Part shown: positions 1 to 64,000 of the stretch, piece after piece | Position numbering within the stretch: position 1 is the first letter of the stretch | Layout: every line of letters begins with the position of its first letter | NCBI GenBank assembly: GCA_001799995.1 | Contig: MGUK01000070.1 | Location: 9,056 to 73,055 of the forward strand | DNA: 64,000 nt | Reading direction: 5' to 3' | Source: Elusimicrobia bacterium GWF2_62_30 | Lineage (GTDB): Bacteria > Elusimicrobiota > Elusimicrobia > Elusimicrobiales > UBA9959 | Position numbers and translations under genes: made by a program | Notes under the pieces: model-generated | Seen by the model: only the letters and a program-made list of their open reading frames with translations | Databases searched by the model: none | Told to the model about the DNA's origin: nothing

Positions 1-534
1 CAGTAGTTCGCGGAAGGCCTTTATGACGGTGCCCTCGTACTCCTTGGACATGGTGATGTAGGGCGCGGCCCAGGCGCCCAGCACGCCGAGGCGCTTGAAG
101 CCCTCGCGCTGTATGTCTAAGAAGCGGTTGGCGAAGTCGCGGGCCTTCTGGCGGAAAGCGGGGATGTCGTCGATGTGGCGCTTGCCCATCTTCATCTCTT
201 TGAGCAGGGCCTGCTCTATCGGCAGCCCGTGACAGTCCCAGCCCGGGACATAAGGGGTGAAGAAACCCAGGATAGCGTGGGACTTCACGACCATATCCTT
301 CAGTATCTTGTTGAGCGCGGTACCGATATGTATGGGGCCGTTGGCGTAAGGCGGGCCGTCGTGCAGGATGAAAGGCTTGGAATCGCGGCGCTTGGCCAGG
401 ATCTTGCCGTAAAGGTCCATTTTCTCCCACTCGGCCAGTATGCCGGGCTCTTTTTTAACCAGGTCCCCCCTCATGGAAAATGCCGTATTGGGGAGGAAAA
501 CGGTCTTTGAATAATCAGCGTTGGTCGTTGTCAT
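1..534 (-). CDS. ileS: Isoleucyl-tRNA synthetase, N-terminal 178 codons (gene runs off the left window edge)
   Basis: Not in the ORF track because it is open at the window edge. Hand translation of the reverse strand from ATG 534-532 gives MTTTNADYSKTVFLPNTAFSMRGDLVKKEPGILAEWEKMDLYG...LHDGPPYANGPIHIGTALNKILKD...PYVPGWDCHGLPIEQ, the IleS N-terminal/HIGH-region pattern. Confidence 0.85.
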   Translation of the reverse strand, partial: MTTTNADYSKTVFLPNTAFSMRGDLVKKEPGILAEWEKMDLYGKILAKRRDSKPFILHDGPPYANGPIHIGTALNKILKDMVVKSHAILGFFTPYVPGWDCHGLPIEQALLKEMKMGKRHIDDIPAFRQKARDFANRFLDIQREGFKRLGVLGAWAAPYITMSKEYEGTVIKAFRELL

Positions 535-566
535 GTTGAGAGCCTTGGAATACAATAATAGTATAA

Positions 567-572
567 ATTATA
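567..572 (-). promoter_or_regulatory. Possible -10 box (TATAAT on minus strand) upstream of ileS
   Basis: Reverse strand reads ttttgtagTATAATttatactatt about 33 nt upstream of the ileS ATG, inside a short AT-rich island. No convincing -35 seen. Confidence 0.25.
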
Positions 573-645
573 CTACAAAACCGCGCCCGGCGGCCTTGGG
601 TGGCGGCGGGTTTACGGTAAAACCGGGGTTTTTAGGGTAACTGCT

Positions 646-1329
646 CTATTCGGACTTCATCAGCGATATCTCGATGCGGCGGTTCTGGGCGCGGCCCACC
701 GGGGTTGCGTTATCGCCTATGGGGCGGTTCTCGCCGTAACCTATGCCGGCCAGGTTCTTGGCCGGGATGCCCTGTTCGGCGAAGAAGAGGAGCACGCTGT
801 AGGCGCGGGCCATGGAAAGCTCCCAGTTGGACTCGTACTTGCCGCTTCTTATCGGCACGTTGTCGGTGTGGCCTTCGATGATGATATCGTTGGGGACCTT
901 CTTGAGCTCAGCGGCTATGGGCGCCAGCACCTTCTTAGCCGGCTCCTTGAGGTCCGCGTGGCCCGAAGTGAAAAGCACGCCCTCGGTAAGCACCAGCTTC
1001 ACCTTGCGCTCGTTGGACTGGATGGACACCAGGTTGGCCAGGGAGTCGTTCTCCTTCAGGGTGTCTTCCACGTTCTGCTCCGCCGCCTTGGCCTTGGCCC
1101 GGTCCACCACCTTCTGGTCCTTTTTGCCGCCGAACGCGCTCTGGATATTGCTGAGCGATTCTTCGTATTTCCGGCTCTTGGTCTTATCCTGCTTGGCGAC
1201 GGCGAAGGAGAACATCATGAGGAAAAAGATCATCATGTAGCTCATCAGGTCGCCGTACGTGATCGCCCACAGCGCGCCCTTGTTGAGCTGGTTTTCCAGT
1301 TCCTCCCTGCGGTTTCGGTAGACGCCCAT
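646..1329 (-). CDS. motB: MotB-like stator protein (N-terminal TM helix with conserved Asp, C-terminal OmpA-like peptidoglycan-binding domain)
   Basis: ALWAITYGDLMSYMMIFFLMMF plug/TM region with the invariant Asp. C-terminus EGHTDNVPI...NWELSMARAYSVLLFF...GYGENRPI...NRRIEI is the OmpA/MotB signature. Last gene of the motA operon. Confidence 0.75.
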   Translation of the reverse strand: MGVYRNRREELENQLNKGALWAITYGDLMSYMMIFFLMMFSFAVAKQDKTKSRKYEESLSNIQSAFGGKKDQKVVDRAKAKAAEQNVEDTLKENDSLANLVSIQSNERKVKLVLTEGVLFTSGHADLKEPAKKVLAPIAAELKKVPNDIIIEGHTDNVPIRSGKYESNWELSMARAYSVLLFFAEQGIPAKNLAGIGYGENRPIGDNATPVGRAQNRRIEISLMKSE

Positions 1330-1330
1330 T

Positions 1331-2908
1331 TCAACGTTCCTTGAAGATGTCCCTGAATTTTTCTTCCATGCCGGCCTTTATCTCGCGCAGGCGCGATCCC
1401 TCGGCCTGCAGCGTCTTAAGGGTGGAGGCCATGGTCCCGAACTGGCGGCGCACGACGTCCCCCGAAACTCCGCCGGCTTTTTCCAGCTGCAGCGGGTCCA
1501 CTTCCTTCAGGAAGCCGGCCAGCGCTTTCTCGTAGCCTTCCAGCTTGCCGACGATCTCGGCGAGGGAGGAGCTGAAATTCTCGACGAAGGTGGCGGAAAG
1601 CAGCGCGTCCGCGTATTTGGCGCCGAACTTGTCGAACCGGGCGTCGTTCTCGGCCTTCACGGCGGAGGCCAGATCCGAGTTCATCGCGCGGATCTCCGAC
1701 TGCAGCCGCCCGGAAAAATCCTGCAGGGCCTGGGCCTGGCGGCGCGCCGCTTCGTCCAGCGCGTCCTGGACGCCCTCGGCCTTGAGGATGTTCGCCTGCG
1801 CTATCCGCTCGAACTCCAGCGTCTTTTCCGTCGCGAAGGACGCCTGCTCGCGCAGGAACTTCCTGGACTCGTCGGTGGACGCGGCGAGCTCGCGGCGCAG
1901 CGCTTCGGTTTCGGCGCCGACCTTGCTGCCGATTATCTCTATTTCCTTGCGCACGTAATTCTCGAACACATCTTTGAAGGAGGCGGAGCTTTCCTTTATC
2001 CCGCCCATCATCTCCTGGCGCGACGCTTCCTGGGCGTCGGCGCGGCGGCGCCACTCCTCGCTCATGCGGGCGAAGAACTCTTCCTGCGAGGCGCGGACCT
2101 CGCCGGCCTGCGATGACGCTGAAAGTTTCTGCATCCCGGCGAGCATTTCGGCGCGCAAAGCATCGATAGCGGCGGCCTGGGCGCGGGACTGTTCCTCGGC
2201 ACGGCGGGCGAACTCCTGCTGGGAAGCGCGCAGTTCGTCGGAGGGCTTGCTGTCGGCAAGCCTGGCCTCCAGGGAAGCCAGCCTGGCGGTAAGCGCGTCC
2301 AGGGCCGCCGTGGTGGAGGAGGAGCTGCGGTCGGCGTCCTCGCGGCGCTTGGTCTCCAGCGCCAGCACGGAGGAGTAGAACTCCATCAGCTTCTTTTCCA
2401 GCTCTTCGGCGCGCGTCCAGGCGCGCTCGAGCTGCTCGTGCATCTGCCGGTCCATCTCCGAATATTTCTGCTGGTCCCGCACGGCTTTGAGCAGGTCCTC
2501 TATCTCGCGGCGGGCGCTGATCTTGGATTCTTCTATATTGCGCAGCTGCGACGCGGACATCGCCGCCGACTGGCTGAAATCGGACAGCCTGCGGTCCATC
2601 TCCTCGAATTTGCGGACGAGCATATCCATCTCCGGTATGCGCGCCGGCGGAGGAGGCGGGGCCTGCATATACTGCTGCGGCGCGCCCGGGGCCGGCGCGG
2701 CGGCCTTGAGCTGGGCCACGATGTTCTTTTCAAGCGCGTCTATCTTAAGTTTGAGGGCGGCCAGCGCGTCGGAGTCCACCGCCGGCCTGGGAGCGGCCGC
2801 CGGCGCGGGCGCGGGCCTGGGAGCGGCCGCCGGCGCGGGCGCCGGGGCCAGGCTTCCGAAGATGGAGCCCTTCTGGGTCCCGCCAGAACCGGTGGAGCCT
2901 AAAGCCAT
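1331..2908 (-). CDS. Long coiled-coil protein with Pro/Ala-rich N-terminus, function unknown
   Basis: 525-aa ORF. Its start overlaps the upstream stop by 1 nt (TAATG) and its stop abuts the motB start. Heptad-like Glu/Arg/Ala/Leu-rich sequence throughout, no enzymatic motif. Confidence 0.6.
   Translation of the reverse strand: MALGSTGSGGTQKGSIFGSLAPAPAPAAAPRPAPAPAAAPRPAVDSDALAALKLKIDALEKNIVAQLKAAAPAPGAPQQYMQAPPPPPARIPEMDMLVRKFEEMDRRLSDFSQSAAMSASQLRNIEESKISARREIEDLLKAVRDQQKYSEMDRQMHEQLERAWTRAEELEKKLMEFYSSVLALETKRREDADRSSSSTTAALDALTARLASLEARLADSKPSDELRASQQEFARRAEEQSRAQAAAIDALRAEMLAGMQKLSASSQAGEVRASQEEFFARMSEEWRRRADAQEASRQEMMGGIKESSASFKDVFENYVRKEIEIIGSKVGAETEALRRELAASTDESRKFLREQASFATEKTLEFERIAQANILKAEGVQDALDEAARRQAQALQDFSGRLQSEIRAMNSDLASAVKAENDARFDKFGAKYADALLSATFVENFSSSLAEIVGKLEGYEKALAGFLKEVDPLQLEKAGGVSGDVVRRQFGTMASTLKTLQAEGSRLREIKAGMEEKFRDIFKER
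2784..2843. repeat. 30-bp tandem duplication (2 units, 29/30 identical) inside the coiled-coil gene
   Basis: ggcctgggagcggccgccggcgcgggcgc occurs at 2784-2812 and again at 2814-2842. It encodes the duplicated decapeptide PRPAPAPAAA in the N-terminal low-complexity region. Confidence 0.8.
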
Positions 2909-4665
2909 TACTTACCTCCCTTCGCCGCGGGCGGCTGCGGCGGCACCGAAGGTTTTCCCGGCTGCTGGGCGGGGGCCGGAGGGGCCCCGGGAGACGGCGC
3001 AGGGGGCTGCGGCGCGCCGGGCGCCGCGGGAACGGCCGCGGCTGCTTCGGGCCCCGGCAGGGAAGGCTGGGCGCCGGGCGCCGCGGCTGGCTGCGCTTTG
3101 AGCGGGTTGGCCACGCGCCCGTCCCGTACAAGCTTCATGGCCGTCAGCACTACGGCTTCCACCGCGCGCTCGGTCTTCTCCGGAGAGGGAGCGCCGTACT
3201 TCATGGTCTGCTCCAGCATCATCCAGGTCTTTTCCGTGAGCTGCGCCTTGAGTTTGTCCTTGAAGTCCTGGTCGAAATCCCAGAGCGCCATGGCCCAGTC
3301 CTCTATCTTCACGCTGGTAGCCAGCACGGAAAGGTCCTTGTCCGAGAATTTCTTGATGTCGTCCGGCAGGAAGATGCGCGGGCGCACTTTTTTCGCCACG
3401 TCCGGGTGGCGGGCTTCCAGCTGGGCCAGCATATCGCGTTTGGCCTTCAGGCTCACCTTGTCCAGGGCGTCTATCACCATGTTTACGCCGCCGAACGCGC
3501 CCGCCAGGCGCTTTTCTATCTCTTCCTTGATGGTCGATACCACATCGGGGTCCACGAAGCGCATACTGGCCATATTGGCCATTACTTCGGAAGAAACTTC
3601 CGTGGGGAGCATGCGCAGGAACTCGCTCTTCGCCTCTTCCGGCAGGTGCCCGGCTACCAGCGAAATATTCGCGGGGTCCTCACCGGACATAAGATTCACA
3701 AGGAAATCCACCTGCTCAACCTTGACGTTGAACATAGATTCGGCGTCCATTTCGATCTGGGGATGCCGTTCCTTCCTCTCCGTGATGTCCAGCTCCAGCT
3801 TGCCGCCGCCGCCCACGCCGCCCACGCTGACCCCTCCCCCTCCTCCTCCTCCCCCGGGGGCGCCTCCGGGGCCTCCGGGCCCTCCGGCTCCGCCTTTACC
3901 CAGGTCCATGGTGATCTGGTGGCTCTGCTGGGCCTTGGCCATCATGTTCATGGCGCCGGCCAGCTTCAGGAAGCCTACGGAGACCACCATCATCGAAACT
4001 ATGCCCATAAGGGTAAGTACACTGTATTTAAATATAAGGCCCACGGCTTCCGGGGTATACCAGATGGTGCGCCAGACCGGGGCGAAAGGCGTCTTTATCA
4101 CGGCCAGGTCGTCGCCGCGCTTGGCGTCCAGGCCCAGGACCTCCGAGACCACGGAGCGCACGTTCTGCGCGTCCGCATCGCTCATATTCTTATTAACAAC
4201 TACTGTTACTATTAATTTCTTTACAAAAGAGGCCGGGAAGATCAACTGCTTCTGGTACGACTGGTTTTCCGCCTCGGCGTTCATGGAAGGAAAGCCGGGC
4301 AGGAGGTATTCGTTGAAAGGCTGGCCCTCGGTGGAAGGGTTCTGCCACTTGAACATTTCGCCCGCGGCGCCATCCGCCGGCTTTTCGGCCCCGCCTTTGA
4401 CGATCTGCACCTGCTCGGTGCGCGTAAAGTCCATAGAGGCCTGCACCACCACCTTGGCCTGGTTGGGCCCCAGCAGCTTCAGCAGCACCTCGTCTATCTT
4501 TATCTCAAGGGATTTCTCGTAGCGGGCCTTGTCGTCCAGCGGCAGGCTCTGCGCCGTCAGCGCCGGGGCCGCGAGAACCTGCAGAAAAGACAGCAAAAGA
4601 GCGGCCGCCAGGATGGTCGTGACCTTCCCGGGGCGTTTGCAGTTGCTGAGAGCCGTCTTTTCCAT
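2908..4665 (-). CDS. FliF-like (YscJ/FliF ring-building) N-terminal half fused through a TM helix and a Gly-rich linker to FliG-like middle/C-terminal domains
   Basis: N-half: signal/TM, then KVVVQASMDFTRTEQ and LIVTVVVNKNMS...VLGLDAKRGDDLAVIKTPF (the FliF ...RGD.v.V...pF pattern), then a TM helix. After GGAGGPGGPGGAPGGGGGGGG the C-half follows the FliG layout: ISLVAGHLPEEAKSEFLRMLP..., RPRIFLPDDIKKFSDKDL, ALWDFDQDFKDKL, GAPSPEKTERAVEAVVLTAMKLVRDGRV. Confidence 0.6.
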   Translation of the reverse strand: MEKTALSNCKRPGKVTTILAAALLLSFLQVLAAPALTAQSLPLDDKARYEKSLEIKIDEVLLKLLGPNQAKVVVQASMDFTRTEQVQIVKGGAEKPADGAAGEMFKWQNPSTEGQPFNEYLLPGFPSMNAEAENQSYQKQLIFPASFVKKLIVTVVVNKNMSDADAQNVRSVVSEVLGLDAKRGDDLAVIKTPFAPVWRTIWYTPEAVGLIFKYSVLTLMGIVSMMVVSVGFLKLAGAMNMMAKAQQSHQITMDLGKGGAGGPGGPGGAPGGGGGGGGVSVGGVGGGGKLELDITERKERHPQIEMDAESMFNVKVEQVDFLVNLMSGEDPANISLVAGHLPEEAKSEFLRMLPTEVSSEVMANMASMRFVDPDVVSTIKEEIEKRLAGAFGGVNMVIDALDKVSLKAKRDMLAQLEARHPDVAKKVRPRIFLPDDIKKFSDKDLSVLATSVKIEDWAMALWDFDQDFKDKLKAQLTEKTWMMLEQTMKYGAPSPEKTERAVEAVVLTAMKLVRDGRVANPLKAQPAAAPGAQPSLPGPEAAAAVPAAPGAPQPPAPSPGAPPAPAQQPGKPSVPPQPPAAKGGK

Positions 4666-4680
4666 AGCCGCCTTGCCGCC

Positions 4681-5421
4681 TTAGCCGAGGTATGACTGGA
4701 GCCTGCGCTCCACCACCATGGGGATGCTGCCTTTCATTATTTCCAGGACGCCTTCGAGGATCATCGCCTTAAGCTTGATCTGGGCCACCATGCGCGAGCG
4801 TATCTTGCCGGCTATCGGGGTACAGACCATGCTGGCGAAGAAGATGCCGTAGAAAGCGGAAGTGATGGCCGTGGCCATGGCGGGCCCCACGGAGTCGGGA
4901 TCGGAGACCTGTTTGAGCACGCCGATTATGCCGATCAGCGTTCCCAGCAGGCCGAACATCGGGGACTGGATGCCGAAGGTGCGGTAGACGTTGGCTATTT
5001 CATTGAGTTCGTCGGCGCCCTGGTTTATCTCCAGCTCGATGACGTGTTTCACGAAATTGGAATCGTTGTACTCCAGCGCGGCCAGGGAGACGCGCGCCAG
5101 GAAGCCGTTGGCATGCCTGGGGTCCGCTTCCCGCAGCGCGGAAAGGCCGGTGGCGCGGCACTGTTCGGCCAGGCCCACCATTATCGGGATGGTGCGCTGG
5201 ATCTCCGCCGTTTCGTCGGCGAACATCAGCGAGCGCAGTTCCGTGACGGACTTCACCAGGTACTTGAAAGGGGTGTTGATGAGCATGGAGATACTGCCGC
5301 CGCCGAGCACGACGAAGACGGCGTGGAAGTTCACCAGGGAGGATTCGAGCTGCCCTGTCTGTACGCCCACCACGATGAACGCGATGAACGCGACTATCCC
5401 GAGAACTGTGGCGAAGTCCAT
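4681..5421 (-). CDS. motA: MotA/PomA-type stator proton-channel protein (MotA/TolQ/ExbB family)
   Basis: 246 aa with four predicted TM segments. C-terminal MFGLLGTLIGIIGVL...GPAMATAITSAFYGIFFA matches the MotA/ExbB channel core. First gene of the four-gene module. Confidence 0.8.
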   Translation of the reverse strand: MDFATVLGIVAFIAFIVVGVQTGQLESSLVNFHAVFVVLGGGSISMLINTPFKYLVKSVTELRSLMFADETAEIQRTIPIMVGLAEQCRATGLSALREADPRHANGFLARVSLAALEYNDSNFVKHVIELEINQGADELNEIANVYRTFGIQSPMFGLLGTLIGIIGVLKQVSDPDSVGPAMATAITSAFYGIFFASMVCTPIAGKIRSRMVAQIKLKAMILEGVLEIMKGSIPMVVERRLQSYLG

Positions 5422-5592
5422 AGATCAGGTATCCTTGTTCTTAATGTACGTTACTCTTCATCCTGTTAAATTATAGATATCCCATGTTTCAGAAAAGTTA
5501 TAAAGCTGTTACACTAATAGTCCGCTTCCCCCCCGGGCCTTAGGCCGCGGCCGGGTCGCGATACGGGGGATAACAGGCTTTATCCGTTATTT

Positions 5593-6534
5593 TCATGAAG
5601 TAAAAGGTATCTTGAAATAGAAAGTGGACCCTTTGCCCAGGCCCGGGCTGGTGGCCTTTATTATCCCGTTATGCCCGCGGATGATCTCGCCGGCGATGGA
5701 AAGGCCCAGGCCCCAGCCCTGCTTGCGCAGTTTCTCGTCCTTCTGGTGCTTGGCCTGGTAGAATTTCTCGAAGATCAGCGCCGTCTCGCTGCGGTGGATG
5801 CCGATGCCGGAGTCCTTAACGTAGGCGCAGGCCTTGTTCCCCTCCTGGCGCAGGGTGACCTCCACGCGCTTGCCCACCGGTGTGAACTTGATGGCGTTAT
5901 TAATAAGATTCATCAGAACCTGCGACAGCCTGAACCGGTCCCCGGTGATCATGACGCCCTCGGGCAGCGGGTTGGCCACGAACTCCACCCCGCGCTTCTG
6001 CGCGTTGATGGTCATGGCGGGCAGGATGTCCCGGGCCACGTACGCGAAATCGAAAAGGGTCTTTTCCATCTTGAGCTTGCCGGCCTCGATCATGGCCAGG
6101 TCGGTGAGGTCGGCGATCAGGTGGCCCAGCTGGTCGGTGGAGCCCACTATGTTCTTGAGGTACTGCGCCTCTTTCTCCCCCACGTTCTTCTTCATCAGCA
6201 GTTCGCTGAAGCCCCTGATGGAGGCGAGCGGGGTGCGCACGTCGTGCACGACCATCGACAGGAACTTGGACTTCATATCGTTGAGCCGGCCCAGCTCCTG
6301 GTTGGACAGGGCCAGCCTGGACGTGAGGATCTCCAGGTCCTGCGAGCGCTGGAACACCTGCGTCTGCGCCAGGGCTATCTCCATCACGTACTGCTTTATC
6401 AGGTTCTGCGAGAACTGCTCGCGCCTGCTGAAAGAGCTGTTCTGCATGAAGCCCGTCACCTGCATGACGAATATTGCGCCTGCAGCCAGGAACATGAGGA
6501 GCATCGGCCCGAGAGCTACTATCGCGAATTCCAT
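5593..6534 (-). CDS. Membrane-anchored sensor histidine kinase (HisKA + HATPase_c)
   Basis: N-terminal TM helix, coiled coil, H-box FLSMVVHDVRTPLASIRGF, N box LMNLINNAIKFT, G boxes DSGIGI and GWGLGLSIA. Confidence 0.85.
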   Translation of the reverse strand: MEFAIVALGPMLLMFLAAGAIFVMQVTGFMQNSSFSRREQFSQNLIKQYVMEIALAQTQVFQRSQDLEILTSRLALSNQELGRLNDMKSKFLSMVVHDVRTPLASIRGFSELLMKKNVGEKEAQYLKNIVGSTDQLGHLIADLTDLAMIEAGKLKMEKTLFDFAYVARDILPAMTINAQKRGVEFVANPLPEGVMITGDRFRLSQVLMNLINNAIKFTPVGKRVEVTLRQEGNKACAYVKDSGIGIHRSETALIFEKFYQAKHQKDEKLRKQGWGLGLSIAGEIIRGHNGIIKATSPGLGKGSTFYFKIPFTS

Positions 6535-6575
6535 AGTCTTATCCTACCATACAGTATAAAAAATTCGGAGCGCGT

Positions 6576-6953
6576 TCAGGCGGCCCCGAGGATCCTCCGC
6601 TCCAGCACCCTGACCCTCGCCACCAGCACCTCGTTGGCGAAAGGCTTCGCCAGGTAGTCGTCGGCGCCGCTGTCGTAGCCCTCCACCTGGTCCGTGACCG
6701 CGGAGCGCACCGTCATCATCAGCACGGGCAGCCCGGCCAGGCTGTTGCTCTCCCTGATGAGCTTGAGCAGCTCGAAGCCGCCCATCTCCGGCATGTTCAC
6801 GTCCAGCACGGCTATGTCCGCCCCCTCCGCCTGCAGGGCTTCCCAGGCGAGCTGCCCGTTCTCGTGGGCGGAGACCTCGAAGCCCTCGTCCTGCAGGATC
6901 TCGGAAAGCAGCATCCTGAAGTTGTCGTCGTCGTCGGCTAAAAGCACTTTCAT
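6576..6953 (-). CDS. Stand-alone CheY-like response-regulator receiver domain
   Basis: 125 aa. MKVLLADDDD acidic pocket, phospho-acceptor context IAVLDVNMPEMGG, PVLMMT, YLAKPF. No output domain. Confidence 0.85.
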   Translation of the reverse strand: MKVLLADDDDNFRMLLSEILQDEGFEVSAHENGQLAWEALQAEGADIAVLDVNMPEMGGFELLKLIRESNSLAGLPVLMMTVRSAVTDQVEGYDSGADDYLAKPFANEVLVARVRVLERRILGAA

Positions 6954-7015
6954 AAGAGCGCCTCCTGTGCTTCCCGCGTACTTCCGGTCGGTCTTTGCAT
7001 AGCTTTCGTCCGTCC

Positions 7016-8758
7016 TTAGTTCCAGCCCTGCGCGTCCATGAACTGGCGGGTCACGGTGTCGGAGGGGTTGAGCTCCATCACTTTCTCGTAGGCCTTGCGG
7101 GCTTTCACCTTGTCGCCCATCATGTAGTAGGCGGAACCAAGGCGGGTCCAGCCCATGGGGTTGGTCTCATCGAGGAGGACCACTTCTTCGCATTCCTTGG
7201 CGGCCATGTCGAACTGCTGGATGTAGAAGCCCTTGGCGGCTTTCTTGAGCTTCTCTTTGAGCAGGGCGGCTTTGGGCATGATCTCGTCGCGGCGGACGCT
7301 GTTGCGGGTCAGGTCGCCCAGGTTGTAGAGCAGCTCTTCGAAGAGGGCGTCGCCGCGGGGATTCTCGCCGAGGGCCGCGTGCGCCAGCAGGAAGGCTTTC
7401 AGCTCGCGGCCTTCGATGTAGGAGACCACCGCTTCGTGCGCGACGTTGGACTGCTCTTCGCTCTTCTGGAAGATCTTCTCGCGGACGGGGGTCGCTTTGA
7501 GCTGCAGGCGCTTGTTGAGCTTCTCGAGCCTGTCGGCTTTGTCGCCCCACGCGCCGTTCTTCAGCTCGGGCTCCAGGTTGAAGGCCTTGTTCAGGTTGTC
7601 GACCGCCAGGGTGTATTCGCGGGAGTCAACGTTCTTGCGGGCAAGCTCGACATAGTCATTGGCGTAGAGCTTGAGGGCTTCGATCTTTTCCTGGGGGGCG
7701 AGGATCGCGGCGCGGGCGACGCGGGCGGTGGCGCCGGCCAGGGGCTGCTTCGCGCGGGAAGAGCCGAAGCGGACGGTCGCGCCGAGCTTCTGCATGGAGC
7801 CGAGCTCGCCGAAGGGAGACATTGAGTAGTCCAGGTCCATGAAGGAGAGGCGGAAGCCCACGCCCAGGCGAAGGCCGGAACCGATGTCCTGGCCGGAAAC
7901 GTAGCCGCCGCGGACGGAGAGCAGCTGGAACATGAAGTACTCGGCGCCGAGGTTCACTTTGTACTTGTCGTAGTTGGAGATGGTCTGGTCGAGAGAAACG
8001 GTCAGCGTGTGCGCGCCGGCGGGATGGGAGATCCAGGCCAGGCCCAGGGTCTCGGACTGGGGAAGAGGGAAGGCGTCCTTATCGAACTTCATCGAAGTGC
8101 CCAGGTTCTTGACGGAGAGGGCGACGCGGAATTCCTGGGCGGGGATGTTCTTCATCCAGTACTTGGAAGGGCGGATGTGGTAGATGGCGCCCAGGTCGAT
8201 GGCCATCGCGCTGGCGGAGGCGCTGTCGAGCTTGGAGGAGATGCTCTTCACGTTCACGCCGACGTTGAGGACGGGGCGCTCGATCTCGTCTTTAATAAAC
8301 GTGCGCGCGTAAGAAGCGGCGATGGAAGTGTCGGAAGCCTGCAGCTTGCGGGTCGCCGCGCCGGCCGCGTCGTAGCCCTGGAAAGGGGCGACGCTCTGGC
8401 GCGTTATATTAACGCCGAGGGTGGAGCCGTAGCGCAGGGGATACGCGAAGGAAGCGAACTGGTTGGTCACGTCGGCGAAGGAGGCGTTGTGGGTGGCGGC
8501 CAGCTCGGGCACTTCGATGCTGGCCAGACCCGCCGGGTTCCACCAGGCGGAGTAGGCGTCCTGCGTGACGGCGGTGTAGGCTTCGCCCATCGCGGTGCCG
8601 CGGGGGCTGGGATCGAATTTCAGGAAGGCGGCCGACGTGGTGCCGGCTTCACCGGCGGAAACGCGAACAGCAAAAAAACCGCAGGCGGCGATGATTATCG
8701 CGGCCGCTGCGGCAAGAAGTTTTTTGGTGTTCGCGAGGTTCATAATATTTACATTCAT
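7016..8758 (-). CDS. PorV/UPF0164-like outer-membrane beta-barrel fused to a C-terminal TPR region (tentative)
   Basis: Signal peptide, then AAFLKFDPSPRGTAMGEAYTAVTQDAYSAWWNPAGLA, which resembles the PorV/PorQ-family N-terminal motif. Alternating beta-strand-like sequence to about residue 330, then TPR-like repeats (...GSAYYMMGDKVKARKAYEKVMELNP). Confidence 0.5.
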   Translation of the reverse strand: MNVNIMNLANTKKLLAAAAAIIIAACGFFAVRVSAGEAGTTSAAFLKFDPSPRGTAMGEAYTAVTQDAYSAWWNPAGLASIEVPELAATHNASFADVTNQFASFAYPLRYGSTLGVNITRQSVAPFQGYDAAGAATRKLQASDTSIAASYARTFIKDEIERPVLNVGVNVKSISSKLDSASASAMAIDLGAIYHIRPSKYWMKNIPAQEFRVALSVKNLGTSMKFDKDAFPLPQSETLGLAWISHPAGAHTLTVSLDQTISNYDKYKVNLGAEYFMFQLLSVRGGYVSGQDIGSGLRLGVGFRLSFMDLDYSMSPFGELGSMQKLGATVRFGSSRAKQPLAGATARVARAAILAPQEKIEALKLYANDYVELARKNVDSREYTLAVDNLNKAFNLEPELKNGAWGDKADRLEKLNKRLQLKATPVREKIFQKSEEQSNVAHEAVVSYIEGRELKAFLLAHAALGENPRGDALFEELLYNLGDLTRNSVRRDEIMPKAALLKEKLKKAAKGFYIQQFDMAAKECEEVVLLDETNPMGWTRLGSAYYMMGDKVKARKAYEKVMELNPSDTVTRQFMDAQGWN

Positions 8759-9119
8759 AGTCTACGAGGAAAAATGAGTGTAATCCCGAAGAAAAGGCGA
8801 AGTCGTAAAATTAACGATTTCAGGGGGGGGTCAGGGGCCGCCAGGCGGGCCCCAAAAAGCCGGAGGGACGGACGCCCTAACCTCAAAAAAACCGGGAGGT
8901 TTTGTCGTTTTCAATCAACTTTTCGGCCCAAAAACCGCATTGACGACAAAAACGCAAAAAAATGCAAAAAAGGCGGTTTTTTGCCTATTTTTTAACAAAA
9001 TAGTGCAAAAAACCGCCATTTCTCCGCAATTTTGAGTGATTTAAGGCCCAAACAGAAGCAAAAAATCCCAGCCAATCCCACCGTTTCCGTGAAATTCTCC
9101 AGTAGGTTGAGGAAGTTTG

Positions 9120-9136
9120 AGGGACAGTATACTTAA
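9120..9136. repeat. Left inverted repeat of the Y1-transposase element
   Basis: agggacagtatacttaa. Its exact reverse complement is found at 9967-9983. Confidence 0.85.
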
Positions 9137-9174
9137 CTAAAATTTATGCCTGCGGCAAGTTGTAAAAAAACTGG

Positions 9175-9891
9175 TCAATCAACCTCAGTATTTTCATCAC
9201 GATATCGCACTGCTGAGGCATTTTTTGCACCTTTTTGCGGGCCTGGTTTCTTTTTAAAAAGAACCTTCGGCGGGATCTTAAAATCCGCCTGCAATTTCTT
9301 CAGGAATTCAGCCCCCCCCGCCGGACGCCCGTTAGATAAATGTTCCTGGATCCCGGAGACCATCTCTTTGCCGACATCCCCGGAAAGGAACTCGTTCCAA
9401 TTCCCGATCAGCTGCCCGACTCCGGAAACATTGACGAACCCGTCGTCCTTGTTGCGCATATGGGCTCTCGCGCTGCTCCAGCGATAATCCTCCGGCTTTT
9501 TCACGAGCTTAGCGCGAACTGGGTTAAGTTCAATATACCTGGTCGCCGCCAGGAGATACCGTTCATCCATGGCGAACGACGAGAAACGCTCCTGCCACAG
9601 GTGCCCTTTCCAGCCCTCGCGGAAGTTTACGTGGAGGGTATATCTCCGGTGCGCCTCCCCTATCGCCAGCCGCAAGCTTGTTTCATCCTGAGGAACAAGG
9701 ATCAGGTGAACATGGTTGGGCATCAGGCAATACCCCCACACGTCTACCCCCCGCTTCTGGCACCATTCCCCCATCAGTTTTAGGTAGGTGCGATAATCGT
9801 TTTCCGTAAAAAAAACCGGCTGCCGCCTGTTCCCTCGCTGGGTCACATGATGCGGATACCCCGGGATAACGACACGCGCAATTCTTGGCAT
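9175..9891 (-). CDS. REP-associated/IS200-like tyrosine (HUH, Y1) transposase
   Basis: MPRIARVVIPGYPHHVTQRGNRRQPVFF..., HUH motif in CLMPNHVHLIL, catalytic-Tyr region RYIELNPVRAKLV..PEDYRWSS. This is the typical RayT/Y1_Tnp layout. Confidence 0.8.
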   Translation of the reverse strand: MPRIARVVIPGYPHHVTQRGNRRQPVFFTENDYRTYLKLMGEWCQKRGVDVWGYCLMPNHVHLILVPQDETSLRLAIGEAHRRYTLHVNFREGWKGHLWQERFSSFAMDERYLLAATRYIELNPVRAKLVKKPEDYRWSSARAHMRNKDDGFVNVSGVGQLIGNWNEFLSGDVGKEMVSGIQEHLSNGRPAGGAEFLKKLQADFKIPPKVLFKKKPGPQKGAKNASAVRYRDENTEVD

Positions 9892-9966
9892 ACTCCCTCA
9901 GAAGCGTACAATAGATTCTCGAATTAATACCCACTCGAGCACAGAAAGTATAGCAACTATGGTGAA

Positions 9967-9983
9967 TTAAGTATACTGTCCCT
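9967..9983. repeat. Right inverted repeat of the Y1-transposase element
   Basis: ttaagtatactgtccct, the exact reverse complement of 9120-9136. Confidence 0.85.
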
Positions 9984-9991
9984 TTAATTCA

Positions 9992-10000
9992 TGCTATACT
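9992..10000 (+). promoter_or_regulatory. Extended -10-like box TGcTATACT upstream of the 10033 gene
   Basis: TGCTATACT lies 33 nt upstream of the ATG at 10033, which is itself preceded by a GGGAGG Shine-Dalgarno. Confidence 0.3.
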
Positions 10001-10032
10001 AAGGGGGATGGATTATTTTGGGAGGTGTTACG

Positions 10033-10566
10033 ATGAAACGCTGCTTTATTTTTTGGGCCATACTTGCGGCCGGGACCGGTTTAGCCTTCGCGCAGGAGCT
10101 AAATATGCCTGCCGCCGATAACCCGCCGGCCGCGACAACGCCCCCCCTGCCGGCCGAGAACGCCGCGCAAAAGAATAAGCTTGAAATGGCCGAACTGGAC
10201 AAGAAACAGGCGGGAGAAATACGGGCGCTGGAAGAAAAGATGGAGCTCAACAGGAAGAAACTGCTGGAAGAGATAAAAAGCTACCAGGAACAGATAGTCC
10301 TGGTGAAAAAGAAATACAACTCCGAAAAATACGCCATAATGGACCGCCTCGAACCCGGCTCCGGCAGCAGGCTGGCCAAGCGGGACAAGGACCTTGCCGA
10401 GCTGGAGATCCAGTTAAAAAAAGACCTTAACGAGGTCAACTCCGCTCAGGGCCTGGAGGCCTCAAAGGGCTCGCTGACAAAAGAGAAGCAGGACAAATTC
10501 CAGACCGACAGGAAGAGGATAATAGACGGGCACAGCGCAAAGAAGCGCGAGCTCCTTTCTAAATAA
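10033..10566 (+). CDS. Secreted coiled-coil protein, unknown function
   Basis: The ORF-track entry starts at a TTG (10018). The ATG at 10033 follows GGGAGG and gives MKRCFIFWAILAAGTGLAFAQ (signal peptide), then a Lys/Glu-rich coiled coil. Confidence 0.55.
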   Translation: MKRCFIFWAILAAGTGLAFAQELNMPAADNPPAATTPPLPAENAAQKNKLEMAELDKKQAGEIRALEEKMELNRKKLLEEIKSYQEQIVLVKKKYNSEKYAIMDRLEPGSGSRLAKRDKDLAELEIQLKKDLNEVNSAQGLEASKGSLTKEKQDKFQTDRKRIIDGHSAKKRELLSK

Positions 10567-10590
10567 GCCGCGGTGTCCGGCCGCCGGACG

Positions 10591-10752
10591 CTAAACCCCG
10601 GCGTAGATGAAGGAAATGACGATGCCCGGGCCGATATGGAAAGCCAGCATGGCCAGCAGCGCAAGGCAGATAAGCAGCGGCAGCAGAAAATAGAATTTAT
10701 GCTTCTTAACCAGCAGCAGGCTTTCTTTTAACAGGAGTATCAGTTTTTTCAT
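10591..10752 (-). CDS. 53-aa membrane peptide resembling DUF5989 (usual companion of carbamoyltransferase/SxtJ-like genes)
   Basis: Below the ORF-track size cut-off. Hand translation: MKKLILLLKESLLLVKKHKFYFLLPLLICLALLAMLAFHIGPGIVISFIYAGV. The KKxxF(W/Y)xLLP...FIY pattern and the position after a carbamoyltransferase match my memory of DUF5989. Confidence 0.5.
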   Translation of the reverse strand: MKKLILLLKESLLLVKKHKFYFLLPLLICLALLAMLAFHIGPGIVISFIYAGV

Positions 10753-10755
10753 AGA

Positions 10756-10977
10756 TCAGGACTGTTCCGCGGCGTCCGCCGCCTCCCCTCCGCCTTTCAG
10801 CGTTTCTTTCCAGAAAGTTTTCCCGGGCGCGCACGGGCGCGGGCTAAAATGGAAGATACGGTCGAGCGCGGCCATCGCGCCGACGGCGAAGATATAAGCG
10901 AGAAAGAGGCAGCACGGCACCAGGACCCGCTGGACGGCCAGGAATACGGCGCGGGTAAACCGTTTAAACCTGTCCAT
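10756..10977 (-). CDS. Small membrane protein in the SxtJ-like position downstream of the carbamoyltransferase
   Basis: 73-aa ORF overlapping the carbamoyltransferase stop by 14 nt. One hydrophobic helix (VLVPCCLFLAYIFAVGAMAAL). The assignment rests on position only. Confidence 0.4.
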   Translation of the reverse strand: MDRFKRFTRAVFLAVQRVLVPCCLFLAYIFAVGAMAALDRIFHFSPRPCAPGKTFWKETLKGGGEAADAAEQS

Positions 10978-12658
10978 TCTTCTTCTCCAGGATATAGTTT
11001 CCCATTACCAGGGCGTCCATCTCCGTCCCAAGGAACACCTGCAGCGCTTCGCCGGGAGACCTTACTATAGGCTCCCCGCGCCTGTTGAAGGAAGTATTTA
11101 AGACCAGCGGCACACCGGTAAGTCCGCCGAAGGCCTCGATCAGGGCATAAAACCGCGGATTGGACGCCCGGTCGACCGTCTGCACGCGCGCGGTGCCGTC
11201 GTCGTGGCAGGCGGCCGGCACGCCGGGGGCCGTCTCCGCGCGCACCGGGGGCGCCATCAGCATGAAGGGAGAATCCCCGATAAGCCCGAAATATTCCTTC
11301 GCGCGCTCCGCCAGGACCGCCGGCGCGTAAGGCCGGAACGTTTCCCGGTGCTTGACCTTATCATTGAGCAGGCGCTTCATGTCCGGGTTCCGCGGGTCCC
11401 CGAGTATCGTCCGGTTCCCCAAAGCCCGCGGGCCGAATTCCATACGTCCCTGGAACCAGCCCGCCACCTTACCGCCGGCTACCAGCTTCGCCGTACGGGA
11501 CACCAGTTCTTCGTCTGAAAGTTTTTCCGCCTTCAGTCCCGCGGCGGAGACGGCCCGCTCTATTTCCCGGTCCGGGAATTCCGGCCCGAGGCAGGCGTGG
11601 GTCATCGCCCCGGGGCGCGGCTCCCCCAGGAGCCCGCACGCGGCGTAGAGCGCCGCTCCCAGCGCCCCGCCGCAATCCCCCGCGGCGGGCTGGACGAAGA
11701 TCTCGCTGAAGCCGGAAGTTTCCAGTATCTTATGGTTCGCCACGCAGTTAAGGAAGACCCCGCCGGCGAGGCAGAGGTTGCGCTGCCCCGTCCGCGCGCG
11801 CAGGTCCCGCGCCTGTTTGCTCAGGATATCTTCGGTGAATTTCTGCAGGCTGGCCGCGATGTCGGCGTGCCGCCCGTCCAGCGGGCCTTCCGGCGCCCTT
11901 GCGGGCCCGAGCAGGTCTTCAAGTTTCCTGCGGTACATGCGTTCCGCGCCATAAAAAGAGAAGTAAGCCGGGTTAAGCCTGTAGCTGCCGTCGGGCGCCA
12001 CTTCCGCCAGCTCGCCGAACTCCTTCATGAACCCGGGCTTGCCGCAGCCCGCCAGCCCCATCACCTTGCCCTCCCCTTCGTGGGCTTCGAACCCCAGGAA
12101 GGTAGTGAGAGCGGTATAGAACAGCCCGATGGAATCCGGGAAGGAGATCTCGCGCTCTATGCTGACGCTGCTGCCCGTTCCGGTCCCGCAGGTGTTGGTG
12201 GCCCATTCGCCCACGGCGTCCGCCGTAAGGATGGCGGCCGAATCGAAAGCGGAGGGCAGGAAGGCGGAAGCCGCGTGGGAAAGATGGTGCCTGAGAAAGA
12301 AGACCCGCCCGCCGTAGCCCATCTTTTCCTTGAGCGTGAGCGGCAGGGTAAGCCGGTCGTCCAGCCACAGCGGCATGGAGCGCATGAAACTCCCGAACGA
12401 GCCCGGCCAGGCTCCGATATGCCCGGTCAGCACGCGGGCGAACTTAAGAAAAGGCTTTTCGTAAAAAACCACGCAGTCCAGGTCGTCCGCCGTGATGTTT
12501 CCCGCCTGCAGGCAGTAGTTTACAGCGGCCAGCGGGAAATCGGGCGTGTTCTTCCGGCGCGAGAAGCGCTCTTCCTGCGCCGCCGCGGTTATTTTTCCGC
12601 CCTGCACCAGGCAGGCGGAAGAATCATGATAGTAGGCCGAAATGCCGAGAATGTTCAT
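10964..12658 (-). CDS. Carbamoyltransferase (NodU/CmcH family)
   Basis: MNILGISAYYHDSSACLVQGGKITAAAQEERFSRRKNTPDFP is the canonical NodU/CmcH N-terminus. The ATG at 12658 is preferred over the track TTG at 12682, which would sit on the putative -10 box. Confidence 0.85.
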   Translation of the reverse strand: MNILGISAYYHDSSACLVQGGKITAAAQEERFSRRKNTPDFPLAAVNYCLQAGNITADDLDCVVFYEKPFLKFARVLTGHIGAWPGSFGSFMRSMPLWLDDRLTLPLTLKEKMGYGGRVFFLRHHLSHAASAFLPSAFDSAAILTADAVGEWATNTCGTGTGSSVSIEREISFPDSIGLFYTALTTFLGFEAHEGEGKVMGLAGCGKPGFMKEFGELAEVAPDGSYRLNPAYFSFYGAERMYRRKLEDLLGPARAPEGPLDGRHADIAASLQKFTEDILSKQARDLRARTGQRNLCLAGGVFLNCVANHKILETSGFSEIFVQPAAGDCGGALGAALYAACGLLGEPRPGAMTHACLGPEFPDREIERAVSAAGLKAEKLSDEELVSRTAKLVAGGKVAGWFQGRMEFGPRALGNRTILGDPRNPDMKRLLNDKVKHRETFRPYAPAVLAERAKEYFGLIGDSPFMLMAPPVRAETAPGVPAACHDDGTARVQTVDRASNPRFYALIEAFGGLTGVPLVLNTSFNRRGEPIVRSPGEALQVFLGTEMDALVMGNYILEKKNGQV

Positions 12659-12683
12659 CAGAGCGCCACGCGGCGCGAACAAG

Positions 12684-12692
12684 ATTCTAGCA
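12684..12692 (-). promoter_or_regulatory. Extended -10-like box TGcTAGAAT (minus strand) upstream of the carbamoyltransferase
   Basis: The reverse strand reads cgcaaaaTGCTAGAATcttg. A near-identical cgcaaaaTGCTAAAAT occurs at 33390-33398 upstream of another minus-strand operon. Confidence 0.35.
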
Positions 12693-12761
12693 TTTTGCGC
12701 CTTTTCCGGCCGACGGCGGCCGCGGTGAATTTAGTATACTTTCATTCGGCGCCGCCTGCTT

Positions 12762-13679
12762 ATGTATACCCGCATAGACATCAAAATCACTTTCCGCTGC
12801 AATAACAAATGCGATTTCTGCGCCCAGGGGCATAAGCGGGATATCGTGACTGACCGCACGCTGGAACAGGTCCACAAAGACCTGACTTCCGCCTACGCCA
12901 ACGGCAGCCGCGACGTGGTCTTTACCGGGGGCGAACCGACCATGCACCCGCATATCATCGACTGCGTGGCTATGGCCAAGAAGCTGGGCTATCACAGGAT
13001 ACAGCTTCAGACCAACGGCCGCACTTTCGCGTATAAAGGCCTTCTCGAACGCCTCAAAGCCGCCGGCGCCAACGAAATGGGCCCCTCGCTGCATGGCGCC
13101 AAGCCGGAGACCCACGACGGGCTCACCCACGCGCCGGGCAGCTTCATGCAGACCGTTTCCGGCATAAAGAACGCGGCCAGCCTCGGGATGCACATTATCA
13201 CCAACTCCGTGATAACTTCCGCCAATTACAAAGAGCTCCCCGCCCTGGCGGCGCTGCTGGTGAAACTGGGCGTGAGGCAGTACCAGTTCGCTTTCGTGCA
13301 TATCATCGGCACCGCCCTCGAGAACAAGAAATGGATAGTGCCCAGGAAATCGGAGATAATGCCGTGGGTCAAGAAGGGCCTGGACGTGGGCATAGAAAAA
13401 GACGTCCTCTGCTTCACCGAGGCTATCCCGTTCTGCCTGATGAAAGGCTACGAGCAGTGCGTAGCGGAACGGATAATCCCCGAGGGCCCGGTGGCCGACG
13501 GCGAAAAATTCATCAAAAGCTACGGCGACTACCGCCGCAACGAAGGCAAGATCAAAGCCCCCTCCTGCAGGCCCTGCAGGTATTTCAAGATCTGCGAAGG
13601 TCCCTGGCGCGAGTACCCGGAGCTCTACGGCTGGAAGGAATTCCGGCCGGTGCCGGGAAAGCCCGTTCTCAGGAAATGA
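12762..13679 (+). CDS. Radical SAM enzyme, HxsC-like paralogue family
   Basis: CNNKCDFC (CxxxCxxC), FTGGEPT, C-terminal CRPCRYFKICEGPWREYPELYGWKEFRPV (CxxCx5CxG ... YG..E..P), the motif shared by ten genes in this window. Confidence 0.85.
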   Translation: MYTRIDIKITFRCNNKCDFCAQGHKRDIVTDRTLEQVHKDLTSAYANGSRDVVFTGGEPTMHPHIIDCVAMAKKLGYHRIQLQTNGRTFAYKGLLERLKAAGANEMGPSLHGAKPETHDGLTHAPGSFMQTVSGIKNAASLGMHIITNSVITSANYKELPALAALLVKLGVRQYQFAFVHIIGTALENKKWIVPRKSEIMPWVKKGLDVGIEKDVLCFTEAIPFCLMKGYEQCVAERIIPEGPVADGEKFIKSYGDYRRNEGKIKAPSCRPCRYFKICEGPWREYPELYGWKEFRPVPGKPVLRK

Positions 13680-14992
13680 AGAACACCGCAACGGAAATCC
13701 TGAACCCGCTGCCGGGCGTAACAATTCACGCCGACCGCGCGCGCCGCAGGGTGAGCGTCCGCGTCAGGCCCGGACCCGCCGCCCACGGCCCGCTCCGGGA
13801 ATTACTCTATCGCGTCCTCAACGCCTACGAAAAGCGCTTTACCGTATCCATAGCGGGAGTTCCCTTCTGCTTCCTGCCCGACGCCGCGGACCATATTACG
13901 GCACAGCCCGGGACTGGCGCGGGCGGGCGCCTGAATATCTGCCGGGACTGCCGCCTGAGGCACGCCTGCCCCGGGCCGGGCGGCCCGTTCTTCCGCCGCC
14001 CGGACGCCGGGCTAAGGCCGGTGCTCGCGGTCCCGTCGGAAATAGTCTTCGAGGTCAACCGCAAGTGCAACCTGGCCTGCCGCGTCTGTTCGTCCAGGCA
14101 CCTGCAGGAAGAGCTCAGCCTCCCGCGGGTAAAGCGGGAACTTGCCCGCGCCCGACGGCTGGGGATAAAGAACGTCCGCTTCACCGGCGGTGAGCCGTTC
14201 CTCCACCCGCGGCTCCTTGAAATGCTTTCGGCGGCCAGGAAGAACGGGTTCTACGTCCTCGTGAACACCAACGCCACGCTGCTGACCCCCTCCCTGATAA
14301 AAAAGGCTGCGCCCCTGATGGACAACGTGCTGGTCTCGCTGCAGGGCTGGGACGCGGCTTCGGACGCCGCGGAAACGGGCGCGGCCGGCCTTTTCGCCGC
14401 CAAGCTCCGGAACATAAAAGCGCTGCGGCGCGCGGTGACTACGCTGCGTTTAGGCACTGTGATTTCCGCCGCCCTGCCCGGCGTCCTGGACAAATATCTC
14501 GGGCTGGCAGCCGGGCTTCAGGCCGACATCTGGGAGCTGTACCGGCCGATGGCCGGCGCCTCCCCCGGCCGGGGCCGGGAAGTAACCCCCGCGCTTTTGC
14601 GCGGGCTGGCGGACCGCCTGGAAACCGCCGCCGGGACAAAGCCGCAGGTGCTTTTCGCCAACCCGGCGCCGCTCTGCCTTTTTCCCGCCAGGCAGGCGCC
14701 GCTCTTTCTCGGCGCGCGCTTCGACGACGGGCATACGCGGCTGGTGCTGGACCCGCGCGGTTTCTACAAGCCCAGTTATTACATACAGAAGGACCTGGGC
14801 CGCGACCTCATGGCGGCCTGGAACAGCCCCTGGCTGAAAAAGCTGGATAAAGCCGGGTACGCGCAAGGCTGCCGGGCCTGCGTTTTCCGCCTGCGCTGCC
14901 TTGGCGGCAGCCGGTTCCTGGCCGGCGCGGACGGCGCGCGCCGCGGCGGGCGGGACCCCTGGCTGCGCAGCGGTTTGACAGCACGGAAGTAA
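13676..14992 (+). CDS. Radical SAM enzyme with an N-terminal Cys-rich extension and a SPASM/twitch-like C-terminus
   Basis: The ATG at 13676 overlaps the upstream stop (ATGA). Core CNLACRVC and FTGGEPF. The CxxCx5CxG motif occurs twice (CRDCRLRHACPG near the N-terminus, CRACVFRLRCLG near the C-terminus). Confidence 0.75.
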   Translation: MKNTATEILNPLPGVTIHADRARRRVSVRVRPGPAAHGPLRELLYRVLNAYEKRFTVSIAGVPFCFLPDAADHITAQPGTGAGGRLNICRDCRLRHACPGPGGPFFRRPDAGLRPVLAVPSEIVFEVNRKCNLACRVCSSRHLQEELSLPRVKRELARARRLGIKNVRFTGGEPFLHPRLLEMLSAARKNGFYVLVNTNATLLTPSLIKKAAPLMDNVLVSLQGWDAASDAAETGAAGLFAAKLRNIKALRRAVTTLRLGTVISAALPGVLDKYLGLAAGLQADIWELYRPMAGASPGRGREVTPALLRGLADRLETAAGTKPQVLFANPAPLCLFPARQAPLFLGARFDDGHTRLVLDPRGFYKPSYYIQKDLGRDLMAAWNSPWLKKLDKAGYAQGCRACVFRLRCLGGSRFLAGADGARRGGRDPWLRSGLTARK

Positions 14993-15047
14993 AATTGGAG
15001 AATGGATTCCGGGCTGACGCCGGGCCGGCGGACAGCTCCCACCTAAT

Positions 15048-17378
15048 ATGAAAATCGCCTTTTTAACCCCCTCCCCGACGGTGCTCAAGCATGACTGGTA
15101 CCGGGACCTGCTCTGGCAGAAAGTGGGCATCCCCAACCTGGCCGGCTTTCTCAAGCGGGCCGGGTTCCCGGACATCACCCAGTACGATTTCAATAACCAG
15201 ATCTGCCGCGCCTACGAGAAGACCCCGGGGAAAGTCAGGCTGATGCTCTATGCCGACGAGGCTTCAGTGGCCGCCTTCCTGGGCGGGAAGACCAAAACCC
15301 CGGGAGCGCGCGAGATAAGCAGGCAGACGGCGTTCTTTATCGACGAGCTCGGGGTTAAGGAACATGACCTGTTCGGGATCTCGCTGAGCCATTTCCTCGG
15401 CGACAACAGGGAGATAGATCTCGGGATCCGCCTGGCCGAATGCCTGGCCAAGGCGCTCAAAGAACGCTTCCCGGGCGCCAAGATCATGCTTGGGGGCATG
15501 CAGAACATGTCCGGCCAGTTCCAGCGCGACAATTATAAAAAGATGCTCAGGGACTGCCCGGAGATAGATTACGCCGTCTGCGGCGAAGCCCACGCCGCCA
15601 TGCTGGAGCTCTGCCGCGCCGTAGAGGCCGGACGCGAGTTCAGGGGAACTACGCAACTGAACATAGAAAAGGCGGGCGCAGGCCTCCTGATACAAGGCGG
15701 GATCACCGGCAAGATGGATGACGCGCACAGCTATTATTTCGCCCCCCGGCTCGCCGGGGAGGTTAAGGACCCCTCTGTTCCTTTCGGCTTCCCCGCCTAC
15801 GACAAAGCCAACAGCCGGGACTTCAGCTACACCGGCCGGAGGATCAGGGAGTTCTACCATCTGCCGCCGCCGCTGGCCAGGGAGGAGAAGCGCTTTGCGC
15901 CCGACAACTACCTGACCCTGCAGGTGAGTTTCAGCGAAGGCTGCAATTTCAACTGCCTGTTCTGCAGCAACGCCGGCAGCGGGGTGTTCGCGCTGGACCT
16001 CGACGAATCCATACGGATGCTGAAGATCTTCCGGGACGAGCTGGGCTGCCGCCATTTCCTTTTTTACAATCCGAATTTCAACCCCACCTATAAATACGCC
16101 CGCGCCTTCCTCGAGCGCATAATCAAGGAGAAGCTGGACATCCTCTGGGCGGACTGCTTCAACCTGCGCAACATGGACGGCGAAATGATCGCGCTGATGC
16201 GCGAAGCCGGTGTGATCAAGGTGGTAGCCGGAGTAGAATACCCGACGCCGCGCATGCTAAAGTACATCAACAAGGGCATTACCGTCGACAAGATAAACCG
16301 CAACCTGGAAGACCTGCACAAGGCGGGCATCTGGAACCACGTCCTGCTGATAACCGGCATGCCCACGGAAACGGCCGCCGACATAAAGGAGCTGGAAGCC
16401 TGGCTCCGGGACACCAAGGACCTGATAAACGCCTATACCGTAGGCTCCTTCCACATGGCGGACGGCTCGCCGTTCAGCAAGGACCCGGAAAAATTCGGGT
16501 TCAAGCTTAAAGACGCCATGAAGCTCTACTGCCAGACGGAGTTCGACGAGGAAGGCGGGCTGGCCTGGCGCGAGAAAGCCAGGCAGAACGAGCTTAACAA
16601 CCGGCACATACGCCGCTATATCGACGACCTGAAGGGCAGCCAGAAACCTACCGCCTCCAGGATGGACGATTCCCACCTGCTGATGTACCTGTACCGCGTA
16701 CTGGGGCACGGCCGGAAAAAAGAAATTGAGCGGCTTTATGAGGACGCCTATACGGTGAACCCTCACATAGCCGAGTCCTACGCGCACCTTAACTCCCAGG
16801 TCCGGCTGCCCTCCTCCGGGCTTAACGCCGCGCTGCGCCGCGCGGGAGTGTCCATTGAGCTGGAGGGCAGCACGCCGGAGAACATAAGCTTCAGCCTGGG
16901 CAAAGGCGCCGCGCGCCTGGGCTGTTCGGTCATGGCCAGGAGCGAGGCCACCCTGATCAACCCCGGCGACGACCGCGTGCACGGCGATTTTTTCCTGCTC
17001 ACTTCGCAGGAAACGGACATGAAGGACCGCTATAACCGGGAGCTGGCGGAACTGCTGGGCTCGGCCGGGGGCAGGCTGGTAACGGAGGGTTCAGAGCCGG
17101 AGAAAGGGCGCTTCACGCTGCGCCTGGACGCGAAGAGCGGCAGCGCCCGCTTCGTGGTCTCGCTGCGCTCAAGGCCGCCCTCATGCGGCTACGCCGTGAT
17201 CTCGGGAAAACCCGGCAGGGAATTGCTGGGCCGCGCGGCGGACCTGCTGCTGGCTTCGGCCTCCGCCGGGAGCGGAGCGGGGTCGCTTGCCGGCGACCTC
17301 ACGACGGTAAAGCGCTGCCTGCCCGAAGTGCTGGCCGCCGCGGAAAGCTGGCCGGCGGCGAAAAAAGCTATTCGATAA
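15048..17378 (+). CDS. B12-binding-domain radical SAM enzyme with a long C-terminal extension
   Basis: N-terminal Rossmann-like segment (MKIAFLTPSP..., IMLGGMQ) typical of the cobalamin-binding domain of class B rSAMs, then FSEGCNFNCLFCSN. About 250 C-terminal residues are unassigned. Confidence 0.75.
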   Translation: MKIAFLTPSPTVLKHDWYRDLLWQKVGIPNLAGFLKRAGFPDITQYDFNNQICRAYEKTPGKVRLMLYADEASVAAFLGGKTKTPGAREISRQTAFFIDELGVKEHDLFGISLSHFLGDNREIDLGIRLAECLAKALKERFPGAKIMLGGMQNMSGQFQRDNYKKMLRDCPEIDYAVCGEAHAAMLELCRAVEAGREFRGTTQLNIEKAGAGLLIQGGITGKMDDAHSYYFAPRLAGEVKDPSVPFGFPAYDKANSRDFSYTGRRIREFYHLPPPLAREEKRFAPDNYLTLQVSFSEGCNFNCLFCSNAGSGVFALDLDESIRMLKIFRDELGCRHFLFYNPNFNPTYKYARAFLERIIKEKLDILWADCFNLRNMDGEMIALMREAGVIKVVAGVEYPTPRMLKYINKGITVDKINRNLEDLHKAGIWNHVLLITGMPTETAADIKELEAWLRDTKDLINAYTVGSFHMADGSPFSKDPEKFGFKLKDAMKLYCQTEFDEEGGLAWREKARQNELNNRHIRRYIDDLKGSQKPTASRMDDSHLLMYLYRVLGHGRKKEIERLYEDAYTVNPHIAESYAHLNSQVRLPSSGLNAALRRAGVSIELEGSTPENISFSLGKGAARLGCSVMARSEATLINPGDDRVHGDFFLLTSQETDMKDRYNRELAELLGSAGGRLVTEGSEPEKGRFTLRLDAKSGSARFVVSLRSRPPSCGYAVISGKPGRELLGRAADLLLASASAGSGAGSLAGDLTTVKRCLPEVLAAAESWPAAKKAIR

Positions 17379-17865
17379 GGACGAGCCCGTAGCAGTCCTG
17401 CCCGGACTTCCTGTCCCCCAGAACTTCCAGGTGCATGCCGCTCTTGCGCACCGTCGCAAAGACGTCTATCCCGCACGCTTCCATGGCGGGGCGGGCTTTC
17501 TCCGGGTGCCGGCAGGCCGGCGCGCAGGACCGGCACAGGGAACACGGGCCGGCCGCCAGCGCGAAAGCCTTATAGAAGCCGCGCAGGAAAACCTCCCGCT
17601 CCAGCAGCGGGGCTATGCGGCGTATCTCGCGGCACCGCTCAGCCCGGAACAGCAGCCCGTACTTATACCCGTCCAGCAGTTTACGGGTCACTTCCGGGGC
17701 GGGCGCGTGAGGCGGGCAGGTGAGGGCGGCCCCGAACCTGTCGCAGCCGTACCGGCAGCGCCATCTCACCCATTCGGCGGTAACTACGGAGCCGGCGCGG
17801 ATTATCTTCGCCTTGGCGGCGCCGAGAGCTTCGGCCTTTTTGAGGAATTCGGAGTATTTTTTCAT
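17368..17865 (-). CDS. DUF2284-like predicted metal-binding (Cys-rich) protein
   Basis: CRYGCDRFGAALTCPPHAP and CSLCRSCAPACRHPEKARPAMEACGIDV match the C..YG....CPP / C..C..C....RP.mEa.GiDV pattern I associate with DUF2284, a family often found next to corrinoid enzymes. Confidence 0.6.
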   Translation of the reverse strand: MKKYSEFLKKAEALGAAKAKIIRAGSVVTAEWVRWRCRYGCDRFGAALTCPPHAPAPEVTRKLLDGYKYGLLFRAERCREIRRIAPLLEREVFLRGFYKAFALAAGPCSLCRSCAPACRHPEKARPAMEACGIDVFATVRKSGMHLEVLGDRKSGQDCYGLVLIE

Positions 17866-17887
17866 CTTTCTCCCGTTACGCCCGCCG

Positions 17888-19237
17888 TCAGATGCGCGCT
17901 TTTACCGCGATCAGCTTGCGGATCGCGGCCTTCATCTCCTGTATCTCTGAAAAACCGGCCGAACAGAAATGGCCCACCCAGTCTTCGAACATCCGCCTGA
18001 AATCGAAGATATCGTCGCCGGCGTATTTCTTCTCCACGCCGAGGAGCTGGTGCCAGACGGCCGAGCCCGGGATCATGTTCATCGTGTGGATGATGGCCGT
18101 TTCCCAGGCCTGCGCCGGCAGGTCGAGGCTGTTAAGCTCCCGGAAAGTCGTCTTCAGGCTTTTAACGCTCTCGCCGGGAGCGCCGGCCAGCAGGTACATC
18201 TCCGGGACCACGCCGGCTTTGGCCAGGGTCAGTATCCCCCGCTTGTTGGTCTCGCAGGTGCAGCCCTTGTGCAGGCGGCGCAGGATCCCGTCGTCGAATG
18301 ATTCAACGCCGAGTATGGCGTTGCGGACGTTTATCGAGCGCAGGGACTTCGCGCTGCGCTCCGTCACGTCGTCCAGCCGCAGCGCCACTTTCATCACCGG
18401 CTTTTCCCGGCAGGCTGAGGCGCCCGCGCAGAAGTCCCGGAACCATTCTTTCCCGCCCATAAAATCGGCGCTGGAATCGTACAGGCCGCGTATCCCGTAG
18501 CGCTTCGTCAGGCGGGCAATGCGCTTCCAGAGCAGGTCCGGGGAGATAGTGCGATAGCCCCTGTCCTTGATGCTGCAGAAAACGCAGCGCCCGGCTTTGG
18601 AGGCCCGCATGCAGCCCCGCTGCGTGATAAAAGGGATGATCCTCCCGGCGTACGGTGACTGCCGCGAGAAATATTCCTCCAGGTCGACGAGGGAATAGTC
18701 CAGCTCGGGCAGTTCGGAGGCGTCGGGCGTCGCCACCGGGTTTTCCACGATCTGCCCGCTGCCGGCGCGGTAGACGAGATTGTTTATTTTCGAAAAAGCG
18801 GCGCCTTTCACCAGCTCCAGCAAAGCCCGCTCGCCGTCGTACTGCACCACCGCGTCGACGCAGTGGTCCGCGGAGCCGGGCCCCCTGTTGAGCAGTATCT
18901 CCCGTTTGAGAGGCGTGGCGTAGTTCCCGCCGAAAACGACGAAGGCGCCGTTGCGCTTGAGCAGCCTGGCATAACCGAGGTTATCGGCGTAAGTGAGGAA
19001 AATGGGGCTGAAGCAGGCGAAATCGTACCTGCCGGTCTTCAGCCTTTTCGCGAATTCCTCCCCCCCGAGTATCTGCTGGTCCAGGATGTCTATCCTGAGC
19101 CCGGGCAGGGCCTTCCTGAGATACGAGCCGAGGAAAAGCGCCCAGAGCGGCGGCATGGTGCCCCAGCCCTTTCTGCGCAGGAGAGTGCTCTTCAATACGG
19201 CCGGGGCGTAAACGAACGCGATCTTTTTAACGCGCAT
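17888..19237 (-). CDS. B12-binding-domain radical SAM enzyme with atypical Cys spacing
   Basis: N-terminal MRVKKIAFVYAP...VVFGGNYAT cobalamin-domain-like segment. The cluster motif reads GCMRASKAGRCVFCS (Cx8CxxC) instead of CxxxCxxC. Confidence 0.7.
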   Translation of the reverse strand: MRVKKIAFVYAPAVLKSTLLRRKGWGTMPPLWALFLGSYLRKALPGLRIDILDQQILGGEEFAKRLKTGRYDFACFSPIFLTYADNLGYARLLKRNGAFVVFGGNYATPLKREILLNRGPGSADHCVDAVVQYDGERALLELVKGAAFSKINNLVYRAGSGQIVENPVATPDASELPELDYSLVDLEEYFSRQSPYAGRIIPFITQRGCMRASKAGRCVFCSIKDRGYRTISPDLLWKRIARLTKRYGIRGLYDSSADFMGGKEWFRDFCAGASACREKPVMKVALRLDDVTERSAKSLRSINVRNAILGVESFDDGILRRLHKGCTCETNKRGILTLAKAGVVPEMYLLAGAPGESVKSLKTTFRELNSLDLPAQAWETAIIHTMNMIPGSAVWHQLLGVEKKYAGDDIFDFRRMFEDWVGHFCSAGFSEIQEMKAAIRKLIAVKARI

Positions 19238-19275
19238 ATTGAGATTGTATTAAACTATGCAGAGCGGCGCGGGCT

Positions 19276-19938
19276 TCACTCCACCGCGCGCCGCAGTTCC
19301 CAGTGCCTGTCGCCCTCTACGCGCAGCGAAAGCCCCTTCAGCCCGGCCTTCCGGGCGAAGGCCGCGGCCTCTTCCGGCAGCAGCGCCGCCAGCAGCGAGC
19401 CGCGCAGCAGTTCCCGCTGGCGGGGCGTATCGCCGCAGCAATGCCCCATGCGGTCGGCCAGTTCCCGGGCGGTCCGCGGGCGCCGGAGGTCCCTGATGAG
19501 AACGCCGCCGCCGGGGCGGAGCAGGCGGGCTATCTCCCGGAACAGCAGGCGCGGGTCCGCGATATGATGCGCCAGGTTGTTGCAGACGGCGAAATCGAAG
19601 GAGCGGGGCGGAAGGCCGGTGGCTTTGGCGTCGGCCCGCACCAGGCGTATGCAGCCGGAAAAGCCGCTGCGGGCTATCCGCCCCGAAGCGAGCTTCAGCA
19701 TCGGCAGGGCCATTTCCACGGCCGTGACCCGCGCCCCCTTTATGCGCCGGCAGATCTCGACGGGGATGCCGCAAGGGCCGGCGCCGAGGTCGATCAGCCC
19801 GCCCCGGGCGAAGCCGAGCTCTTCCGACAGGACCCTTACGAATTCCATCTCCGCGGCCGCGTGGTCGATCTTCCCGTATTCGCGGGCGTCGCGGTCCGTC
19901 TCCATCAGTTCGGGCTCAAGCACCCTTTTCAAGGCCAT
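19276..19938 (-). CDS. Class I SAM-dependent methyltransferase
   Basis: Motif I LIDLGAGPCGIP, acidic post-I residue (VTAVEMA), motif III-like FDFAVCNNLAHHI, LLRPGGGVLI. Confidence 0.8.
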   Translation of the reverse strand: MALKRVLEPELMETDRDAREYGKIDHAAAEMEFVRVLSEELGFARGGLIDLGAGPCGIPVEICRRIKGARVTAVEMALPMLKLASGRIARSGFSGCIRLVRADAKATGLPPRSFDFAVCNNLAHHIADPRLLFREIARLLRPGGGVLIRDLRRPRTARELADRMGHCCGDTPRQRELLRGSLLAALLPEEAAAFARKAGLKGLSLRVEGDRHWELRRAVE

Positions 19939-20015
19939 AGATTATAGAACGATTATATACAATTTCCCGGGAGCGGGTGCCGCTTTCCGGGCGGCGGCAC
20001 CGCGCCGGTCTTTAT

Positions 20016-20024
20016 TGTTATAAT
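20016..20024 (+). promoter_or_regulatory. Extended -10-like box TGtTATAAT upstream of the 20071 operon
   Basis: ctttatTGTTATAATttgtac, 47 nt upstream of the ATG at 20071, in the divergent intergenic region 19939-20070. Confidence 0.35.
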
Positions 20025-20070
20025 TTGTACTGTCGCCGGAGCACGCAAGCGCCTGTCCGGCGGCTGGCAT

Positions 20071-22119
20071 ATGGTCCTTAACTACATCCTATATTACGGC
20101 CTCGCCGCCTGCTGGGCGCTGAACATCTATTTCCTGGCGCTCTTCGCGCTGGAATGGCATGAGAACGAGCCGGAAAAACTGGGGGCCTGGCTGTCGATGG
20201 GGGCGCTGGCCGCGCTGGCCGTCGGCGTTATGTTCTTCCTGCCGGCGCGCGGCGGCTACGACAACAACCACGATTTCCTGTGCCTGGGCCAGGAGTTCTT
20301 CACTTCCCGCCCCGGCATACTGCTCACGTTCAAGGAGGTTTCCCCCCTGTTCACCGACGGGATCTCGGACTACGCCAGCGGCAAGTCCATTTTCGCCGTG
20401 CTGTGGAAGAACCGGCTGCTGCCGGTCTTTTCCCTATTCCTGTTCTTCACGGGCCTGCGCCGCCTGGGGGCGGGCATCCTGGTCTCCGCGGTCTCGGCGG
20501 CATTTTTCTTCCTGAATTTCCTTTCCCTTCTAAACGCCTCCTCGTTCTCCACCACCTCCTCTAACATTTTCATCATGCTGTTATGCCTGCTGTCGATCTT
20601 CGACGCCTACGCCTCGAAAGAGGGCCCGGGGGTATACGGCACCGCCTGGATAGCTTCCTCCCTGGTGCTGGTGATCGGCGCCAGGATAGAATTCTTGCCG
20701 GCCTGCCTGCTCCTTATAGCGGGCCTCATCGCCGTAAAAGCCGCCAGGGGCAACAGGTTCTTCCTTAAACCCGCCAACCTCGCGGTGATCGCGGCGGGCG
20801 TCCTGCTGGCCGCGGCCTGGGCCCGGCACACGCTCAACCCCAGCCCGGTCAGGCAGGTCGGCGGGGATATCCAGCCGCTTTTCAACCTGCTGTACCAGCT
20901 GGGGGCCAGGAACCTGGGAACGATGACGGGCTGGGCGCCGCACCTGCAGGGGATCCGCAAGCTCATAGATCACTCCATCCCCCCCGCCTGCTACGCGCTT
21001 TGCGCGGCGCTGTTCCTCTTTATTGCAGCGGGCATTGCGGCCGGCTGCCTGGCCGACCGGGAAAGCTGCAGGCGCAGGCTGGGAGCCCTCGCGCTATTGT
21101 CGGCGTGGGCGGGTTATTTTTCCGTTATTTTCCAGCCGCTGGATTTCTACCCGCTGCATTTCATGCGCCACCAGCTGTATTTTTTCCTGCCGTTCGCGTT
21201 CCTCTTCGCCGCGGGCCTGGACGGGTTCGAACGCGCCGCGGGCGCCCGCGCGAAGGGCTTTTTTACCGCGCTTTGCGTGCTGGCGGCCGCCCACTACGCC
21301 GTGCTCAACGCGCGCGCCGCGGTCGGCTTCAACCGGGAATTGCGCACCAACGACAGGGAACTGGAATTCCTGATGCAGGCGCGGCGGGAATGGCCGCCGG
21401 ACGCCCTGGCGGTGTACCCGGTACGCTCCAGGGCTAACACCCGGGCCGACGTGGTGCGGAAATATTTCCCGCTGATGCCGGACTGCGACCGCGGCGCGGG
21501 GCAAAAGCTGCTGAAGTACGTCTCGCCGGAAAACCTGGTCTTCAGGGATTCCGGGGCCGGCCCGCTCCGGCAGGCGCCGCTGCTCCCCGGCCCGCCGGGC
21601 TCCGCCTGGAAAGCCGTCGATTTCAAACATTCCTTTTACACCGCTATCGAGGGCTCTGTCACCGAAACGACGGAGCCGCTCCCGGTGACGGCTGGTTTCT
21701 TCAGCCTCGACGTTTCGGGACGCGACGCGGCTTTCCTTAAAACCATGGACGGCGCCTGCGCTTTCGACGCGGGCAATTACAGCGAAGCGGCCCTGCAGTT
21801 CGGCCGGGCGGCGGCCGCCGATCCCTCCTGCCTTAACTGCAAGTACTTCCTGGCGCTTTCCTACGCGGCGGAAAAGAAAAAGACCGCGGCGGCGGCCGAG
21901 CTGGCGAAGATAGAGAAGCTCTCCGGCGCGAAAGTTCCGCCGGAACACCGCGCCCTTATAGAAGCGCTCGCCCGGGGAGAGACCGCGGCGGCCGCGGGCC
22001 TGGCGCGCGAGCTGGGCGGCAAGGACACGGAATTCTTTTTCCGGAAGAACTTTCCGCGGGCCATAGAGGAACTGGGAACGGTCCGGCAATACCGGCCGGA
22101 GGCTCCCCCGAAGCGATGA
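20071..22119 (+). CDS. Polytopic membrane protein with C-terminal TPR domain (GT-C/ArnT-like layout, tentative)
   Basis: About 10-12 hydrophobic segments over the first ~400 aa, then a soluble region with TPR-like repeats (GNYSEAALQFGRAAAADPSCLNCKYFLALSYAA). No catalytic motif recognised. Confidence 0.5.
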   Translation: MVLNYILYYGLAACWALNIYFLALFALEWHENEPEKLGAWLSMGALAALAVGVMFFLPARGGYDNNHDFLCLGQEFFTSRPGILLTFKEVSPLFTDGISDYASGKSIFAVLWKNRLLPVFSLFLFFTGLRRLGAGILVSAVSAAFFFLNFLSLLNASSFSTTSSNIFIMLLCLLSIFDAYASKEGPGVYGTAWIASSLVLVIGARIEFLPACLLLIAGLIAVKAARGNRFFLKPANLAVIAAGVLLAAAWARHTLNPSPVRQVGGDIQPLFNLLYQLGARNLGTMTGWAPHLQGIRKLIDHSIPPACYALCAALFLFIAAGIAAGCLADRESCRRRLGALALLSAWAGYFSVIFQPLDFYPLHFMRHQLYFFLPFAFLFAAGLDGFERAAGARAKGFFTALCVLAAAHYAVLNARAAVGFNRELRTNDRELEFLMQARREWPPDALAVYPVRSRANTRADVVRKYFPLMPDCDRGAGQKLLKYVSPENLVFRDSGAGPLRQAPLLPGPPGSAWKAVDFKHSFYTAIEGSVTETTEPLPVTAGFFSLDVSGRDAAFLKTMDGACAFDAGNYSEAALQFGRAAAADPSCLNCKYFLALSYAAEKKKTAAAAELAKIEKLSGAKVPPEHRALIEALARGETAAAAGLARELGGKDTEFFFRKNFPRAIEELGTVRQYRPEAPPKR

Positions 22120-23312
22120 AGCACAGACTGCTGGCCCTTGCGCTCGGCTTCGCCGCCGCCCTGCTCCTGGCCGAGGCGGCGCTCAGGCTGACCGGCTCCG
22201 CCTGGAACAAGGCGGAGGCGCGCCCCGGCGCGCCCGGCTACAGGATCCTGTGCCTGGGGGACTCCTTCACCTATAATTTTTCGCTCAGCACGGACCAGAG
22301 CTACCCCGGGCAGCTGGAGCATCTCCTCAACCGCAACAGGGAGGGCCTGGCTTTCACCGTGATCAACGCGGGAGTCCCCGGCCAGAACACCTCGCAGATA
22401 CTGCGGGCGCTGGAGGGCGATCTTGCCGAAGCCAGACCCGCCCTGGTCCTCCTCCTGGCCGGCGGGGCGAACAGCTGGAACTATTACGGCTACCGCTCCT
22501 TCCTCTACACGGGCTGGTGGGCGCGCCTGGCGGACCGGCTTTATACCATCAGGGTGGTAAAACTGATAAGCCTGCTGCTGCCCGGCGGGGCCGGCGGCAA
22601 TCCAGCGGCGGCAGAGCCCGGCCGCGGCCGCGGGAAAATGGCCGCCGGGCAGTGCCTGCCCAAAGCCGCCGACGCCGCGATCTCGGAACATTACCGGCAG
22701 GCCGACGCGGCGGCGGGAAACGGAGACCGGCCCGGGGCCATCGACCGGTTGAAAGAAGCGGCGCTGCTGGACCCTGAGAACGCCTTTATCTGCTGGGACC
22801 TGGCCAGGCTGTACGAGGCCGCCGGGAACAGCGCCGAAGCGGCCGCCTGGCGCGCGAAGGGACTGCAGGCCCCGGCCGACTGCCCGCTGCACGCTCTCTA
22901 TCCGAACCTGCAGGGCGAACCGCAGCCCGCCCGGGACTTTTCCAGGTGGCTTTCCCACGACCTGGAAAAGATAATAGACATCTGCCGGGAAAAGGGCATC
23001 CCGGTCATCCTGCAGAATTACCCGGTGCGCAACAAGACCCTCTGGGCCTATCTCCCGGAAAACTACGCCGAGATAGCCCGGAAGAAGTCGGTGCCGCTGG
23101 TGGACAACTATTCCGTTTTCGAGAAGCTGACGGCCGGCGGCCGCAACCTGTTCAACGCGGACACGTTCGGCCATTGCACCGCCGAGGGTTACGGCATCAT
23201 GGCCGCCAACGCGGCGGATGCCATAATAAAGACCCGCATCTTCCCCCTCGCGGAGCTGCCGGTCCCCGCGCGCGCGGGGCCGCGCCCTGAAAAGGCGGCC
23301 GGCCATGACTAA
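22116..23312 (+). CDS. Membrane-anchored SGNH/GDSL-type hydrolase with an inserted TPR segment
   Basis: The start overlaps the upstream stop (ATGA). TM anchor, block I ILCLGDSFTYN, block II VINAGVPGQNTS, block III LLAGGANSWN, terminal FGHCTAEGY. TPR-like insert (DPENAFICWDLARLYEAAGN). Confidence 0.65.
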   Translation: MKHRLLALALGFAAALLLAEAALRLTGSAWNKAEARPGAPGYRILCLGDSFTYNFSLSTDQSYPGQLEHLLNRNREGLAFTVINAGVPGQNTSQILRALEGDLAEARPALVLLLAGGANSWNYYGYRSFLYTGWWARLADRLYTIRVVKLISLLLPGGAGGNPAAAEPGRGRGKMAAGQCLPKAADAAISEHYRQADAAAGNGDRPGAIDRLKEAALLDPENAFICWDLARLYEAAGNSAEAAAWRAKGLQAPADCPLHALYPNLQGEPQPARDFSRWLSHDLEKIIDICREKGIPVILQNYPVRNKTLWAYLPENYAEIARKKSVPLVDNYSVFEKLTAGGRNLFNADTFGHCTAEGYGIMAANAADAIIKTRIFPLAELPVPARAGPRPEKAAGHD

Positions 23313-24513
23313 AGGTTTAAAAAGCTTTGTCGTCAAACTGGCGGCCTTCCTGGCCGGCGCCCTGCTCCTGACGCTCTGCCTCGAAGTCTCGCTGCGGCTG
23401 TTCGGAAGCCGTTACGCGGCCCGCCTGTCCGCCCGCGGGCAGGACGGGGCCTACACCGTGCTCTGCGTGGGAGACTCCTTCACGTACGGGGCCGGAGCCC
23501 CGGCGGAGAGCAGTTACCCGCGCCAGCTCGAGAACGTGCTTAAGGAAAGATTTCCCGGGCAGGCTTTCAGCGTTGTGAACTTCGGCGAGTCCGGCCAGAA
23601 CACGGCCCAGCTCCTCGACCGGCTGCCGCAGGCGCTGGATAAAGTCCGCCCCGACGCGGTAATCCTGCTGTCCGGCCTCAACAACTTCTGGAACTACTGG
23701 GGCTACCGCGACGACAAGGGCCCGCGCCGCCCGGAGGCGCTGGACCGTGTGCGCGTAGCGCGCCTGGCAAAGCTCCTCTGGCGGGAAGTTTCGCGCCGGG
23801 CCGCGGACAGGGCCGCGCGCAGGAAAGAAGAACGCCGGCTGCGGTGCCGCGGCGTGCCGGAGCACGGCCTTTGCATAGAAAAGATGAAGGAGTTCAAGGA
23901 CATCGACGGGATACTGGAGGTCTGCAAGACCGCGGTCCGCAAATGTCCCCAGGATATGGACGCCCTGAAAAGCGTCGGCTTCACCTACCTTAACACCTTC
24001 AGGCCGGTGGAGGCGCTGGAATGGCTGAAAAAAGCGGCCGACGAGGACCCCGGCGACCCGCTCGTCTATATCGGGATAAGCAACGCCCTCGGCAAGGACC
24101 GCGCGGAGGCCGAGAGATGGATGAGGCTGGGCGCGCTGCGCACCGGCGGCGGGACCGCGGCCCTGCTATCCGGGAACTACGACGTGCCCGCCTGGATAAA
24201 GCTGGACCTGGACGAGATCTCCGGGCTGGCCTCGGCGCACGGCACGGCGCTCATCTTCCAGAACTATCCAAGCGCTGAACTTAAAGAAGCGGTCACCGCC
24301 TCGGACCTGCTGCGCCGGGCGGCCGCCGCCCGCTCGCTGCCGTTCGCGGACCAGGCTTTTGTATTCTCAAAATTCGTGGCGGCCGGCCGCCGGGACGACT
24401 ACTTCGCGTACAAGGACCCGCATTGCTCGGCGCGCGGCTACCGCATAATGGCGGAGCAGGTCGCGGACGTCCTGGCTAAAAAAGGTTTAGTGAGGCGGGG
24501 CGCGGCGAAATGA
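23305..24513 (+). CDS. Membrane-anchored SGNH/GDSL-type hydrolase with an inserted TPR segment (paralogue)
   Basis: VLCVGDSFTYGAG, VVNFGESGQNT, LLSGLNNFWNY, DPHCSARGY. Same block order as 22116-23312. Confidence 0.65.
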   Translation: MTKGLKSFVVKLAAFLAGALLLTLCLEVSLRLFGSRYAARLSARGQDGAYTVLCVGDSFTYGAGAPAESSYPRQLENVLKERFPGQAFSVVNFGESGQNTAQLLDRLPQALDKVRPDAVILLSGLNNFWNYWGYRDDKGPRRPEALDRVRVARLAKLLWREVSRRAADRAARRKEERRLRCRGVPEHGLCIEKMKEFKDIDGILEVCKTAVRKCPQDMDALKSVGFTYLNTFRPVEALEWLKKAADEDPGDPLVYIGISNALGKDRAEAERWMRLGALRTGGGTAALLSGNYDVPAWIKLDLDEISGLASAHGTALIFQNYPSAELKEAVTASDLLRRAAAARSLPFADQAFVFSKFVAAGRRDDYFAYKDPHCSARGYRIMAEQVADVLAKKGLVRRGAAK

Positions 24514-24532
24514 CCGGCCCGGGCGAAGGGCT

Positions 24533-26050
24533 TCACCTGCCGAGATAGCCGGCCAGTGCGTCGGCGGCATTGGCCGCTATCAGCTCGTTCCCGGCCCCGG
24601 TGCAGTGGCCGAAATTCCCCGCGAACATGTCCTGGAAGTAATAGGTATAGCCCTTTTCATTTACCGCCTTCCTGAAAGTCCGCTCGTTCGCGATAAAAAT
24701 AATATCGCCGGGCTCCTCGAAGAGCGCCTTCAGGGGGGCCGGGTCGCACAGGGGATACTGCATCACCGCGAGCCGGATGCCGCGTTCCTTCAGTATGCGG
24801 CGGAGTTCGCGGAAATTGGTCCGCGTCTTATACGTGAACAGGGCGCGGGTAGAAGAAAGCTTCTGCGCGTACCCGGCAGCCAGGGCGGGGCGCCCGCTCT
24901 CGGTGTAAAGGCTGGCCAGCGCGCCGGAGACCTTCTCGTTGTACGGGTCCAGCGAACGCGCTTTCTGCAGCAGTTTCTCCGCTTTTAAATAATCCTTGTC
25001 GGCGATGTACATCCAGGAAAGCTCGAGGATTGCTTCCTCCCGCACCTCCAGCGGGTTTTCGGGGGCCAGCGCCCGGAGCATCGCGGCTTCCGCTTTCTCT
25101 CGCCGGCCCTGGAATTTATAAGCCCTTCCGAGGTAGGTCCAGTTCTCCCCCGTCGGGTTAAGCTCGGCCGCCTTCTGCAGGTACGGGAGGCCGCGCCCGG
25201 CGTCATTCCGGATAAGCAGGTAATACATCCCGAGCGTCCACGCCACGAAAGAATTATTTGGTTCCAGTTTCTCCGCCCGCAGCAGCAGGTCCTTTCCCTT
25301 CCCGCTCTGGTCCGTCCCCGTCTCCCGCCAGGACTTGTGCAGCACCCAGTACCGGCCCAGCAGGTACAGGGAAGCGGCGTCGCGCGGGTCGCGCTCTATC
25401 TTCTGGAGAAGTTCCTTCTCGTGCCGGGTAATGTCCAGCGTACCGTCATGGTACGGCCCGTAAGGGTCCATCAGCGCCGGCGCGCGCGATACCTGCGGCG
25501 CCACCCGCACCGGCAGCGGCCGCTCGGCTTTTTCTTTATTGAGCAGCAGCTTGAACAGTTTGTATACACGGAGGTGCCTGAACAGGGGGCTGCCGGGATC
25601 GCTGACGCCTTCGTAATACCGGACAAAGCCGTCGTTCATGCCCATCATCGCTATCACCAGGTCCGGCCGGACCTCGTCGAGGTTCTTTTCAAGCTCGCGC
25701 AGGATGTCGGTAGTGTTGACCGCCGGGACCCCTTTATTCACCACGCTGAACCGGAGGGCCGGGTAGCGTTTTGCGAGCGTATCCTCCAGCAGGAAGGGCC
25801 AGGAGCCTTTGCCTCCGGCGGTGGTCGATTCGCCCAGGCACATGATGCGGTAACCCTCGCGCCCTACGGCAAGGCTGTTGCGCTTTTCCTGGGAGGCGCG
25901 GTAAAAGAAACCGCCCAGGCGCAGCGCCGCCTCCGCGCTGAAAAGCGCGAAAATAATTCCCAGGGCCAGCGCCAGGGCCTTCCGGGCCGCCGGCCGGGAG
26001 AGCGGCGGCTTTTTTTCCCCTGCCGGGGGAACGTGTGTTGGAGTTGTCAT
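24533..26050 (-). CDS. Membrane-anchored SGNH/GDSL-type hydrolase with TPR repeats (paralogue)
   Basis: An internal ATG at 26050 (MTTPTHV...) is preferred so that the gene does not overlap the upstream gene. IMCLGESTTAGG, VVNKGVPAVNT, AMMGMNDG, FGHCTGAGN. Several TPR-like repeats in between. Confidence 0.65.
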   Translation of the reverse strand: MTTPTHVPPAGEKKPPLSRPAARKALALALGIIFALFSAEAALRLGGFFYRASQEKRNSLAVGREGYRIMCLGESTTAGGKGSWPFLLEDTLAKRYPALRFSVVNKGVPAVNTTDILRELEKNLDEVRPDLVIAMMGMNDGFVRYYEGVSDPGSPLFRHLRVYKLFKLLLNKEKAERPLPVRVAPQVSRAPALMDPYGPYHDGTLDITRHEKELLQKIERDPRDAASLYLLGRYWVLHKSWRETGTDQSGKGKDLLLRAEKLEPNNSFVAWTLGMYYLLIRNDAGRGLPYLQKAAELNPTGENWTYLGRAYKFQGRREKAEAAMLRALAPENPLEVREEAILELSWMYIADKDYLKAEKLLQKARSLDPYNEKVSGALASLYTESGRPALAAGYAQKLSSTRALFTYKTRTNFRELRRILKERGIRLAVMQYPLCDPAPLKALFEEPGDIIFIANERTFRKAVNEKGYTYYFQDMFAGNFGHCTGAGNELIAANAADALAGYLGR

Positions 26051-26063
26051 TTGCGGGGCGGCT

Positions 26064-28004
26064 TCAGCGCGGGGAACCGTCCTCTTGGACCTCGCGGCGG
26101 GCCTTTGCGAGGCCGGGCCAGGAAGCGGGGGCGTTGGCGACGGTCCAGAGCAGGGCCTCGCGGGCCTCCTCGGCGCGGCCGAGCGCGGCAAGCAGTTTAG
26201 AGCTCTGGTACGAAGCGTCGCTTTCGAGGACGCCGGCTTCGCGCTCGTCGCGCAGCTCGCCGGAACCGGAAAGGTAAACTACCGACTGGCAGGCCTGCAG
26301 CGCGACGCCCCTGGCAGCCTTCTCCTTTGCCGGGGAGAAGCAGCTCTCGATAAGTTTTTCCCCTTTGGTCTTTTCCTTCGGCGGGGCTTCCGGTTCCAGC
26401 CGGGGGTCCGTGTCCTTATGGGCTGAAACGATGACCCCGTACGCGCGCCCGAGGGATTCGGCTTCCTTGAAATCGCCGGCGTCCAGCAGGGCGGTAAATT
26501 CCGACTCCGCTTCTTTCAGCCTTCCCATTCCGGCCAGGATCTGGGCATGCTCAAGCCTTAAAGCCGCATGACCGGGGTTCAGGAACAGGGCCCTTTTACA
26601 CAAAGCGAGGGCGCCGTCATAATTCCCGGCGCGCCTGTCCGCCTCCGCCAGGTGCGCCAGGAATAAAGGAAAAACCATCCGCAGCGCGGCCGGGTCCGGC
26701 GCGGGCCCGCTGCCGCGCACGAGGAGCCCGGCAAGAGCGCCCGCGGAAACGGCGGCCTCTTTGAGCAGGCCCGGGACTTTTTCTCCGATGTAGGAAAGCT
26801 CGGCCAAAGCCGCCTCGTTAAGTTCCTTCCCGTCTACCAGGGCGGCGGCATAGGTAAGCCTTTTGGCGGCGTCAAGCCGCGCCGGCTCGGAGGCTCCGGG
26901 GGCAAGCGGCCCGCCGAGCCCCTCAAGGCCGCAGGCGCCCGCCGCCCGGGAGATCTCCCCCCAGACCGCCTTGTTGTACCCGGGACGCCAATGCGCCTCG
27001 TCGGTGAATTCCCGGAAGCCCGGCAGCCCGTCCCAGGATAGCCTCAGGAAAAGAGCGCCGAGGTCGGCCACGCAGGCGCCCTCCGCGGCCGCCACGCGTT
27101 TTATCATGGCGTTGCGGTCGCCGGCCGTTCCCGACATGTCCAGGCGCGAGCTCAGCGCCGTCAGGTAGTGAGGCCCGGCCTCCGCGGTCCTGCCCAGCTT
27201 TTCCAGGGTTTTGGCGATGTAATAATTTACCATGGCATGCCCCGCGCCTGCCGCCGGGGAGGCGGAGAATTTATCCAGGGCGGCCTGGTATTTTTTTTCG
27301 TAAAAAAGCCTGTAGCCGTAAGCGAAGCCCTGCTCGGCCAGGGGAAGCGGTACGGCCGGGGGCATGTCCTTTATATTCACCGGCAAGGTGCAGAAGACCG
27401 CAGGTATCCCGGCTTTTTTCGCCGCCCGGGCCGACGCCTTTAGCGCCGCTTCCTGTATTTTAACCGACACCAGGGCCGAGGCCCGCCGCGGATCGTATTT
27501 CCAGGAATAATATAACTCCAGCAGCCTGTAGCCGGCGCGGCGAAGCGCGCCGGAGGAGCCGGCGCATTGCAGGCGGGCGGGCAGCTCCCGGGCGTCCCCC
27601 AGTACGACCAGCAGGTCGGGGCTGTACTTAACGGCCTCACCCAGGACGTCCTTTACCGGCGCCCCGCCGTAACCGTTTATGCCGCAGTTGATCACTTCGA
27701 CGTCCGCGCGGGCGCCGGCTTTAGCGTCCCCGGGCACCCTGCCGCCGGGCCCCAGCAGAACGGCCGCGGCCCCTCCGGCGACGAAGACCCGCTTCAGCCC
27801 GGCGGGCTTGGGCATGGAAAATTCTCCGGGAAAGGCGGAGGCCCTGACGGGCCGGAAAACGCCCGTCCCGCCCGGGGCCTCGGCGAAGAACGGGGATGCG
27901 TCCCCGCAGGGATCCCCGTCCCTGGCGGGCCCGGGCCCGCAGGACAGGAGCAGGCAGGCCCCTATCAGGCCCGGCGCGCAAGCCGATATCTTTACGTTTA
28001 TCAT
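26064..28004 (-). CDS. Lipoprotein with a degenerate SGNH-like domain and C-terminal TPR repeats
   Basis: Lipobox LLLSC. Aligns by eye with 38266-40359 (KRVFV.G..., INCG..GY, FTD..HW), but block I reads VAGGAAA (no Ser) and block III reads LGDARE (no Asn). Confidence 0.55.
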   Translation of the reverse strand: MINVKISACAPGLIGACLLLSCGPGPARDGDPCGDASPFFAEAPGGTGVFRPVRASAFPGEFSMPKPAGLKRVFVAGGAAAVLLGPGGRVPGDAKAGARADVEVINCGINGYGGAPVKDVLGEAVKYSPDLLVVLGDARELPARLQCAGSSGALRRAGYRLLELYYSWKYDPRRASALVSVKIQEAALKASARAAKKAGIPAVFCTLPVNIKDMPPAVPLPLAEQGFAYGYRLFYEKKYQAALDKFSASPAAGAGHAMVNYYIAKTLEKLGRTAEAGPHYLTALSSRLDMSGTAGDRNAMIKRVAAAEGACVADLGALFLRLSWDGLPGFREFTDEAHWRPGYNKAVWGEISRAAGACGLEGLGGPLAPGASEPARLDAAKRLTYAAALVDGKELNEAALAELSYIGEKVPGLLKEAAVSAGALAGLLVRGSGPAPDPAALRMVFPLFLAHLAEADRRAGNYDGALALCKRALFLNPGHAALRLEHAQILAGMGRLKEAESEFTALLDAGDFKEAESLGRAYGVIVSAHKDTDPRLEPEAPPKEKTKGEKLIESCFSPAKEKAARGVALQACQSVVYLSGSGELRDEREAGVLESDASYQSSKLLAALGRAEEAREALLWTVANAPASWPGLAKARREVQEDGSPR

Positions 28005-28127
28005 GGTGTTGCAGGACTTATGTTATAAGATTAAGCGCGCGCAGCACAAGGCGATTGCCATCGGCGGCGGGGGATTTTGTATACTAGGTCGCGGTGACAC
28101 CGGGGAAAGATTTCCCCGGGATCCGGC

Positions 28128-29006
28128 ATGAAGACAATAGTAGGAATTAAATCCTTCCGCGAAGCGGAATATTTCTTCGCCAACGGCGCGGACTCGGTCT
28201 ACTGCGGCCTGTTCACTATCCCGAATAACCGTCCTTTCTGCGAGAATTTCTCGAGCGCCGCCGAGATCGAGCGGGTCATACGGCTGGCGGGCGGCCTCGG
28301 CAGGAAGGTGTACCTGGCCGCGAACCTGATGCTGCGCAGGAGCGACTATCTTAAAACGCTGAGACTGCTGGCGCGGCTGACCGACAAGGGCCTGGCCGGG
28401 GCGATCATCAGCGACCCGGCGCTGCTGGCCTATTTCAAGCGCGAAAGATTCCGCACGCATTTCACGCTCAGCACGCTGGTGAACTGCTTCAACACCCCGA
28501 CCCTGGAATTCTTCGCGGGGCTGGGCATTTCGCGGGTGGTGCTGCCGATACAGATGACGCCGGACAACGCCCGCGCGCTGCTGGCCAACCGCCTGGGGAT
28601 AGAGACCGAGATCTTCTGCCTGCCGCTTTACTACAGCGTGAACGTGGATTCCCACTGCTTCCTGCCCTGCCCTCACGACGGGAGCAAAAAGACGGCCCTG
28701 TTCGAGGATTATCCCTGCCTGCTCCCGTTCATGAGCCCGCAGGGGGACTATTTCATGCCGATGCCCGGCCAGGAGTTCCGGCTCAACGCGCTATACGACT
28801 TTTACAAGGCCGGGGCCGGCTACCTGAAGGTGGCCCGCTGGCCGAACACCCGGCGGGAGGCCGACCTCTTTTTAAAGGCGCGCTACCTGCTGGACCTGCT
28901 GGACAGGGGCCTGGCGCGCGCCGCGTTCGTCAAGCGCGGGCTGGAACTGGACACGAAGCCGATGGAATATGGAAAAAGCTTTACTTATTACCCCCTCCGA
29001 GGCTGA
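28128..29006 (+). CDS. Peptidase U32 family protein (UbiU/RlhA/TrhP-type fold)
   Basis: FANGADSVYCGLF...NFS..EIERVIRLAGGLGRKVYLAANL...GLAGAIISDPALL...FTLSTLVNCFN...GISRVVLPIQM follows the U32 TIM-barrel pattern. Cys-rich segment EIFCLPLYYSVNVDSHCFLPCP. Confidence 0.65.
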   Translation: MKTIVGIKSFREAEYFFANGADSVYCGLFTIPNNRPFCENFSSAAEIERVIRLAGGLGRKVYLAANLMLRRSDYLKTLRLLARLTDKGLAGAIISDPALLAYFKRERFRTHFTLSTLVNCFNTPTLEFFAGLGISRVVLPIQMTPDNARALLANRLGIETEIFCLPLYYSVNVDSHCFLPCPHDGSKKTALFEDYPCLLPFMSPQGDYFMPMPGQEFRLNALYDFYKAGAGYLKVARWPNTRREADLFLKARYLLDLLDRGLARAAFVKRGLELDTKPMEYGKSFTYYPLRG

Positions 29007-29673
29007 AAGCCTGCTTTCCGGGCGGAAGCTGCCGGGCGCGGGCTTTGCCGCGCTCATCGTGGGGAGCGAATTCTGCCAGAACCAGGTGCCCGCCCTGTCG
29101 CTGCTCAAAAGGCTGGCGCGCGCTTTCCCGGGCGTCGGGCTCTCCCTGGCGACGTCGATACTCACTGACAGCGGCCTGCGGCGCTGGGAGACCCTCTTCA
29201 GGGCCCTCAGGGGGACGAGGCTCGTGGCGGAGGTAGTCGCTAACGACTGGGGCATCTTCCCCCTGCTGAAAAAGACCGGGCCTTTTAAATTATCGTCCGG
29301 CAGGCTGCTGACGACCGAACTTACGCGCACCGACGCGGCCTGGGCGTCAGGCTTCATCCGTGAGCACGGCCTTGCCTCCGCGGAAACCGACGCCCCGCAA
29401 CGGGCGGCCGCCGCCGCCGCGCTGGGGCTAGCCGTTTCCTGGCACCCCGGGCCGGCGTTCAGGTCCGTTACCACGTTCTGCCCGTTCGAAAAACACTACA
29501 ACTCCCGCTGCGCCCATTCCTGCGGCGGCAAGCTGGTGAAACTCTCCAACCCTCTTATCCCCTATCCGCTGCTGCTGTCGGAAAAGGCCTATTTCGCCCC
29601 GGCCGGAAAGCAGCCCGGCCGCGCGGCCCGGCCGTGGCGGACGGTCACTACTTTCAACTTCCGGGCGAATTAG
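28969..29673 (+). CDS. Divergent U32-like partner subunit (UbiV-like position)
   Basis: Overlaps the upstream U32 gene by 38 nt. ALIVGSEFCQN..., VVANDWGIF, and the C-terminal Cys group TTFCPFEKHYNSRCAHSCGG parallel the second genes of the other two U32 pairs. Confidence 0.5.
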   Translation: MEKALLITPSEAESLLSGRKLPGAGFAALIVGSEFCQNQVPALSLLKRLARAFPGVGLSLATSILTDSGLRRWETLFRALRGTRLVAEVVANDWGIFPLLKKTGPFKLSSGRLLTTELTRTDAAWASGFIREHGLASAETDAPQRAAAAAALGLAVSWHPGPAFRSVTTFCPFEKHYNSRCAHSCGGKLVKLSNPLIPYPLLLSEKAYFAPAGKQPGRAARPWRTVTTFNFRAN

Positions 29674-29676
29674 ATC

Positions 29677-31197
29677 ATGCGTACCGTCCTGCTGCGTTTT
29701 CCCACAGTGATGCCGGAAGGACAGTTCAATGTCTCCTCCGTCGCCCCCCCTTTGTCCCTGGCCTGCCTGGCGGCTTACGCCGAGCTGCACGGCTTTCCCG
29801 TAACGGTAGTGGACTGCCTGGGCGAGGCCCCTGAACACGTCGGGACCCTCGGCGGTAAAAGGCTGAAATACCGCGGTTTGTCCCCGGAAAACATGCTGGC
29901 CAGGATCCCGCCCGGAACGGACGTCATCGGCATCTCCTGCATGTTCTCTTCCGAATGGCCTTTCTACAGGGAAATGTTGGCGGGCCTGCGCCGGGCCTTT
30001 CCGGGCGCGGTCCTTATCGCCGGGGGCGAACATGTTTCGGCCCTGCCGGAACTGGTCCTCGCCCAGGCCCCGGGCCTGGACCTGGCCGTGATCGGCGAGG
30101 GCGAGGAGACCTTAAGGGAACTGCTGGAGGCCATTTCGCGCGGCGCCGGCACCGGCGGGGTGAACGGCATCGCCTTCAGGCGCGGCGCCTCGATAGTAAT
30201 AACACCGCAGAGAGAACGGCTCAGGGCCGGCGACCTGCCGCTGCCCGCCTGGGACGCCGTGCCGATAGAGAATTATTTCAAAGCCAAAGTCTCGCACGGC
30301 CCGTACCTGGGCAGGACGCTGCCCGTCCTGGCCAGCAGGGGCTGCCCGTATGCCTGCAGGTTCTGTTCCAACGCGCGGATGTGGGGCGCCCGCCACGAGC
30401 AGAGACCGCCTGAAGACGTAGTGCGGGAGATAGAGTTGTACGTGGAGAAATATAACGTGCAGTGCGTCGATTTCTACGACCCGTCCCCCGTAACGGGGCG
30501 GCAGTGGCTGCGCGACTTCTGCGGGCTGATGCTCGCGCGCAAAGTAAAAGCGCGCTGGCAGATGGCCTCGGGCACCCGCGTCGAGTCCCTCGACGAGGAA
30601 CTTGTCGCGCTGGCCGGCGCCGCCGGGTGCCGCTACCTCGGTTTCGCCCCGGAAAGCGGCTCCCCGGAGACGCTGCGGGCTGTGGACAAAAAGCTGGACC
30701 TGGCGGACCTGCACAGGGCCGTAAAAGCCGCCAGGAAACACAAGCTCGGGGTCAAGGCGAACCTGGTGATCGGCTTTCCGGGAGAAACAAGACGGCAGAT
30801 CTTCAGGACCCTGCTCCTGCAGCTGCGCCTGGCGCTGGCGGGCGTCAGCGACGCGCCCATTTTCCAGTTCTCCCCCTACCCCGGTTCGGCATATTTCGAG
30901 GACCTGCGGCGGCGCAAGCTCATCCCGGAGCTGAACGACGCCTATTTCAATTCCCTCGGGCTTAACCTTTTTTCAGGCAACAGGAACCGCTACTGCGGCG
31001 CCGCCGGGCCCCTCGAGCTTTCCCTGTACCAGCTCTCGGGCACCCTGCTCTTCTACGCGGTGCATTACCTGACGCACCCGCTGGAGTTCTGCAAGGCCGT
31101 CCTGTTCTGGAATTCCTCAAGTTCGGTCTTCGAAGCCAGGCTCAAGCAGAACCTGAAGGCTTTGCTCGGCGGGAAGCCGGAGAATGAAGTGCGGTAG
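29677..31197 (+). CDS. B12-binding-domain radical SAM enzyme
   Basis: N-terminal cobalamin-domain-like segment (DVIGISCMFS..., LIAGGEHVSALPE), then ASRGCPYACRFCSN and an Elp3/class-B-like core. Confidence 0.8.
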   Translation: MRTVLLRFPTVMPEGQFNVSSVAPPLSLACLAAYAELHGFPVTVVDCLGEAPEHVGTLGGKRLKYRGLSPENMLARIPPGTDVIGISCMFSSEWPFYREMLAGLRRAFPGAVLIAGGEHVSALPELVLAQAPGLDLAVIGEGEETLRELLEAISRGAGTGGVNGIAFRRGASIVITPQRERLRAGDLPLPAWDAVPIENYFKAKVSHGPYLGRTLPVLASRGCPYACRFCSNARMWGARHEQRPPEDVVREIELYVEKYNVQCVDFYDPSPVTGRQWLRDFCGLMLARKVKARWQMASGTRVESLDEELVALAGAAGCRYLGFAPESGSPETLRAVDKKLDLADLHRAVKAARKHKLGVKANLVIGFPGETRRQIFRTLLLQLRLALAGVSDAPIFQFSPYPGSAYFEDLRRRKLIPELNDAYFNSLGLNLFSGNRNRYCGAAGPLELSLYQLSGTLLFYAVHYLTHPLEFCKAVLFWNSSSSVFEARLKQNLKALLGGKPENEVR

Positions 31198-31236
31198 ATC
31201 CCGAAACAGTTCGTCGCAAGGACGCGGGGGCCGCGA

Positions 31237-32028
31237 TCAGGGCTCGCGCGAATAGATTATATCGTACGAATATTCTATCCCGGCGGAAGGGCCCGGAGCG
31301 GAGAGGTGTTTAGGGTTCACCAGGCATTTCAGCAAAAGGAATAATATTTCCAGCCCCTGCCGGAAAGACCTGGCATTGCTTTTCTGGTCCTCTTCGGTCC
31401 AGCTGATAGGGAAAAATACGAACTTCGCCCCGGTCCACAGGCAGTGGAACAGCAGGTACACCTCGAAAGAAAGATTGTCGGGGAAACGCAGGTAGGACCC
31501 GCCCTTTAAATACGCCGCCGAATACAGCTGCAGCCCGGAGCCCAGGTCCGTTACTTTGCGGCCCGCCGCCAGGGACGTCAGGAGATTAAGCGCTTTGTTG
31601 CCCAGGGTCCTGGTCCTGGAATAGCCGCGGAGCCTGGACCGCGTATCGAACCGGGAACCGAACGCGCAATCATACGAAAAGAATTTCTCGTCCCGCAGAT
31701 AGGGCAGGATATCCCCGATATCGGCCTGGTCGTCGCCGTGCAGCACCAGGCAATGATCGAAATTATTGTCCAGGCAATATTTAAAAGCGAGCTTCAGCGA
31801 CCCGCCCAGGCTGTAATTTTTTTTGTTCTTTATCAGCACGGTCCGGACGCCCTTTATCCCGCTCAAAGCCAGCCGGGCGCTGTCGACGGACCCGTCCGCG
31901 CTGCCGTTATCCGCTACCAGTATCTCCGTGAGATATTCCCGGACCCCGGAGTCCACCTTAGCAAGGACCCGCTTTATCTGCTTTTCGCAGTTATACATGG
32001 GGATAAAGAGCAGGAGCTTCCTCTTCAT
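31237..32028 (-). CDS. Family 2 glycosyltransferase
   Basis: LLLFIPMYNCEKQI, ILVADNGSADGS, LVLHGDDQAD (DxD-like). Typical GT2 N-terminal half. Confidence 0.8.
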   Translation of the reverse strand: MKRKLLLFIPMYNCEKQIKRVLAKVDSGVREYLTEILVADNGSADGSVDSARLALSGIKGVRTVLIKNKKNYSLGGSLKLAFKYCLDNNFDHCLVLHGDDQADIGDILPYLRDEKFFSYDCAFGSRFDTRSRLRGYSRTRTLGNKALNLLTSLAAGRKVTDLGSGLQLYSAAYLKGGSYLRFPDNLSFEVYLLFHCLWTGAKFVFFPISWTEEDQKSNARSFRQGLEILFLLLKCLVNPKHLSAPGPSAGIEYSYDIIYSREP

Positions 32029-33353
32029 ACGGCGCCGGCCCTCCCCCTGTAAACGCTCCTCGCTACTATCAGGCAGAAGGCGAGGTAGGCGGGGACCAGG
32101 TAATTGTAAGACAGCCCTATCATCACCGCCATGTTCGCCAGGTGATAGATCAGGAACAGGGAACAGATATACGCCGCGAGTACGGCCAGGTATTTCAGTT
32201 CGCCGCGCAGATAGCGCAGGTTCAGGAGGCCCGCCAGCAGGACCGCCAGCCAGGCCGCGGTCAAAAGCAGGAACAGGCCCGACCTGTATTTCAGGTTATA
32301 CCAGACGTTCCGGAGAGAAGGCTGCGGGGCGAAGTAGGCAAGCCTGACCGCGTCGACGAACTCCTGCCTGCCCATGCCCCCCCGGCTGCCGTTCTTGATA
32401 TTGGTGGCGGCGTTAAGAAGCAGGCCGTCCGCAGCCGCCACCCCAGAGAAGTCCTGCGCGCCGGGAGGCGCGGAGTAGACCTGTTCGACCAGCTCCTGGT
32501 TCCAGCTGTAGCTGAGGACCTGGTTCTCCTCGTGGGTCCAGTCGCGGTAAAGAAAAGGGAGATACAGCACCGCCCCGGCCAGCAGGCTGAGGAGCGCTTT
32601 TTTGAACAAAGCCTTCCCGGCGAAAGCCATGCCCGTGAAATATACCAGGAACAGGACCACGCTTTCCTGCCTGAACAGGGAGGCCAGCAGGATGAGGTAG
32701 ACCGGCTGCGACAAACGCAGGAAGGAAACCTCTTCCGGCGGCTTTTTAACGATAGCCAGGAGGCTGTAGAGGAACAGCGCGGAAAAGCAGAGGGCGAAAA
32801 TGGCATAGGCGGAGAAGAAGTAAAAAGTTTTCACGTGCGCTACGGCCGCCAGGCACAGCAGCGGGACCACTAACTTGTTGCTGAAGCCGAACACGTCCGA
32901 CAGTATCAGCGCCCAGACCGAGTAGAACAACCCCAGTAAGCCCCACAGCAGGACCTTCAGGACCTGGAGATTGGAGAAATACAGCACGGCGCCGAAGATC
33001 AGCGGGACTATGCGGGTCTGGCGGACGACAGGCGCAAGCTCCCCGGCGCCGACCGCGGCCGCCGCGTCGGCGAGGTTCTGCACCTCGTAGGAAGGGGCCG
33101 AATAGATATTATTGTTCCCGCCGAAGAGAAAGAAAAAAGCCGCCAACCCAAGCGCCAGCAGCAGGCAGGGGCCCGGGAACAGCTTCGGGAGCAGCTCCCT
33201 GCGGTTCTTCACCAGCAGGTAGATCAGCCCGGGCCAGAACCCGGCGAACAGCAGCGCTATATAAACGTAGTACAGGCTGACCCCGCCGAGGTCGGCGTTC
33301 ACCAGCCGCCCGATAAATTCGAATCTGCTTAAAAGTTCCCAGACGTTGGACAT
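32025..33353 (-). CDS. Polytopic membrane protein of unknown function (possible glycan polymerase/GT-C-like)
   Basis: Twelve or so hydrophobic segments. Its stop overlaps the GT2 start. The ATG at 33353 (MSNVWELL) is preferred over the track TTG at 33383, which abuts the putative -10 box. Confidence 0.5.
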   Translation of the reverse strand: MSNVWELLSRFEFIGRLVNADLGGVSLYYVYIALLFAGFWPGLIYLLVKNRRELLPKLFPGPCLLLALGLAAFFFLFGGNNNIYSAPSYEVQNLADAAAAVGAGELAPVVRQTRIVPLIFGAVLYFSNLQVLKVLLWGLLGLFYSVWALILSDVFGFSNKLVVPLLCLAAVAHVKTFYFFSAYAIFALCFSALFLYSLLAIVKKPPEEVSFLRLSQPVYLILLASLFRQESVVLFLVYFTGMAFAGKALFKKALLSLLAGAVLYLPFLYRDWTHEENQVLSYSWNQELVEQVYSAPPGAQDFSGVAAADGLLLNAATNIKNGSRGGMGRQEFVDAVRLAYFAPQPSLRNVWYNLKYRSGLFLLLTAAWLAVLLAGLLNLRYLRGELKYLAVLAAYICSLFLIYHLANMAVMIGLSYNYLVPAYLAFCLIVARSVYRGRAGAV

Positions 33354-33389
33354 ATGCGCTTTGGCCCGGCCGCTGCCCGGCAAAACTTA

Positions 33390-33398
33390 ATTTTAGCA
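33390..33398 (-). promoter_or_regulatory. Extended -10-like box TGcTAAAAT (minus strand) upstream of the membrane-protein/GT2 operon
   Basis: The reverse strand reads ccgcaaaaTGCTAAAATtaag. It shares cgcaaaaTGCTA.AAT with 12684-12700. Confidence 0.35.
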
Positions 33399-33446
33399 TT
33401 TTGCGGATTGCCGGCCGCGCGCTTGAGCCCGCCCGCTTAAACTAAG

Positions 33447-33452
33447 TATAAT
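33447..33452 (+). promoter_or_regulatory. Possible sigma70-type promoter (TTGAGC-18 nt-TATAAT) for nitrogenase-like operon 1
   Basis: gcTTGAGCccgcccgcttaaactaagTATAATtgataatt. The -10 box lies 41 nt upstream of the ATG at 33493. Confidence 0.3.
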
Positions 33453-33492
33453 TGATAATTCAGCCGCACAGCCGCCGGCCCGGAAACATCTA

Positions 33493-35991
33493 ATGGAAAA
33501 CATAGTTTTCTTCGGCAAAGGCGGCATCGGCAAAAGCACCATCGCCTCCAACGTTACCGCGGCGCTCGCCCAGGGCAGCGCCAGGATCCTCCACGTGGGC
33601 TGCGACCCGAAAATGGATTCTTCGGTCTCCCTGATGGGCCGGGGCATCCCGCCCTTCACCTCCTCCGGGCTCCTCGAGGACGAGGAGACCCTCCGCAAGA
33701 GCATCCACCCTTCCCCGGTAAACGGCGTTTTCTGCATCGAGGCCGGCGGCCCCGACCCCGGGCTGGGCTGCGCCGGCGCGGGAATAAGCGCCATGCTCGA
33801 CACCATCCGCTCCGTCGCCCTGCTGGAGAAGGACCGCTACGACGCCGTGATCTTCGACGTGCTGGGCGACGTGGTCTGCGGCGGGTTCGCGGCCCCGCTC
33901 AGGCGCGGCTTCGCGCAAAAGGCCGTGATAGTCGTCTCCGAGGAAATACTGGCCCTCTACGCCGCCAACCGCCTGGTAAAGATGGTTGAGAACTATTCCC
34001 GCAACGGGGTTTACCTGGCCGGCCTGGCCGCCAACCTCAAGAACGCGGACGGCCTTAAAATAGTGCAGGATTTCGCCAGGGCGGTAAACACGAAGGTGCT
34101 GGGCGTGGTGCTGCGCAGCGCCGAGATCACGCGCGCGGAGAAGGCCCAGCGCGTAGCGGTGCTCCACGCCCCGCACAGCGACGCCGCCAGGCGCCTGCGC
34201 GCCCTGAGCCGGGCGATCGCTTCGGCCAGGCCGCCGGCCGCCCCCTGCCGGGCCCTGTCCGACCCCGAGATCTTCGCCTTCCTCAAAGGAGAGGCCGTAA
34301 AGCGCAGGCCGCCGGCCCCGCGGGCGGGCCCCGCTGCCCCCCGGTCCGGGCTCTCCCCCGTCGAGATGCGGGAGCTGCTGGACGAAATGGGTTTCAAGCT
34401 TTCGGGCATAGCCGGCGGCCAGGTGCTCTGCCGCCTGGGGCTGGACGGCCGCGAACTTAGGGTATTCATAGTCCCCGCGGGCAGGTGCGCCGAGGGAATG
34501 CAGCTCGTCAACGACTGGGGCATCTGCGTCGCCCCCGACGAGAAGGACGTGGACGGCGAACTCACGGGCAAGGTCCAGGCGGCGGCGCGCCGGCTCCGGC
34601 CCCTGCGCTTCGACGATTTCGTGGCCGCGTTCTGCGGCAGCGAAAGCTTTTACGGCAGCGTGATGACCTACAACCTCTCCGGGAACACCGCCGGGGACGG
34701 CCCGCCGGAGCGGCCTTATTACGCCTTCGGCCAATGGCAGAAATTCCTTTTCTCGAACTGCGACGGCAAATTCATCCCGCCTGGCTTCCCGATAGTCGAG
34801 CACGGCGACATCGAATGCCGCTTCGCCTTCTATAACGTAACGCCGCTGAGCATGTTCCAGACCTGGGGCGGCCTCGCGGGCAGCCCGGGCACTTCCCCCG
34901 TCCCGCGCCTGCCCAAGCAGGAAAAGAACGTCTTCAGCACCGGTTTCGATGCCCAGGACGCGTTCGCCGGGGACGAGGCGAAGATAGAGAAAGCCCTCAA
35001 CGTCGCCGCCGGCAGGACCGGGAAAAGCGGGCACGTAGAGCTTTATATGTGCTGCCCCGCCCACATGGTAGCGGGCGACGTGCGCGCCCCGGTGGAGCGC
35101 GTTTCCGAAAGAACGGGCATAAACGTCTTCATCGAGAGCTGCAACAGCATTTCGGTCCATGCCCCCGCCAAGACGGCCGCGCGCGCGGACTTCGTGGAGA
35201 AAGAACTGTCTTCCCGCGGCCGGCGCAAGCCTTCCCGCGACGTGAATTTTATAAACTTCGGCGATCCCCGGAAGCCGCTTTCCGCGCTGCTGGAAAGCGG
35301 CGGCCTTACGATAACGGCCCCTTCGGACGACCTCTACGCCGATATCCTCTCGGCCAGGCTGCAGATCCTGCCGGAGCCTGAGCCGGTACTGGTGCGGGCT
35401 TTCGAGCGGCGCGGCATAAAGTGGGTGTCGCCGCCGGCGCCTTACGGTTTCGCGGCCACCTCCAGGTGGCTGGCCGGCGTCTACTCGGCCCTGGGCCGGC
35501 CCGCGCCGCGCCCGCCGCGCGGCGGCGCCGCCGCGGCCCTGCGGCGCGGGCTGGCGGCCGGCTGCTCCGCGTTCACCGCCGGCTTCGTCGCCGCGCCCGA
35601 CGAGCTGCCCGTCCTTCTTTCGGACAGGTTCCCCGTTCTCGGCTTCATGGCCGAGGCGGGCTTCGCCCTCAGGCTGATGCTGTACGCGCCGGACAAGGAA
35701 GCAGAAAAGAAGGCTGAGCGGCGGACGCAGGAACTCCGCGCCAGGTTCAGCCGCGCCCGCGTGACGGCCGTTCTTTTCCGGACGCCGGCCCAGCTGGCCG
35801 CCGCCCTGGCCGGAGACCGCAAAATGCGGCTGGTCTATTCGGATATCGTCGCCGACCGGCGGATAGTCTCCGCCGGCAGGAACGTGCTGTCCCCCGCCGT
35901 CTTCGAGCCGGGCTACGACGGAGCGCTGGAAACCGCCAGGCGGCTGCTCAGGCTCTGCAAATGGAATTTCAATGAACGATACCTCCGCTGA
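33493..35991 (+). CDS. Nitrogenase-like fusion protein: NifH/BchL/CfbC-type ATPase (res 1 to ~265) + linker/insert + NifD/BchN/CfbD-type component-1 domain (res ~400 to 832)
   Basis: FFGKGGIGKST (P-loop), GCDPKMDS (switch I), CIEAGGPDPGLGCAG and FDVLGDVVCGGFA (both 4Fe-4S Cys contexts). Later VEHGDIECRF and ELYMCCPAHMVAGD resemble component-1 Cys contexts. Confidence 0.8.
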   Translation: MENIVFFGKGGIGKSTIASNVTAALAQGSARILHVGCDPKMDSSVSLMGRGIPPFTSSGLLEDEETLRKSIHPSPVNGVFCIEAGGPDPGLGCAGAGISAMLDTIRSVALLEKDRYDAVIFDVLGDVVCGGFAAPLRRGFAQKAVIVVSEEILALYAANRLVKMVENYSRNGVYLAGLAANLKNADGLKIVQDFARAVNTKVLGVVLRSAEITRAEKAQRVAVLHAPHSDAARRLRALSRAIASARPPAAPCRALSDPEIFAFLKGEAVKRRPPAPRAGPAAPRSGLSPVEMRELLDEMGFKLSGIAGGQVLCRLGLDGRELRVFIVPAGRCAEGMQLVNDWGICVAPDEKDVDGELTGKVQAAARRLRPLRFDDFVAAFCGSESFYGSVMTYNLSGNTAGDGPPERPYYAFGQWQKFLFSNCDGKFIPPGFPIVEHGDIECRFAFYNVTPLSMFQTWGGLAGSPGTSPVPRLPKQEKNVFSTGFDAQDAFAGDEAKIEKALNVAAGRTGKSGHVELYMCCPAHMVAGDVRAPVERVSERTGINVFIESCNSISVHAPAKTAARADFVEKELSSRGRRKPSRDVNFINFGDPRKPLSALLESGGLTITAPSDDLYADILSARLQILPEPEPVLVRAFERRGIKWVSPPAPYGFAATSRWLAGVYSALGRPAPRPPRGGAAAALRRGLAAGCSAFTAGFVAAPDELPVLLSDRFPVLGFMAEAGFALRLMLYAPDKEAEKKAERRTQELRARFSRARVTAVLFRTPAQLAAALAGDRKMRLVYSDIVADRRIVSAGRNVLSPAVFEPGYDGALETARRLLRLCKWNFNERYLR

Positions 35992-37249
35992 CGGCGAATT
36001 TTCAAGGACCTACGTGCTCCCGTACCTGCTGGGCGTTTACCTGGCGGCCAACGCGGTCAAGGACGTCTGCGTGGTGGTGGACGGGCCTGACTGCATCATG
36101 CAGAAGGCGGACCTCATCTGGGGCAACCACGACCTTTTTTCCACGCTGCTGTCGGGCGAAGGGCGGCACAGGATCCTCTGCACGATGGCCCACCCGGTCT
36201 CTTCCGACCGCAGCCCGGACACGAAGATAACCACGCTTGTCGGGAAGGTGGCCGCCTCGGGGCAATTCGGCGCGGTAGTGCTGACGGCGCTGCCTTTCAG
36301 CAGGATCTCCGGCGTGGATTACGCGGGGATAGCCGCCGCCGCGTCCGCCAGGACGCCGGTGGCCTATGTCCCCGCCAAGTCGCTGGAGCTGGACTGGCTG
36401 GACGGCTACGACGAGACGCTGGCCGCGCTGGCCCGGTCGCTCCCCGCGCCCCGCAAAGCTATAAAGCGCCGGCGCGCGGTAGTGCTGGCCGGCTATATGC
36501 TGGACCGCAACGAATTCGACCACTCGGCCAACCTGGCCGAGCTGCGGCGGCTGCTGGCGGCGGCCGGGCTTGAGACGGTCTCTGTCTGGCCTTCCGGCGG
36601 CGATTGCGCGGAGCTCGCCCGCGCCGCGCAAGCGGGGCTGGTAGTTTCCCTGCCGCACGGCAGGAAGACGGCGAAGGCGCTGTCCGAAAGGTTCGGCGCC
36701 CCGCTCGTGGAGACAGGGCTGCCGCTGGGTCTGCAGGGGACCCTCGACTGGCTTCGGACCATAACCCGGGCGGCCGGGCTCCGCGGGGAGCTGCCGGTAG
36801 CCCTGCGCGAGGAAGCCAGGCGGACGGCCGCGGTCATCGCCCCGGCCCTGCCGGCGCTCCTCCACAAGAACATCCTTTTCACCGGCGACCCGGGCCTTTA
36901 CTCGGCCCTGGCCTCCTTCGCGGAGGAACTGTGCATGGACGCCTCCTGCGCGCTGCTTAACACCAGGCGGCGCCCGGTCCGTACGGCCGGAACGCCTGCG
37001 GTAATGCTGTTCGGCCCGGAGATCCCGGCCGCGCGCGCCGCGGTACAGGCGCTGCCGGCCTACCAGAAGCCGCATCTCGCCGTCGGCGATTCGTTCGCGC
37101 TGTCCGAGGGGCTGAACTGCGGGCTGCCTTTCATGGAGTTCGGCTTCCCTTCGTACGCGCATCACTGCCTGACGGACGAGCCCTTCCTCGGTTTTTCCGG
37201 CGCAAGGAGCCTGGCCGCGCGCCTCCTTAACTGCCTGCACTCCGGTTAG
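35972..37249 (+). CDS. Nitrogenase component-1-like partner subunit (NifK/NifN/BchB-type)
   Basis: Overlaps the fusion gene by 20 nt. YLLGVYLAANAVKDVCVVVDGPDCIMQK resembles the HGP.GC-type N-terminal region of Oxidored_nitro proteins. Rossmann-like repeats follow (RRAVVLAGY..., NILFTGDPG). Confidence 0.65.
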   Translation: MNDTSADGEFSRTYVLPYLLGVYLAANAVKDVCVVVDGPDCIMQKADLIWGNHDLFSTLLSGEGRHRILCTMAHPVSSDRSPDTKITTLVGKVAASGQFGAVVLTALPFSRISGVDYAGIAAAASARTPVAYVPAKSLELDWLDGYDETLAALARSLPAPRKAIKRRRAVVLAGYMLDRNEFDHSANLAELRRLLAAAGLETVSVWPSGGDCAELARAAQAGLVVSLPHGRKTAKALSERFGAPLVETGLPLGLQGTLDWLRTITRAAGLRGELPVALREEARRTAAVIAPALPALLHKNILFTGDPGLYSALASFAEELCMDASCALLNTRRRPVRTAGTPAVMLFGPEIPAARAAVQALPAYQKPHLAVGDSFALSEGLNCGLPFMEFGFPSYAHHCLTDEPFLGFSGARSLAARLLNCLHSG

Positions 37250-37295
37250 CTCCGGGGGAGCCGCAGGAAGTTTCTTCAGCGGCGGGAATTTTACG

Positions 37296-38249
37296 ATGAG
37301 ACAAAAACGACCTGCGGCCCGCCGGAAGATAGAGCTGAACCAGATCATCAACGTGACCGCCGCGTGCAACCAGCGCTGCCTTTTCTGCTCGAGGGACAGC
37401 TGGCTGCCCCCTCACCCCCCCAAGCTCATCCGGGCCTCGATACGGAAGTTCAAGGACTCCGTCTGCTTCGAAGGAGGCGAGCCGACCCTCTTCCCGGACA
37501 CCCTCAAATGGATACGCTTCGCGAAGAAGGAAGGGGTCAGGAACGTCGTCCTCGTCACCAACGGCTTTTCCCTGGACGACCCCGCGGCGGCGGAGAAATA
37601 CGTCGAGGCCGGCGTGGATTTTTTCAACGTGAACCTGCCGGCGCATACCCCGGCCCTTTACGACGCCCTCACCCGGACCCGGGCCAACTTCGCCCGGCGG
37701 GTCAAGGCGGTGCGCACACTCATCCGCGCCGCGGGCGGGCGCAAGGTCCGCGTCACGCTGGTAGCGACCTCCGTCATGATCCCGAAGCTGCCGGAGTACG
37801 CCCTGTTCGTGCTGCGGAATTTTCCCGAGCTGCTCTACCTGGAGATAAATTTCCCGAAGCTGCTCGGCGGCTGCGTGGAGCGCCCCTGGCTCATACCGGA
37901 CCTCGCCGCCTGCCGGCTGCCCCTGCGGACGGCGGTAAAGCTCCTGCAGGCGGGCGGGATGAAGGTGATTACCGACGGGTTCCCGCTCTGCGCGATGAAA
38001 GGCTTCGAATACTGCGCGATAGACGCGCACGCGGCGGCTTACGGCGACCTCGGCCAGGACTACCTGGCGGAAAAGGAGCAGCGCCCGCCCTGTTCAGGCT
38101 GCTCGCTGGCGGCCGTCTGCAGGGGCCCGCGCAAAGATTATGTTTCCCGTCACGGCTGGAAAGAGCTACGCCCGAGCCGGGTGACGCCGGCTTCGGTGAA
38201 GGCGAAGATAGAGAAGGTTTTCGGCAGGCGCGGCGGCGGCTCCCGCTAG
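37296..38249 (+). CDS. Radical SAM enzyme, HxsC-like paralogue family
   Basis: CNQRCLFC, FEGGEPT, C-terminal CSGCSLAAVCRGPRKDYVSRHGWKELRP. Confidence 0.85.
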   Translation: MRQKRPAARRKIELNQIINVTAACNQRCLFCSRDSWLPPHPPKLIRASIRKFKDSVCFEGGEPTLFPDTLKWIRFAKKEGVRNVVLVTNGFSLDDPAAAEKYVEAGVDFFNVNLPAHTPALYDALTRTRANFARRVKAVRTLIRAAGGRKVRVTLVATSVMIPKLPEYALFVLRNFPELLYLEINFPKLLGGCVERPWLIPDLAACRLPLRTAVKLLQAGGMKVITDGFPLCAMKGFEYCAIDAHAAAYGDLGQDYLAEKEQRPPCSGCSLAAVCRGPRKDYVSRHGWKELRPSRVTPASVKAKIEKVFGRRGGGSR

Positions 38250-38265
38250 GCCGCCGCGGGAAGGT

Positions 38266-40359
38266 TTACGGGGCCTTTTGCCCCAGCAGCTTCCTGGCTT
38301 CGGCCAGTTTCGGCCAGGAAGGAGACGCGTTCTCCACGGTCCAGAGCAGGGCTTCCCCGGCCTCCTCGTTACGGCCCAGGGCCGTGAGCAGCCTGTAACT
38401 TTCAAAAGAAGCTTCGCTTCCGAGGTACGGGTTCCCGCCACCGGGTTTCCCCGGGCCCGCCGCATAAGCCGCTCCCTGGCAGGCTTGCAGCGCCCTTTCC
38501 TTCCCCCCTTCCCCTGAAGCGTCAAGACACTGTTCCATAAGCGCCTCGACGCCCTCTTTAGGCGCGGGCCTGGGAGCGCCGTCAAACGGAACGGCTTTCA
38601 AAACGCTGTGCTTGCCGGGACCAGGGGTTAGGGAAGTATTACCGGGCGGCCTGGCCTGCCCGACCGGCGGCGGAGTTTTTTTCCCGGCCAGCGGACCGGG
38701 CCCGCCGCCTGCGGGCCGGGGGCCGGCGGCCTGCGTCTCAAAACCATAAGCGAGCCCCAGGCCGCGGGCTTCCCGCACCAGCCCTGACCCGTTAAATTCC
38801 CGCTCCGCTTCCTTCTTATTTCCCTGGCCGGCCAGGATCTGGGCCCGCAGAAGCTTCAGGAAGCCGCGCGCGGGGTCCAGGGCCAGGGCCCTGTCGCACA
38901 ATATCATAGCGGCGCCGTAATTTCCCTGGCGCCGCTCGACCTCGGAGAGATGCCCCAGGAAAAGCGGGAAAAGCGCTTCGAGCTGGACGACCTTGCCGAT
39001 AGACCAGAAATTGCGGAGGATCGCTTTATCCAGGGCCTGGGCGGAAACCGCGGCGTTCTCCAGCAGCCCGGGCGCCTCCTGCCGGACATAGGCGAGTTCC
39101 GCCAGCGAAGCCTCGTTAAAGGACCTGTCCCCCGGGTTCAGCCAGGTAGCCGCGTAACTGAGCCGCTTGAGCGCGTCCTCCCGGGCCGTCTCCTTCCACG
39201 TCGGGCTGTCCGCGGCCCTGAACTTCTCGAAGCCCTTCAGCCCGCAGGCGGAGGCCGAGCGGAAGATCTCGTTCCAGACCGCACGGTTGTAGGAAGTGCG
39301 CCAATGCATGCCGTCGGTGAATTCGCGGAAGCCGGGAAGCCCGCTGTCCGCCACGCCGCGGAAAAGCTTGTCGAGGTCGGCCACGCACGCGCCTTCGGCG
39401 GCGGCCGCGCCGCGGATGCTGTCGTTGCGGGCCTCGCTGGCCCGGGCCATATCCGCGTCCACGTCCACCGCCTTCCGGTAATAGGCCGCGGCCTCGGCGG
39501 CGCGCCCCAGCTTGTCCAGGGTCCTGGCCGTATAGAAATTCAGCAGGCTGTCGTACGGCTGCGCCGCCAGCCCCGCGCGGAATTTTTCGAGGGCGGCCTT
39601 GTGGTCGTTCTCGTAAAAAAGTTTATACCCGGCGGCGAACTGCGGGTCCTCCAGTAAAAGCTGGGTCCGCGAAGGCATATCCCTGACGTTGGCCGGCAGC
39701 GTGCAGAAAACCACCGGCACGCCGGCTTTCCGGGCCGCGGCGGACATATCGGAGACCATGGCGGCATGTATCTTCAGCGAGGCTTTTTTAACGGCCTGCT
39801 GCGGCACGTCCGTGCGCGAATAATATTTCTCAAAGAGGCGGAATTTCCTGCGCTTCAGCTCGAAATCCAGGCCCGGGCAGTTCTGGTCGGGCGAGCCCTC
39901 GTGGTTCCCGCTCAGTATAACGAGCAGGTCCGGGTCATAGCGCAGGACCTCCTTGAAAATGCCGTAGATCCTTACGCTTTCGTAGCCGCCCATACCGCAG
40001 TTTATGATCTCGAAACCGGAGTTATCCACTGCGTCCGCGCCCTTCTCCCAGGGCAGGTCGGCGCAGCTGGAGAGCGCGCAGACACCCCTGTCCAGCAGGG
40101 CGGCGACGGACTCCCCCAGGACGAAAACCCTTTTTACCCCGGCGGGCTTCGGCATAGTGAACTTTTCAGGCATGGCCAGTTTTCGCTGCGCCGCGAATTC
40201 CCCTTTAGCGGTTTCGGCGAAGAACGGTTTTTTTATGTCGCCGCAATAATAGCCGGCCTGCCCGTCGTCCCTGGCGGCGCCGCTCCCCGGCGCGGCCCCG
40301 GCCCGCCGCGGCGCGGACAGCAGCAGGAACACCGGCAGGACCAAGAATAATTTGATCAT
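38266..40359 (-). CDS. Secreted SGNH-like hydrolase domain protein with TPR repeats and a Pro/Gly-rich spacer
   Basis: The ATG at 40359 (MIKLFLVLPVFLLLSA, signal peptide) overlaps the upstream stop (TGATG). KRVFVLGESVAAL (block I), IINCGMGGYES, ILSGNHEG (block III), FTDGMHW (block V). Paralogue of 26064-28004. Confidence 0.55.
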   Translation of the reverse strand: MIKLFLVLPVFLLLSAPRRAGAAPGSGAARDDGQAGYYCGDIKKPFFAETAKGEFAAQRKLAMPEKFTMPKPAGVKRVFVLGESVAALLDRGVCALSSCADLPWEKGADAVDNSGFEIINCGMGGYESVRIYGIFKEVLRYDPDLLVILSGNHEGSPDQNCPGLDFELKRRKFRLFEKYYSRTDVPQQAVKKASLKIHAAMVSDMSAAARKAGVPVVFCTLPANVRDMPSRTQLLLEDPQFAAGYKLFYENDHKAALEKFRAGLAAQPYDSLLNFYTARTLDKLGRAAEAAAYYRKAVDVDADMARASEARNDSIRGAAAAEGACVADLDKLFRGVADSGLPGFREFTDGMHWRTSYNRAVWNEIFRSASACGLKGFEKFRAADSPTWKETAREDALKRLSYAATWLNPGDRSFNEASLAELAYVRQEAPGLLENAAVSAQALDKAILRNFWSIGKVVQLEALFPLFLGHLSEVERRQGNYGAAMILCDRALALDPARGFLKLLRAQILAGQGNKKEAEREFNGSGLVREARGLGLAYGFETQAAGPRPAGGGPGPLAGKKTPPPVGQARPPGNTSLTPGPGKHSVLKAVPFDGAPRPAPKEGVEALMEQCLDASGEGGKERALQACQGAAYAAGPGKPGGGNPYLGSEASFESYRLLTALGRNEEAGEALLWTVENASPSWPKLAEARKLLGQKAP

Positions 40360-41174
40360 CAGGGAAAAGGGCAATAGACCAGCCGGTCGATACGCAGCTC
40401 CCGCAGTTCTTCGGCCGTGGAATAGAACTTTTCGGGGAACTCGAGGAAGACGGTGTTGCCCCGCACCGCGAGCTTTTCCTTTATCCAGGGATGGTCGACG
40501 GTGAAGGCGCAGGCCCGGCATTCCTGGCGGCACTCGATACCGCGCATGGAATCCTCCGGGCCGATATACGGCATCCCGACCATGCAGGTCCGCGTGGTCG
40601 TCAGGGGAAGGTAAGGGTAATAAAGAGTAAGGCTGAATTTCTCCCGGACGAACGGGCTGTCGTCCGACACGTAGTTGGCTACGGGCCTGGTGCCGGTGGA
40701 GGAGAACTCGTAGCGGCTTATCCCGCGTTTCGCCAGGAACGCCAGCGACAGGCTGTTCAGGACGGCTATGCCGTGGGCCTGCCTGACGAAGGCGTTGAGG
40801 GAGAACTGCCGTCCGGCGTTAAGCGTGAAGGGCAGCTTTTCGCGCGCGGCGAGCGCCAGCGCGCCGAAGTCGTTCACTGTTATCTCCAGCCTGTCCGCTG
40901 CCAGGCGCCCGGCGCGGTGCAGCTTCTTCAGCCCCTTGAAGACGGCCGACAGGCTTTCGACGCCCCTCTCCGTCAGGAGCGGGGTGAGCAGGCAGACTTT
41001 CTTGCCCAGCTCCTGGTACCCGGCCGCTTCGGCGCAGACGGACGCGTCCAGGAGGTTCTCGCAGAATTCCGAACCGATATAGACCCAGTCGAACCGCTTC
41101 AGCGCGTCCTTCACCCTGGTCTCCGGGAAGACGGAGCCGCCGAGCCTGATGCCGTGTTCGACGCGCCCCGTCAT
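40359..41174 (-). CDS. Divergent U32-like partner subunit (UbiV-like position)
   Basis: Only the last 271 codons of track ORF 40359..42050 are used; the ATG at 41174 overlaps the upstream stop (ATGA). FDWVYIGSEFCENLL, ITVNDFGAL, Cys group TTTRTCMVG...IECRQECRACAF. Confidence 0.5.
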   Translation of the reverse strand: MTGRVEHGIRLGGSVFPETRVKDALKRFDWVYIGSEFCENLLDASVCAEAAGYQELGKKVCLLTPLLTERGVESLSAVFKGLKKLHRAGRLAADRLEITVNDFGALALAAREKLPFTLNAGRQFSLNAFVRQAHGIAVLNSLSLAFLAKRGISRYEFSSTGTRPVANYVSDDSPFVREKFSLTLYYPYLPLTTTRTCMVGMPYIGPEDSMRGIECRQECRACAFTVDHPWIKEKLAVRGNTVFLEFPEKFYSTAEELRELRIDRLVYCPFP

Positions 41175-42124
41175 AGCTTGGGCTCCCGCCACCCGGACAT
41201 CTTTTCGATGAACCGCCGCCTGGCCTCGGCGGGCGGGAGGCAAGCGCGCAGCTCTTCGGCCAGGTCCAGCATAAGCCGCATCTCGCGCACCTTTTTGAAC
41301 TTTTGCGCGGAGGGGTCCTGGCGTATCCCGTACTTGAGGTAGCCGAGCCCGCCCGCGAAGAAGTCGAAGAAAGACGCCGCGTTGGCTATGCGCGGGGTGG
41401 TGCCGCAGCCGAACCTTTCGGAAAAGCGTTTTATGATCCCGCCCAGCCGCGGCTTCCACGCCGGGGAGAGGTTTATCACTCCCGGCGCGGGCATGCCGCA
41501 GGCCCCCATATCGGGGTGGCACATGGAGCCGCCTTTGTATTTGCGGGTGGCGCTGTAATATTCCGGCCTGTGCATATGGCAGCGGCCGTTCAGGTAGGAG
41601 CAGCCGAAGAACCGGTAGTCGAACATCTCCGTCTCTATCTTCTTCCGGCGGCAAAGGGCGAAGAGCTTCTTCGCTTCGTAAGGGGAAAGCTGGTTCGGGA
41701 GGATTATCCGCTTTATCCCAAGCCTTATGAAAAAATCCGCCGTCAGGCTGTTGAAGCAGGGCTGTAAAGAACTGAGATGAAGCCCCGCCCGGAGCCGCTT
41801 CAGCCTTGAGAAAAGCGTGAACATGGCGGGGTTCGCCACGATGAAATAATCCACCCCGAGCCCGTCGGCCTCCCCCAGGAGTTCGACCATGGAGGCCTCG
41901 CTGCGGGGATCGAAGTTCAGCGTCACGCTGTTGACCGCGAGGGAGATCTTCAGGCCCTCGGCGTGCGCGCTGCGCACGGCGTCCCCTAGCGCCTTCATGT
42001 CCGGCAGGGATTCCTGCGGCCCGAAGGAGGGCAGCTGGGCCACGCCGCAATAAAGCTCGTCCGCGCCGGCTTTAGCCAGCGCCCGGATCTCCGCGGGGTC
42101 AACGAAGCAGGAAACTATCTTCAT
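41171..42124 (-). CDS. Peptidase U32 family protein (UbiU-like)
   Basis: KAGADELYCGV..., GLKISLAVNS, GVDYFIVANPAM, LHLSSLQPCFN, GIKRIILPNQLS, and EMFDYRFFGCSYLNGRCHMH, which resembles the U32 E.F..G..C....G.C signature. Confidence 0.7.
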   Translation of the reverse strand: MKIVSCFVDPAEIRALAKAGADELYCGVAQLPSFGPQESLPDMKALGDAVRSAHAEGLKISLAVNSVTLNFDPRSEASMVELLGEADGLGVDYFIVANPAMFTLFSRLKRLRAGLHLSSLQPCFNSLTADFFIRLGIKRIILPNQLSPYEAKKLFALCRRKKIETEMFDYRFFGCSYLNGRCHMHRPEYYSATRKYKGGSMCHPDMGACGMPAPGVINLSPAWKPRLGGIIKRFSERFGCGTTPRIANAASFFDFFAGGLGYLKYGIRQDPSAQKFKKVREMRLMLDLAEELRACLPPAEARRRFIEKMSGWREPKL

Positions 42125-43044
42125 CAGAATCTTTCGGGCTCTATGGAAGCGGGGTCTTTTTTAGACGCCTTAAGTTCGCCGGACCCGTGCGCTTGCAGGT
42201 AATCGGCCCGGGCGCCGCAGCAGGCGGGCTCCAGCGCGCAGCGGGAGCAGGCCGGGCAGGCGGCTTTCGCGTCCACCCCGCCTTCCAGCACCTTGTCTCC
42301 CCGCCGCCAGCGGTGGAACTCGAAGGAAAAGCCCTCGGTGCCTTTCAGTTGGCAGAGGGGCACGTTCTGCGCCACGGTCTTGAGGCCGTTCATTTTCAGC
42401 GTAGCCAGGGCCATGTTCAGGAAAGGGGCCACCTGGGAGTAGCGCGGGATGATGGCGGGAGTTTTCAGCGCCCTGCCCTTGTTGCGGACGAAAGTGAAAT
42501 TGACCAGGGCCGCGCGGGGAAAATTCCTGGAAGCCCAGAGCGCGAATTCCGGCAGGAACCTGTAGTTAAGGCTGGAGATAATATGAAAGAGCCGGAGCTT
42601 TTCCTCCGCCCCGGCGGCCTTGAGGTTGGCCAGCCCCCTGACGGCCAGCTGGAACTTGACGCTGCGGGTGGCCCGCGCGTAAACCTCGGGCCGGTGGGAA
42701 GGGAAGTTAACGGTGAAATACTCTATTTCCTTTACCGATTTTTTACAGAAAGCGGGATCGGAAAGAGCCACCGCGTTGGTGGAAAGCATGAAATTCCTGA
42801 CCCCGGCGGCTTTAAGGGTTTTTATCCAGGTGAAAAAGTCACCACTGGCCGTGGGTTCGCCCCCGCCCTCCAGGCTTACGGCTTTGATCCCCGTTCTTTT
42901 AAGCTCCGCGGCGGTTTCGGGGAGGCCGCGCCTTTCGCCGGTGGGCGGGTTATGGCAATAGACGCAGTACAGGTTGCAGGTGCGCGCCATGCTGACGCAG
43001 GCCTGCTCGCTTATCCATTTCTTTTTCACGCCGGGATTCGCCAT
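42124..43044 (-). CDS. Radical SAM enzyme, HxsC-like paralogue family
   Basis: CNLYCVYC, LEGGGEPT, C-terminal CSRCALEPACCGARADYLQAHGSGELK. Its stop overlaps the U32 start (TGATG). Confidence 0.85.
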   Translation of the reverse strand: MANPGVKKKWISEQACVSMARTCNLYCVYCHNPPTGERRGLPETAAELKRTGIKAVSLEGGGEPTASGDFFTWIKTLKAAGVRNFMLSTNAVALSDPAFCKKSVKEIEYFTVNFPSHRPEVYARATRSVKFQLAVRGLANLKAAGAEEKLRLFHIISSLNYRFLPEFALWASRNFPRAALVNFTFVRNKGRALKTPAIIPRYSQVAPFLNMALATLKMNGLKTVAQNVPLCQLKGTEGFSFEFHRWRRGDKVLEGGVDAKAACPACSRCALEPACCGARADYLQAHGSGELKASKKDPASIEPERF

Positions 43045-43182
43045 ATGGCACGCTTTTATTATACCATTATAGCAGGAGACGGGAATTTAAGGGAAAACCC
43101 GCCCGGAACCGGGAAAAGCGCCCTCTGCCGGGCCCCGGCAGACTACCCGCGGACACCGTTCACCGTTGAGCAAACCACCCAG

Positions 43183-45714
43183 ATGGAAAGCATCGTATTC
43201 TTCGGCAAAGGCGGCATAGGCAAGAGCACCATTGCCGCCAGCGTCACGTCCCTCCTCGCGGCCGGGGGCAAGAAGGTCCTGCATATCGGCTGCGACCCCA
43301 AGATGGACTGCACCCTTTCCCTCATGGGCAGGCATATCGAGCCTTTCGCCATCCTGGGCGGCAGTTCCGGCCGCCCCGGCCTGCGCGACAGCATTTACCA
43401 GTCCCCGGTCCGCGGCGTCCACTGCATCGAGGCCGGCGGCCCGCAGCCCGGCGTAGGCTGCGGCGGCACCGCCATAGGCTCCATGCTGGACGCGATGAAG
43501 GACGAGGCCCTGCTCGAAAAAGACGGCTACGGCGCCGCCGTGTTCGACGTGCTCGGCGACGTGGTCTGCGGCGGCTTCGCGGCCCCGCTCCGGCGCGGCT
43601 TCGCGAAAAAGATGGTGATAGTCACGTCGGAAGAGATCCTTTCCCTTTACGCGGCCAACAGGCTGATAATGATGGCCGCCAACTACGCGCGCAACGGCGT
43701 CTACCTGGCCGGGCTCGCGGTGAACCTGAAGGACCAGACCCGCCTTAAGACCGTGGAGGAGTTCGCCCGCGCCGTGAACACCCGCATCCTGGGAGTGATG
43801 CTGCAGGACCCGGCCGTCTCCTCCGCCGAGCGCGAGCACAGGCCCGCGGCCATCGCCTACCCCAAGAGCGGCTTCGCGCGCCGGGTCTGGGCGCTGACGC
43901 AGGAGATACGGACGGCCAGGCCGCCGGCCACGCCGCCGCGCGCCCTGCCGGACCCGGATTTTTTCGCTTTCGCCGAAGGCAGGAGGACGGCCGTGCCCGC
44001 GGGCGCGCCCGCCGGGAAGGGCAGGAAGCAGGCCGTGAGATCCGCCAAGGCCCTTTTTTCCGCCGCCGGCTTCAAACCGGCCGGCATGGAAGACAGCCAG
44101 ATAATCTGCGACTGGAAATGCGGGCAGTCCCTTTACAAGGTAGTGATAGCGCCGGGCTCCTCGGCGAAGGGCGACATGCCCCGCATCTCGGACTGGGCCG
44201 TCTGCTTCCACCCGACGACCCCGCAGGAACCGCCCCCCCCGGGAGGCGCGCTGATGAAAGCCGCCGGGACCCTGGCCGGGCTGCGCTTCGACGAGATGCT
44301 GTCCGTTTTCACCGGGTCCAGGGATTTTTACGGGCCGCTCCTTAACCTGTCCGGCCCGGAAGACACGACCCTGGCCGCCCCCGACACGCCGCGGCGGCCG
44401 CACATGGGCTTCGGCCAGTGGCAGCGCTTCATCTTCCCCGCCGGGCTGAGCCAGGCCTACATCCCCCCCGGCTCGGTCATGGTCGAGCACGGCGATATCG
44501 AATGCCGCTTCTGCTCCTCCGAAAGCGGCATCCTGAACATGTTCAACGACAACCCCGGCATCAAGACCCCCGGCAAGGCCCTGAACATGCCGGTGCTGCC
44601 GAGGATAGACAAGCGCATCGTCAACACGGGCTTTTCCTCCGACGACGCGCTCTTCGGCGACGAGAAGAAAGTGGCGCGGTCCCTGGAAGCCGCGGCGGAT
44701 AAGGCCGGCCCCGGCGGGCTCGTGGAATTCTACGTCGGCTGCTCCCCCATCATGCTCGCCGGCGACACTTCCTCCCTGGCCGCGCGGGTCGAGCGGGAGA
44801 AGGGCGTAAAGATCATGCTGGAGCGCTTCAACAGTTTTTACGAGCACGGCAGCGCCAAGGGCGCCGTGCGCGTTTCGTACATGGCCCACAAACTTTCCAA
44901 GGCTGGCGCCGCGAAGGACCGCGACGTCTACCTGGCGGACTCTCACGACCCCACGGGCGTCCTGGACAAGCTGCTGGCCGAACACGGGATCTCCACCGTG
45001 GACCGCCGCAAGGATTTTTACCGCGAGGCGGCCTCGGCGCGCCTGCAGGTGCTCTCCCATCCCGATACCGTGCTGACCCCGGCTTTCGACAAGGCGGGCC
45101 TGAAGTGGATAATGCCGCCCCAACCCTACGGTTTCGGCGGCACGCACAAGTGGCTCGGCGCCATTGCCTCGGCGCTGGGCAGGAAAAAAGCCCCCGCGGG
45201 CCCCTCGGCGGCCCAGAAGGCGCTGGCGGCGGGGCTTTGGGCCCGCGCCAGCCGCTATACGGCGGCTTTCGTCCTGGCCACCGAGGAGATCGGCCTTCTT
45301 TCCGGGAGCACCGCGCTTAAAATGGTGCCCGTGCTGCCGGTGCTGGCCGAAGCCGGTTTCAAGGTGCGCCTGCTCCTGATGACCGCGGAAGGCCGGGACG
45401 GGAAGGCCGGCAAGCCCGGGCTCCCTGCCGAAGCGGCGGCGCAGCTCCGGGCGCTGAAAGCCTCCCTGCCGGGCACGCACCTCTCCACGGACACCTTCTC
45501 GAAGCAGGAAGAGCTGGCCAGGCTGCTGCGGGCTGACCCGCCCACGCGCCTGGTCTACTCGGACATACGCCGCGACCCGCGCGTGGTCTCCGCCGGGAAA
45601 TATCCGTTTTCGACCTCGCTCTTTGAACCGGGCTACGACGGCGCGCTGGAAACCTGGCGCAGGCTGCTGGCCCTCTGCGAATGGGATTTCAATGAAAGAT
45701 ACCTCCGGAACTGA
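43183..45714 (+). CDS. Second nitrogenase-like NifH-type/NifD-type fusion protein (843 aa)
   Basis: The ATG at 43183 (MESIVFFGKGGIGKST) lies inside track ORF 42187..45714. GCDPKMDC, CIEAGGPQPGVGCGG, FDVLGDVVCGGFA, later VEHGDIECRF and EFYVGCSPIMLAGD. 31 of the first 42 residues are identical to copy 1 (hand count). Confidence 0.8.
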   Translation: MESIVFFGKGGIGKSTIAASVTSLLAAGGKKVLHIGCDPKMDCTLSLMGRHIEPFAILGGSSGRPGLRDSIYQSPVRGVHCIEAGGPQPGVGCGGTAIGSMLDAMKDEALLEKDGYGAAVFDVLGDVVCGGFAAPLRRGFAKKMVIVTSEEILSLYAANRLIMMAANYARNGVYLAGLAVNLKDQTRLKTVEEFARAVNTRILGVMLQDPAVSSAEREHRPAAIAYPKSGFARRVWALTQEIRTARPPATPPRALPDPDFFAFAEGRRTAVPAGAPAGKGRKQAVRSAKALFSAAGFKPAGMEDSQIICDWKCGQSLYKVVIAPGSSAKGDMPRISDWAVCFHPTTPQEPPPPGGALMKAAGTLAGLRFDEMLSVFTGSRDFYGPLLNLSGPEDTTLAAPDTPRRPHMGFGQWQRFIFPAGLSQAYIPPGSVMVEHGDIECRFCSSESGILNMFNDNPGIKTPGKALNMPVLPRIDKRIVNTGFSSDDALFGDEKKVARSLEAAADKAGPGGLVEFYVGCSPIMLAGDTSSLAARVEREKGVKIMLERFNSFYEHGSAKGAVRVSYMAHKLSKAGAAKDRDVYLADSHDPTGVLDKLLAEHGISTVDRRKDFYREAASARLQVLSHPDTVLTPAFDKAGLKWIMPPQPYGFGGTHKWLGAIASALGRKKAPAGPSAAQKALAAGLWARASRYTAAFVLATEEIGLLSGSTALKMVPVLPVLAEAGFKVRLLLMTAEGRDGKAGKPGLPAEAAAQLRALKASLPGTHLSTDTFSKQEELARLLRADPPTRLVYSDIRRDPRVVSAGKYPFSTSLFEPGYDGALETWRRLLALCEWDFNERYLRN

Positions 45715-46987
45715 GTTCCCCAAGACCTTCAACCTGCCCTACCAGCTGGGAGTCTACCTGGCGGCGAACGCCGTATCGGATTCCTGCGCGTTCATGGACG
45801 GCTCGAACTGCGTGATGCCGAAGATAGATTTCATCGCGGGCAATCACGACCTGTATTCCACGCTGCTCTCCCCCGCCGGCACGCACAGGGTCATCTGCAA
45901 CATGGCGGGCCCGCTCCCGCAGAAGAGCAACCCCGAAAAAGCCCTTTCGGGCATGCTTTCCGGCGTGGCCGGCTCCGGCCTTTACTCGGTGATCATGGTG
46001 ACCGGCCTTCCCTTCCAGAAGCTGGCCGGCATGGATTACGAAGGGATAGCCGCCGGGATCAAGGGCCCGGTGCCGGTAGTGGACGTGCCCCCCTCTTCGC
46101 TCGAAGGCGACTGGCTCGACGGCTATGCCGGCGCCCTGGACGCGCTGGCCCGCGCCCTGCCGGAGCGGAAGCTGAAAAAACGCAGGCGCACGGTGGCGCT
46201 AGCCGGCTACCTGCTGGACCGCAACGAGGGCGACCATAAGGCGAACATCGCGGAGCTGCGGCGGCTGCTCGGCCTCTGCGGGCTGGAGCTGGTCTGCGTT
46301 TTCCCCTCCGGCGGCACTTTTGCGGAACTCTCGCGCGCCCTGGAGGCCGAAGTGGTGGTCTCGCTGCCGTACGGGCGCAAGGCCGCCGCCAGGCTGGCGC
46401 AGCGGTCCGGCGCCGTCCTGGTGGAGACCGGGCTGCCGCTGGGCCTCAAAGGCACCGCCGGCTGGCTTAAGGACATCTGCGCGGCCGCGGGGATAAAGGG
46501 CGGGCTCCCGCAGGCCGTAAAGGACCTTGAGCGGCAGGCCGCCGCCGACATCGCCCCCCTGCTCGACGCCATAGCCCACCTGAGCCTGGTCTACGCCGGC
46601 GATCCCTATCTCTTCTCCGGGCTTTCCGCCTTTACCGCCGAGCTCGGCATGCGGCTGCCGCTGGCCATCATAGATTCTTTTCCCAAACCCCTAGGCACCG
46701 GGAAAGTCCCGGAAAGCCTCCTTTTTTCGCCCGGCACCGGGGAGGCCGCCGCGGCGATAGCCGCTTTGTCCGGCTATTCCAGGCCGGCCCTGCTCGCCGG
46801 GAACACGTTCGCCCTCACGGAAGGTTATTCCAGGGGGATCGCCTTCCTGGAGATCGGGTTCCCGTCCTACAGCCACCATTGCCTCGGCCCGGAGCCGTAC
46901 TTCGGCTTCGCGGGAGCGGCGACCCTGGCGGGCCGCATCCTGAACTCCGTCTGCGGCCCCATGACCGAACTGGGCAAGCTGGGCTGA
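45692..46987 (+). CDS. Second nitrogenase component-1-like partner subunit
   Basis: The ATG at 45692 (MKDTSGTEFPKTFNLPYQLGVYLAANAVSDSCAFMDGSNCVMPK) overlaps the fusion gene by 23 nt. It is collinear with 35972-37249. Confidence 0.65.
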   Translation: MKDTSGTEFPKTFNLPYQLGVYLAANAVSDSCAFMDGSNCVMPKIDFIAGNHDLYSTLLSPAGTHRVICNMAGPLPQKSNPEKALSGMLSGVAGSGLYSVIMVTGLPFQKLAGMDYEGIAAGIKGPVPVVDVPPSSLEGDWLDGYAGALDALARALPERKLKKRRRTVALAGYLLDRNEGDHKANIAELRRLLGLCGLELVCVFPSGGTFAELSRALEAEVVVSLPYGRKAAARLAQRSGAVLVETGLPLGLKGTAGWLKDICAAAGIKGGLPQAVKDLERQAAADIAPLLDAIAHLSLVYAGDPYLFSGLSAFTAELGMRLPLAIIDSFPKPLGTGKVPESLLFSPGTGEAAAAIAALSGYSRPALLAGNTFALTEGYSRGIAFLEIGFPSYSHHCLGPEPYFGFAGAATLAGRILNSVCGPMTELGKLG

Positions 46988-47034
46988 CGGAAGGGCCGGC
47001 GCAAGAACCACGCCGGAGGCGGTCTGAAAAAATC

Positions 47035-48234
47035 GTGAAAACATTTTACCTGTCCCTGCTCTGGGACTGCAACGAGAACTGCGTGTTCTGCCTTAAGAAG
47101 GCCCCCCCCGAGCAGGAGAACTCCGTCCCCCCGCTGCTGGAATGCCTGGCGGCCCTGAAGCGCCAGCGCGCCAGGGGGTTCGCCTCGGTCTCCCTCGACG
47201 GCGGCGAGCCTACGCTCAGGCGTGACCTGCCGCGCATCCTGAAGTACGCCCTTTTGCTCGGCTACAAAAAAATAATGGTCATGACCAACGGCGCCGCGCT
47301 GAGCGCGGAGAACGTCCGGCGGCTGGCCGCGCCGGAAGGCGGCCGCCCCTCGCGAATTTCTTTCTGCGTCTCGCTCCACTCCCATAAACGGGCCGTCTCC
47401 GAAAAGCTGACGCGCTCCCGCGGGACCTTCCGGCGGACCGTGGACGGAATAAAGAACCTGCTGGCCGCCGGCTTCGACGTCTCGGTCTATCACGTCATAA
47501 CGCGCCAGAACTACCGCGCTCTCCCGGGCTTCGCAGATTTCGCCGCGCGGGAATTAAAGGGCGTTTCAAAGGTGGTCTTTTCGCACATTTACCCCGTGCA
47601 GCACAACCTGGCCGCCATGCGCGGCGTCTACCCCAGATTTTCAAGCGCCCTGCCTTTCCTGGCCGGGGCCATAAGCCGGCTTGAGCGCGCGGGGGTAACG
47701 CCCATGCTGGGCAATTCCGGCATGATGCCGGTCTGCCTGCTGCGGGGACAGGAAAGTTTTTTCACGCAGGCCTATCTCAAGCATGACGGGGACGCCGTCA
47801 CCTTCGACAGGAACAAGTGGGATACGCGCGACAGCCGGAAGCTGGAGCTGCTCCCCTTTTTCCGGGACGATTTCAACGAGCGCAACCGGGTCAAGGCCGC
47901 GGCCTGCGGGAAGTGCGCCCTCAGGGACGTCTGCAGCGGGATCTGGCGTTTTTACGAGGAGCTCTACGGCGCCGGAGAGCTCAAGCCCTACAAAAAAGAC
48001 GCTTTCAGCGGCATCCCGGCGGACGGCCCCCGGGCCGTGATACGGGCGGCCGGGAGCCGCGCGGCCGGCCTGCAGCCCCTCCTGGTGCGGTTGCTCGACG
48101 CGAGGCTTAAGGGGCACGGCTCGGCGCTGGTCCCGGGCCTGCACGGCAAAAGCCGGAAGACCGCGGCGGCTGAATTCGCGCGGGGCATCGGGATGAAATT
48201 ATATTTCGGAAGAACTCAGGGCCGCGGGCAATAG
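47035..48234 (+). CDS. Radical SAM enzyme, HxsC-like family, with a C-terminal extension
   Basis: CNENCVFC, LDGGEPT, CGKCALRDVCSGIWRFYEELYGAGELKP. There is no in-frame ATG after the upstream stop, so a GTG at 47035 is inferred as the start. About 80 extra C-terminal residues. Confidence 0.7.
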   Translation: MKTFYLSLLWDCNENCVFCLKKAPPEQENSVPPLLECLAALKRQRARGFASVSLDGGEPTLRRDLPRILKYALLLGYKKIMVMTNGAALSAENVRRLAAPEGGRPSRISFCVSLHSHKRAVSEKLTRSRGTFRRTVDGIKNLLAAGFDVSVYHVITRQNYRALPGFADFAARELKGVSKVVFSHIYPVQHNLAAMRGVYPRFSSALPFLAGAISRLERAGVTPMLGNSGMMPVCLLRGQESFFTQAYLKHDGDAVTFDRNKWDTRDSRKLELLPFFRDDFNERNRVKAAACGKCALRDVCSGIWRFYEELYGAGELKPYKKDAFSGIPADGPRAVIRAAGSRAAGLQPLLVRLLDARLKGHGSALVPGLHGKSRKTAAAEFARGIGMKLYFGRTQGRGQ

Positions 48235-49025
48235 ACCAGCCTGTCCACGCCCAGCTTTGCCAGTTCGCTTTCCTTCGCGTAGAACTTCTCCGGGAAATAC
48301 AGGAAAGTGGTATTCCCCTTCACTATCAGCCTCTCCCTCACCCTCGGGTGCGAAAGCTCCAGGGCGCAGGCGCCGCATTCCCTGCCGCAGGAGTCAGGGT
48401 CCGGCTCTTTGCCTGCGGCCGGCGCGGCAAGCCCCGGCAGGCAGGCCCTGGTGCTGGTCAGGTTCAGGTAAGGGTAGTACAGGGAAATAGCGAACTTGCC
48501 GCCGGCGCGGCCCAGGTCCGCCCGGAAGCGCCGCCCCGGTGAAGAAAGCTCGAAGCGGCTCACCCCGGCCTTGAGGAAGAAATCGAGAGCGGCGCGGCTC
48601 GTCAGCAGCAGCCTGCCGGCGCTGAACATGAAAAGATTATCGTAGAGCAGCCTGCCCAGGTTCAGCTTCAGGGGCAGCTTCAGCTGCGCCGCCAGCTCCA
48701 GCGCCCCGAAATCGTTCACGGTCAACTCAAGCGTTCCCTTTTGCCGGCCCGGCCGGGAGAGGCGCGAGAGGGCCTTCAGTACGGCCTTCAGCTTGGGCAG
48801 CCCCGCCGGGCCGGACATGGGCGTAAGGAAGGTGACCTTCTTCCCCCTTGAAAGGAAGAACGCGGCCTGGGCGCGGGCGGTTTCCGGGGAAGGCAGCAGG
48901 TTCGCGCAGAATTCGGCCCCCAGGTAAACCCTGTCGAACCTTGCGAGGACGGCGCGGAGCTTTTCCGGGGAGGCGGCCGTCGCGGCGGCCGCGGCTTCCA
49001 GCCGCACGGCTTTTTCAAGCTTCAT
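48216..49025 (-). CDS. Divergent U32-like partner subunit (UbiV-like position)
   Basis: FDRVYLGAEFCANLL, LTVNDFGAL, TSTRACLPG...DSCGRECGACAL. Collinear with 40359-41174. Its ATG overlaps the upstream stop (ATGA). Confidence 0.5.
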   Translation of the reverse strand: MKLEKAVRLEAAAAATAASPEKLRAVLARFDRVYLGAEFCANLLPSPETARAQAAFFLSRGKKVTFLTPMSGPAGLPKLKAVLKALSRLSRPGRQKGTLELTVNDFGALELAAQLKLPLKLNLGRLLYDNLFMFSAGRLLLTSRAALDFFLKAGVSRFELSSPGRRFRADLGRAGGKFAISLYYPYLNLTSTRACLPGLAAPAAGKEPDPDSCGRECGACALELSHPRVRERLIVKGNTTFLYFPEKFYAKESELAKLGVDRLVYCPRP

Positions 49026-49975
49026 AGGGAAAGCCTCGCCGGGTCCCAGGCGCGCATTCTAGAGACGAACGCCGCGCGGGCCTTTTCCGGGCCCAGTTCC
49101 CCCTTCAGTTCTTCCGCCAGCAGGATCATCTGCCGCATGGCCGCGACCTTGCGGACCTTGAGCGGGGAGGGGTCGGAGCGCGTCCCGTACTTGAGGAAAC
49201 CGGCCCCGGCCGCGAAGGCGTCGAAGAACGCCCCGGCCCCGGACAACCGCAGCGGCCCGCCCGAGTTCACGCGCACGGCCACGCGGGCGGTAATGGCGGA
49301 CAGCTCCCGCTTCCCGGCGGGATCGGCGTCGAGCGTTTTTACGCTGACCTCTCCCCCGCAGCCGCCTATGCGGCACAGCTCGCCCGCCTGGCTCATATCG
49401 TTGAAGGTGTGGAAGACGGGGCGGTGCAGCTTGCAGCGCCCGTTGACGTAGCCGCAGCCGAAGAACCTGTAGTCGAAGAGCTCGGTCTCGGCCCCGGCCC
49501 TGCGGCAGGCGCGGACCATCAGCGCGGTCTCCGGGCCGGTAAGCTGGACGGGGAAGATCACGCGGGAGGCCCCGAGGCGCATGAAGAAGGCCGCGGCGGC
49601 CGGGTTGAAGCAGGGCTGGACGGAACTCAGGTGGATGGCGGCTTTGAACGGGCCCGCCTTGCGCGCGAGCGCGAAGAAGGCCGGGCTCGAGACGATGAAG
49701 GAGTCCAGACCCGCGCGGTCCAGCTTCAGGAGTTCCTCCCCGAAACGCCTCCAGCCGGGAGCGTCGAAATCCAGGTAGAGGGAATTTACGGCGAGCGAGA
49801 GCTTAACGCCCAGCTCGTGCGCCCTCTTCACGGCGGGAAGCAGCCGGCGCGTCCCGAGCCTGGCGGCCAGCCCGTAGCTGGGAAAGGCGGGCACGGCGCA
49901 ATACAGCTCGCCGGCCCCGGCCGCCACGAGCGGGGCCATTTCCGCGGTATCGGTAAAACAGGAAACGACCTTCAT
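49022..49975 (-). CDS. Peptidase U32 family protein (UbiU-like)
   Basis: 317 aa, the same length as and collinear with 41171-42124. AAGAGELYCAV, GVKLSLAVNS, IHLSSVQPCFN, ELFDYRFFGCGYVNGRCKLH. Confidence 0.7.
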   Translation of the reverse strand: MKVVSCFTDTAEMAPLVAAGAGELYCAVPAFPSYGLAARLGTRRLLPAVKRAHELGVKLSLAVNSLYLDFDAPGWRRFGEELLKLDRAGLDSFIVSSPAFFALARKAGPFKAAIHLSSVQPCFNPAAAAFFMRLGASRVIFPVQLTGPETALMVRACRRAGAETELFDYRFFGCGYVNGRCKLHRPVFHTFNDMSQAGELCRIGGCGGEVSVKTLDADPAGKRELSAITARVAVRVNSGGPLRLSGAGAFFDAFAAGAGFLKYGTRSDPSPLKVRKVAAMRQMILLAEELKGELGPEKARAAFVSRMRAWDPARLSL

Positions 49976-50916
49976 CAGAAATTCTCCGGCTTTACCGAGC
50001 CCGGGGCGACAGCGGAAGCCTTCAGCTCCCCGCTGCCGTGCACGGCCAGATAATCCGGCCTGGCCCCGCAGCAGGCGGGCTCGAGGCGGCAGCGGCGGCA
50101 GGCGGGGACGGCGGCCTTGGGCGCCGCGTTAGGCGGCAGCACCGGGTCGCCCCGGCGCCAGCGGTGCAGCTCGAAGGCGAAGCCCTTGAACCTGCCAAGC
50201 ACGCAGAGCGGCGTGTTCTGTATGACCGCTTTTATCCCGCTTAGTTTCAGGTAGGCCAGCGCCGTCCGTATGTACGGCACCGCCTGCGTGTAGCTGGGCA
50301 GCAGCGGCTCGGGGCTGACCGCCGCGCGGCCGACATTGCGCATGAAGATGAAATTGACGAAGCCTATATCGGGATGATGCCGGGCCACCCAGCCCGCGAA
50401 AGCGGGCAGCCGGCGGTAATTATGCCGGAAGATTATGTGAAAAAGCCGCGTTTTCCCGGCGGCGCCCAGTTTTTCCAGGTTCTCCAGGCCTTTCAGGGCC
50501 GCCTGGAATTTCACGCTGCGGGTCGCCAGCCGGTAAGTCCTTTCGTCGCAGGCCGGCAGGTTCAGGATGAAGGAATCCACGCTCCCGGCCAGCCTGCGCG
50601 CCAGCCGCATGTCGGCCAGGGCCACGCCGTTGGTGGAAAGCATGAAGGTTTTAACGCCCCGCGCTTTCAGGAATTTTATCCAGCCCTGCAGGCCGGGGCT
50701 GATGGTAGGCTCCCCGCCCCCCTCCAGGCAGACGGCGCCGGCCCCGGTCCTGCCGAGGGCCGCGCGCACTTCAGCGCGGGTCATGGCGCGCCCCGTGGGC
50801 GGGCACTGGCAATAGACGCAGGCAAGGTTGCAGGAAGCCGCCAGGTGCACGGAAAGCTGCCTGCGGACGACCTTCTCCTCGCGCGGTGTCTTACATCTTC
50901 CTGTATGCATGTTCAT
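49975..50916 (-). CDS. Radical SAM enzyme, HxsC-like paralogue family
   Basis: CNLACVYC, LEGGGEPT, CRRCRLEPACCGARPDYLAVHGSGELK. Close paralogue of 42124-43044, with the same TGATG junction to the U32 gene. Confidence 0.85.
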   Translation of the reverse strand: MNMHTGRCKTPREEKVVRRQLSVHLAASCNLACVYCQCPPTGRAMTRAEVRAALGRTGAGAVCLEGGGEPTISPGLQGWIKFLKARGVKTFMLSTNGVALADMRLARRLAGSVDSFILNLPACDERTYRLATRSVKFQAALKGLENLEKLGAAGKTRLFHIIFRHNYRRLPAFAGWVARHHPDIGFVNFIFMRNVGRAAVSPEPLLPSYTQAVPYIRTALAYLKLSGIKAVIQNTPLCVLGRFKGFAFELHRWRRGDPVLPPNAAPKAAVPACRRCRLEPACCGARPDYLAVHGSGELKASAVAPGSVKPENF

Positions 50917-51010
50917 GGGAACCCGCCGCGGGTGCCGGCCGGGAAGGGCCCGGCGGCCCGGAGCGGGAAATACCGGGAGGCAAGTTCTGTCCGGGAACCT
51001 CCCCGGACGG

Positions 51011-51679
51011 TCAGTAGACTATGACCTGGTAGTTCCCCTTTACGAACGGGGCCAGATCCACGAAACCGACCGGGTCGGGGGAAAGCGGCAGGCCCAGCGC
51101 CTTGAGCTTGGCGTGCATCCCGAGCATGGTCGCCGAGCGGGAACACAGCGTATAAGGGATCTTGGCGGCGGTAAAATCGGTCATCGTCAGCCAGAAATAT
51201 TCCTCGCGCGTGCTGGTGAAAGGGCTGCCGAAAGTAAAGCCGGCCGCCGTCTTGACCAGCCTCCCGGGGAACTTGAACTCCTTCTCGACTATCGGGGCGC
51301 CGGGGGCCTCGCCCGCGGGGCGGGGATTTTCCTGCGGCAGGATATAGGTGGTGGTGTCTCCCAGCAGCAGCGGGACCGGCTTGACCTGGGAGAGCACCGG
51401 ATTGGAAGAAACAACGACCGCGCCGGTCGGGATGTTGCGGTAGGACTCCAGGGTGGCCTTGCCCAGGAAGAAAAGCACCGCTTCCCCCTCGAACAGGGCA
51501 TGGACCTCCACGCCGGCCACCTTCAGCTGCATGATATGCTGCACGGCCATCAGGAAGCCGAACCGGTCGTCCACGCTGGAGCGTACGACGACCAGCGCCT
51601 TTTTCGGGTCCTGCTGCGCGTAAGCCTGCGCCGAGAAAAGCGTAAAGAGCGTAAACACCAAAAGTATTTTCTTCAGCAT
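51011..51679 (-). CDS. Secreted protein, weakly DsrE/DsrF-like (tentative)
   Basis: The ATG at 51679 follows AGGAGGGGGG 16 nt after the hxsA stop. MLKKILLVFTLFTLFSAQAYA is a signal peptide. ALVVVRSS...VEVHALFEGEAVLFF and YTLCSRSATMLGM recall the DsrE-fold layout. The upstream RTARTA extension in the track is the repeat read in another frame. Confidence 0.4.
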   Translation of the reverse strand: MLKKILLVFTLFTLFSAQAYAQQDPKKALVVVRSSVDDRFGFLMAVQHIMQLKVAGVEVHALFEGEAVLFFLGKATLESYRNIPTGAVVVSSNPVLSQVKPVPLLLGDTTTYILPQENPRPAGEAPGAPIVEKEFKFPGRLVKTAAGFTFGSPFTSTREEYFWLTMTDFTAAKIPYTLCSRSATMLGMHAKLKALGLPLSPDPVGFVDLAPFVKGNYQVIVY

Positions 51680-51695
51680 TGTCCCCCCTCCTGTC

Positions 51696-52133
51696 CTAAT
51701 ATGACCCGTGCGAGCCGTGCGAGCCGTGCGAGCCGTGCGACCCATGCGAGCCGTGCGAGCCGTGCGAAGCATGCGAGCCGTGCGAAGAATGAGACCCGTG
51801 CGAGGTGTGCGAGCCGTGCGAGGCGTGGGAGCCGTGCGACCCGTGCGAAGAATGAGACGAGTGCGAGGTGTGCGAGCCGTGCGAGGCATGCGACGAGTGC
51901 GAAGCGTGCGACGAGTGCGAGCCGTGCGAGCCGTGCGAGGAATGCGAGCAGGCGGCTTCGGTGGATTTGACCGAAACCAGCAGCGCGCCGAGCCCCATGC
52001 CCAGGCCGATGGTGGCCCCGGCCATGTTGCCGATCTTCGTCTTGGTTATGCGTCCCTCCTCGCAGGTGAGGAACTTTTGAAGGCTCTTTTTAAGACGGGG
52101 AAGCTCGTCTTTTGGTTTTTTGCGTTCAGGCAT
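51696..52133 (-). CDS. hxsA: His-Xaa-Ser repeat protein (precursor/scaffold of the Hxs system)
   Basis: 145 aa. Basic N-region, hydrophobic GNMAGATIGLGMGLGALLVSV, then 27 uninterrupted S-H-x triplets (SHSSHGSHGSHSSHA...SHGSHGSY) running to the C-terminus. It lies immediately downstream of two rSAM maturase-like genes. Confidence 0.8.
   Translation of the reverse strand: MPERKKPKDELPRLKKSLQKFLTCEEGRITKTKIGNMAGATIGLGMGLGALLVSVKSTEAACSHSSHGSHGSHSSHASHSSHASHGSHTSHSSHSSHGSHGSHASHGSHTSHGSHSSHGSHASHGSHGSHGSHGSHGSHGSHGSY
51699..51947. repeat. Degenerate 9-bp-periodic tandem repeat encoding the H-x-S array
   Basis: The plus strand reads (gtgcgagcc/gtgcgaagc/gtgcgaccc...)n. All alternative frames are open, which creates several spurious track ORFs. 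Confidence 0.9.
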
Positions 52134-52155
52134 ATCGTCCCCTCATCCTTCGTCG

Positions 52156-52174
52156 GCGGGACCGCTTGTCCCGC
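52156..52174 (-). other. GC-rich hairpin in the hxsB-hxsA spacer (7-bp stem, 5-nt loop)
   Basis: Minus-strand RNA GCGGGAC-AAGCG-GTCCCGC, 23 nt upstream of the hxsA ATG. There is no following U-run, so it is not a classical terminator. Confidence 0.4.
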
Positions 52175-52183
52175 TCCGGTAAC

Positions 52184-53680
52184 TCACTTTTTGAACACGT
52201 CCTTATACCAGCCCTCGTTAAGCCAGGAGGCCAGGACCTTCCGGTCCTCCGGGCGCGAAAGCTTTTCGAAAATTATCTTCAGTATGCCCTTGTTCATCAT
52301 GCAGCGCTGGTCGTTGGCCTTCTGCGGGAACAGGCTGCCGGAAAAATAGCTGTTGATGGGGCAGACCCCGCAGAACGGCTTGAAAGCGCAGTCGGAGCAG
52401 CCCGGCAGGCTTTCGAGGCAGGAGGAGACGCACAAGGTCTTGGTGACGGGGCTTTCCAGCACCTGGGTATAGGAGGTGTCGGCCACGTTGCCCAGCCGAA
52501 AGCTCTCGTCCCCCATCACGGAAAGCATGCGGCCCTCGTCGCAGGTGTAGATGTCGCCGTTGTAGTTATAGGCCAACTGCCCTATGGCGGCGCCGCAGAT
52601 CATGCGGCAGTCCATATGCGCGGGATCGGAGCCGGACAGGATCTTGGTAAGCAGGGTCTGCGCCGTCTTCTCGCGGATCTTGACGCCCTTGAGGTTAAGG
52701 GTTATCAGGTACTCCAGCAGTTCCCGGTAGAACGCCAGGTACTCCGCCGCGCCGTAGCCGATGCGCTGCCAGTTGGCCGCGGTAAAGCCGAAAGGGTTCA
52801 GCGGGCGCGCGTAGATCTCGCGCAGGCCCAGGCGCAGGTATTCGTCCACCAGCGCGCGGGCGGAGCCGAGCGCCTGCCTGGTGACGGTGGCGAGGGCCGT
52901 TATCCTGTAGATGTAGCCCTTCTTGAGATAGCGCGGCCGGGCCTTGTTGAACTTCTTGATCCAGGAAACGACCTGCGCGTGGCTGGAGCCGCGGCTGTAG
53001 ACGCGCTGCGCGTCGTGCAGCTTGGCCGGGCCGTCGAGCGAGGTGGCGACGCCGATATTGTTGCGGAAGATGAAATGCAGCTTTTCCTCGTCCAGCGAAG
53101 AGAGGTTGGAGACCAGTTTGAAATCCACGCTCTTTTTGAGCTTGGCGGCCTTGTCCTGGGCGTACTTGACCGAGAAAAGCAGGGTCTCCCAGTTCAGGAA
53201 GGGTTCGCCGCCCTGGAACTCTATGACCAGATTCTTCCCGGCGGAGGCGAAAATGAAGTCCAGCGTCTTGCGGGCCGTCTCCACGTCCATGTCGAAGCGC
53301 TTGTCCTCCTCGCCCTTGGCGGAGGCGTGGCAGTACACGCATTTCTGGTTGCAGCGTATCGTGAGGATCATGATATGCAGCGTAGTGCCGGCGAACACCG
53401 AGGAATGGAGGTTGGCGAACTTCTCCGCGCAGGACGCGAAGCCGGCCGATTCCACGAAGAAGCCGCTCTCGGACAGCTCCGCGTATTTGGGATGGCCGCA
53501 GTCCAGCTTCCCGGAGGAGAAAGCCGTGAATTCGTTCTTGTCGAGCACGGCCCAGCCGCCCCAGTCGTTGGTGACCAGCATGCGGCCGAGGCCCATCGGC
53601 TCGAAATAATAAGCGCCGGTCTCGGGAGCGGGCACCACTTCCGTCACGGCCGCGGCGGGCTTGGTTTTCTTGGTCTTCAT
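52184..53680 (-). CDS. hxsB: Radical SAM/SPASM-like maturase (HxsB-like)
   Basis: CNQKCVYCHAS, FQGGEPF, C-terminal Cys clusters (...CDEG..., CSDCAFKPFCGVCPINS), an anSME/SPASM-type layout. The ATG at 53680 overlaps the upstream stop (ATGA); the track start at 53692 is a GTG. Confidence 0.7.
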   Translation of the reverse strand: MKTKKTKPAAAVTEVVPAPETGAYYFEPMGLGRMLVTNDWGGWAVLDKNEFTAFSSGKLDCGHPKYAELSESGFFVESAGFASCAEKFANLHSSVFAGTTLHIMILTIRCNQKCVYCHASAKGEEDKRFDMDVETARKTLDFIFASAGKNLVIEFQGGEPFLNWETLLFSVKYAQDKAAKLKKSVDFKLVSNLSSLDEEKLHFIFRNNIGVATSLDGPAKLHDAQRVYSRGSSHAQVVSWIKKFNKARPRYLKKGYIYRITALATVTRQALGSARALVDEYLRLGLREIYARPLNPFGFTAANWQRIGYGAAEYLAFYRELLEYLITLNLKGVKIREKTAQTLLTKILSGSDPAHMDCRMICGAAIGQLAYNYNGDIYTCDEGRMLSVMGDESFRLGNVADTSYTQVLESPVTKTLCVSSCLESLPGCSDCAFKPFCGVCPINSYFSGSLFPQKANDQRCMMNKGILKIIFEKLSRPEDRKVLASWLNEGWYKDVFKK

Positions 53681-53916
53681 ATTGAATTGCACAGCGCCAT
53701 GTTCACAAATTCCGCTTCTACGCGCTCGGCCGGCACCCCGCCCTTGGGCGTTATGACCGCCGTGATATAGGCGCCGCTGCCGGAAATGGAAAAGTCCGCC
53801 AGGGCGGAATATTCACGCGCCGCCTCTTTAACGGCGGCTTCCTTGTAGATCTCCCGGTGCAGCTTAATGCTTAGCTTTTTTAAGCTTGTCTTTTTGGGGC
53901 TTTTCTTTGTCGCCAT
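53677..53916 (-). CDS. Small protein resembling the N-terminal two-thirds of HxsD (second HxsD-like module)
   Basis: 79 aa. IKLHREIYKEAAVKEAAREYSALADFSIS...ITAVITPKGGVPAERVEAEFVNMAL parallels LNLDTYSLESVYQAAYSMLDKLYFYF...LMVEIKSKENLPMPALEKLKGEFLNELL of the upstream gene. Its stop is coupled to hxsB (ATGA). Confidence 0.4.
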   Translation of the reverse strand: MATKKSPKKTSLKKLSIKLHREIYKEAAVKEAAREYSALADFSISGSGAYITAVITPKGGVPAERVEAEFVNMALCNSI

Positions 53917-54274
53917 ATTTTTCTTCCCAGGGCAGCGCTATGCCCAGCGGGTCCTCGATGTAATCGGCCTTGTCGGCGGAGGCGCCTATCAGCGCCTGGG
54001 CTATCAGAGCTTCGCGGACCTTCCTGGTGCGCTTGGCCACGGAAACGCGCAGCTCGGAGTTGAGCAGCTCGTTGAGAAATTCTCCCTTCAGCTTTTCAAG
54101 GGCCGGCATGGGGAGGTTTTCCTTGGATTTTATCTCCACCATGAGGGTTTTGGCGTTGCGCTTGTCGAAATAGAAATAGAGCTTGTCCAGCATGGAATAA
54201 GCCGCCTGATAGACGCTTTCCAGGCTATAGGTGTCGAGGTTGAGGTTGAAGACCGATTTATTCATTTTATCCAT
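53864..54274 (-). CDS. hxsD: HxsD-like protein
   Basis: FLNELLNSELRVSVAKRTRKVREALIAQAL fits the LLNDYxLRE-type motif I recall for the HxsD family. The ATG at 54274 (MDKMNK) is preferred over the longer track ORF. Confidence 0.55.
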   Translation of the reverse strand: MDKMNKSVFNLNLDTYSLESVYQAAYSMLDKLYFYFDKRNAKTLMVEIKSKENLPMPALEKLKGEFLNELLNSELRVSVAKRTRKVREALIAQALIGASADKADYIEDPLGIALPWEEKYGDKEKPQKDKLKKAKH

Positions 54275-54440
54275 ACATTTTATACAAAAAAAGCCGCAGC
54301 GGGCGCACCATCTCCTGCTATATGTATACCACATTCTCCCTCGTGTTCGCAAGGAAAAATTGCCGCCCGTTCGCACGGGGCGTTCGCTAATTATATTATA
54401 TACCGGCCGGAGGCCGAAGTCCCGAAGAAATCATGAATGC

Positions 54441-55373
54441 TCAGCGCTTTTTGCCGGCAGCCGGCGCGCGGCCTTTCAGCACAGGGCGGAGCTCCCCGGC
54501 GCCGTACAGGTCCAGGTACTGCGGCCGGATGCCGGCGCATTCCCCCCCCAGCGCGCAGCCGGAGCAGACCGGCGGCTTCACCTTGTCTATCTGGATGTTC
54601 TTCTGGTTGAGCATCATATACCTGTCTATCGAAGCGTGCTCGAACCCCTTCATGAAGCAGATGGGGATATCGTCCACAATGTACTTTATGTCGTTCTTGT
54701 CGCAGACCCGCGCGGCCGCGGCCAGGTGGGGCCCTACCTTTTCAAAGCGGGGCACCAGCGAAAGCCGCTTGGGGACCATGCCGAGGATGCAGACCATGTT
54801 GAAAAGGACGTTGAGCACCCCGGGGAATTTTTCCGCCACGAAGGAGGCGTACTCCTCCATCGTATCGTAGTTGAGGGTGGTGATCACCATCAGGATACAC
54901 ATCGTCTTCTCGCCGCCGAGCTTCACGATGTTCTCCATGCCTTTGAGCCGGCGGAGGTATGACCCCTTGCTCTGCGTTATGCGGTCGGACAGCGCCGGCA
55001 GGTGCGACGGGAAATTGACGTGGAAAGTGGTGACGCCCGCGTCCAGCAGGGACCGGGTGAAAGCCAGGTCGGAAAGCCGGACGCCGTTGGTGCGCAGCAG
55101 CACTTTTTCAAAGCCGCTCTTGCGGGCGAAGCGCACCAGGTCCGGCAGCTTGTCGGACAGCGTGGGCTCCCAGAGGCCTATGCGCAGGGTGTCGGCGCCC
55201 GAAGCCAGCAGCTTCTTTATCTGGTCGGGCGCGGAAGGGATGTTATCGGGGAGATTGCTGCAGAACAGGCACTTCTGGTTGCACCTGGTGACCAGGTCCA
55301 CGATGGGATAGACGCTGTTTATCGTATCGTTCTTTTTCCGGCCCGCCGCGCCGCCGCCTTGTTTTTTCATCAT
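54441..55373 (-). CDS. hxsC: Radical SAM maturase (HxsC-like)
   Basis: The ATG at 55373 lies just after the upstream stop. CNQKCLFCSN, C-terminal CSGCALGGECAGIRPQYLDLYGAGELRPV. Its position in the hxs cassette supports the call. Confidence 0.65.
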   Translation of the reverse strand: MMKKQGGGAAGRKKNDTINSVYPIVDLVTRCNQKCLFCSNLPDNIPSAPDQIKKLLASGADTLRIGLWEPTLSDKLPDLVRFARKSGFEKVLLRTNGVRLSDLAFTRSLLDAGVTTFHVNFPSHLPALSDRITQSKGSYLRRLKGMENIVKLGGEKTMCILMVITTLNYDTMEEYASFVAEKFPGVLNVLFNMVCILGMVPKRLSLVPRFEKVGPHLAAAARVCDKNDIKYIVDDIPICFMKGFEHASIDRYMMLNQKNIQIDKVKPPVCSGCALGGECAGIRPQYLDLYGAGELRPVLKGRAPAAGKKR

Positions 55374-55377
55374 AATA

Positions 55378-56388
55378 TCAGCGGTGCCCGGCCGCCCGCT
55401 CCCCCGGGCCCTTTCGCCGGGCCGGTAATTTTTCAAAATTGAGCACGAAAGGCCTCGCGGCCAGCGTGGAGAACAGCGGTTTCCCGCCCCGGAAAGGCTC
55501 CGCCCTGCCGCCGGACACCCGGATCTCGTCCGAGAGCGCCAGCCGCCTGTAGAGCCCGTCGTCGAGCAGGGAGCGCGGCAGGGAGACGGCCGGGCCGGCG
55601 ATGCGCCCGTCCTTAAGGCGCCCGTCCACGAAGGCGTAGCGGTACTTCCCCCAGAAAAGGACGGGCTTGGCCAGCGCGGCTTCCAGCGCGGCCGCGTATT
55701 CCGGCGCGTAATGTTTTATGAAGGCGAAGATGTCCGCGGCCTTGCGGAGGCTTCTGGGGCAGTCATAGGAACAGGGATGCCAGCCTATGACGTGCAGCGT
55801 CTGGAAGACGTACCCGCTGTTGTACTTTTCCACCTTCGCGTAGCTGCGCTGGTCCGCGGCGTTGTCGTTATGGATGCGGGAGGAATAATTGTAGACGTTG
55901 TTCATCCTGAAATCCAGCTTCTCTTTTCCCGCCGTGCCCTTGTACGCCATCTCCACCAGGTCCTGCCCCTGCCCCATCGTGTCGAGCCACTGCCGGTACA
56001 TGCGGATGCAGCATTCCGGGTAGCCCAGCATCACGGACCAGCGCTCGTTGTTCTTCGGGTCCTTCCAGGTCAGCGCCGCCTTCGTCAGCAGTTTCTCGTC
56101 GCGGCCGATGAAGAAGATCTCTTTGCTGCCCTCCATGTGAAAGCAGCTCCTGCCGGCGAACTTTTCGGCCGGGATGCATTTAAGCTTCAGCCTGGCGCAA
56201 AGGTCCTGCAGGAGGGGCAGCCTTTCGTGCGAACAGGAGGTATAGGTGACGGGCTTGGCGCCGGTAAGCACGCCGGCCAGGTCGGAAAAGGTCGGGTCCG
56301 TGATGTTGACGCGGGAGACCCCGGGCGCCAGCGGCCTGGCCAGCCTGATGGTCCCTCCCTCGTAATTGCGGCTTAACAGCGCTTCCAT
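55378..56388 (-). CDS. Cys-motif protein (DUF483-like, tentative), unknown function
   Basis: MLGYPECCIRMY and IGWHPCSYDCPRS form a GYP.CC ... H.PCS..C pair that I associate with DUF483-type proteins. No other motif recognised. Confidence 0.4.
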   Translation of the reverse strand: MEALLSRNYEGGTIRLARPLAPGVSRVNITDPTFSDLAGVLTGAKPVTYTSCSHERLPLLQDLCARLKLKCIPAEKFAGRSCFHMEGSKEIFFIGRDEKLLTKAALTWKDPKNNERWSVMLGYPECCIRMYRQWLDTMGQGQDLVEMAYKGTAGKEKLDFRMNNVYNYSSRIHNDNAADQRSYAKVEKYNSGYVFQTLHVIGWHPCSYDCPRSLRKAADIFAFIKHYAPEYAAALEAALAKPVLFWGKYRYAFVDGRLKDGRIAGPAVSLPRSLLDDGLYRRLALSDEIRVSGGRAEPFRGGKPLFSTLAARPFVLNFEKLPARRKGPGERAAGHR

Positions 56389-56398
56389 TGACGGCTCC

Positions 56399-57364
56399 TC
56401 AGAAAAATATCAGGTACAGGAACGAACCTTTTATCAGCATCGTGGACGCCAGCCCGATCGTGATCCAGGCGGCGAAAGGCATGTCGTCCGCGCCTATCCC
56501 GTACTTGGCGGCCAGCGAAGGCAGTATCCCCACCAGCAGGTAAAGCACGAAGAACGTGGCCATCATGATGAGGGCCATGTGCAGGAACTGCAGGCGCACC
56601 GGCGACAGGAGCAGGGCCGAGAAGAACAGCCCGGCGAACACGCGGAACCGCCGCCTGAACGGCTCCTCCTCCAGCTTCCGCCCGGCGTCCCCCCCCCAGA
56701 AAAGCAGCGCTATCATGGCCGCCAGGGTCAGCATGGTGGAGACCCGCTTGTCGAAATGGAAGAACCAGGTAACGCACATCAGCACGCTGAAGAGCACCCC
56801 GGCGAGCAGCATCAGCCCGGCGGCGTTCTTCAGCTTTTCCAGCGAGGCCCCGGCCATTTCCCGCCAGAGGTTCTTTTCCGTGCTGGCCCGCGCGAACCGG
56901 ACCAGCTTCCAGGCGGTGTCCGCCCAGACGAAGACCGCGGCCACGGTGATGGTGTTGAGAAAAAGGTTGAAGGCGGGGAACAGCGGGATGTAATGGCGGA
57001 AATAATATTTCAGCGGGAGCAGGAGCACCAGCACGAAAAAGAGCTTGGCGTCGCCGGCCGACCACAGGTTGAAATGGAACAGCAGGAAACCGCAGACCAG
57101 CGCGAAGAGCGAGTTTACCGCGGTGAGCAGCAGCAGGCGCGGCCAGCTGCCCGCGAAAAGAGTGTTGAGCAGGAGCTCCTCGGTAACATAGGGGGCGTAC
57201 AGCCTGTAAAGAGAAACTCCGCCGTAAGCCAGCACCGCCCAGGCGAGCCCCGCGAGTATCCAGAAATTGCGGATCTTCCCCTCCCGGGAATCGGAGAAGG
57301 AGGTGGCCGCGCAGATAACGGCGAGGGCCGGGACCAGGGCCAGGTCGAGGATGTCGGGCTTCAT
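56399..57364 (-). CDS. A24-family (prepilin/preflagellin-type) aspartic membrane peptidase with extra C-terminal TM segments
   Basis: First Asp motif SDSREGKIRN (D-x5-I-x-N) in TM1-2, second Asp motif WSAGDAKLFFVL (G.GD.KL). About 190 additional polytopic residues follow. Confidence 0.6.
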   Translation of the reverse strand: MKPDILDLALVPALAVICAATSFSDSREGKIRNFWILAGLAWAVLAYGGVSLYRLYAPYVTEELLLNTLFAGSWPRLLLLTAVNSLFALVCGFLLFHFNLWSAGDAKLFFVLVLLLPLKYYFRHYIPLFPAFNLFLNTITVAAVFVWADTAWKLVRFARASTEKNLWREMAGASLEKLKNAAGLMLLAGVLFSVLMCVTWFFHFDKRVSTMLTLAAMIALLFWGGDAGRKLEEEPFRRRFRVFAGLFFSALLLSPVRLQFLHMALIMMATFFVLYLLVGILPSLAAKYGIGADDMPFAAWITIGLASTMLIKGSFLYLIFF

Positions 57365-57383
57365 AACAGGGGAGCGGGGAATT

Positions 57384-58334
57384 TCATGCCGCCTTCTTCC
57401 CGGCCGGCGGCTTTTTCCGGGGCGCCTTGATCTCCGAGAGGCCGAACACGGCGGCGTAAGTTTTCCAGATGCCGCCGCAGTCCTCCAGCTTGGGACAGGC
57501 CGCGCAGGCCTTCGGGCGGAGCTTGGAGCCCTGGGAGTTCAGGAAAACGTTCTCCTCCACCTGGCCGGGGGAGTTGACCTTCAGCTTCAGCCTGCCGCCG
57601 GGGATGAGGTCGTGCAGCTCCGCGTCGAAAAGGCAGTAGGGCATATTGAAAACTATGTGGCGGTCGATGAGGACCCCGCGCGCCAGGGCCAGGGCCTCTG
57701 TCACGTAAGGCAGCGCCTCCGACATCTTCACGCCCAGCCAGTCCGCGTTGGCGCGCATGGAGCCTTCGTAGATGGGGTAGATGAAACCGATGCCGCTGAC
57801 CCCTTCGCGGAGGGCGAAAGTTTCCACGTACTGCGGCAGGAAGCGGTAGTTCGGCCGCGTTATCACTATATCCACGCTGGTCCGCGCCCCCAGGGCCCGG
57901 ACATTGCGCAGCCCGCCCAGCGCGCGCGCGAAAGAGCCCTCTACCATGGTCAGGCGGTCGTGGATGGCGGCGTTGTGGCCGTGGATGGAGAACTTGAAGT
58001 AATCGGCGCCGGCCTCGACGAGACGGCGGGCGAAGTCCTTGTAGGAAAGCATGATGCCGTTGGTCTGCACGCGGATGGTGTCGAAGCCGGATTTGCGGGC
58101 GAAGGAGGTGAGCGAGAGTATATCCGGCCTTATCGTAGGCTCCCCGCCGCCGAAGCCGATGGTGCGGAAGCCTTCGCGGCGCGCCTGGGCGATATCCGCC
58201 AGCGCCTCGGCCGTATTTTTAGGCGGGCGCAGTTTCTTGTCCGTGATCGAGCAGAAGGCGCAATTGCAGTTGCAGGCGTAGCCGAGCGTCAGCTCGTAAA
58301 CCCGTTTGGAATTCTCCTTCCTGTCGAAGCTCAT
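57384..58334 (-). CDS. Radical SAM enzyme, HxsC-like paralogue family
   Basis: CNCNCAFC, FGGGEPT, C-terminal CAACPKLEDCGGIWKTYAAVFGLSEIK. Confidence 0.85.
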   Translation of the reverse strand: MSFDRKENSKRVYELTLGYACNCNCAFCSITDKKLRPPKNTAEALADIAQARREGFRTIGFGGGEPTIRPDILSLTSFARKSGFDTIRVQTNGIMLSYKDFARRLVEAGADYFKFSIHGHNAAIHDRLTMVEGSFARALGGLRNVRALGARTSVDIVITRPNYRFLPQYVETFALREGVSGIGFIYPIYEGSMRANADWLGVKMSEALPYVTEALALARGVLIDRHIVFNMPYCLFDAELHDLIPGGRLKLKVNSPGQVEENVFLNSQGSKLRPKACAACPKLEDCGGIWKTYAAVFGLSEIKAPRKKPPAGKKAA

Positions 58335-58343
58335 AGGCGGAGG

Positions 58344-58907
58344 TCAGTCGAGACGCTGGGCCTCCACCCGCCAGCTGGCGGTGGAGATATCCAGCCCGAT
58401 GGTAAAATCCTCGCCGGTGGTCAGGCAGACGTTCACCACCCCGAAAGCCCCCTCGTCCGCGGGGATCATGTCCTTGTTTATGCCCTGCAGGTATTTGGGG
58501 TCAGAAGGCGAGCGCACCTCCATCTTGAACGCGGTCTTTTCCTTTTTTTCCGTGATAGCGACTTTCCAGAGGACCCGCCAGTGCGCGCCTTCCGTCACTT
58601 TCAGTTTAAAGGTCTCCCTGACGGCCGACTCGCCCTTATAGACCGCGATGCTTTTAAAGCGTGAATACGGCTTGTCCGGCTCCAGCTCGTCGGCCATGTC
58701 GTTCATCGCCTTCTGCTTGAAACTCTTGCCGGTAGGCAAGGAACCCCCGCCCTGGTCGGGGATGCCCAGCGGCCAGTCATAAGGGGACATGCCGTTAAAA
58801 GTGGTCGTAGAAGTATCGGCATAAGGAAAACCTTTCCAGCCCTGGGCGTGCGCCGCGCAGGCGAACAGCAGGAGCGACGCCGCGATCAACCAGTTTTTTT
58901 TGTCCAT
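58344..58907 (-). CDS. Secreted protein, unknown function
   Basis: MDKKNWLIAASLLLFACAAHAQG signal peptide, beta-rich remainder, no motif recognised. Confidence 0.5.
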   Translation of the reverse strand: MDKKNWLIAASLLLFACAAHAQGWKGFPYADTSTTTFNGMSPYDWPLGIPDQGGGSLPTGKSFKQKAMNDMADELEPDKPYSRFKSIAVYKGESAVRETFKLKVTEGAHWRVLWKVAITEKKEKTAFKMEVRSPSDPKYLQGINKDMIPADEGAFGVVNVCLTTGEDFTIGLDISTASWRVEAQRLD

Positions 58908-59446
58908 ATGTATACCCCTCCGCGGTATTCCTTCGCGACCAGGCCCATGCGGATAAGCCGCTCGGCCGCCCTGAAAACCTCGCCCTCGTTGGAGCAGGAA
59001 GCGCAGATCTTTATCCCTTTGGCCAGCTTGAGCACCTGCGCGGTGGTGATCTTATTCTTCCGCGCCAGGACCGCCAGCATGCATTTCTCCAGGTCCGTCA
59101 GCGGGCGCGCCGGGGGTTTGAACGCCGCGGCGACGCCCGAATGCGCGGCCGGTATCCCGGCGCAGGCCCCCTGCAGGAAACAGCGCTCTTTCGCCGGGCA
59201 GGGCAGGGAGCGGCGGGAGGCCGACAAGTAGCGGGTATAGCCCGGGAGCAGGCAGGGGGTCACCCCTTCTATACTGAGGCCGGCCCCCTTTTCGATGCAG
59301 AGGTCCGCCGCCTCGCGCAGCAGGTCCAGCCCGCCCGGGGCGGCAAGCAGGGCGCTGTCCGGCACAAGCACGAACTTTTTATCCCCTGAACGCTTCAGGG
59401 CCCTCAGGGCCGCGGGCGCGCCGGCAAGCTTGAATTCCAGTTTCAT
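58886..59446 (-). CDS. Two-domain protein: rSAM-C-terminal-like Cys-rich module + winged-helix domain
   Basis: The ATG at 59446 overlaps the upstream stop (ATGA). GVTPCLLPGY...CPAKERCFLQGACAGIP mimics the C-terminal domain of the HxsC-like rSAMs but lacks the CxxxCxxC core. C-terminus LTDLEKCMLAVLARKNKITTAQVLKLA...ERLIRMGLVAKEYRGGVYIW is wHTH-like. Confidence 0.5.
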   Translation of the reverse strand: MKLEFKLAGAPAALRALKRSGDKKFVLVPDSALLAAPGGLDLLREAADLCIEKGAGLSIEGVTPCLLPGYTRYLSASRRSLPCPAKERCFLQGACAGIPAAHSGVAAAFKPPARPLTDLEKCMLAVLARKNKITTAQVLKLAKGIKICASCSNEGEVFRAAERLIRMGLVAKEYRGGVYIWTKKTG

Positions 59447-60696
59447 CTTTTCCCGCCGGTGCCGGCAAGATAGCCCTCCAGGGCGTCGCAAAAAAGCCGG
59501 ATTTCGCTTTCAGTATTATAGACAAAAAAGGACAGCCGCAACGACTGCTTCACCCCGCGGCTGCGGTGCAGCGGGATGGCGCAATGGTTGCCGCAGCGCG
59601 CGCAGATCACGTGCCCGGGCAGCTCGTTGTTGAGGAAAAGGTTGAAGTCCTGGGCGAAGACGCGCCGGTCCCTGAAAGAGAAGGAAACTATCGGGGAGCC
59701 GGGCAGGTCCGCCGGGCCGAGCAGCTCCACCGCCTCCACGCCGGCAAGGCGGCGCCGGCAGGAGGCCGCCAGCGCGGCCGTGCGCTCCTTTATCAGGCCG
59801 AGCCCGGTCCGGGAAAGGAAGTCTATGGCGGCGCCGAGGCCGATGATCCCGGCGTAGTTCTGGATGCCGGCCTCGAAGCGCCGGCAATCCCCGAAGTAAT
59901 GCGCCTCGGGGAGACCGCCTGCAAGGGTCACGTCGGAAACGGTGCCGCCGCCCACTTTGAAATTCTTCAGCCGGCGCATCAGGTCCGCGCGGCAGTAGAG
60001 CGCCCCTATGCCGGGAGGCGCGCCCAGCTTGTGGCCGGAAAAGGCCAGCATGTCGATGCCGGCGGCGCGCACGTCCTCGCGGCTGGTGGAAAGGTACTGC
60101 GCCGCGTCAGCCAGCACCACCGCGCCGCGGCGGTGCGCTTCGCGCGCCACTTCTTCCACCGGGAAGAACTGCCCGGTCACGTTGGAGGCGCGCGGCAGGC
60201 TCACCAGGGCCGTGCGGGAATTGATAAGCGGGCAGATGCGGTCCGCGTCCAGCTTCCAGCCGCCGTCCAGGCCGGCGATGCGGACCTTGAGGTTCCCGCG
60301 CTTCTGCTCCTCCAGGAAGGGCAGCAGGTTGCTGTGATGGTCGAAAGCGGTCACCACCACCTCGTTCTTCCCCTTCGTGAACGGGAAGCTGCGCGCGGCC
60401 AGGTTGATGCCTTCGGTGGTGTTGGAGGTGAAGATGATCTCCGAAGCGGACGCGGCGTTGACGAAAGCCGCGGTCTTGGCGCGCGCCTCGTGGCACAGCT
60501 CCTCCACGGCCGCGCTCAGCGCGTGGCCGGAGCGCCCCCCCGCGCAGGCGCCCAGCGCCGACAGGTAATGGTTCACCGCCTTGATGACCGGGCGGGGCTT
60601 GAGCACGCTGCAGGCGTTGTCGAGGTAGACGAGTTTCTTGCCGCCCACCTTGCGCGCCAGCGCCGGGAACGATGCCCGTATATCCGTTAATCCCAT
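59443..60696 (-). CDS. Class V aminotransferase-fold cysteine desulfurase (SufS/CsdA-like)
   Basis: YLDNACSVLKP, FSGHKLGAPPGIGALY (PLP Lys), C-terminal ARCGNHCAIPLH (catalytic Cys loop R.G.HCA.P). Confidence 0.8.
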   Translation of the reverse strand: MGLTDIRASFPALARKVGGKKLVYLDNACSVLKPRPVIKAVNHYLSALGACAGGRSGHALSAAVEELCHEARAKTAAFVNAASASEIIFTSNTTEGINLAARSFPFTKGKNEVVVTAFDHHSNLLPFLEEQKRGNLKVRIAGLDGGWKLDADRICPLINSRTALVSLPRASNVTGQFFPVEEVAREAHRRGAVVLADAAQYLSTSREDVRAAGIDMLAFSGHKLGAPPGIGALYCRADLMRRLKNFKVGGGTVSDVTLAGGLPEAHYFGDCRRFEAGIQNYAGIIGLGAAIDFLSRTGLGLIKERTAALAASCRRRLAGVEAVELLGPADLPGSPIVSFSFRDRRVFAQDFNLFLNNELPGHVICARCGNHCAIPLHRSRGVKQSLRLSFFVYNTESEIRLFCDALEGYLAGTGGKR

Positions 60697-60700
60697 ATGG

Positions 60701-61573
60701 TCAGCCCGCCTTTCCCGGCAGCTTGGTTACAGGGCGGATGAACTCCGCCCCCTTGAGCATAGCCACATGTTCCTTGCGCGGGCCGAAGCAGTTCGCCTTG
60801 AGCAGGCAGGGGCGGCAGCCCGGCAGGCGCTTCTTCTCCAGCTTTGAAAGCGAAGTGTCCCAGCCGGCGGCGCACTTGATGAAATCGATGTGCCGGCCGT
60901 AGAAGGGGCCGAGGAAACAGGGCGGGATATGGTCTACCACGGTCTCTATACCGGCCCTGGCGCAAAGCCCCAGTGCTTTGACCAGGTGCGGTGAGACTTT
61001 CGCGTAGGCGGGCAGCAGCCAGGAGTTCTCCTGCGCGGCCCCCATCCCCTTGAGGTAGCTGAACTGTATGTATTTCACGCCGGGGAAATTTTTGGCCGCG
61101 TAGGTTATGAAGGCGGGCAGGCTGCGGTAATTCAGGGAGGAGATGATATGCGTAAGGCGCACCCGCCCCCCGGCCCTGAGCAGGTTCTTCACGCCGGCGG
61201 CGCGCAGCTTCAGCGTGCCCTTGGTGCCGGTGATGCGGTCGTTGCCGGCGCTCTCGTGGGAAGGGAAGTTGATATTGAAAAGTTCCACGCCCAGCCCGAC
61301 GAGCCAGGCGGCTTTTTCGGGATAGCAGGAGGTGAGGGCGTTGGTCTGGAGCTCTATTTTCAGGCCGAGCTTCTTCGCGAACAGCACTATCCGCTCCAGG
61401 TCCGGAGAGAACGTGGTCTCCCCCCCGGAAAGTATCACGGTGCCGGCGCCGGCGGCGGCCTGTCTTTTTATTTCCTTGAGCACCCAGGGCAGGGACGGGG
61501 TATCCCCCCGGCCCTGGGCCGAGCAGAACAGGCAGCGCTGGTTGCAGGCGGTTATCAGCGGTATCAGGGACAT
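60701..61573 (-). CDS. Radical SAM enzyme, HxsC-like paralogue family
   Basis: CNQRCLFC, LSGGETT, C-terminal CRPCLLKANCFGPRKEHVAMLKGAEFIRPV. Confidence 0.85.
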   Translation of the reverse strand: MSLIPLITACNQRCLFCSAQGRGDTPSLPWVLKEIKRQAAAGAGTVILSGGETTFSPDLERIVLFAKKLGLKIELQTNALTSCYPEKAAWLVGLGVELFNINFPSHESAGNDRITGTKGTLKLRAAGVKNLLRAGGRVRLTHIISSLNYRSLPAFITYAAKNFPGVKYIQFSYLKGMGAAQENSWLLPAYAKVSPHLVKALGLCARAGIETVVDHIPPCFLGPFYGRHIDFIKCAAGWDTSLSKLEKKRLPGCRPCLLKANCFGPRKEHVAMLKGAEFIRPVTKLPGKAG

Positions 61574-62493
61574 TTTTCCCCCGTGACCCCGATTATGGGA
61601 TGGCAGACGTTGGGAGAAAGTTTCAGGCGCGGCGCCGACGCCAGCGGAACGAACCCGGCCGCGCCGAAATGCCTGAGGTAGTCCTTGTGGACGCCGAGGC
61701 AGTATTTTTTAACGGCGCAGCGGGAGCAGACCGCCGGGAAGGAGACCTCCTTGCGCGGCAGGGTGCGCCAGGCGTACTTCCAAAGCCCCTGCGGGAGAGT
61801 GCAGAGCGGGAAATGGTACAGCTTCAGTTCGAACGGCGCTTTGCCCCGGGCGCCTTCCAGCCGCGAGAAGAACTTTTCCACGGGCCCGCGGGCCTGGCCG
61901 TACGTCAGGCCGACGGACTTCAGGTTGACCCCGGCGTGGCCCTCCATCTCCATGAAGATGAAGACCAGCGATTTTATGCCCTGGAGCGAGCCGGAGACCA
62001 GCCGGTAAACCCCGTCCAGGTTGCCCAGGCTGAGCCTGGTCAGCACGAACCGCACCTCCACGTCGATGCCGGCGCCCTTGAGCGCCAGGAGGTTCTTGAT
62101 GCCCGCCAGGGCCTGCTTGAAACTGCCGGGAGTGCGCGTGACCCCGTCGTGCGCCGCCGGGGTGTGGCCGCAGAGCGAAACCTGGAATTCAATATTGCCC
62201 AAAGCCGCGCAGCCGGCGGCGAACGCCGGGTAGGAGAACATCCGGCCGTTGGTATCCATCATTATCCTGGCCCGCGGGAGCCGTTTGCGGATGTGGGCGA
62301 GCAGGGGCAGCAGCGCCGGGGAAAGCGACGGCTCCCCCCCGGTCAGGTAGATCTCCGTCTCCCCGGCCTTGATGCGGTTTATCCTGGCCTTAAGGCTGGC
62401 GAGGTCGTACTTCCCGAACCTGTGGTAGTCCGGCGGGTTCGAGCACATGGCGCATTTGTTGTTGCAGCGGTTCCAGACGGGGATACATCTCAT
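61564..62493 (-). CDS. Radical SAM enzyme, HxsC-like paralogue family
   Basis: CNNKCAMC, LTGGEPS, C-terminal CSRCAVKKYCLGVHKDYLRHFGAAGFVP. Overlaps the next rSAM gene by 10 nt. Confidence 0.85.
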   Translation of the reverse strand: MRCIPVWNRCNNKCAMCSNPPDYHRFGKYDLASLKARINRIKAGETEIYLTGGEPSLSPALLPLLAHIRKRLPRARIMMDTNGRMFSYPAFAAGCAALGNIEFQVSLCGHTPAAHDGVTRTPGSFKQALAGIKNLLALKGAGIDVEVRFVLTRLSLGNLDGVYRLVSGSLQGIKSLVFIFMEMEGHAGVNLKSVGLTYGQARGPVEKFFSRLEGARGKAPFELKLYHFPLCTLPQGLWKYAWRTLPRKEVSFPAVCSRCAVKKYCLGVHKDYLRHFGAAGFVPLASAPRLKLSPNVCHPIIGVTGEKCP

Positions 62494-62533
62494 AAAAGCG
62501 AAGGCCCTAGATAAACGCGTGTCACGCGGATAA

Positions 62534-63550
62534 TTATATTATTTTTTTAGCGCCGGGTTTTTTTACCGGCTTGAGCTCGCCGCCCCCGTAGACCCGCAGG
62601 TATTCCTTCCAGATGCCTTCGCAGCCGGCGTAAAGGGCGCAGCCCCGGCACTTGGGCGGCTTGGCGCGGCCCAGTTCCCGGCGGCCCTTGATATAGTCGA
62701 GGCTGACATAGTCCGGTGCCACGTGCTGCACGTTGCGGTAGATCAGGAGCTCGCGGGCTTCGCTGACCTGCAGCGGGTAATAGCCTTCGAAATAACACAG
62801 CGGCACGTAGCGCGCGGACCAGTTGCAGGAGGCCAGGGCGTTGGTGGCCCCCGCCAGGCGCGGGGCGGCGATGTCGAGGCAGTCGCGCATGTACGGGGCG
62901 CAGTCGGAAATGCGCGGCATAAGTTCCTTGAAATTGTCGTGCACGCCGCCATAGCTGGGGTCGGCGAAAATGAACTCGGCGTTATAAAGGCCCAGGCCGG
63001 CTATGAATTTGCCGGTGGCGGGCAGGGAGCGGTAGTTGAGCCGCGTCACGGCGGTGTTGGTGGCTATTATCCCCTTGAAGATCTTCCTGACGTTCTCTAT
63101 GCCCTTGAGCAGCTGGCGGAAGCTGCCTTCCACCCGGGTAAGGGCGTCGTGCACCCGGGCGTCCGGGCCGTGGATGGAGAAGATTATCTCGCTCAGGCCG
63201 CTGTCCACCGCGGCGCGCGCGAAAGCGGGGTAGGAGAAGAGGCGCCCGTTGGTGGCTATGGCCACCCGCTTGAAACCGGAGCGGCGCGCGAAAGCGACGA
63301 GGCGGAAGAAATCGGGGTTGATGGTATTCTCGCCGCCGGCGAACTCCAGGTAGTCGCAGCCCCGGGCCGCGGCTTCCTTTATCTCCAGCCTGAGCTCGAA
63401 GATGGTCTTGGGCTTGATATCCCTTTTGCCGGAATTAATGCAGAAGACGCAGCGGTTGTTGCACTGGTAGCCGGGCACCAGCACGACTTTTTTAAAGGAG
63501 ATCTCATTTGCCATTACAGGTAGCGGGAGGGCGGCGGCGGCGCGGGTCAC
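62534..63550 (-). CDS. Radical SAM enzyme, HxsC-like paralogue family
   Basis: CNNRCVFC, FAGGENT, C-terminal CRGCALYAGCEGIWKEYLRVYGGGELKP. The start is either a GTG at 63550 (GTGA overlap with the upstream stop) or an ATG at 63514. Confidence 0.8.
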   Translation of the reverse strand: MTRAAAALPLPVMANEISFKKVVLVPGYQCNNRCVFCINSGKRDIKPKTIFELRLEIKEAAARGCDYLEFAGGENTINPDFFRLVAFARRSGFKRVAIATNGRLFSYPAFARAAVDSGLSEIIFSIHGPDARVHDALTRVEGSFRQLLKGIENVRKIFKGIIATNTAVTRLNYRSLPATGKFIAGLGLYNAEFIFADPSYGGVHDNFKELMPRISDCAPYMRDCLDIAAPRLAGATNALASCNWSARYVPLCYFEGYYPLQVSEARELLIYRNVQHVAPDYVSLDYIKGRRELGRAKPPKCRGCALYAGCEGIWKEYLRVYGGGELKPVKKPGAKKII

Positions 63551-64000
63551 CTTACCGCGGCGGGCGCGGAGGGCGGCGCGGCTTTAGGCGTCGGCACGTT
63601 CAGGTACCCGGTGGAAGCGGGAGGGAGCGCGGCCGGGCCCAGGTCGCTCAGAGCCTTGAGCCTGATCTGGATATCCGCCTTGATAACCGGGTCCTTGGCC
63701 TTCAGGAGCAGCCCGGTAAGCAATACCGAGGCGCCGCTCTTGTTGCCCTGCTGAAAATAGACGGAAGACAGCGTGGGGCCGAGACATTGGTCGCCGTTGG
63801 GGACTTTCGCCATGCCCGCCTCCAGCGTCCTTGCCGCTTCGTCATATTTCTTCTCCTGGAAATACAGGTCGGCCAGGAGCTGGTAATCGGAACACTGCGG
63901 GTCCAGCCTGATAACCTTCTTGACGGTCTCCTCGGCTTTCCAGTCGTTAAGCCCGCGCTGGATGACGGACATCTGCCGGAGCAGGGTCACGTTGTCGGGA
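63547..64000 (-). CDS. TPR-repeat protein, C-terminal part (ORF remains open to the right window edge)
   Basis: TPR-like DYQLLADLYFQEKKYDEAARTLEAGMAKVP and LSSVYFQQGNKSGA. There is no stop between 63990 and 64000 in frame, so the N-terminus is probably outside the window. Confidence 0.55.
   Translation of the reverse strand, partial: PDNVTLLRQMSVIQRGLNDWKAEETVKKVIRLDPQCSDYQLLADLYFQEKKYDEAARTLEAGMAKVPNGDQCLGPTLSSVYFQQGNKSGASVLLTGLLLKAKDPVIKADIQIRLKALSDLGPAALPPASTGYLNVPTPKAAPPSAPAAVR

Follow-up and report, generated by a model that had tools for sequence, protein, structure and literature searches.

A non-canonical His-Xaa-Ser system of the HxsA4 type in an rSAM-rich operon of a groundwater Elusimicrobium

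Introduction

As described in Pseudomonadota, the canonical His-Xaa-Ser (HXS) system is a four-gene antiphage system, in which HxsA is N-terminally processed, matured by rSAM enzymes and located in the periplasm with a +8 Da modification (Li et al. 2026, PMC13128918). This modification, found on SHRSS, is the only one measured in any Hxs system. With this report, the statement in a preliminary description of the present locus that Hxs systems have no experimentally established product is outdated. As to related chemistry, rSAM/SPASM enzymes are known to make links from His-C2 to C-beta on H-x-x motifs (PMC11499958). The Group VI nitrogenase-like (NFL) type of locus, which also concerns us here, was described earlier by Meheust et al. 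2020.

We analyzed an Hxs locus of the groundwater Elusimicrobium known as Elusimicrobia bacterium GWF2_62_30, in a stretch of 64,000 nucleotides that is called the window throughout, and compared it with a set of 159 related loci. The Hxs system supplies a candidate peptide substrate for an enzyme-rich locus next to nitrogenase-like genes.

Results

The Hxs cassette

The five open reading frames of the cassette were all recovered on the minus strand where the preliminary description had placed them, in the order HxsC-like rSAM, HxsD, HxsD-rel, HxsB and HxsA. They belong to a single co-directional run of 19 genes from 63990 to 48216. Among the other genes of this run are that of a SufS-like desulfurase and those of an rSAM-U32 triad, and two Group VI nitrogenase-like operons border on it. 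Intergenic spacing across the operon lies between -53 and +94 nt, with one exception of 175 nt.

54441..55370, minus strand: rSAM 'e', taken as HxsC-like in the preliminary description (TIGR03977 67.6 bits, cut-off 267.9)
54266..54440, no strand: intergenic gap of 175 nt, the largest of the operon
53864..54265, minus strand: hxsD, about 133 aa (TIGR03976 59.5 bits, cut-off 50; precomputed PF27806 HxsD)
53677..53916, minus strand: hxsD-rel, 'HxsD-like', 79 aa (NF038315 59.1 bits, cut-off 41)
52184..53680, minus strand: hxsB, rSAM/SPASM maturase (TIGR03978 467.4 bits, cut-off 370)
51696..52133, minus strand: hxsA, 145 aa (NF038313 HxsA4 87.7 bits, cut-off 55)
51011..51679, minus strand: secreted HxsA partner, 222 aa, with a strong Shine-Dalgarno (SD) sequence, 16 nt past the hxsA stop

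Three of the four named families, together with the extra HxsD-like gene, pass the NCBIfam cut-offs, and the cassette is a genuine one of the Hxs type. The HMM comparison proposed earlier thus came out positive for HxsA4, HxsB, HxsD and HxsD_rel but below cut-off for HxsC, and the word "complete" has to be dropped since no rSAM of the window reaches the HxsC cut-off. HxsD carries the motifs LYFYF and LLNSELRVS; HxsD-rel, whose gene immediately precedes hxsB in every close relative, shows no BLAST similarity to HxsD. HxsB has the Pfam domains Radical_SAM, Fer4_12 and SPASM, and its orthologues in Elusimicrobia MAGs are 65-84% identical. Its start is likely the ATG at 53680, to judge from orthologues that begin with MKT or MKS, so that hxsB would overlap the hxsD-rel stop by 4 nt; the frame itself reaches a GTG at 53692, and the public gene call starts at 53647.

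The HxsA precursor

HxsA consists of three parts, namely a Lys-rich leader with the motif FLTxEEG(R/K)I (residues 1-35), a Gly-rich hydrophobic segment (residues 36-55) followed by a signal-peptidase-like site TEA|AC, and 27 uninterrupted H-x-S units (residues 64-144) ending in GSY; the leader of HxsA as a whole is 62 residues long. The small residues at -3 and -1 after the hydrophobic stretch recur as TSA|AC in CPR (Candidate Phyla Radiation), and three Myxococcales homologues have a twin-arginine motif K(L)TRRD(F/L)L at the position of RITKTKIGN in the window. The variable residue of the 27 triplets is Gly in 15, Ser in 6, Ala in 4 and Thr in 2. While the HxsA4 model is matched above cut-off, HxsA3 gives 55.8 bits (cut-off 65) and the canonical TIGR03979 no match at E<=1.

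One may ask whether such a frame is a gene at all, as the repeat DNA is an imperfect 9-nt array (76% matches) that also yields long frames elsewhere, namely 51708-52349 on the plus strand and 51011-51889 on the minus strand. However, it is only the HxS frame that has a conserved 62-residue leader, an SD-like sequence upstream of the ATG and a curated HMM match. Across six related Elusimicrobia loci HxsA is 67-85% identical, the leader of close relatives keeping its key positions unchanged and the repeat number going from 13 to 30, and homologues of other phyla align with the whole HxsA4 model (63-112 bits). In 57 of the 88 HxsB-anchored loci, one ORF combines this leader motif with a hydrophobic segment and 4-38 HxS units. 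The HxsA4-type leader together with HxS repeats is found in Elusimicrobia, CPR, Myxococcota and Omnitrophota. Moreover, the synonymous codons of the repeats vary (Ser TCG, TCT, TCC and TCA; His CAC and CAT), thus the repeat is maintained as a protein sequence and did not arise by recent slippage. The low-complexity artefact that the preliminary description had named as a danger is therefore refuted by the HxsA4 matches, the conservation in Elusimicrobia and the cross-phylum architecture, and its probability is negligible.

The 222-aa secreted protein encoded between HxsA and the triad does not appear in the preliminary description. It adjoins HxsA in L002, L006 (twice), L010 (twice), L014 and L093. 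Its AlphaFold2 model (pLDDT 59.6) has DsrE/DsrF-like proteins as top full-length Foldseek matches at non-significant E values of 0.24-1.5; the protein possibly combines a DsrE/DsrF-like fold, which is not supported statistically, with a disordered insertion.

Upstream genes and the HxsC-family paralogues

63547..63990, minus strand: TPR protein (PF14559 43.6 bits), the first window-visible gene of the co-directional run
62534..63550, minus strand: rSAM 'a', HxsC4-like (NF038332 129 bits over the full length, cut-off 500)
61564..62493, minus strand: rSAM 'b', the closest HxsC equivalent of the window (TIGR03977 166 bits, cut-off 267.9)
60701..61573, minus strand: rSAM 'c' (HxsC 65.5 bits)
59443..60696, minus strand: SufS-like class V aminotransferase of the cysteine desulfurase family (PF00266 315 bits)
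58886..59446, minus strand: 186-aa protein, conserved at 57-68% in L002, L008 and L009
58344..58907, minus strand: secreted 187-aa protein with a signal peptide ending AHA|Q
57384..58334, minus strand: rSAM 'd' (HxsC4 110.5 bits, HxsC 99.1 bits, both under cut-off)
56399..57364, minus strand: A24-family (GxGD) aspartyl peptidase-like membrane protein (Pfam A24 18.4 bits, below GA)
55378..56388, minus strand: DUF483-like protein, 336 aa (PF04467 15.6 bits, below GA)

The cassette is indeed not isolated, being part of a multi-rSAM operon of closely spaced genes next to the nitrogenase-like ones, and the nine upstream co-directional genes reported before (DUF483-like, A24-like, four more rSAMs, SufS-like and two unknowns) are confirmed with spacings of -22 to +40 nt. 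The rSAM 'e' next to HxsD is, as had been said, a small HxsC-family paralogue, sharing CX3CX2C, PxC and CX2CX5C with eight others; yet it falls below cut-off (also for HxsC4, 71.5 bits against 500) and is not the most HxsC-like of the nine. That place belongs to 'b', 6 kb upstream of the cassette, whose match spans positions 31-289 of the 292 of TIGR03977 and whose CPR and Omnitrophota orthologues reach 179-190 bits. Orthologues of 'a' (45-51%) stand beside HxsB in over 10 loci from several phyla, those of 'd' (66-79%) are found in L002, L008 and L009, and 'c' is paired with SufS in L023, L039, L041, L046, L095, L099 and L110. Neither the rSAMs of the window nor those of the relatives tested pass the cut-off of HxsC or HxsC4; the role of HxsC is given only by best similarity and synteny.

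For the DUF483-like protein, the earlier call is borne out by distant homologues that carry PF04467. The motifs GYPxCC and PCxYxC are invariant; the AlphaFold2 model (pLDDT 88) has no global match in PDB and local matches to 2guk and the NleE Cys-methyltransferase (E 0.02-0.03), and in L005 the gene comes right after hxsA. The A24 assignment likewise holds, both catalytic Asp motifs (D25 and AGDAK(L/F)) being invariant in 9 sequences from 5 phyla, among them Elusimicrobia, CPR, Omnitrophota and Spirochaetes; the protein is a candidate leader peptidase for HxsA. The SufS-like gene gives 328 bits with TIGR01979, under the cut-off of 475. In profile searches the 187-aa protein has no family match, and it is weakly conserved (26-41%) in L002, L008 and L009; the 186-aa protein has no family or PDB match and is also found at 28-34% in L023, L071 and L086.

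The U32 triad and the nitrogenase-like operons

49975..50916, minus strand: rSAM 'f', first gene of the triad (HxsC 67 bits)
49022..49975, minus strand: U32-family protein of the UbiU/TrhP-type family (PF01136 39.4 bits, cut-off 22.4)
48216..49025, minus strand: 269-aa partner of the U32 protein, always after the U32 gene in related loci
43045..48234, plus strand: Group VI NFL operon of three genes (precomputed Pfam Fer4_NifH and Oxidored_nitro)
43045-45714, plus strand: NifH-NifD-like fusion of that operon
45692-46987, plus strand: NifD/K-like gene of that operon
47035-48234, plus strand: HxsC-family rSAM 'g' of that operon

The downstream triad had been read as rSAM-U32-U32. The rSAM and one U32 gene, with weak UbiU and TrhP matches, stand, but the second "U32" is the 269-aa partner, which has no Pfam or PDB match and resembles the U32 gene only weakly (E 0.06-0.3). 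A paralogue of 'f', named 'h' (42124-43044), heads a second triad, and a second copy of the nitrogenase-like operon lies at 33493-38249. The nitrogenase-like context does adjoin the Hxs operon, yet on the plus strand and convergent with it, not co-directional.

Related loci and competing readings

The search for recurrent neighbours that had been suggested shows that several small HxsC-family rSAMs accompany HxsB-HxsA across phyla. Counting homologues by tblastn at E<=1e-5, which possibly lets in some unrelated MoaA-like enzymes (L022), at least one small rSAM lies within 10 kb in 57 of 84 non-redundant HxsB loci and at least three in 34 of 84. Among 106 larger neighbouring ORFs of 22 loci outside Elusimicrobia, 38 are rSAMs, and other families recur at most 3 times. 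In CPR, Omnitrophota and other Elusimicrobia the a-b pair lies close to HxsB-HxsA (45-51% and 31-42% identity). Outside Elusimicrobia, an A24 peptidase with both Asp motifs follows small rSAMs in seven loci from four phyla. The gene comes directly after 'b' in L021, L027 and L088 and is present in only about 11 HxsB-anchored loci.

Such neighbours bear on the view that hxsD-Drel-B-A, perhaps together with the rSAM beside it, works on its own as an HXS-like antiphage module and only happens to lie in a variable region full of rSAM genes, the array serving the nitrogenase-like enzymes (e.g. in cofactor synthesis) and being unrelated to HxsA. The canonical precedent speaks for it, and so does the gap of its own upstream of the unit, possibly an internal promoter, in which no sigma-70 match was found on the minus strand. 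In L002 the unit is autonomous and inverted with respect to the array; L004/L005 and L006/L007 lack nitrogenase-like genes within 10 kb of the unit, while the c-SufS pair, 'd' and the DUF483-like gene adjoin such genes without HxsB in L095, L099 and L110. However, the a-b pair and A24 accompany HxsB-HxsA in CPR and Omnitrophota loci that have no nitrogenase-like genes, and in the window nothing but packed co-directional genes stands between 'a', 'b', A24 and hxsD-B-A. A PADLOC search gave no defence family beyond generic rSAM similarity to viperins, and HxsA has neither the peptidoglycan-binding domain nor a basic residue in its repeats. There is also no sign of recent insertion in GC3 (hxsA 0.79 and hxsB 0.88, neighbouring genes 0.77-0.89), which indicates that both genes are native to the genome. 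We regard this reading as unlikely, with a minor share of the probability.

The opposite view takes the whole supercluster (Hxs, nine HxsC-family rSAMs, SufS, U32 triads and Group VI reductases) as one pathway that turns the His-rich repeats of HxsA into a peptide-derived cofactor or metallophore, the nitrogenase-like enzyme reducing the modified peptide and not a tetrapyrrole. In the window, L002, L008, L093 and L096, nitrogenase-like genes are indeed found no more than 10 kb from HxsB, in four different arrangements, with the operon of L093 sandwiched by two Hxs units, and every nitrogenase-like operon and U32 triad of the window comes with an HxsC-family rSAM paralogue of its own. No member of Group VI has been characterised, and no tetrapyrrole biosynthesis gene was seen among the ORFs scanned across the window; in L008, however, a TP_methylase gene is near the nitrogenase-like operon. 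Against this view, a nitrogenase-like gene is nearby in only 8 of 84 HxsB loci, HxsA4 systems thrive without one in CPR and Omnitrophota, and of seven long nitrogenase-like-anchored loci, chosen by NifD/K-like identity of 50% or more, only two have HxsB/HxsA within 10 kb and three have no rSAM. An export signal would further be odd for a cytoplasmic cofactor precursor. We hold so broad a pathway to be quite improbable. The Group VI genes and their rSAM-U32 triad form a module separable from Hxs, with a linkage that is repeated and not obligate.

Discussion

The reading that we prefer, an HxsA4-type pathway centred on HxsA, we consider probable as a whole; its gene content is observed, and each step that we infer is given conditionally. 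Translation of hxsA would give a 145-aa precursor, whose Lys-rich leader with FLTxEEG(R/K)I would be recognised in the cytoplasm by HxsB, HxsD and HxsD-rel. The 27 H-x-S units would then be modified by HxsB and the small two-cluster HxsC-family rSAMs 'b', 'a' and 'e', probably joined by 'c' and 'd'. By analogy, the most likely chemistry may be a radical side-chain cross-linking inside each unit, resembling the cyclophanes that triceptide synthases form between His-C2 and C-beta of residue 3 on HAA, HTK and HNR. Against this proposal, the nearest characterised families to HxsB are the thioether-forming PapB (134 bits) and a sulfatase maturase (96 bits), with cyclophane synthases lower at 53-56 bits, and the +8 Da measured on SHRSS is not the -2 Da that a simple cross-link should give. 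The hydrophobic segment and the TEA|AC site would next serve as an export signal, and the leader might be cut off by signal peptidase, by the A24 GxGD peptidase of the operon or by both, although signal peptidase alone could account for it. The mature poly(HxS) chain of about 84 residues would thus reach the periplasm and act with the secreted protein encoded directly downstream. As a best guess, the mature peptide would serve in the envelope as a polyvalent, His-rich binder of metal ions or polyanions; by analogy with canonical HxsA, it might also act against phages.

Compared with the canonical system, HxsA of the window is of the HxsA4 family and lacks a peptidoglycan-binding domain; since its repeats also hold no Arg or Lys, the DNA-binding model proposed for canonical HxsA is not directly transferable. 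The gene order is C-like, D, D-rel, B, A as against the canonical D-B-C-A. In sum, the locus holds a true His-Xaa-Ser system, though one of the HxsA4 type and not the canonical one.

The His-Xaa-Ser cassette and its precursor

The five minus-strand open reading frames (ORFs) at 51696-55370, which the preliminary description took for a complete His-Xaa-Ser (Hxs) cassette, are present as described there, and profile searches assign them as follows.

51696-52133, minus strand: HxsA, 87.7 bits on HxsA4 NF038313 (cut-off 55)
52184-53680, minus strand: HxsB, 467.4 bits on TIGR03978 (cut-off 370) with full-length alignment
53677-53916, minus strand: HxsD-rel, an HxsD-like protein of 79 aa, 59.1 bits on NF038315 (cut-off 41)
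53864-54265, minus strand: HxsD, 59.5 bits on TIGR03976 (cut-off 50), motifs LYFYF and LLNSELRVS
54441-55370, minus strand: radical SAM (rSAM) protein 'e', 67.6 bits on HxsC TIGR03977 (cut-off 267.9) and 71.5 bits on HxsC4 NF038332 (cut-off 500)

By the refuting test that the preliminary description had set, HxsA, HxsB and HxsD stand, being above their cut-offs, but the gene proposed as HxsC does not. No rSAM of the window passes TIGR03977, for which the best score is 166 bits (61564-62493) against 267.9, or HxsC4 NF038332, for which it is 129 bits (62534-63550) against 500, and in the window there is no rSAM adjoining hxsB, therefore the cassette cannot be called complete. As an observation the cassette is confirmed; the interpretation that accompanied it is supported in part. 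HxsB contains a SPASM domain and lies in an ORF of 502 aa, the public gene call starting later; every protein related to it at 65-84% identity belongs to an Elusimicrobia MAG, and those of Patescibacteria and others come below, at about 48% or less. HxsD and HxsD-rel were considered as paralogues, however BLAST finds no similarity between them, so that the "second HxsD-like module" is a matter of naming convention.

The window HxsA has 145 aa, in which a non-repetitive N-terminus of 62 residues is followed by 27 uninterrupted H-x-S units with G, S, A or T as x. Its alignment to NF038313 covers the repeat region, and those of the HxsA proteins of relatives take in the leader too and span the whole model. 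HxsA3 NF038309 aligns to the leader of the window protein with 55.8 bits, slightly under its cut-off, and the canonical HxsA model TIGR03979 gives no match at E<=1. Besides the repeat, a Pfam search found no domain in this protein, a peptidoglycan-binding domain included. Such a monotonous array might be a low-complexity accident, but this is ruled out by the leader, by the 9-nt DNA repeat whose self-identity is only 76% with varied synonymous codons, by the ribosome-binding site upstream of the hxsA ATG and by a neighbour-like GC3. The GC3 values are 0.79 for hxsA and 0.88 for hxsB, in line with the neighbouring genes, and lower for hxsD (0.71) and hxsD-rel (0.68). A recent horizontal insertion of the cassette was also considered, as the G+C content at 52-56 kb is lower (0.60), yet there is no case for it since the GC3 of hxsA and hxsB is like that of the neighbours.

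Operon anatomy and the rSAM paralogues

Nineteen co-directional genes run from 63990 down to 48216, with gaps of -53 to +94 nt except for 175 nt upstream of hxsD, in the following order on the minus strand.

Genes 1-7: TPR protein, rSAM 'a', rSAM 'b', rSAM 'c', SufS-like desulfurase, 186-aa protein of unknown function, secreted 187-aa protein of unknown function
Genes 8-11: rSAM 'd', A24-like membrane protein, DUF483-like protein, rSAM 'e'
Genes 12-15: HxsD, HxsD-rel, HxsB, HxsA
Genes 16-19: secreted 222-aa protein, rSAM 'f' (49975-50916), U32 protein, 269-aa U32 partner

A promoter scan of the minus strand at 47500-64000 found no sigma-70-like sites, a scan of this kind being uninformative for this phylum.

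There are 14 rSAM genes in the 64 kb, and nine small ones make up one paralogous family, namely 'a' to 'f', 'g' (47035-48234), 'h' (42124-43044) and the gene at 37296-38249. The paralogues have 24-33% identity to 'a', and all nine carry CX3CX2C, PxC and a C-terminal CX2CX5C, which indicates a second cluster site. The most HxsC-like of them is 'b', whose 166 bits extend across nearly the entire TIGR03977 model. The alignment of 'a' (62534-63550) to HxsC4 is full-length, but with 129 bits against a cut-off of 500 it is not an HxsC4.

Related loci anchored on HxsB

The comparison covers 88 loci anchored on HxsB, eight from exact-protein lookup and 80 from a scan of species-representative genomes. 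Among the close Elusimicrobia relatives the order hxsD, hxsD-rel, hxsB, hxsA is constant, HxsD being undetected only in the short contig of L010, and the surroundings of this unit are rearranged. It is inverted within the same array, with no rSAM 'e', in L002; in L008 the array leads directly into hxsD and the nitrogenase-like genes follow; L009 has the array and two triads, a triad being an HxsC-family rSAM, a U32 protein and its partner. A secreted protein and then a triad come after HxsA in the P0009/L014 locus, the same as in the window, while a DUF483-like gene lies directly after hxsA in L005, and two pairs of HxsA and secreted protein precede an 'e'-like rSAM in L006.

A regular-expression scan detected an HxsA-like ORF in 57 of the 88 loci, from Elusimicrobia, the Candidate Phyla Radiation (CPR), Myxococcota/Deltaproteobacteria, Omnitrophota and Bdellovibrio. 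These ORFs have a common architecture, namely a Lys-rich start, the motif (I/L)KK..(I/L)..FL.SEEGK(I/M), a hydrophobic segment, small residues at -3/-1, 4-38 HxS units and a C-terminal GSY, GSW, GQW or RGGWC, and several of them match the HxsA4 model end to end. The C-terminal endings of the homologues (L002-L089) fall into the discrete classes GSY, GSW, GQW and (R/S/G)GGWC, which track lineage. Far the longest homologue seen, with 504 aa and at least 38 HxS units, is from a Paceibacterota locus (L088:3311-4822, plus strand).

In three homologues from Myxococcales (L024, L040, L052), a twin-arginine motif K(L)TRRD(F/L)L is found before the hydrophobic segment, where the window HxsA has its Lys-rich stretch. 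This gives strong support to reading the N-terminus as an export signal and the modification as preceding export, and it suggests that a pre-modified peptide would be exported by the Tat route in that phylum, the Myxococcota. In the raw list, the homologue of L037 reads LTRRDAL.

The neighbours were surveyed by tblastn with 23 window proteins as queries against 84 non-redundant HxsB loci. At 57 of these loci, homologues of the small rSAMs lie no more than 10 kb from HxsB, and 34 loci have three or more of them. The a-b pair is found with 45-51% and 31-42% identity, respectively, in CPR (L021, L088), Omnitrophota (L027) and many other Elusimicrobia. Orthologues of 'b' are the best HxsC matches (179-190 bits) and those of 'a' the best HxsC4 matches (156-164 bits), all still under the cut-offs. 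At 22 loci outside Elusimicrobia, 38 of the 106 larger neighbouring ORFs are rSAMs and every other family occurs at most three times; neither a dedicated transporter nor a C39 peptidase was found among the 106. From this recurrence of the rSAMs and of the a-b pair, we read several HxsC-family rSAMs as probably integral to this Hxs branch. Two Saccharibacteria loci (L013:4674-6955 and L016:5312-7591) have type IV pilus/T2SS genes, for a T2SSE ATPase and a T2SSF platform protein, about 3-5 kb upstream of HxsB.

Accessory proteins

The A24-like gene lies directly after 'b' in L021, L027 and L088, and is also present in L018, L042, L049 and L075. The two aspartates that correspond to the catalytic ones of GxGD peptidases, D25 (in SDSREGKIRN) and D105 (in AGDAKL, generally AGDAK(L/F)), are invariant among nine aligned sequences from five phyla. 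The Pfam A24 score of 18.4 bits is under the gathering threshold of 26.5, so that membership in the GxGD family rests on the motifs. We read this putative peptidase as a recurrent but less frequent part of the Hxs branch.

The homologues of the DUF483-like protein extend to PF04467-bearing proteins. No PDB entry matches its AlphaFold2 model (pLDDT 88, pTM 0.89) globally; the strongest local matches, to 2guk and the NleE cysteine methyltransferase (E 0.02-0.03), may serve as a lead only. For the secreted 222-aa partner of HxsA very few relatives could be detected, and its model is poor (pLDDT 59.6); the top full-length fold matches of this model are DsrE/DsrF-like and not significant (E 0.24-1.5). 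Sequence searches of solved structures gave nothing useful for the DUF483-like, secreted partner, A24-like and 186-aa proteins and both U32-type proteins. The 186-aa protein was also considered as a truncated rSAM C-terminal domain with a winged helix, and this was rejected, there being no detectable similarity to the rSAM paralogues.

Nitrogenase-like genes and modularity

Convergent with the Hxs operon is a nitrogenase-like (NFL) operon, which has a second copy in the window together with a second rSAM-U32 triad.

43045-48234, plus strand: NFL operon
33493-38249, plus strand: second NFL operon copy
about 40359-43044: second rSAM-U32 triad
49022-49975, minus strand: U32 gene of the Hxs operon, 39.4 bits on PF01136 (cut-off 22.4)
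48216-49025, minus strand: its partner, with no PF01136 match and weakly similar to U32

Both NFL operons consist of a NifH-NifD fusion (Fer4_NifH and Oxidored_nitro), a NifD/K-like gene and then an HxsC-family rSAM, and the two NifD/K-like proteins have 52% mutual identity. As NifH-like and NifD/K-like genes with neighbouring rSAMs in a groundwater Elusimicrobium, the phylum being judged from the HxsB relatives, they are taken as a putative Group VI cluster.

A reverse survey, in which metagenomes were scanned with a NifD/K-like alignment, gave 71 loci. The triad of rSAM 'h', U32 protein and partner is tightly tied to the NFL operon (L091, L093, L099, L100, L110), and the 'c'-SufS, 'd' and DUF483-like genes stand beside NFL genes with no HxsB in L095, L099 and L110. 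HxsB is found in two (L093, L096) of the seven long NFL loci with at least 50% identity, and three of the seven (L103, L104, L107) have no rSAM at all. In L093 (305-19089), the NFL operon and an rSAM-U32 triad lie between an HxsB-HxsA unit and a unit of HxsD, HxsD-rel and HxsA with the secreted partner. That the NFL genes are an obligate part of Hxs was also considered, and the reverse survey rejects it. The picture is one of an Hxs core module (HxsD, HxsD-rel, HxsB, HxsA, 'a', 'b' and A24), an NFL module (NflHD, NflK, rSAM 'g' and the triad) and a shared set ('c', SufS, 'd', the DUF483-like and 186-aa proteins), which are repeatedly joined in this Elusimicrobia lineage, in at least four arrangements, and are separable elsewhere. 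In L008, the stretch 15034-16938 between the Hxs unit and the NFL operon encodes a class I/II aminotransferase as well as a TP_methylase (PF00590), the latter being the only tetrapyrrole-type gene seen near any of these loci.

Other genes in the window

The window also contains two B12-rSAMs, a carbamoyltransferase, a methyltransferase and five GDSL-lipase/TPR paralogues, as well as a third U32 pair. The following stretches are recorded as side observations.

646-5421, minus strand: MotB/OmpA-like, 525-aa unknown, 585-aa protein with FliF C-terminal, FliG middle and FliG C-terminal parts, and MotA/ExbB-like, read as a fused FliF-FliG next to a pair of stator genes in an Elusimicrobium
9175-9891, minus strand: IS200-like Y1 transposase; a Y1 transposase is also near the Hxs locus of L004/L005
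22116-28004 and 38266-40533: the five GDSL-lipase/TPR paralogues
28128-31197, plus strand: third U32 gene (28128-29006), overlapping partner ORF (28969-29673) and B12-binding rSAM

In the P0009 locus, the Hxs-triad block is followed by a TPR/GDSL gene of this kind (680 aa) and by genes for a carbamoyltransferase, a methyltransferase and a B12-rSAM, an arrangement that mirrors window 10964-31197.

Proposed mechanism and significance

From the observed gene content and its conservation we infer each step of the following mechanism. The leader would dock HxsA onto HxsB and HxsD, and HxsB with the HxsC-family paralogues would act on the H-x-S units through radical chemistry. The nearest chemical precedent may be the linkage of His-C2 to C-beta that triceptide synthases install on HAA, HTK and HNR. 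Two points weigh against this precedent: HxsB is no nearer to cyclophane synthases than to thioether-forming enzymes or a sulfatase maturase, and the sole measured Hxs modification is +8 Da. The modified peptide would then be exported, its leader cut by signal peptidase, the A24 peptidase or both, and the His-rich chain would act outside the cytoplasm. HxsA may bind metal, or may form an antiphage barrier by analogy with canonical HxsA; it may also feed the NFL and U32 enzymes.

A wider reading is that the rSAM suite of Group VI NFL loci is organised around the His-x-Ser peptide, with the NFL reductase, the U32 pairs and the SufS-like desulfurase acting on the peptide or a product derived from it. 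We hold this to be improbable; if true, it would be the first nitrogenase-like enzyme in peptide modification instead of tetrapyrrole chemistry. To the NFL field, a ribosomal precursor found repeatedly in the same clusters offers a concrete and testable alternative substrate, the link being not obligate according to the reverse survey. To the Hxs field, in which the only system previously studied is the compact four-gene antiphage module of Pseudomonadota, the window locus and the 57 related loci add a branch that is both large and deeply divergent, spread over Elusimicrobia, CPR, Myxococcota and Omnitrophota. In this branch the HxS arrays are long and the export signals of Sec or Tat type, several HxsC-family rSAMs are present, often with a dedicated GxGD peptidase, and it provides many natural variants for working out Hxs chemistry.

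Comparison with known systems

The Hxs system was reportedly first defined by Haft and Basu in 2011. Canonical hxsD-B-C-A is a broad antiphage system, 99.7% of it in Pseudomonadota, in which HxsC binds HxsD, an SHRSS motif of HxsA is modified by +8 Da, and the mature form of HxsA, in which five basic HxS repeats are combined with a peptidoglycan-binding domain, is periplasmic and keeps phage DNA from entering (Li et al., Nat Commun 2026, PMC13128918). The in vitro reconstitution of canonical HxsA has not succeeded so far. In view of the antiphage results, the earlier statement that Hxs has no experimentally established product is outdated.

Like canonical HXS of E. coli, Klebsiella and Pseudomonas, the window has a protein of His-x-Ser repeats whose N-terminal part is an export or processing region, a SPASM rSAM above the TIGR03978 cut-off and an HxsD above that of TIGR03976 with LYW-like and LLNDYxLRE-like motifs; like it, the system would require a second, smaller two-cluster rSAM. 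Unlike it, the window HxsA has 27 repeats rather than five, no basic residues in them, no peptidoglycan-binding domain and no TIGR03979 match. The window also differs in having no gene that passes TIGR03977, in its order (C-like, D, D-rel, B, A against D-B-C-A), in the added HxsD-rel, secreted partner and A24 peptidase, in its nine HxsC-family paralogues and in belonging to Elusimicrobia rather than Pseudomonadota. PADLOC reported in the window only generic rSAM similarity to viperins, its 2023 version having no Hxs model.

For the HxsA precursor and two partner families NCBIfam already has models; its variant Hxs families (HxsA4, HxsA3, HxsC4, HxsD_rel) are defined by comparative genomics only. 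The window agrees with these variants in that HxsA passes HxsA4, HxsD-rel passes its model, the HxsA3 alignment reaches the leader and 'a' is full-length on HxsC4, and departs from them in that 'a' is under the HxsC4 cut-off and HxsA marginally under that of HxsA3.

With the Group VI clusters of Meheust et al. 2020, the window shares the phylum and locus type, the NifH-NifD-like fusion, the NifD/K-like gene and the rSAM genes. The substrate proposed by Meheust et al. 2020, and likewise in a 2026 review of nitrogenase-like enzymes, is a tetrapyrrole, a proposal drawn from gene context only, and Group VI has no characterised member according to that review. These two sources mention neither Hxs, a ribosomal precursor nor U32 genes, the text of Meheust et al. 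being silent on repeats as well, and in the literature searched we found no description of the multi-rSAM, A24-containing architecture or of its recurrent fusion with Group VI NFL loci.

As to the triceptides, three-residue cyclophane RiPPs made by enzymes such as HaaB, HtkB and YhhB, the likeness lies in repeated motifs of the aromatic-x-x type that begin with His and in an rSAM/SPASM maturase with a leader-bearing ribosomal precursor, represented in the window by 27 H-x-S motifs beside HxsB. The differences are that HxsB reaches only 53-56 bits on cyclophane-synthase models (GrrM/OscB 54, YhhB 56, AmcB 53), all far under the cut-offs, and that triceptides carry an aromatic-to-C-beta cross-link (-2 Da per motif), whereas for Hxs proteins a cross-link is a proposal. 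The products differ in length as well, the triceptide being a short peptide and the Hxs product here a predicted long exported polypeptide.

Follow-up and report, generated by a model that had tools for sequence, protein, structure and literature searches.

An HxsA4-class His-Xaa-Ser repeat precursor in an Elusimicrobia bacterium and a candidate A24-type peptidase for its leader

A window of 64,000 nucleotides on contig MGUK01000070.1 of Elusimicrobia bacterium GWF2_62_30 was analysed, and its features are collected in Table 1. The small gene hxsA reads from an ATG at 52133-52131 to a TAG stop codon at 51698-51696. It is a genuine gene, as indicated by its ribosome-binding site, a GC3 usual for coding frames of the 64-kb window, orthologues in six or more further genomes of the genus (G322, G323, G334, G344, G338 and G172) and a match to a known family. 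On the same grounds a stop-free low-complexity artefact was rejected for this minus-strand frame, and no homologues were found for the plus-strand ORFs that overlap it (such as 50828-51970). The whole protein scored 87.7 bits against NF038313 (HxsA4, cut-off 55) and 55.8 bits against NF038309 (HxsA3, under the cut-off of 65); in a six-frame search of the genome, its best single stretch against HxsA4 reached 46.2 bits over profile positions 1-92. Both models are NCBIfam annotation families from Haft's His-Xaa-Ser system. The architecture of HxsA4, an N-terminal box followed by tandem His-Xaa-Ser units, is present with F21, E25, E26, G27 and 27 units. The name HxsA given in a preliminary description of this DNA is therefore right, and HxsB, HxsD_rel and HxsD are encoded directly upstream. 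The profile scores place the protein in the already named family HxsA4 rather than in a new one, and the product is very probably an HxsA-type precursor.

Table 1. Features of the hxsA locus, in the direction of transcription (window coordinates)
Feature	Position	Strand	Description
A24-type peptidase	56399-57364	minus	Divergent membrane aspartic peptidase of the A24 (FlaK/prepilin peptidase) type; candidate for cleaving the HxsA leader
336-aa protein	55378-56388	minus	Weakly DUF483-like; conserved in type I loci
HxsC-like protein	54441-55436	minus	Small radical SAM enzyme; HxsC 67.6 bits (cut-off 267.9), HxsC4 71.5 bits (cut-off 500)
hxsD	53864-54376 (open frame; likely start Met 54274)	minus	TIGR03976, 59.5 bits (cut-off 50)
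HxsD-like protein	53677-53916	minus	Small protein, 79 aa; NF038315 (HxsD_rel), 59.1 bits (cut-off 41)
hxsB	52184-53692	minus	Radical SAM/SPASM maturase; TIGR03978, 467.4 bits (cut-off 370)
Ribosome-binding site of hxsA	52139-52150	minus	AAGGAUGAGGGG; 5 nt 5' of the ATG; direct sequence reading
hxsA	51696-52133 (including stop codon)	minus	145-aa HxsA4-class His-Xaa-Ser repeat precursor; translation, NF038313 and orthologues
Conserved N-terminal box	52032-52103	minus	Residues 11-34, LPRLKKSLQKFLTCEEGRITKTKI; alignment of 156 unique N-termini
A38-G39	52017-52022	minus	Small residue conserved family-wide, ahead of the hydrophobic stretch; candidate site of A24 cleavage
Hydrophobic Gly-rich segment	51969-52025	minus	Residues 37-55, MAGATIGLGMGLGALLVSV; signal or anchor helix
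Linker KSTEAAC	51948-51968	minus	Residues 56-62; (nearly) invariant in the type I subclass; conserved Cys
Core array	51705-51947	minus	27 x (Ser-His-Xaa), uninterrupted, after ...KSTEAAC
Terminal Ser-Tyr	51699-51704	minus	Tyr at the position of His in the next unit; then stop
222-aa secreted protein	51011-51679	minus	Conserved Cys; begins 16 nt past the hxsA stop; strong ribosome-binding site

Translation confirmed the 27 uninterrupted Ser-His-Xaa triplets and the Ser-Tyr-stop end first described for this protein, and the span 51699-51947 given for them coincides exactly with the array plus the Ser-Tyr codons. Xaa is Gly in 15 units, Ser in six, Ala in four and Thr in two, and the 83 residues contain 27 His. 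Tandem Repeats Finder reported a period of 9 in the array DNA (26 copies, 76% matches, no indels) as well as a higher-order period of 63 bp (3.1 copies, 82% matches). Ser is encoded by TCG (24 codons), TCT (2) and TCC (1) and His by CAC (21) and CAT (6), every variation among these 54 codons being synonymous. The final seven units are almost identical, the arrays of orthologues have 13, 13 and 17 units and, counted by eye, about 35 in G172, and the Gly codon has been homogenised in each lineage (GGC/GGG in hxsA of MGUK01000070.1, GGT in G323), which together point to slippage or duplication alongside selection. The degenerate repeat had been read as a sign of selection on the peptide rather than of slippage; purifying selection on Ser and His is upheld, but recent in-frame slippage or duplication has acted jointly with it on the array. 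A comparison of repeat counts and terminal residues in homologues, proposed as a check in the preliminary description, gave 5-36 units among relatives with a family median of 14, so that 27 is more than most. The short precursors of the Elusimicrobial family have a conserved terminal aromatic residue, their C-terminal ends (n=52) being SY in 23, HG[QAS]W in 9 and RGGWC in 19.

Relatives were collected with an exhaustive HMMER search; a word-index search with the leader alone gave one relative. Among 156 unique N-termini, the residues of the N-terminal box that are best conserved are E25 (97%), G27 (94%), F21 (89%), E26 (88%) and K16 (78%). The motif FLxxEEGxI, in its fuller form LPxLKKxLxxFLTxEEGxI, is common to about 150 relatives, and the box is common to the HxsA3 and HxsA4 models. 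This conservation suggests that the box is probably a docking element for the maturation enzymes.

Past the box, the column of A38/G39 holds Gly in 81% and Ala in 16% of the 156 relatives, and in 81 Clostridial HxsA3 precursors the small residue is an invariant Gly with Arg at -7 and Lys at -5. A cut at KIG|N, after G35, had been proposed earlier and is abandoned here: at this position the closest orthologues sampled first have G, G, N, S and N, and those sampled later have M or V. Judging from the alignment, the candidate cut site is likely A38/G39 rather than G35. The hydrophobic segment has a Kyte-Doolittle mean of 1.78 over its 19 residues, and the N-region contains 11 Lys and Arg versus five Asp and Glu. 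Because of this charge bias and hydropathy, the N-terminus is predicted to be cytoplasmic and the array extracytoplasmic. In most relatives the hydrophobic stretch is only 11-15 residues long and is followed by a conserved A-x-A. The form S[ST]EAAC of the linker was found in 9/9 type I sequences seen, and TEA|AC within it is a possible signal peptidase I site. The full signature of this subclass, MAGA.IGLGMG...S[ST]EAAC...SY, occurs in only 7 of 80 genomes of the family.

The gap between the end of hxsB and the start of hxsA is 50 nt, HxsB is 72-76% identical to HxsB of other type I loci, and the HxsD-HxsB-HxsA module recurs in G322, G323, G338 and G172. At the slot of the HxsD-like gene, loci L096 and L098-L101 have a small ORF of 64-80 aa. 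A homologue of the HxsC-like enzyme occurs in the type I locus of G322. No HxsC4 (NF038332, cut-off 500 bits) was detected in the window, the top score being 129 bits (62534-63550), and no canonical HxsC (TIGR03977, cut-off 267.9) was detected in the genome, which is 84% complete and has 26 HxsC-like matches with a best score of 166 bits. The 336-aa protein is 51-72% identical to its counterparts in G323, G338 and G324 and matched the PF04467 protein that precedes HxsD in L101 with a phmmer E value of 5.8e-5. Homologues of the 222-aa protein are encoded downstream of type I hxsA in G322 (one copy) and G323 (three copies). Its AlphaFold2 model has a pLDDT of 59.6, and the best Foldseek matches, 2fb6 and 3mc3 (DsrE-like), were non-significant (E 0.2-0.3); the protein may tentatively be described as DsrE/DsrF-like.

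The wider surroundings of hxsA in the window contain radical SAM, U32, nitrogenase-like, cysteine desulfurase and flagellar-type genes. Across 301 genomes of the phylum, the Group VI nitrogenase-like reductase was found only in genomes with HxsB, on the same contig in 11/11. A requirement of HxsA for the nitrogenase-like cassette was rejected, as 47 of 58 HxsB-positive genomes do not have the cassette.

The product of the A24-like gene, which sits 4.3 kb upstream of hxsA, matched Pfam PF01478 weakly when searched alone (E 0.003, 18.4 bits versus 26.5), and its sole sequence match in the PDB was FlaK (3S0X, E 0.025). All 23 members of the peptidase alignment (A4) matched PF01478, with a best E value of 1.4e-10. 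Residues D25, N33, G104, D105 and K107 are invariant in this alignment and 97-100% conserved in an alignment of 70 sequences, and the contexts of both A24 catalytic Asp residues, D-x5-I-x-N and G-D-x-K-L, are kept. With an AlphaFold2 model (pLDDT 75), Foldseek gave nothing beyond uninformative all-helical membrane matches, among which FlaK was absent; the A24 assignment rests on sequence motifs.

The same product is homologous to A24-like proteins of Clostridial HxsA3 loci (E 6.6e-10 and 8.8e-10). The sample of 80 such loci was obtained with a narrow HxsA3 alignment as the query and represents Clostridial HxsA3, not HxsA4. Of the 80 loci, 72 have an A24-like gene, as do 59 of the 64 that span at least 12 kb, a frequency equal to that of HxsB, HxsC and HxsD. 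The gene order is fixed as HxsD-HxsD_rel-A24-HxsC-HxsB-HxsA, and no pilus genes (ATPase, platform or pilin) were found in these loci. Within the Elusimicrobial family, orthologues of the peptidase encoded at 56399-57364 occur in 8 of 80 genomes, seven of which have type I HxsA. Another group of A24-like proteins, of greater length, was found in 67 of the 80 genomes, versus 66 for HxsA4; several genomes of a sister family encode it on the same contig as HxsB. Strict adjacency of the A24-like gene to type I hxsA was rejected, as the flanks read in G322 and G323 do not contain it; in G322 it is located about 30 kb off on the same contig. Type I HxsA and the A24-like peptidase are inherited together within a module of about 20 kb, and their phyletic match is therefore no specific sign of interaction. 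No mention of an A24 peptidase linked to an HxsA system was found in the searchable literature.

The N-terminus had been likened to a prepilin-type (class III) signal in the preliminary description. Like the substrates of A24 peptidases such as PilD, TadV/CpaA and FlaK, it combines basic residues, a small Gly or Ala and a hydrophobic helix, and the system encodes a dedicated aspartic membrane peptidase of the GxGD type in which both Asp motifs are kept. The A24 gene of the HxsA3 loci and the conserved small residue lend the proposal partial support. Unlike class III signals, however, the junction has no Glu at +5, which bacterial type IV pilins have, and no charge at -2, the loci do not contain pilus genes, the peptidase is very divergent, and the short stretch with its A-x-A equally suggests Sec. 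The strongly conserved leader of about 38 aa also differs from ordinary prepilin leaders. We place the probability that the leader of HxsA is cut by the A24 peptidase slightly above even.

Taken together, the explanation that we favour, with moderate confidence, is an exported HxsA4 repeat precursor that would be modified by radical SAM enzymes and whose leader would be cut by the A24 peptidase. Of the three readings first suggested for the array, a scaffold for radical SAM enzymes has fared best, by virtue of the gene context and by analogy with canonical HxsA, for which N-terminal processing, a +8 Da modification and export all depend on HxsB, HxsC and HxsD (PMC13128918). HxsA is, with good probability, a substrate of HxsB. 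The precursor can be divided into three modules: a leader with a basic N-terminus, whose box may dock it to HxsB, HxsD, the HxsD-like protein and at least one HxsC-like radical SAM enzyme; a junction of class III-like build with basic residues, the small residue A38/G39 and the hydrophobic Gly-rich helix; and a putative core of Cys62, the 27 Ser-His-Xaa units and Ser-Tyr. The following order of events is inferred as regards the modification and its chemistry, the site of cleavage, the topology and the final function. The His/Ser units would be modified by radical SAM chemistry in the cytoplasm, and the helix would then insert into the membrane with the N-terminus in and the array out. The FlaK-like A24 peptidase would next take off the leader at the cytoplasmic face, leaving a poly-imidazole array that may be tethered to the cell envelope or released there. 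We give about even odds that the finished array serves to bind metals or polyanions at the envelope and not to ward off phage.

As to the chemistry, radical SAM/SPASM enzymes are reported to join His C2 to the C-beta two residues on in H-x-x motifs (PMC11499958). The H-x-S units fit the aromatic/His-x-residue C-beta register of triceptide precursors (HaaB, HtkB, YhhB; PMC11499958), and a SPASM maturase is likewise present. In contrast to triceptide synthases, HxsB scores only 53-56 bits against the YhhB, GrrM and AmcB families, the cut-offs being 310-445, and the sole mass shift so far described for an HxsA is +8 Da (PMC13128918), unlike the -2 Da of a cyclophane. A single +8 Da in the canonical system is no guide to the fate of 27 units, a point that counts against the favoured explanation.

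An appreciable though minor possibility is ordinary Sec export, in which signal peptidase I would cut after TEA or EAA to give a soluble periplasmic Cys-(SHx)27-SY and the A24-like protein would have another substrate or a non-proteolytic role. The short hydrophobic stretch and A-x-A of most relatives do resemble a Sec signal peptide, which weighs against an A24-cut leader: across the family Ala makes up 51% and 75% of the A-x-A columns, 13-18 residues past the conserved Gly, and in most relatives the stretch, with a Kyte-Doolittle mean over 19 residues of 1.33-1.45, is not long enough to serve as a membrane anchor. In Clostridial precursors this Gly and the first His always lie at a distance of 18, [VA]-[FY]-A-[AG] comes directly ahead of the His, and the signal peptide of canonical HxsA is of the Sec type (PMC13128918). 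However, Sec export leaves unexplained both an A24 peptidase that belongs to the operon as regularly as HxsB, HxsC and HxsD do and an invariant small residue that follows basic residues at the start of the stretch. In HxsA of the window, moreover, the stretch runs to 19 residues and the EAA|C option would have Glu at -3, and cleavages by A24 and by signal peptidase I are compatible with each other.

A role as an anti-phage HXS system, as in E. coli and Klebsiella, where periplasmic matured HxsA blocks phage DNA entry, is unlikely. HxsA, HxsB and HxsD are homologous to those of the DNA-entry-blocking system (PMC13128918), and the HxsA3 locus L099 lies amid integrase, transposase and AbiEii genes. 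By contrast, 66 of 80 genomes of the Elusimicrobial family have HxsA4, as do 47 of 52 of high quality and 12 of 13 genera, the pattern of a lineage core trait; this near-universal presence fits phage defence poorly and differs from the patchy occurrence of canonical HXS. No mobile or defence genes were found in the surroundings of hxsA. Compared with the canonical system of Pseudomonadota (HxsD-HxsB-HxsC-HxsA; Li et al., Nat Commun 2026, PMC13128918), the locus shares homologous HxsB and HxsD and an H-x-S repeat protein, export being predicted here; an HxsD-like protein, the A24-type peptidase and numerous further radical SAM genes come in addition. Canonical HxsA is a 214-aa protein in which a plain signal peptide and a peptidoglycan-binding domain accompany five basic-rich repeats (PMC13128918), whereas HxsA of the window has a long conserved leader and 27 neutral repeats, and Pfam detected no peptidoglycan-binding domain in it. 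With Xaa limited to Gly, Ser, Ala and Thr, the basic residues invoked for DNA binding are missing, and the genome is without canonical HxsC. Compared with the HxsA4 and HxsA3 families (NF038313, NF038309), the protein shares the box, the hydrophobic stretch and the H-x-S array, with HxsB, HxsD and HxsD_rel adjoining, but it belongs to the distinct type I subclass, has more repeats than most relatives and is accompanied by no HxsC4 or HxsC above cut-off.

A bolder extension of the favoured explanation, which we offer as a rather improbable conjecture, is that HxsA3 and HxsA4 systems are hybrids of a ribosomal-peptide and a pilin pathway, in which the strongly conserved leader would first guide radical SAM modification of a poly-(His-x-Ser) core and then serve as a class III signal, to be taken off by a dedicated GxGD (A24) intramembrane protease. 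The envelope-tethered poly-imidazole chain would be a housekeeping structure of the Elusimicrobial lineage, not a means of phage defence, and HxsC-like radical SAM enzymes, U32 pairs and the Group VI nitrogenase-like reductase might tailor it further.

A lipoprotein, in which Cys62 would be the lipidated +1 residue for signal peptidase II and a lipid would anchor the array, is very improbable: type I sequences all have a Cys immediately ahead of their first H-x-S unit, and several other HxsA4 proteins have it too, some with good lipoboxes (S-L-A-S-C, A-L-G-A-C), but it is present in only about 7% of relatives, and the box T-E-A-A-C, with Glu at -3 and Lys/Glu separating the hydrophobic stretch from the Cys, falls outside [LVI][ASTVI][GAS]C. 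There is equally little chance that the other two readings of the array first suggested, an unmodified His-rich metal store or chaperone and a Ser-Tyr-derived cofactor precursor like those of mycofactocin and PQQ, hold by themselves: the His content, the conserved terminal aromatic residue and weak, sub-threshold matches of several neighbouring radical SAM enzymes to the MftC and PqqE models agree with them, and metal binding may be the end function, but a metal buffer leaves the obligatory radical SAM partners unexplained, the tight phylum-wide linkage to HxsB and HxsD points to modification of the repeats, and 5-36 units suit a polymer-like product, not a single cofactor. Apart from the aromatic end, nothing else fits mycofactocin or PQQ; the MftC and PqqE matches reach no more than 57 bits (cut-offs 265 and 381), no MftB- or PqqD-type partner was found in the window, and no model of either system passed there.

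Taken by itself, the finding of hxsA, a member of an already named family, is ordinary, and it is the comparison around the gene that matters. What it newly shows, as read from aligned sequences and gene order, is the box, the small residue and A-x-A, the terminal aromatic residue, the range of 5-36 repeats and the operon link to A24. In the one experimental study of the system, N-terminal cleavage of canonical HxsA is reported to take a non-canonical route (PMC13128918), and the A24 prepilin/FlaK-type peptidase is a concrete candidate for processing the leaders of HxsA3 and HxsA4; if true, this would be the first use of the A24 family as the leader peptidase of a modified peptide. Experiments can take hold of the FLxxEEGxI box, the invariant small residue and the terminal aromatic residue in phase with His. 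HXS systems have been reported almost entirely (99.7%) from Pseudomonadota (PMC13128918), and the distribution is wider than published: both Clostridia, with 80 species loci, and Elusimicrobiota, with HxsA4 in 47 of 52 good genomes of one family, hold large populations of a different build.

The hxsA gene encodes a three-part product, laid out as MPERKKPKDELPRLKKSLQKFLTCEEGRITKTKIGNMAGATIGLGMGLGALLVSVKSTEAAC-(SHx)27-SY, and the region covered in the preliminary description is the 3' part of this gene. A script count on the translation confirmed the 27 uninterrupted S-H-x units reported there, with G at x in 15 units, S in 6, A in 4 and T in 2, followed by S-Y and a TAG stop codon. Tandem Repeats Finder gave a period of 9 with 26 copies, 76% matches and no indels, as well as a 63-bp super-period. 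The degeneracy of the repeat had been read as selection on the peptide rather than recent slippage. Selection is borne out by the Ser and His codons, whose variation is synonymous throughout, but the absence of recent slippage is not: the last seven units are nearly the same, orthologues carry 13, 13 and 17 units, and the Gly codon has been homogenised separately within each lineage. The array is therefore the product of both processes together. A ribosome-binding site, AAGGAUGAGGGG, lies 5 nt upstream of the ATG, no terminator was found 3' of hxsA, and the downstream gene, preceded by AGGAGGGGGG, begins 16 nt past the stop; hxsA is a real gene. The 50-nt hxsB-hxsA spacer contains a 7-bp GC-rich hairpin (GCGGGAC / GUCCCGC) with no U-tract.

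The name HxsA given in the preliminary description holds, as the product scores 87.7 bits against the NCBIfam HxsA4 model NF038313 (cut-off 55) and 55.8 bits, under the cut-off of 65, against the HxsA3 model, which has the same N-terminal part. It is thus a new member of an already named class, HxsA4. An exhaustive HMMER search with the product returned 375 representatives at E ≤ 1e-3, most of which align from residue 5-12 or so on, and the leader is therefore common to those relatives. Among 156 unique N-termini, a box of the form [FLI]-P-K-[IL]-K-K-x-[IL]-x-x-F-L-x-[SDE]-E-E-G-[KN]-[IM] is strongly kept (F21 89%, E25 97%, E26 88%, G27 94%). Eleven positions past the box Gly there is a conserved small residue (G 81%, A 16%), followed by 11-15 hydrophobic residues and an A-x-A pattern (51% and 75% Ala). 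HxsB exceeds its cut-off in 48 of 301 genomes of the phylum, and in the window's family HxsA4 is present in 66/80 genomes, 47/52 high-quality genomes and 12/13 genera.

C-termini and repeat counts were compared in 52 distinct complete precursors from the window's family and its sister families. Repeat counts range from 5 to 27, with 36 at a single locus (L016), and the ends fall into three classes, ...SHGSY (23), ...SH[AQS]RGGWC (19) and ...SHG[QAS]W (9). Terminal residue and phase, put forward in the preliminary description as points to check, are conserved, and in the first and third classes an aromatic residue sits where the His of the next unit would fall. The window's protein falls into type I, a small subclass with the signature MAG[AT][ST][IV]G[LV]GMG ... 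S[ST]EAAC[ST]HS ... SY, found in the window's genome (G000) and in comparison genomes G322 (two copies), G323, G334, G344 (two copies), G338 and G172. At one locus (L018/L050) the HxsA4 frame passes through the array into an 803-aa frame reaching the next radical-SAM-like gene, while a second frame closes with ...SHGQW, as is usual; a frameshift inside the repeat or a sequencing error may account for this. In three loci from same-genus genomes (L033, L035 and L038) HxsA is replaced by a barnase-like ribonuclease and barstar-like pair, located between HxsB and a radical SAM/U32 triad, and these loci also encode a protein of about 230 aa starting TLTTYYPAPYGGYVS.

The conserved neighbourhood of hxsA comprises the A24-like peptidase, a DUF483-like protein, an HxsC-like enzyme, HxsD, HxsD_rel, HxsB, HxsA and a secreted 222-aa protein. 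In distant Hxs loci (L096, L098-L101) the slot of the HxsD-like gene is taken by a short ORF, 64-80 aa long. No protein of the window or of the genome (84% complete) reached the HxsC or HxsC4 cut-off; the genome has 26 HxsC-like radical SAM genes, the top score being 166 bits against 267.9. The DUF483-like protein, of 336 aa, had no Pfam or NCBIfam match and weakly resembles a PF04467 (DUF483) protein whose gene immediately precedes HxsD in L101, from a Nealsonbacteria genome. Homologues of the 222-aa protein also lie 3' of type I hxsA in G322 and in G323, where there are three tandem copies. Its termini have a DsrE/DsrF-like look; a Cys (TLC) is invariant, and some 80 aa form a disordered insert. 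Its structural match to DsrE-like proteins was not significant, so that it can be called DsrE-like at best tentatively.

Coordinates of hxsA, its neighbours and other features (window coordinates unless a locus is named)
Feature	Locus	Position	Strand	Remarks
hxsA	window	51696-52133	-	145-aa product
Hairpin	window	52156-52174	-
Secreted 222-aa protein	window	51011-51679	-	close translational coupling to hxsA
HxsB	window		-	directly upstream of hxsA; TIGR03978 467 bits (cut-off 370)
HxsD-like, 79 aa	window	53677-53916	-	NF038315 59.1 bits (cut-off 41); overlaps hxsD end by 53 nt
HxsD	window		-	upstream of hxsA; TIGR03976 59.5 bits (cut-off 50)
336-aa protein	window	55378-56388	-	GYPECC...WHPCSYDC motif; conserved in type I loci of G323, G338, G324, G172
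A24-like peptidase	window	56399-57364	-	4.3 kb upstream of hxsA; Pfam A24 match weak (E 0.003)
Nitrogenase-like fusion with D-like domain	window	43180-46987 and 33493-37249	+
FliF-FliG ORF, 585 aa	window	2908-4665	-
Second radical-SAM array	L190 (G000, contig C57)	7396-16671
Long-type A24-like gene	L190 (G000, contig C57)	9251-10450
Run-on HxsA4 frame	L018/L050 (G296:C45)	~10867-13290
Barnase/barstar-like pair	L033	6517-8437
Barnase/barstar-like pair	L035	11443-13281
Barnase/barstar-like pair	L038	11059-12922
Clostridial HxsA3 operon	L099 (ENA metagenome scaffold)	617-17058

An A24-like gene is also found between an HxsD-like gene and HxsC in three Clostridial HxsA3 loci (L098, L099 and L100), and the window's protein is homologous to theirs (phmmer E 2.7e-5, 6.6e-10 and 8.8e-10). 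A locus scan with the HxsA3 leader, using one genome per species, gave 80 Clostridial loci, of which 72 have an A24-like gene (59/64 among loci of at least 12 kb), 77 HxsB, 74 HxsC and 71 HxsD, in the prevailing order HxsD-HxsD_rel-A24-HxsC-HxsB-HxsA; phmmer found the small HxsD-like ORF in 46. No pilus ATPase, platform, pilin or PilD homologue was found in these 80 loci. In 70 A24-like proteins, the window's included, the conserved features are D25 (99%), N33 (99%), G104 (97%), D105 (100%), K107 (100%) and, at the C-terminus, a P-F-A motif; in a 23-sequence alignment (A4), all of whose members match PF01478, D25, N33, W101, G104, D105, K107 and L108 are invariant. The sole PDB sequence match of the profile was the preflagellin peptidase FlaK, with an alignment spanning both Asp motifs; a Foldseek comparison of the peptidase's structural model did not bring up FlaK. 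Orthologues of the window's peptidase occur in 8/80 family genomes, seven with type I HxsA and the eighth interrupted by contig ends, a phyletic match that is not specific because the whole module of about 20 kb is inherited together. A second, longer A24-like group is present in 67/80 family genomes, almost the same set as HxsA4, and several sister-family genomes have weak A24-like genes on their HxsB contig, 7-24 kb away from HxsB. The peptidase is not adjacent to hxsA in G322 and G323. There is no NCBIfam model for these peptidases, and an A24 or prepilin peptidase goes unmentioned both in the paper on the canonical HXS system (PMC13128918) and in a review of leader proteases for RiPPs. The second radical-SAM array of the window's genome, on a 19.5-kb contig (C57), includes a long-type A24-like gene; no HxsA-like precursor or HxsB was found on that contig, and the 16% of the genome missing from the assembly may hold the partner precursor.

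The preliminary description had proposed a class III-like signal cut at KIG|N. A conserved small residue does precede the hydrophobic stretch, the family-wide position aligning with A38/G39, but G35 was rejected as the cut site, since type I orthologues have G, G, N, S, N, M or V there. The small residue of the family-wide position is Gly in all of 81 Clostridial precursors, where N stands at -10, R at -7 and K at -5; in 70 of them the first His is exactly 18 residues past this Gly. Cleavage of a class III-like signal by a dedicated A24 peptidase is, on balance, somewhat probable. The main rival is Sec export with processing by signal peptidase I: the short hydrophobic stretch and the A-x-A of most relatives resemble a Sec signal, and the absence of Glu at +5 of the HxsA junction is a caveat on cleavage by the A24 peptidase. 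The two are not mutually exclusive.

In the pathway that we propose, the leader box would dock the precursor onto HxsB, HxsD and HxsD_rel, and the His/Ser units would be altered by cytoplasmic radical-SAM chemistry. The helix would enter the membrane with the N-terminus inside, as suggested by the 11 K+R against 5 D+E ahead of it, the leader would be removed, and the array would be presented on the outside. The modification might be a link that joins His C2 to Ser C-beta, following the register of the triceptide synthases HaaB, HtkB and YhhB (PMC11499958). The window's HxsB falls outside those families. The sole mass change measured on any HxsA is +8 Da (PMC13128918).

The His-Xaa-Ser system was defined through comparative genomics by Haft and Basu (as cited in PMC9062424), and its canonical four-gene form was shown in 2026 to be an anti-phage system, in which HxsA needs HxsB, HxsC and HxsD both to be cleaved at its N-terminus and to acquire the +8 Da change at a single SHRSS motif, and is exported after cleavage and modification (PMC13128918). 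Canonical HxsA has 214 aa, five basic repeats and a peptidoglycan-binding domain, whereas the window's HxsA has neither feature. The window's variant also differs in its dedicated A24 peptidase, its additional HxsD-like protein and its lack of a canonical HxsC, and HxsA4 has a lineage-core distribution. Phage defence matches this system poorly because the x residues are neutral, there is no peptidoglycan-binding domain, the system is near-universal in the family and its neighbourhood looks metabolic; an envelope role, binding metal or polyanion, matches better. Some Clostridial HxsA3 loci are located among mobile and Abi genes. The L099 operon, with two tandem precursors, one having a weak dockerin match, has a transposase and an integrase to one side and an AbiEii gene to the other, a mobile or defence-island setting unlike that of the Elusimicrobial loci.

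The D-like domain of the nitrogenase-like fusion was found in 11/301 genomes of the phylum, all HxsB-positive, and in 11/11 its gene is on the HxsB contig, about 3-35 kb from HxsB. Since 47/58 HxsB-positive genomes are without this domain, the fusion is an accessory of Hxs clusters that is not needed for HxsA. Elsewhere in the window, a single ORF joins the C-terminal domain of FliF (YscJ_FliF_C) to the middle and C-terminal domains of FliG, an apparent FliF-FliG fusion.
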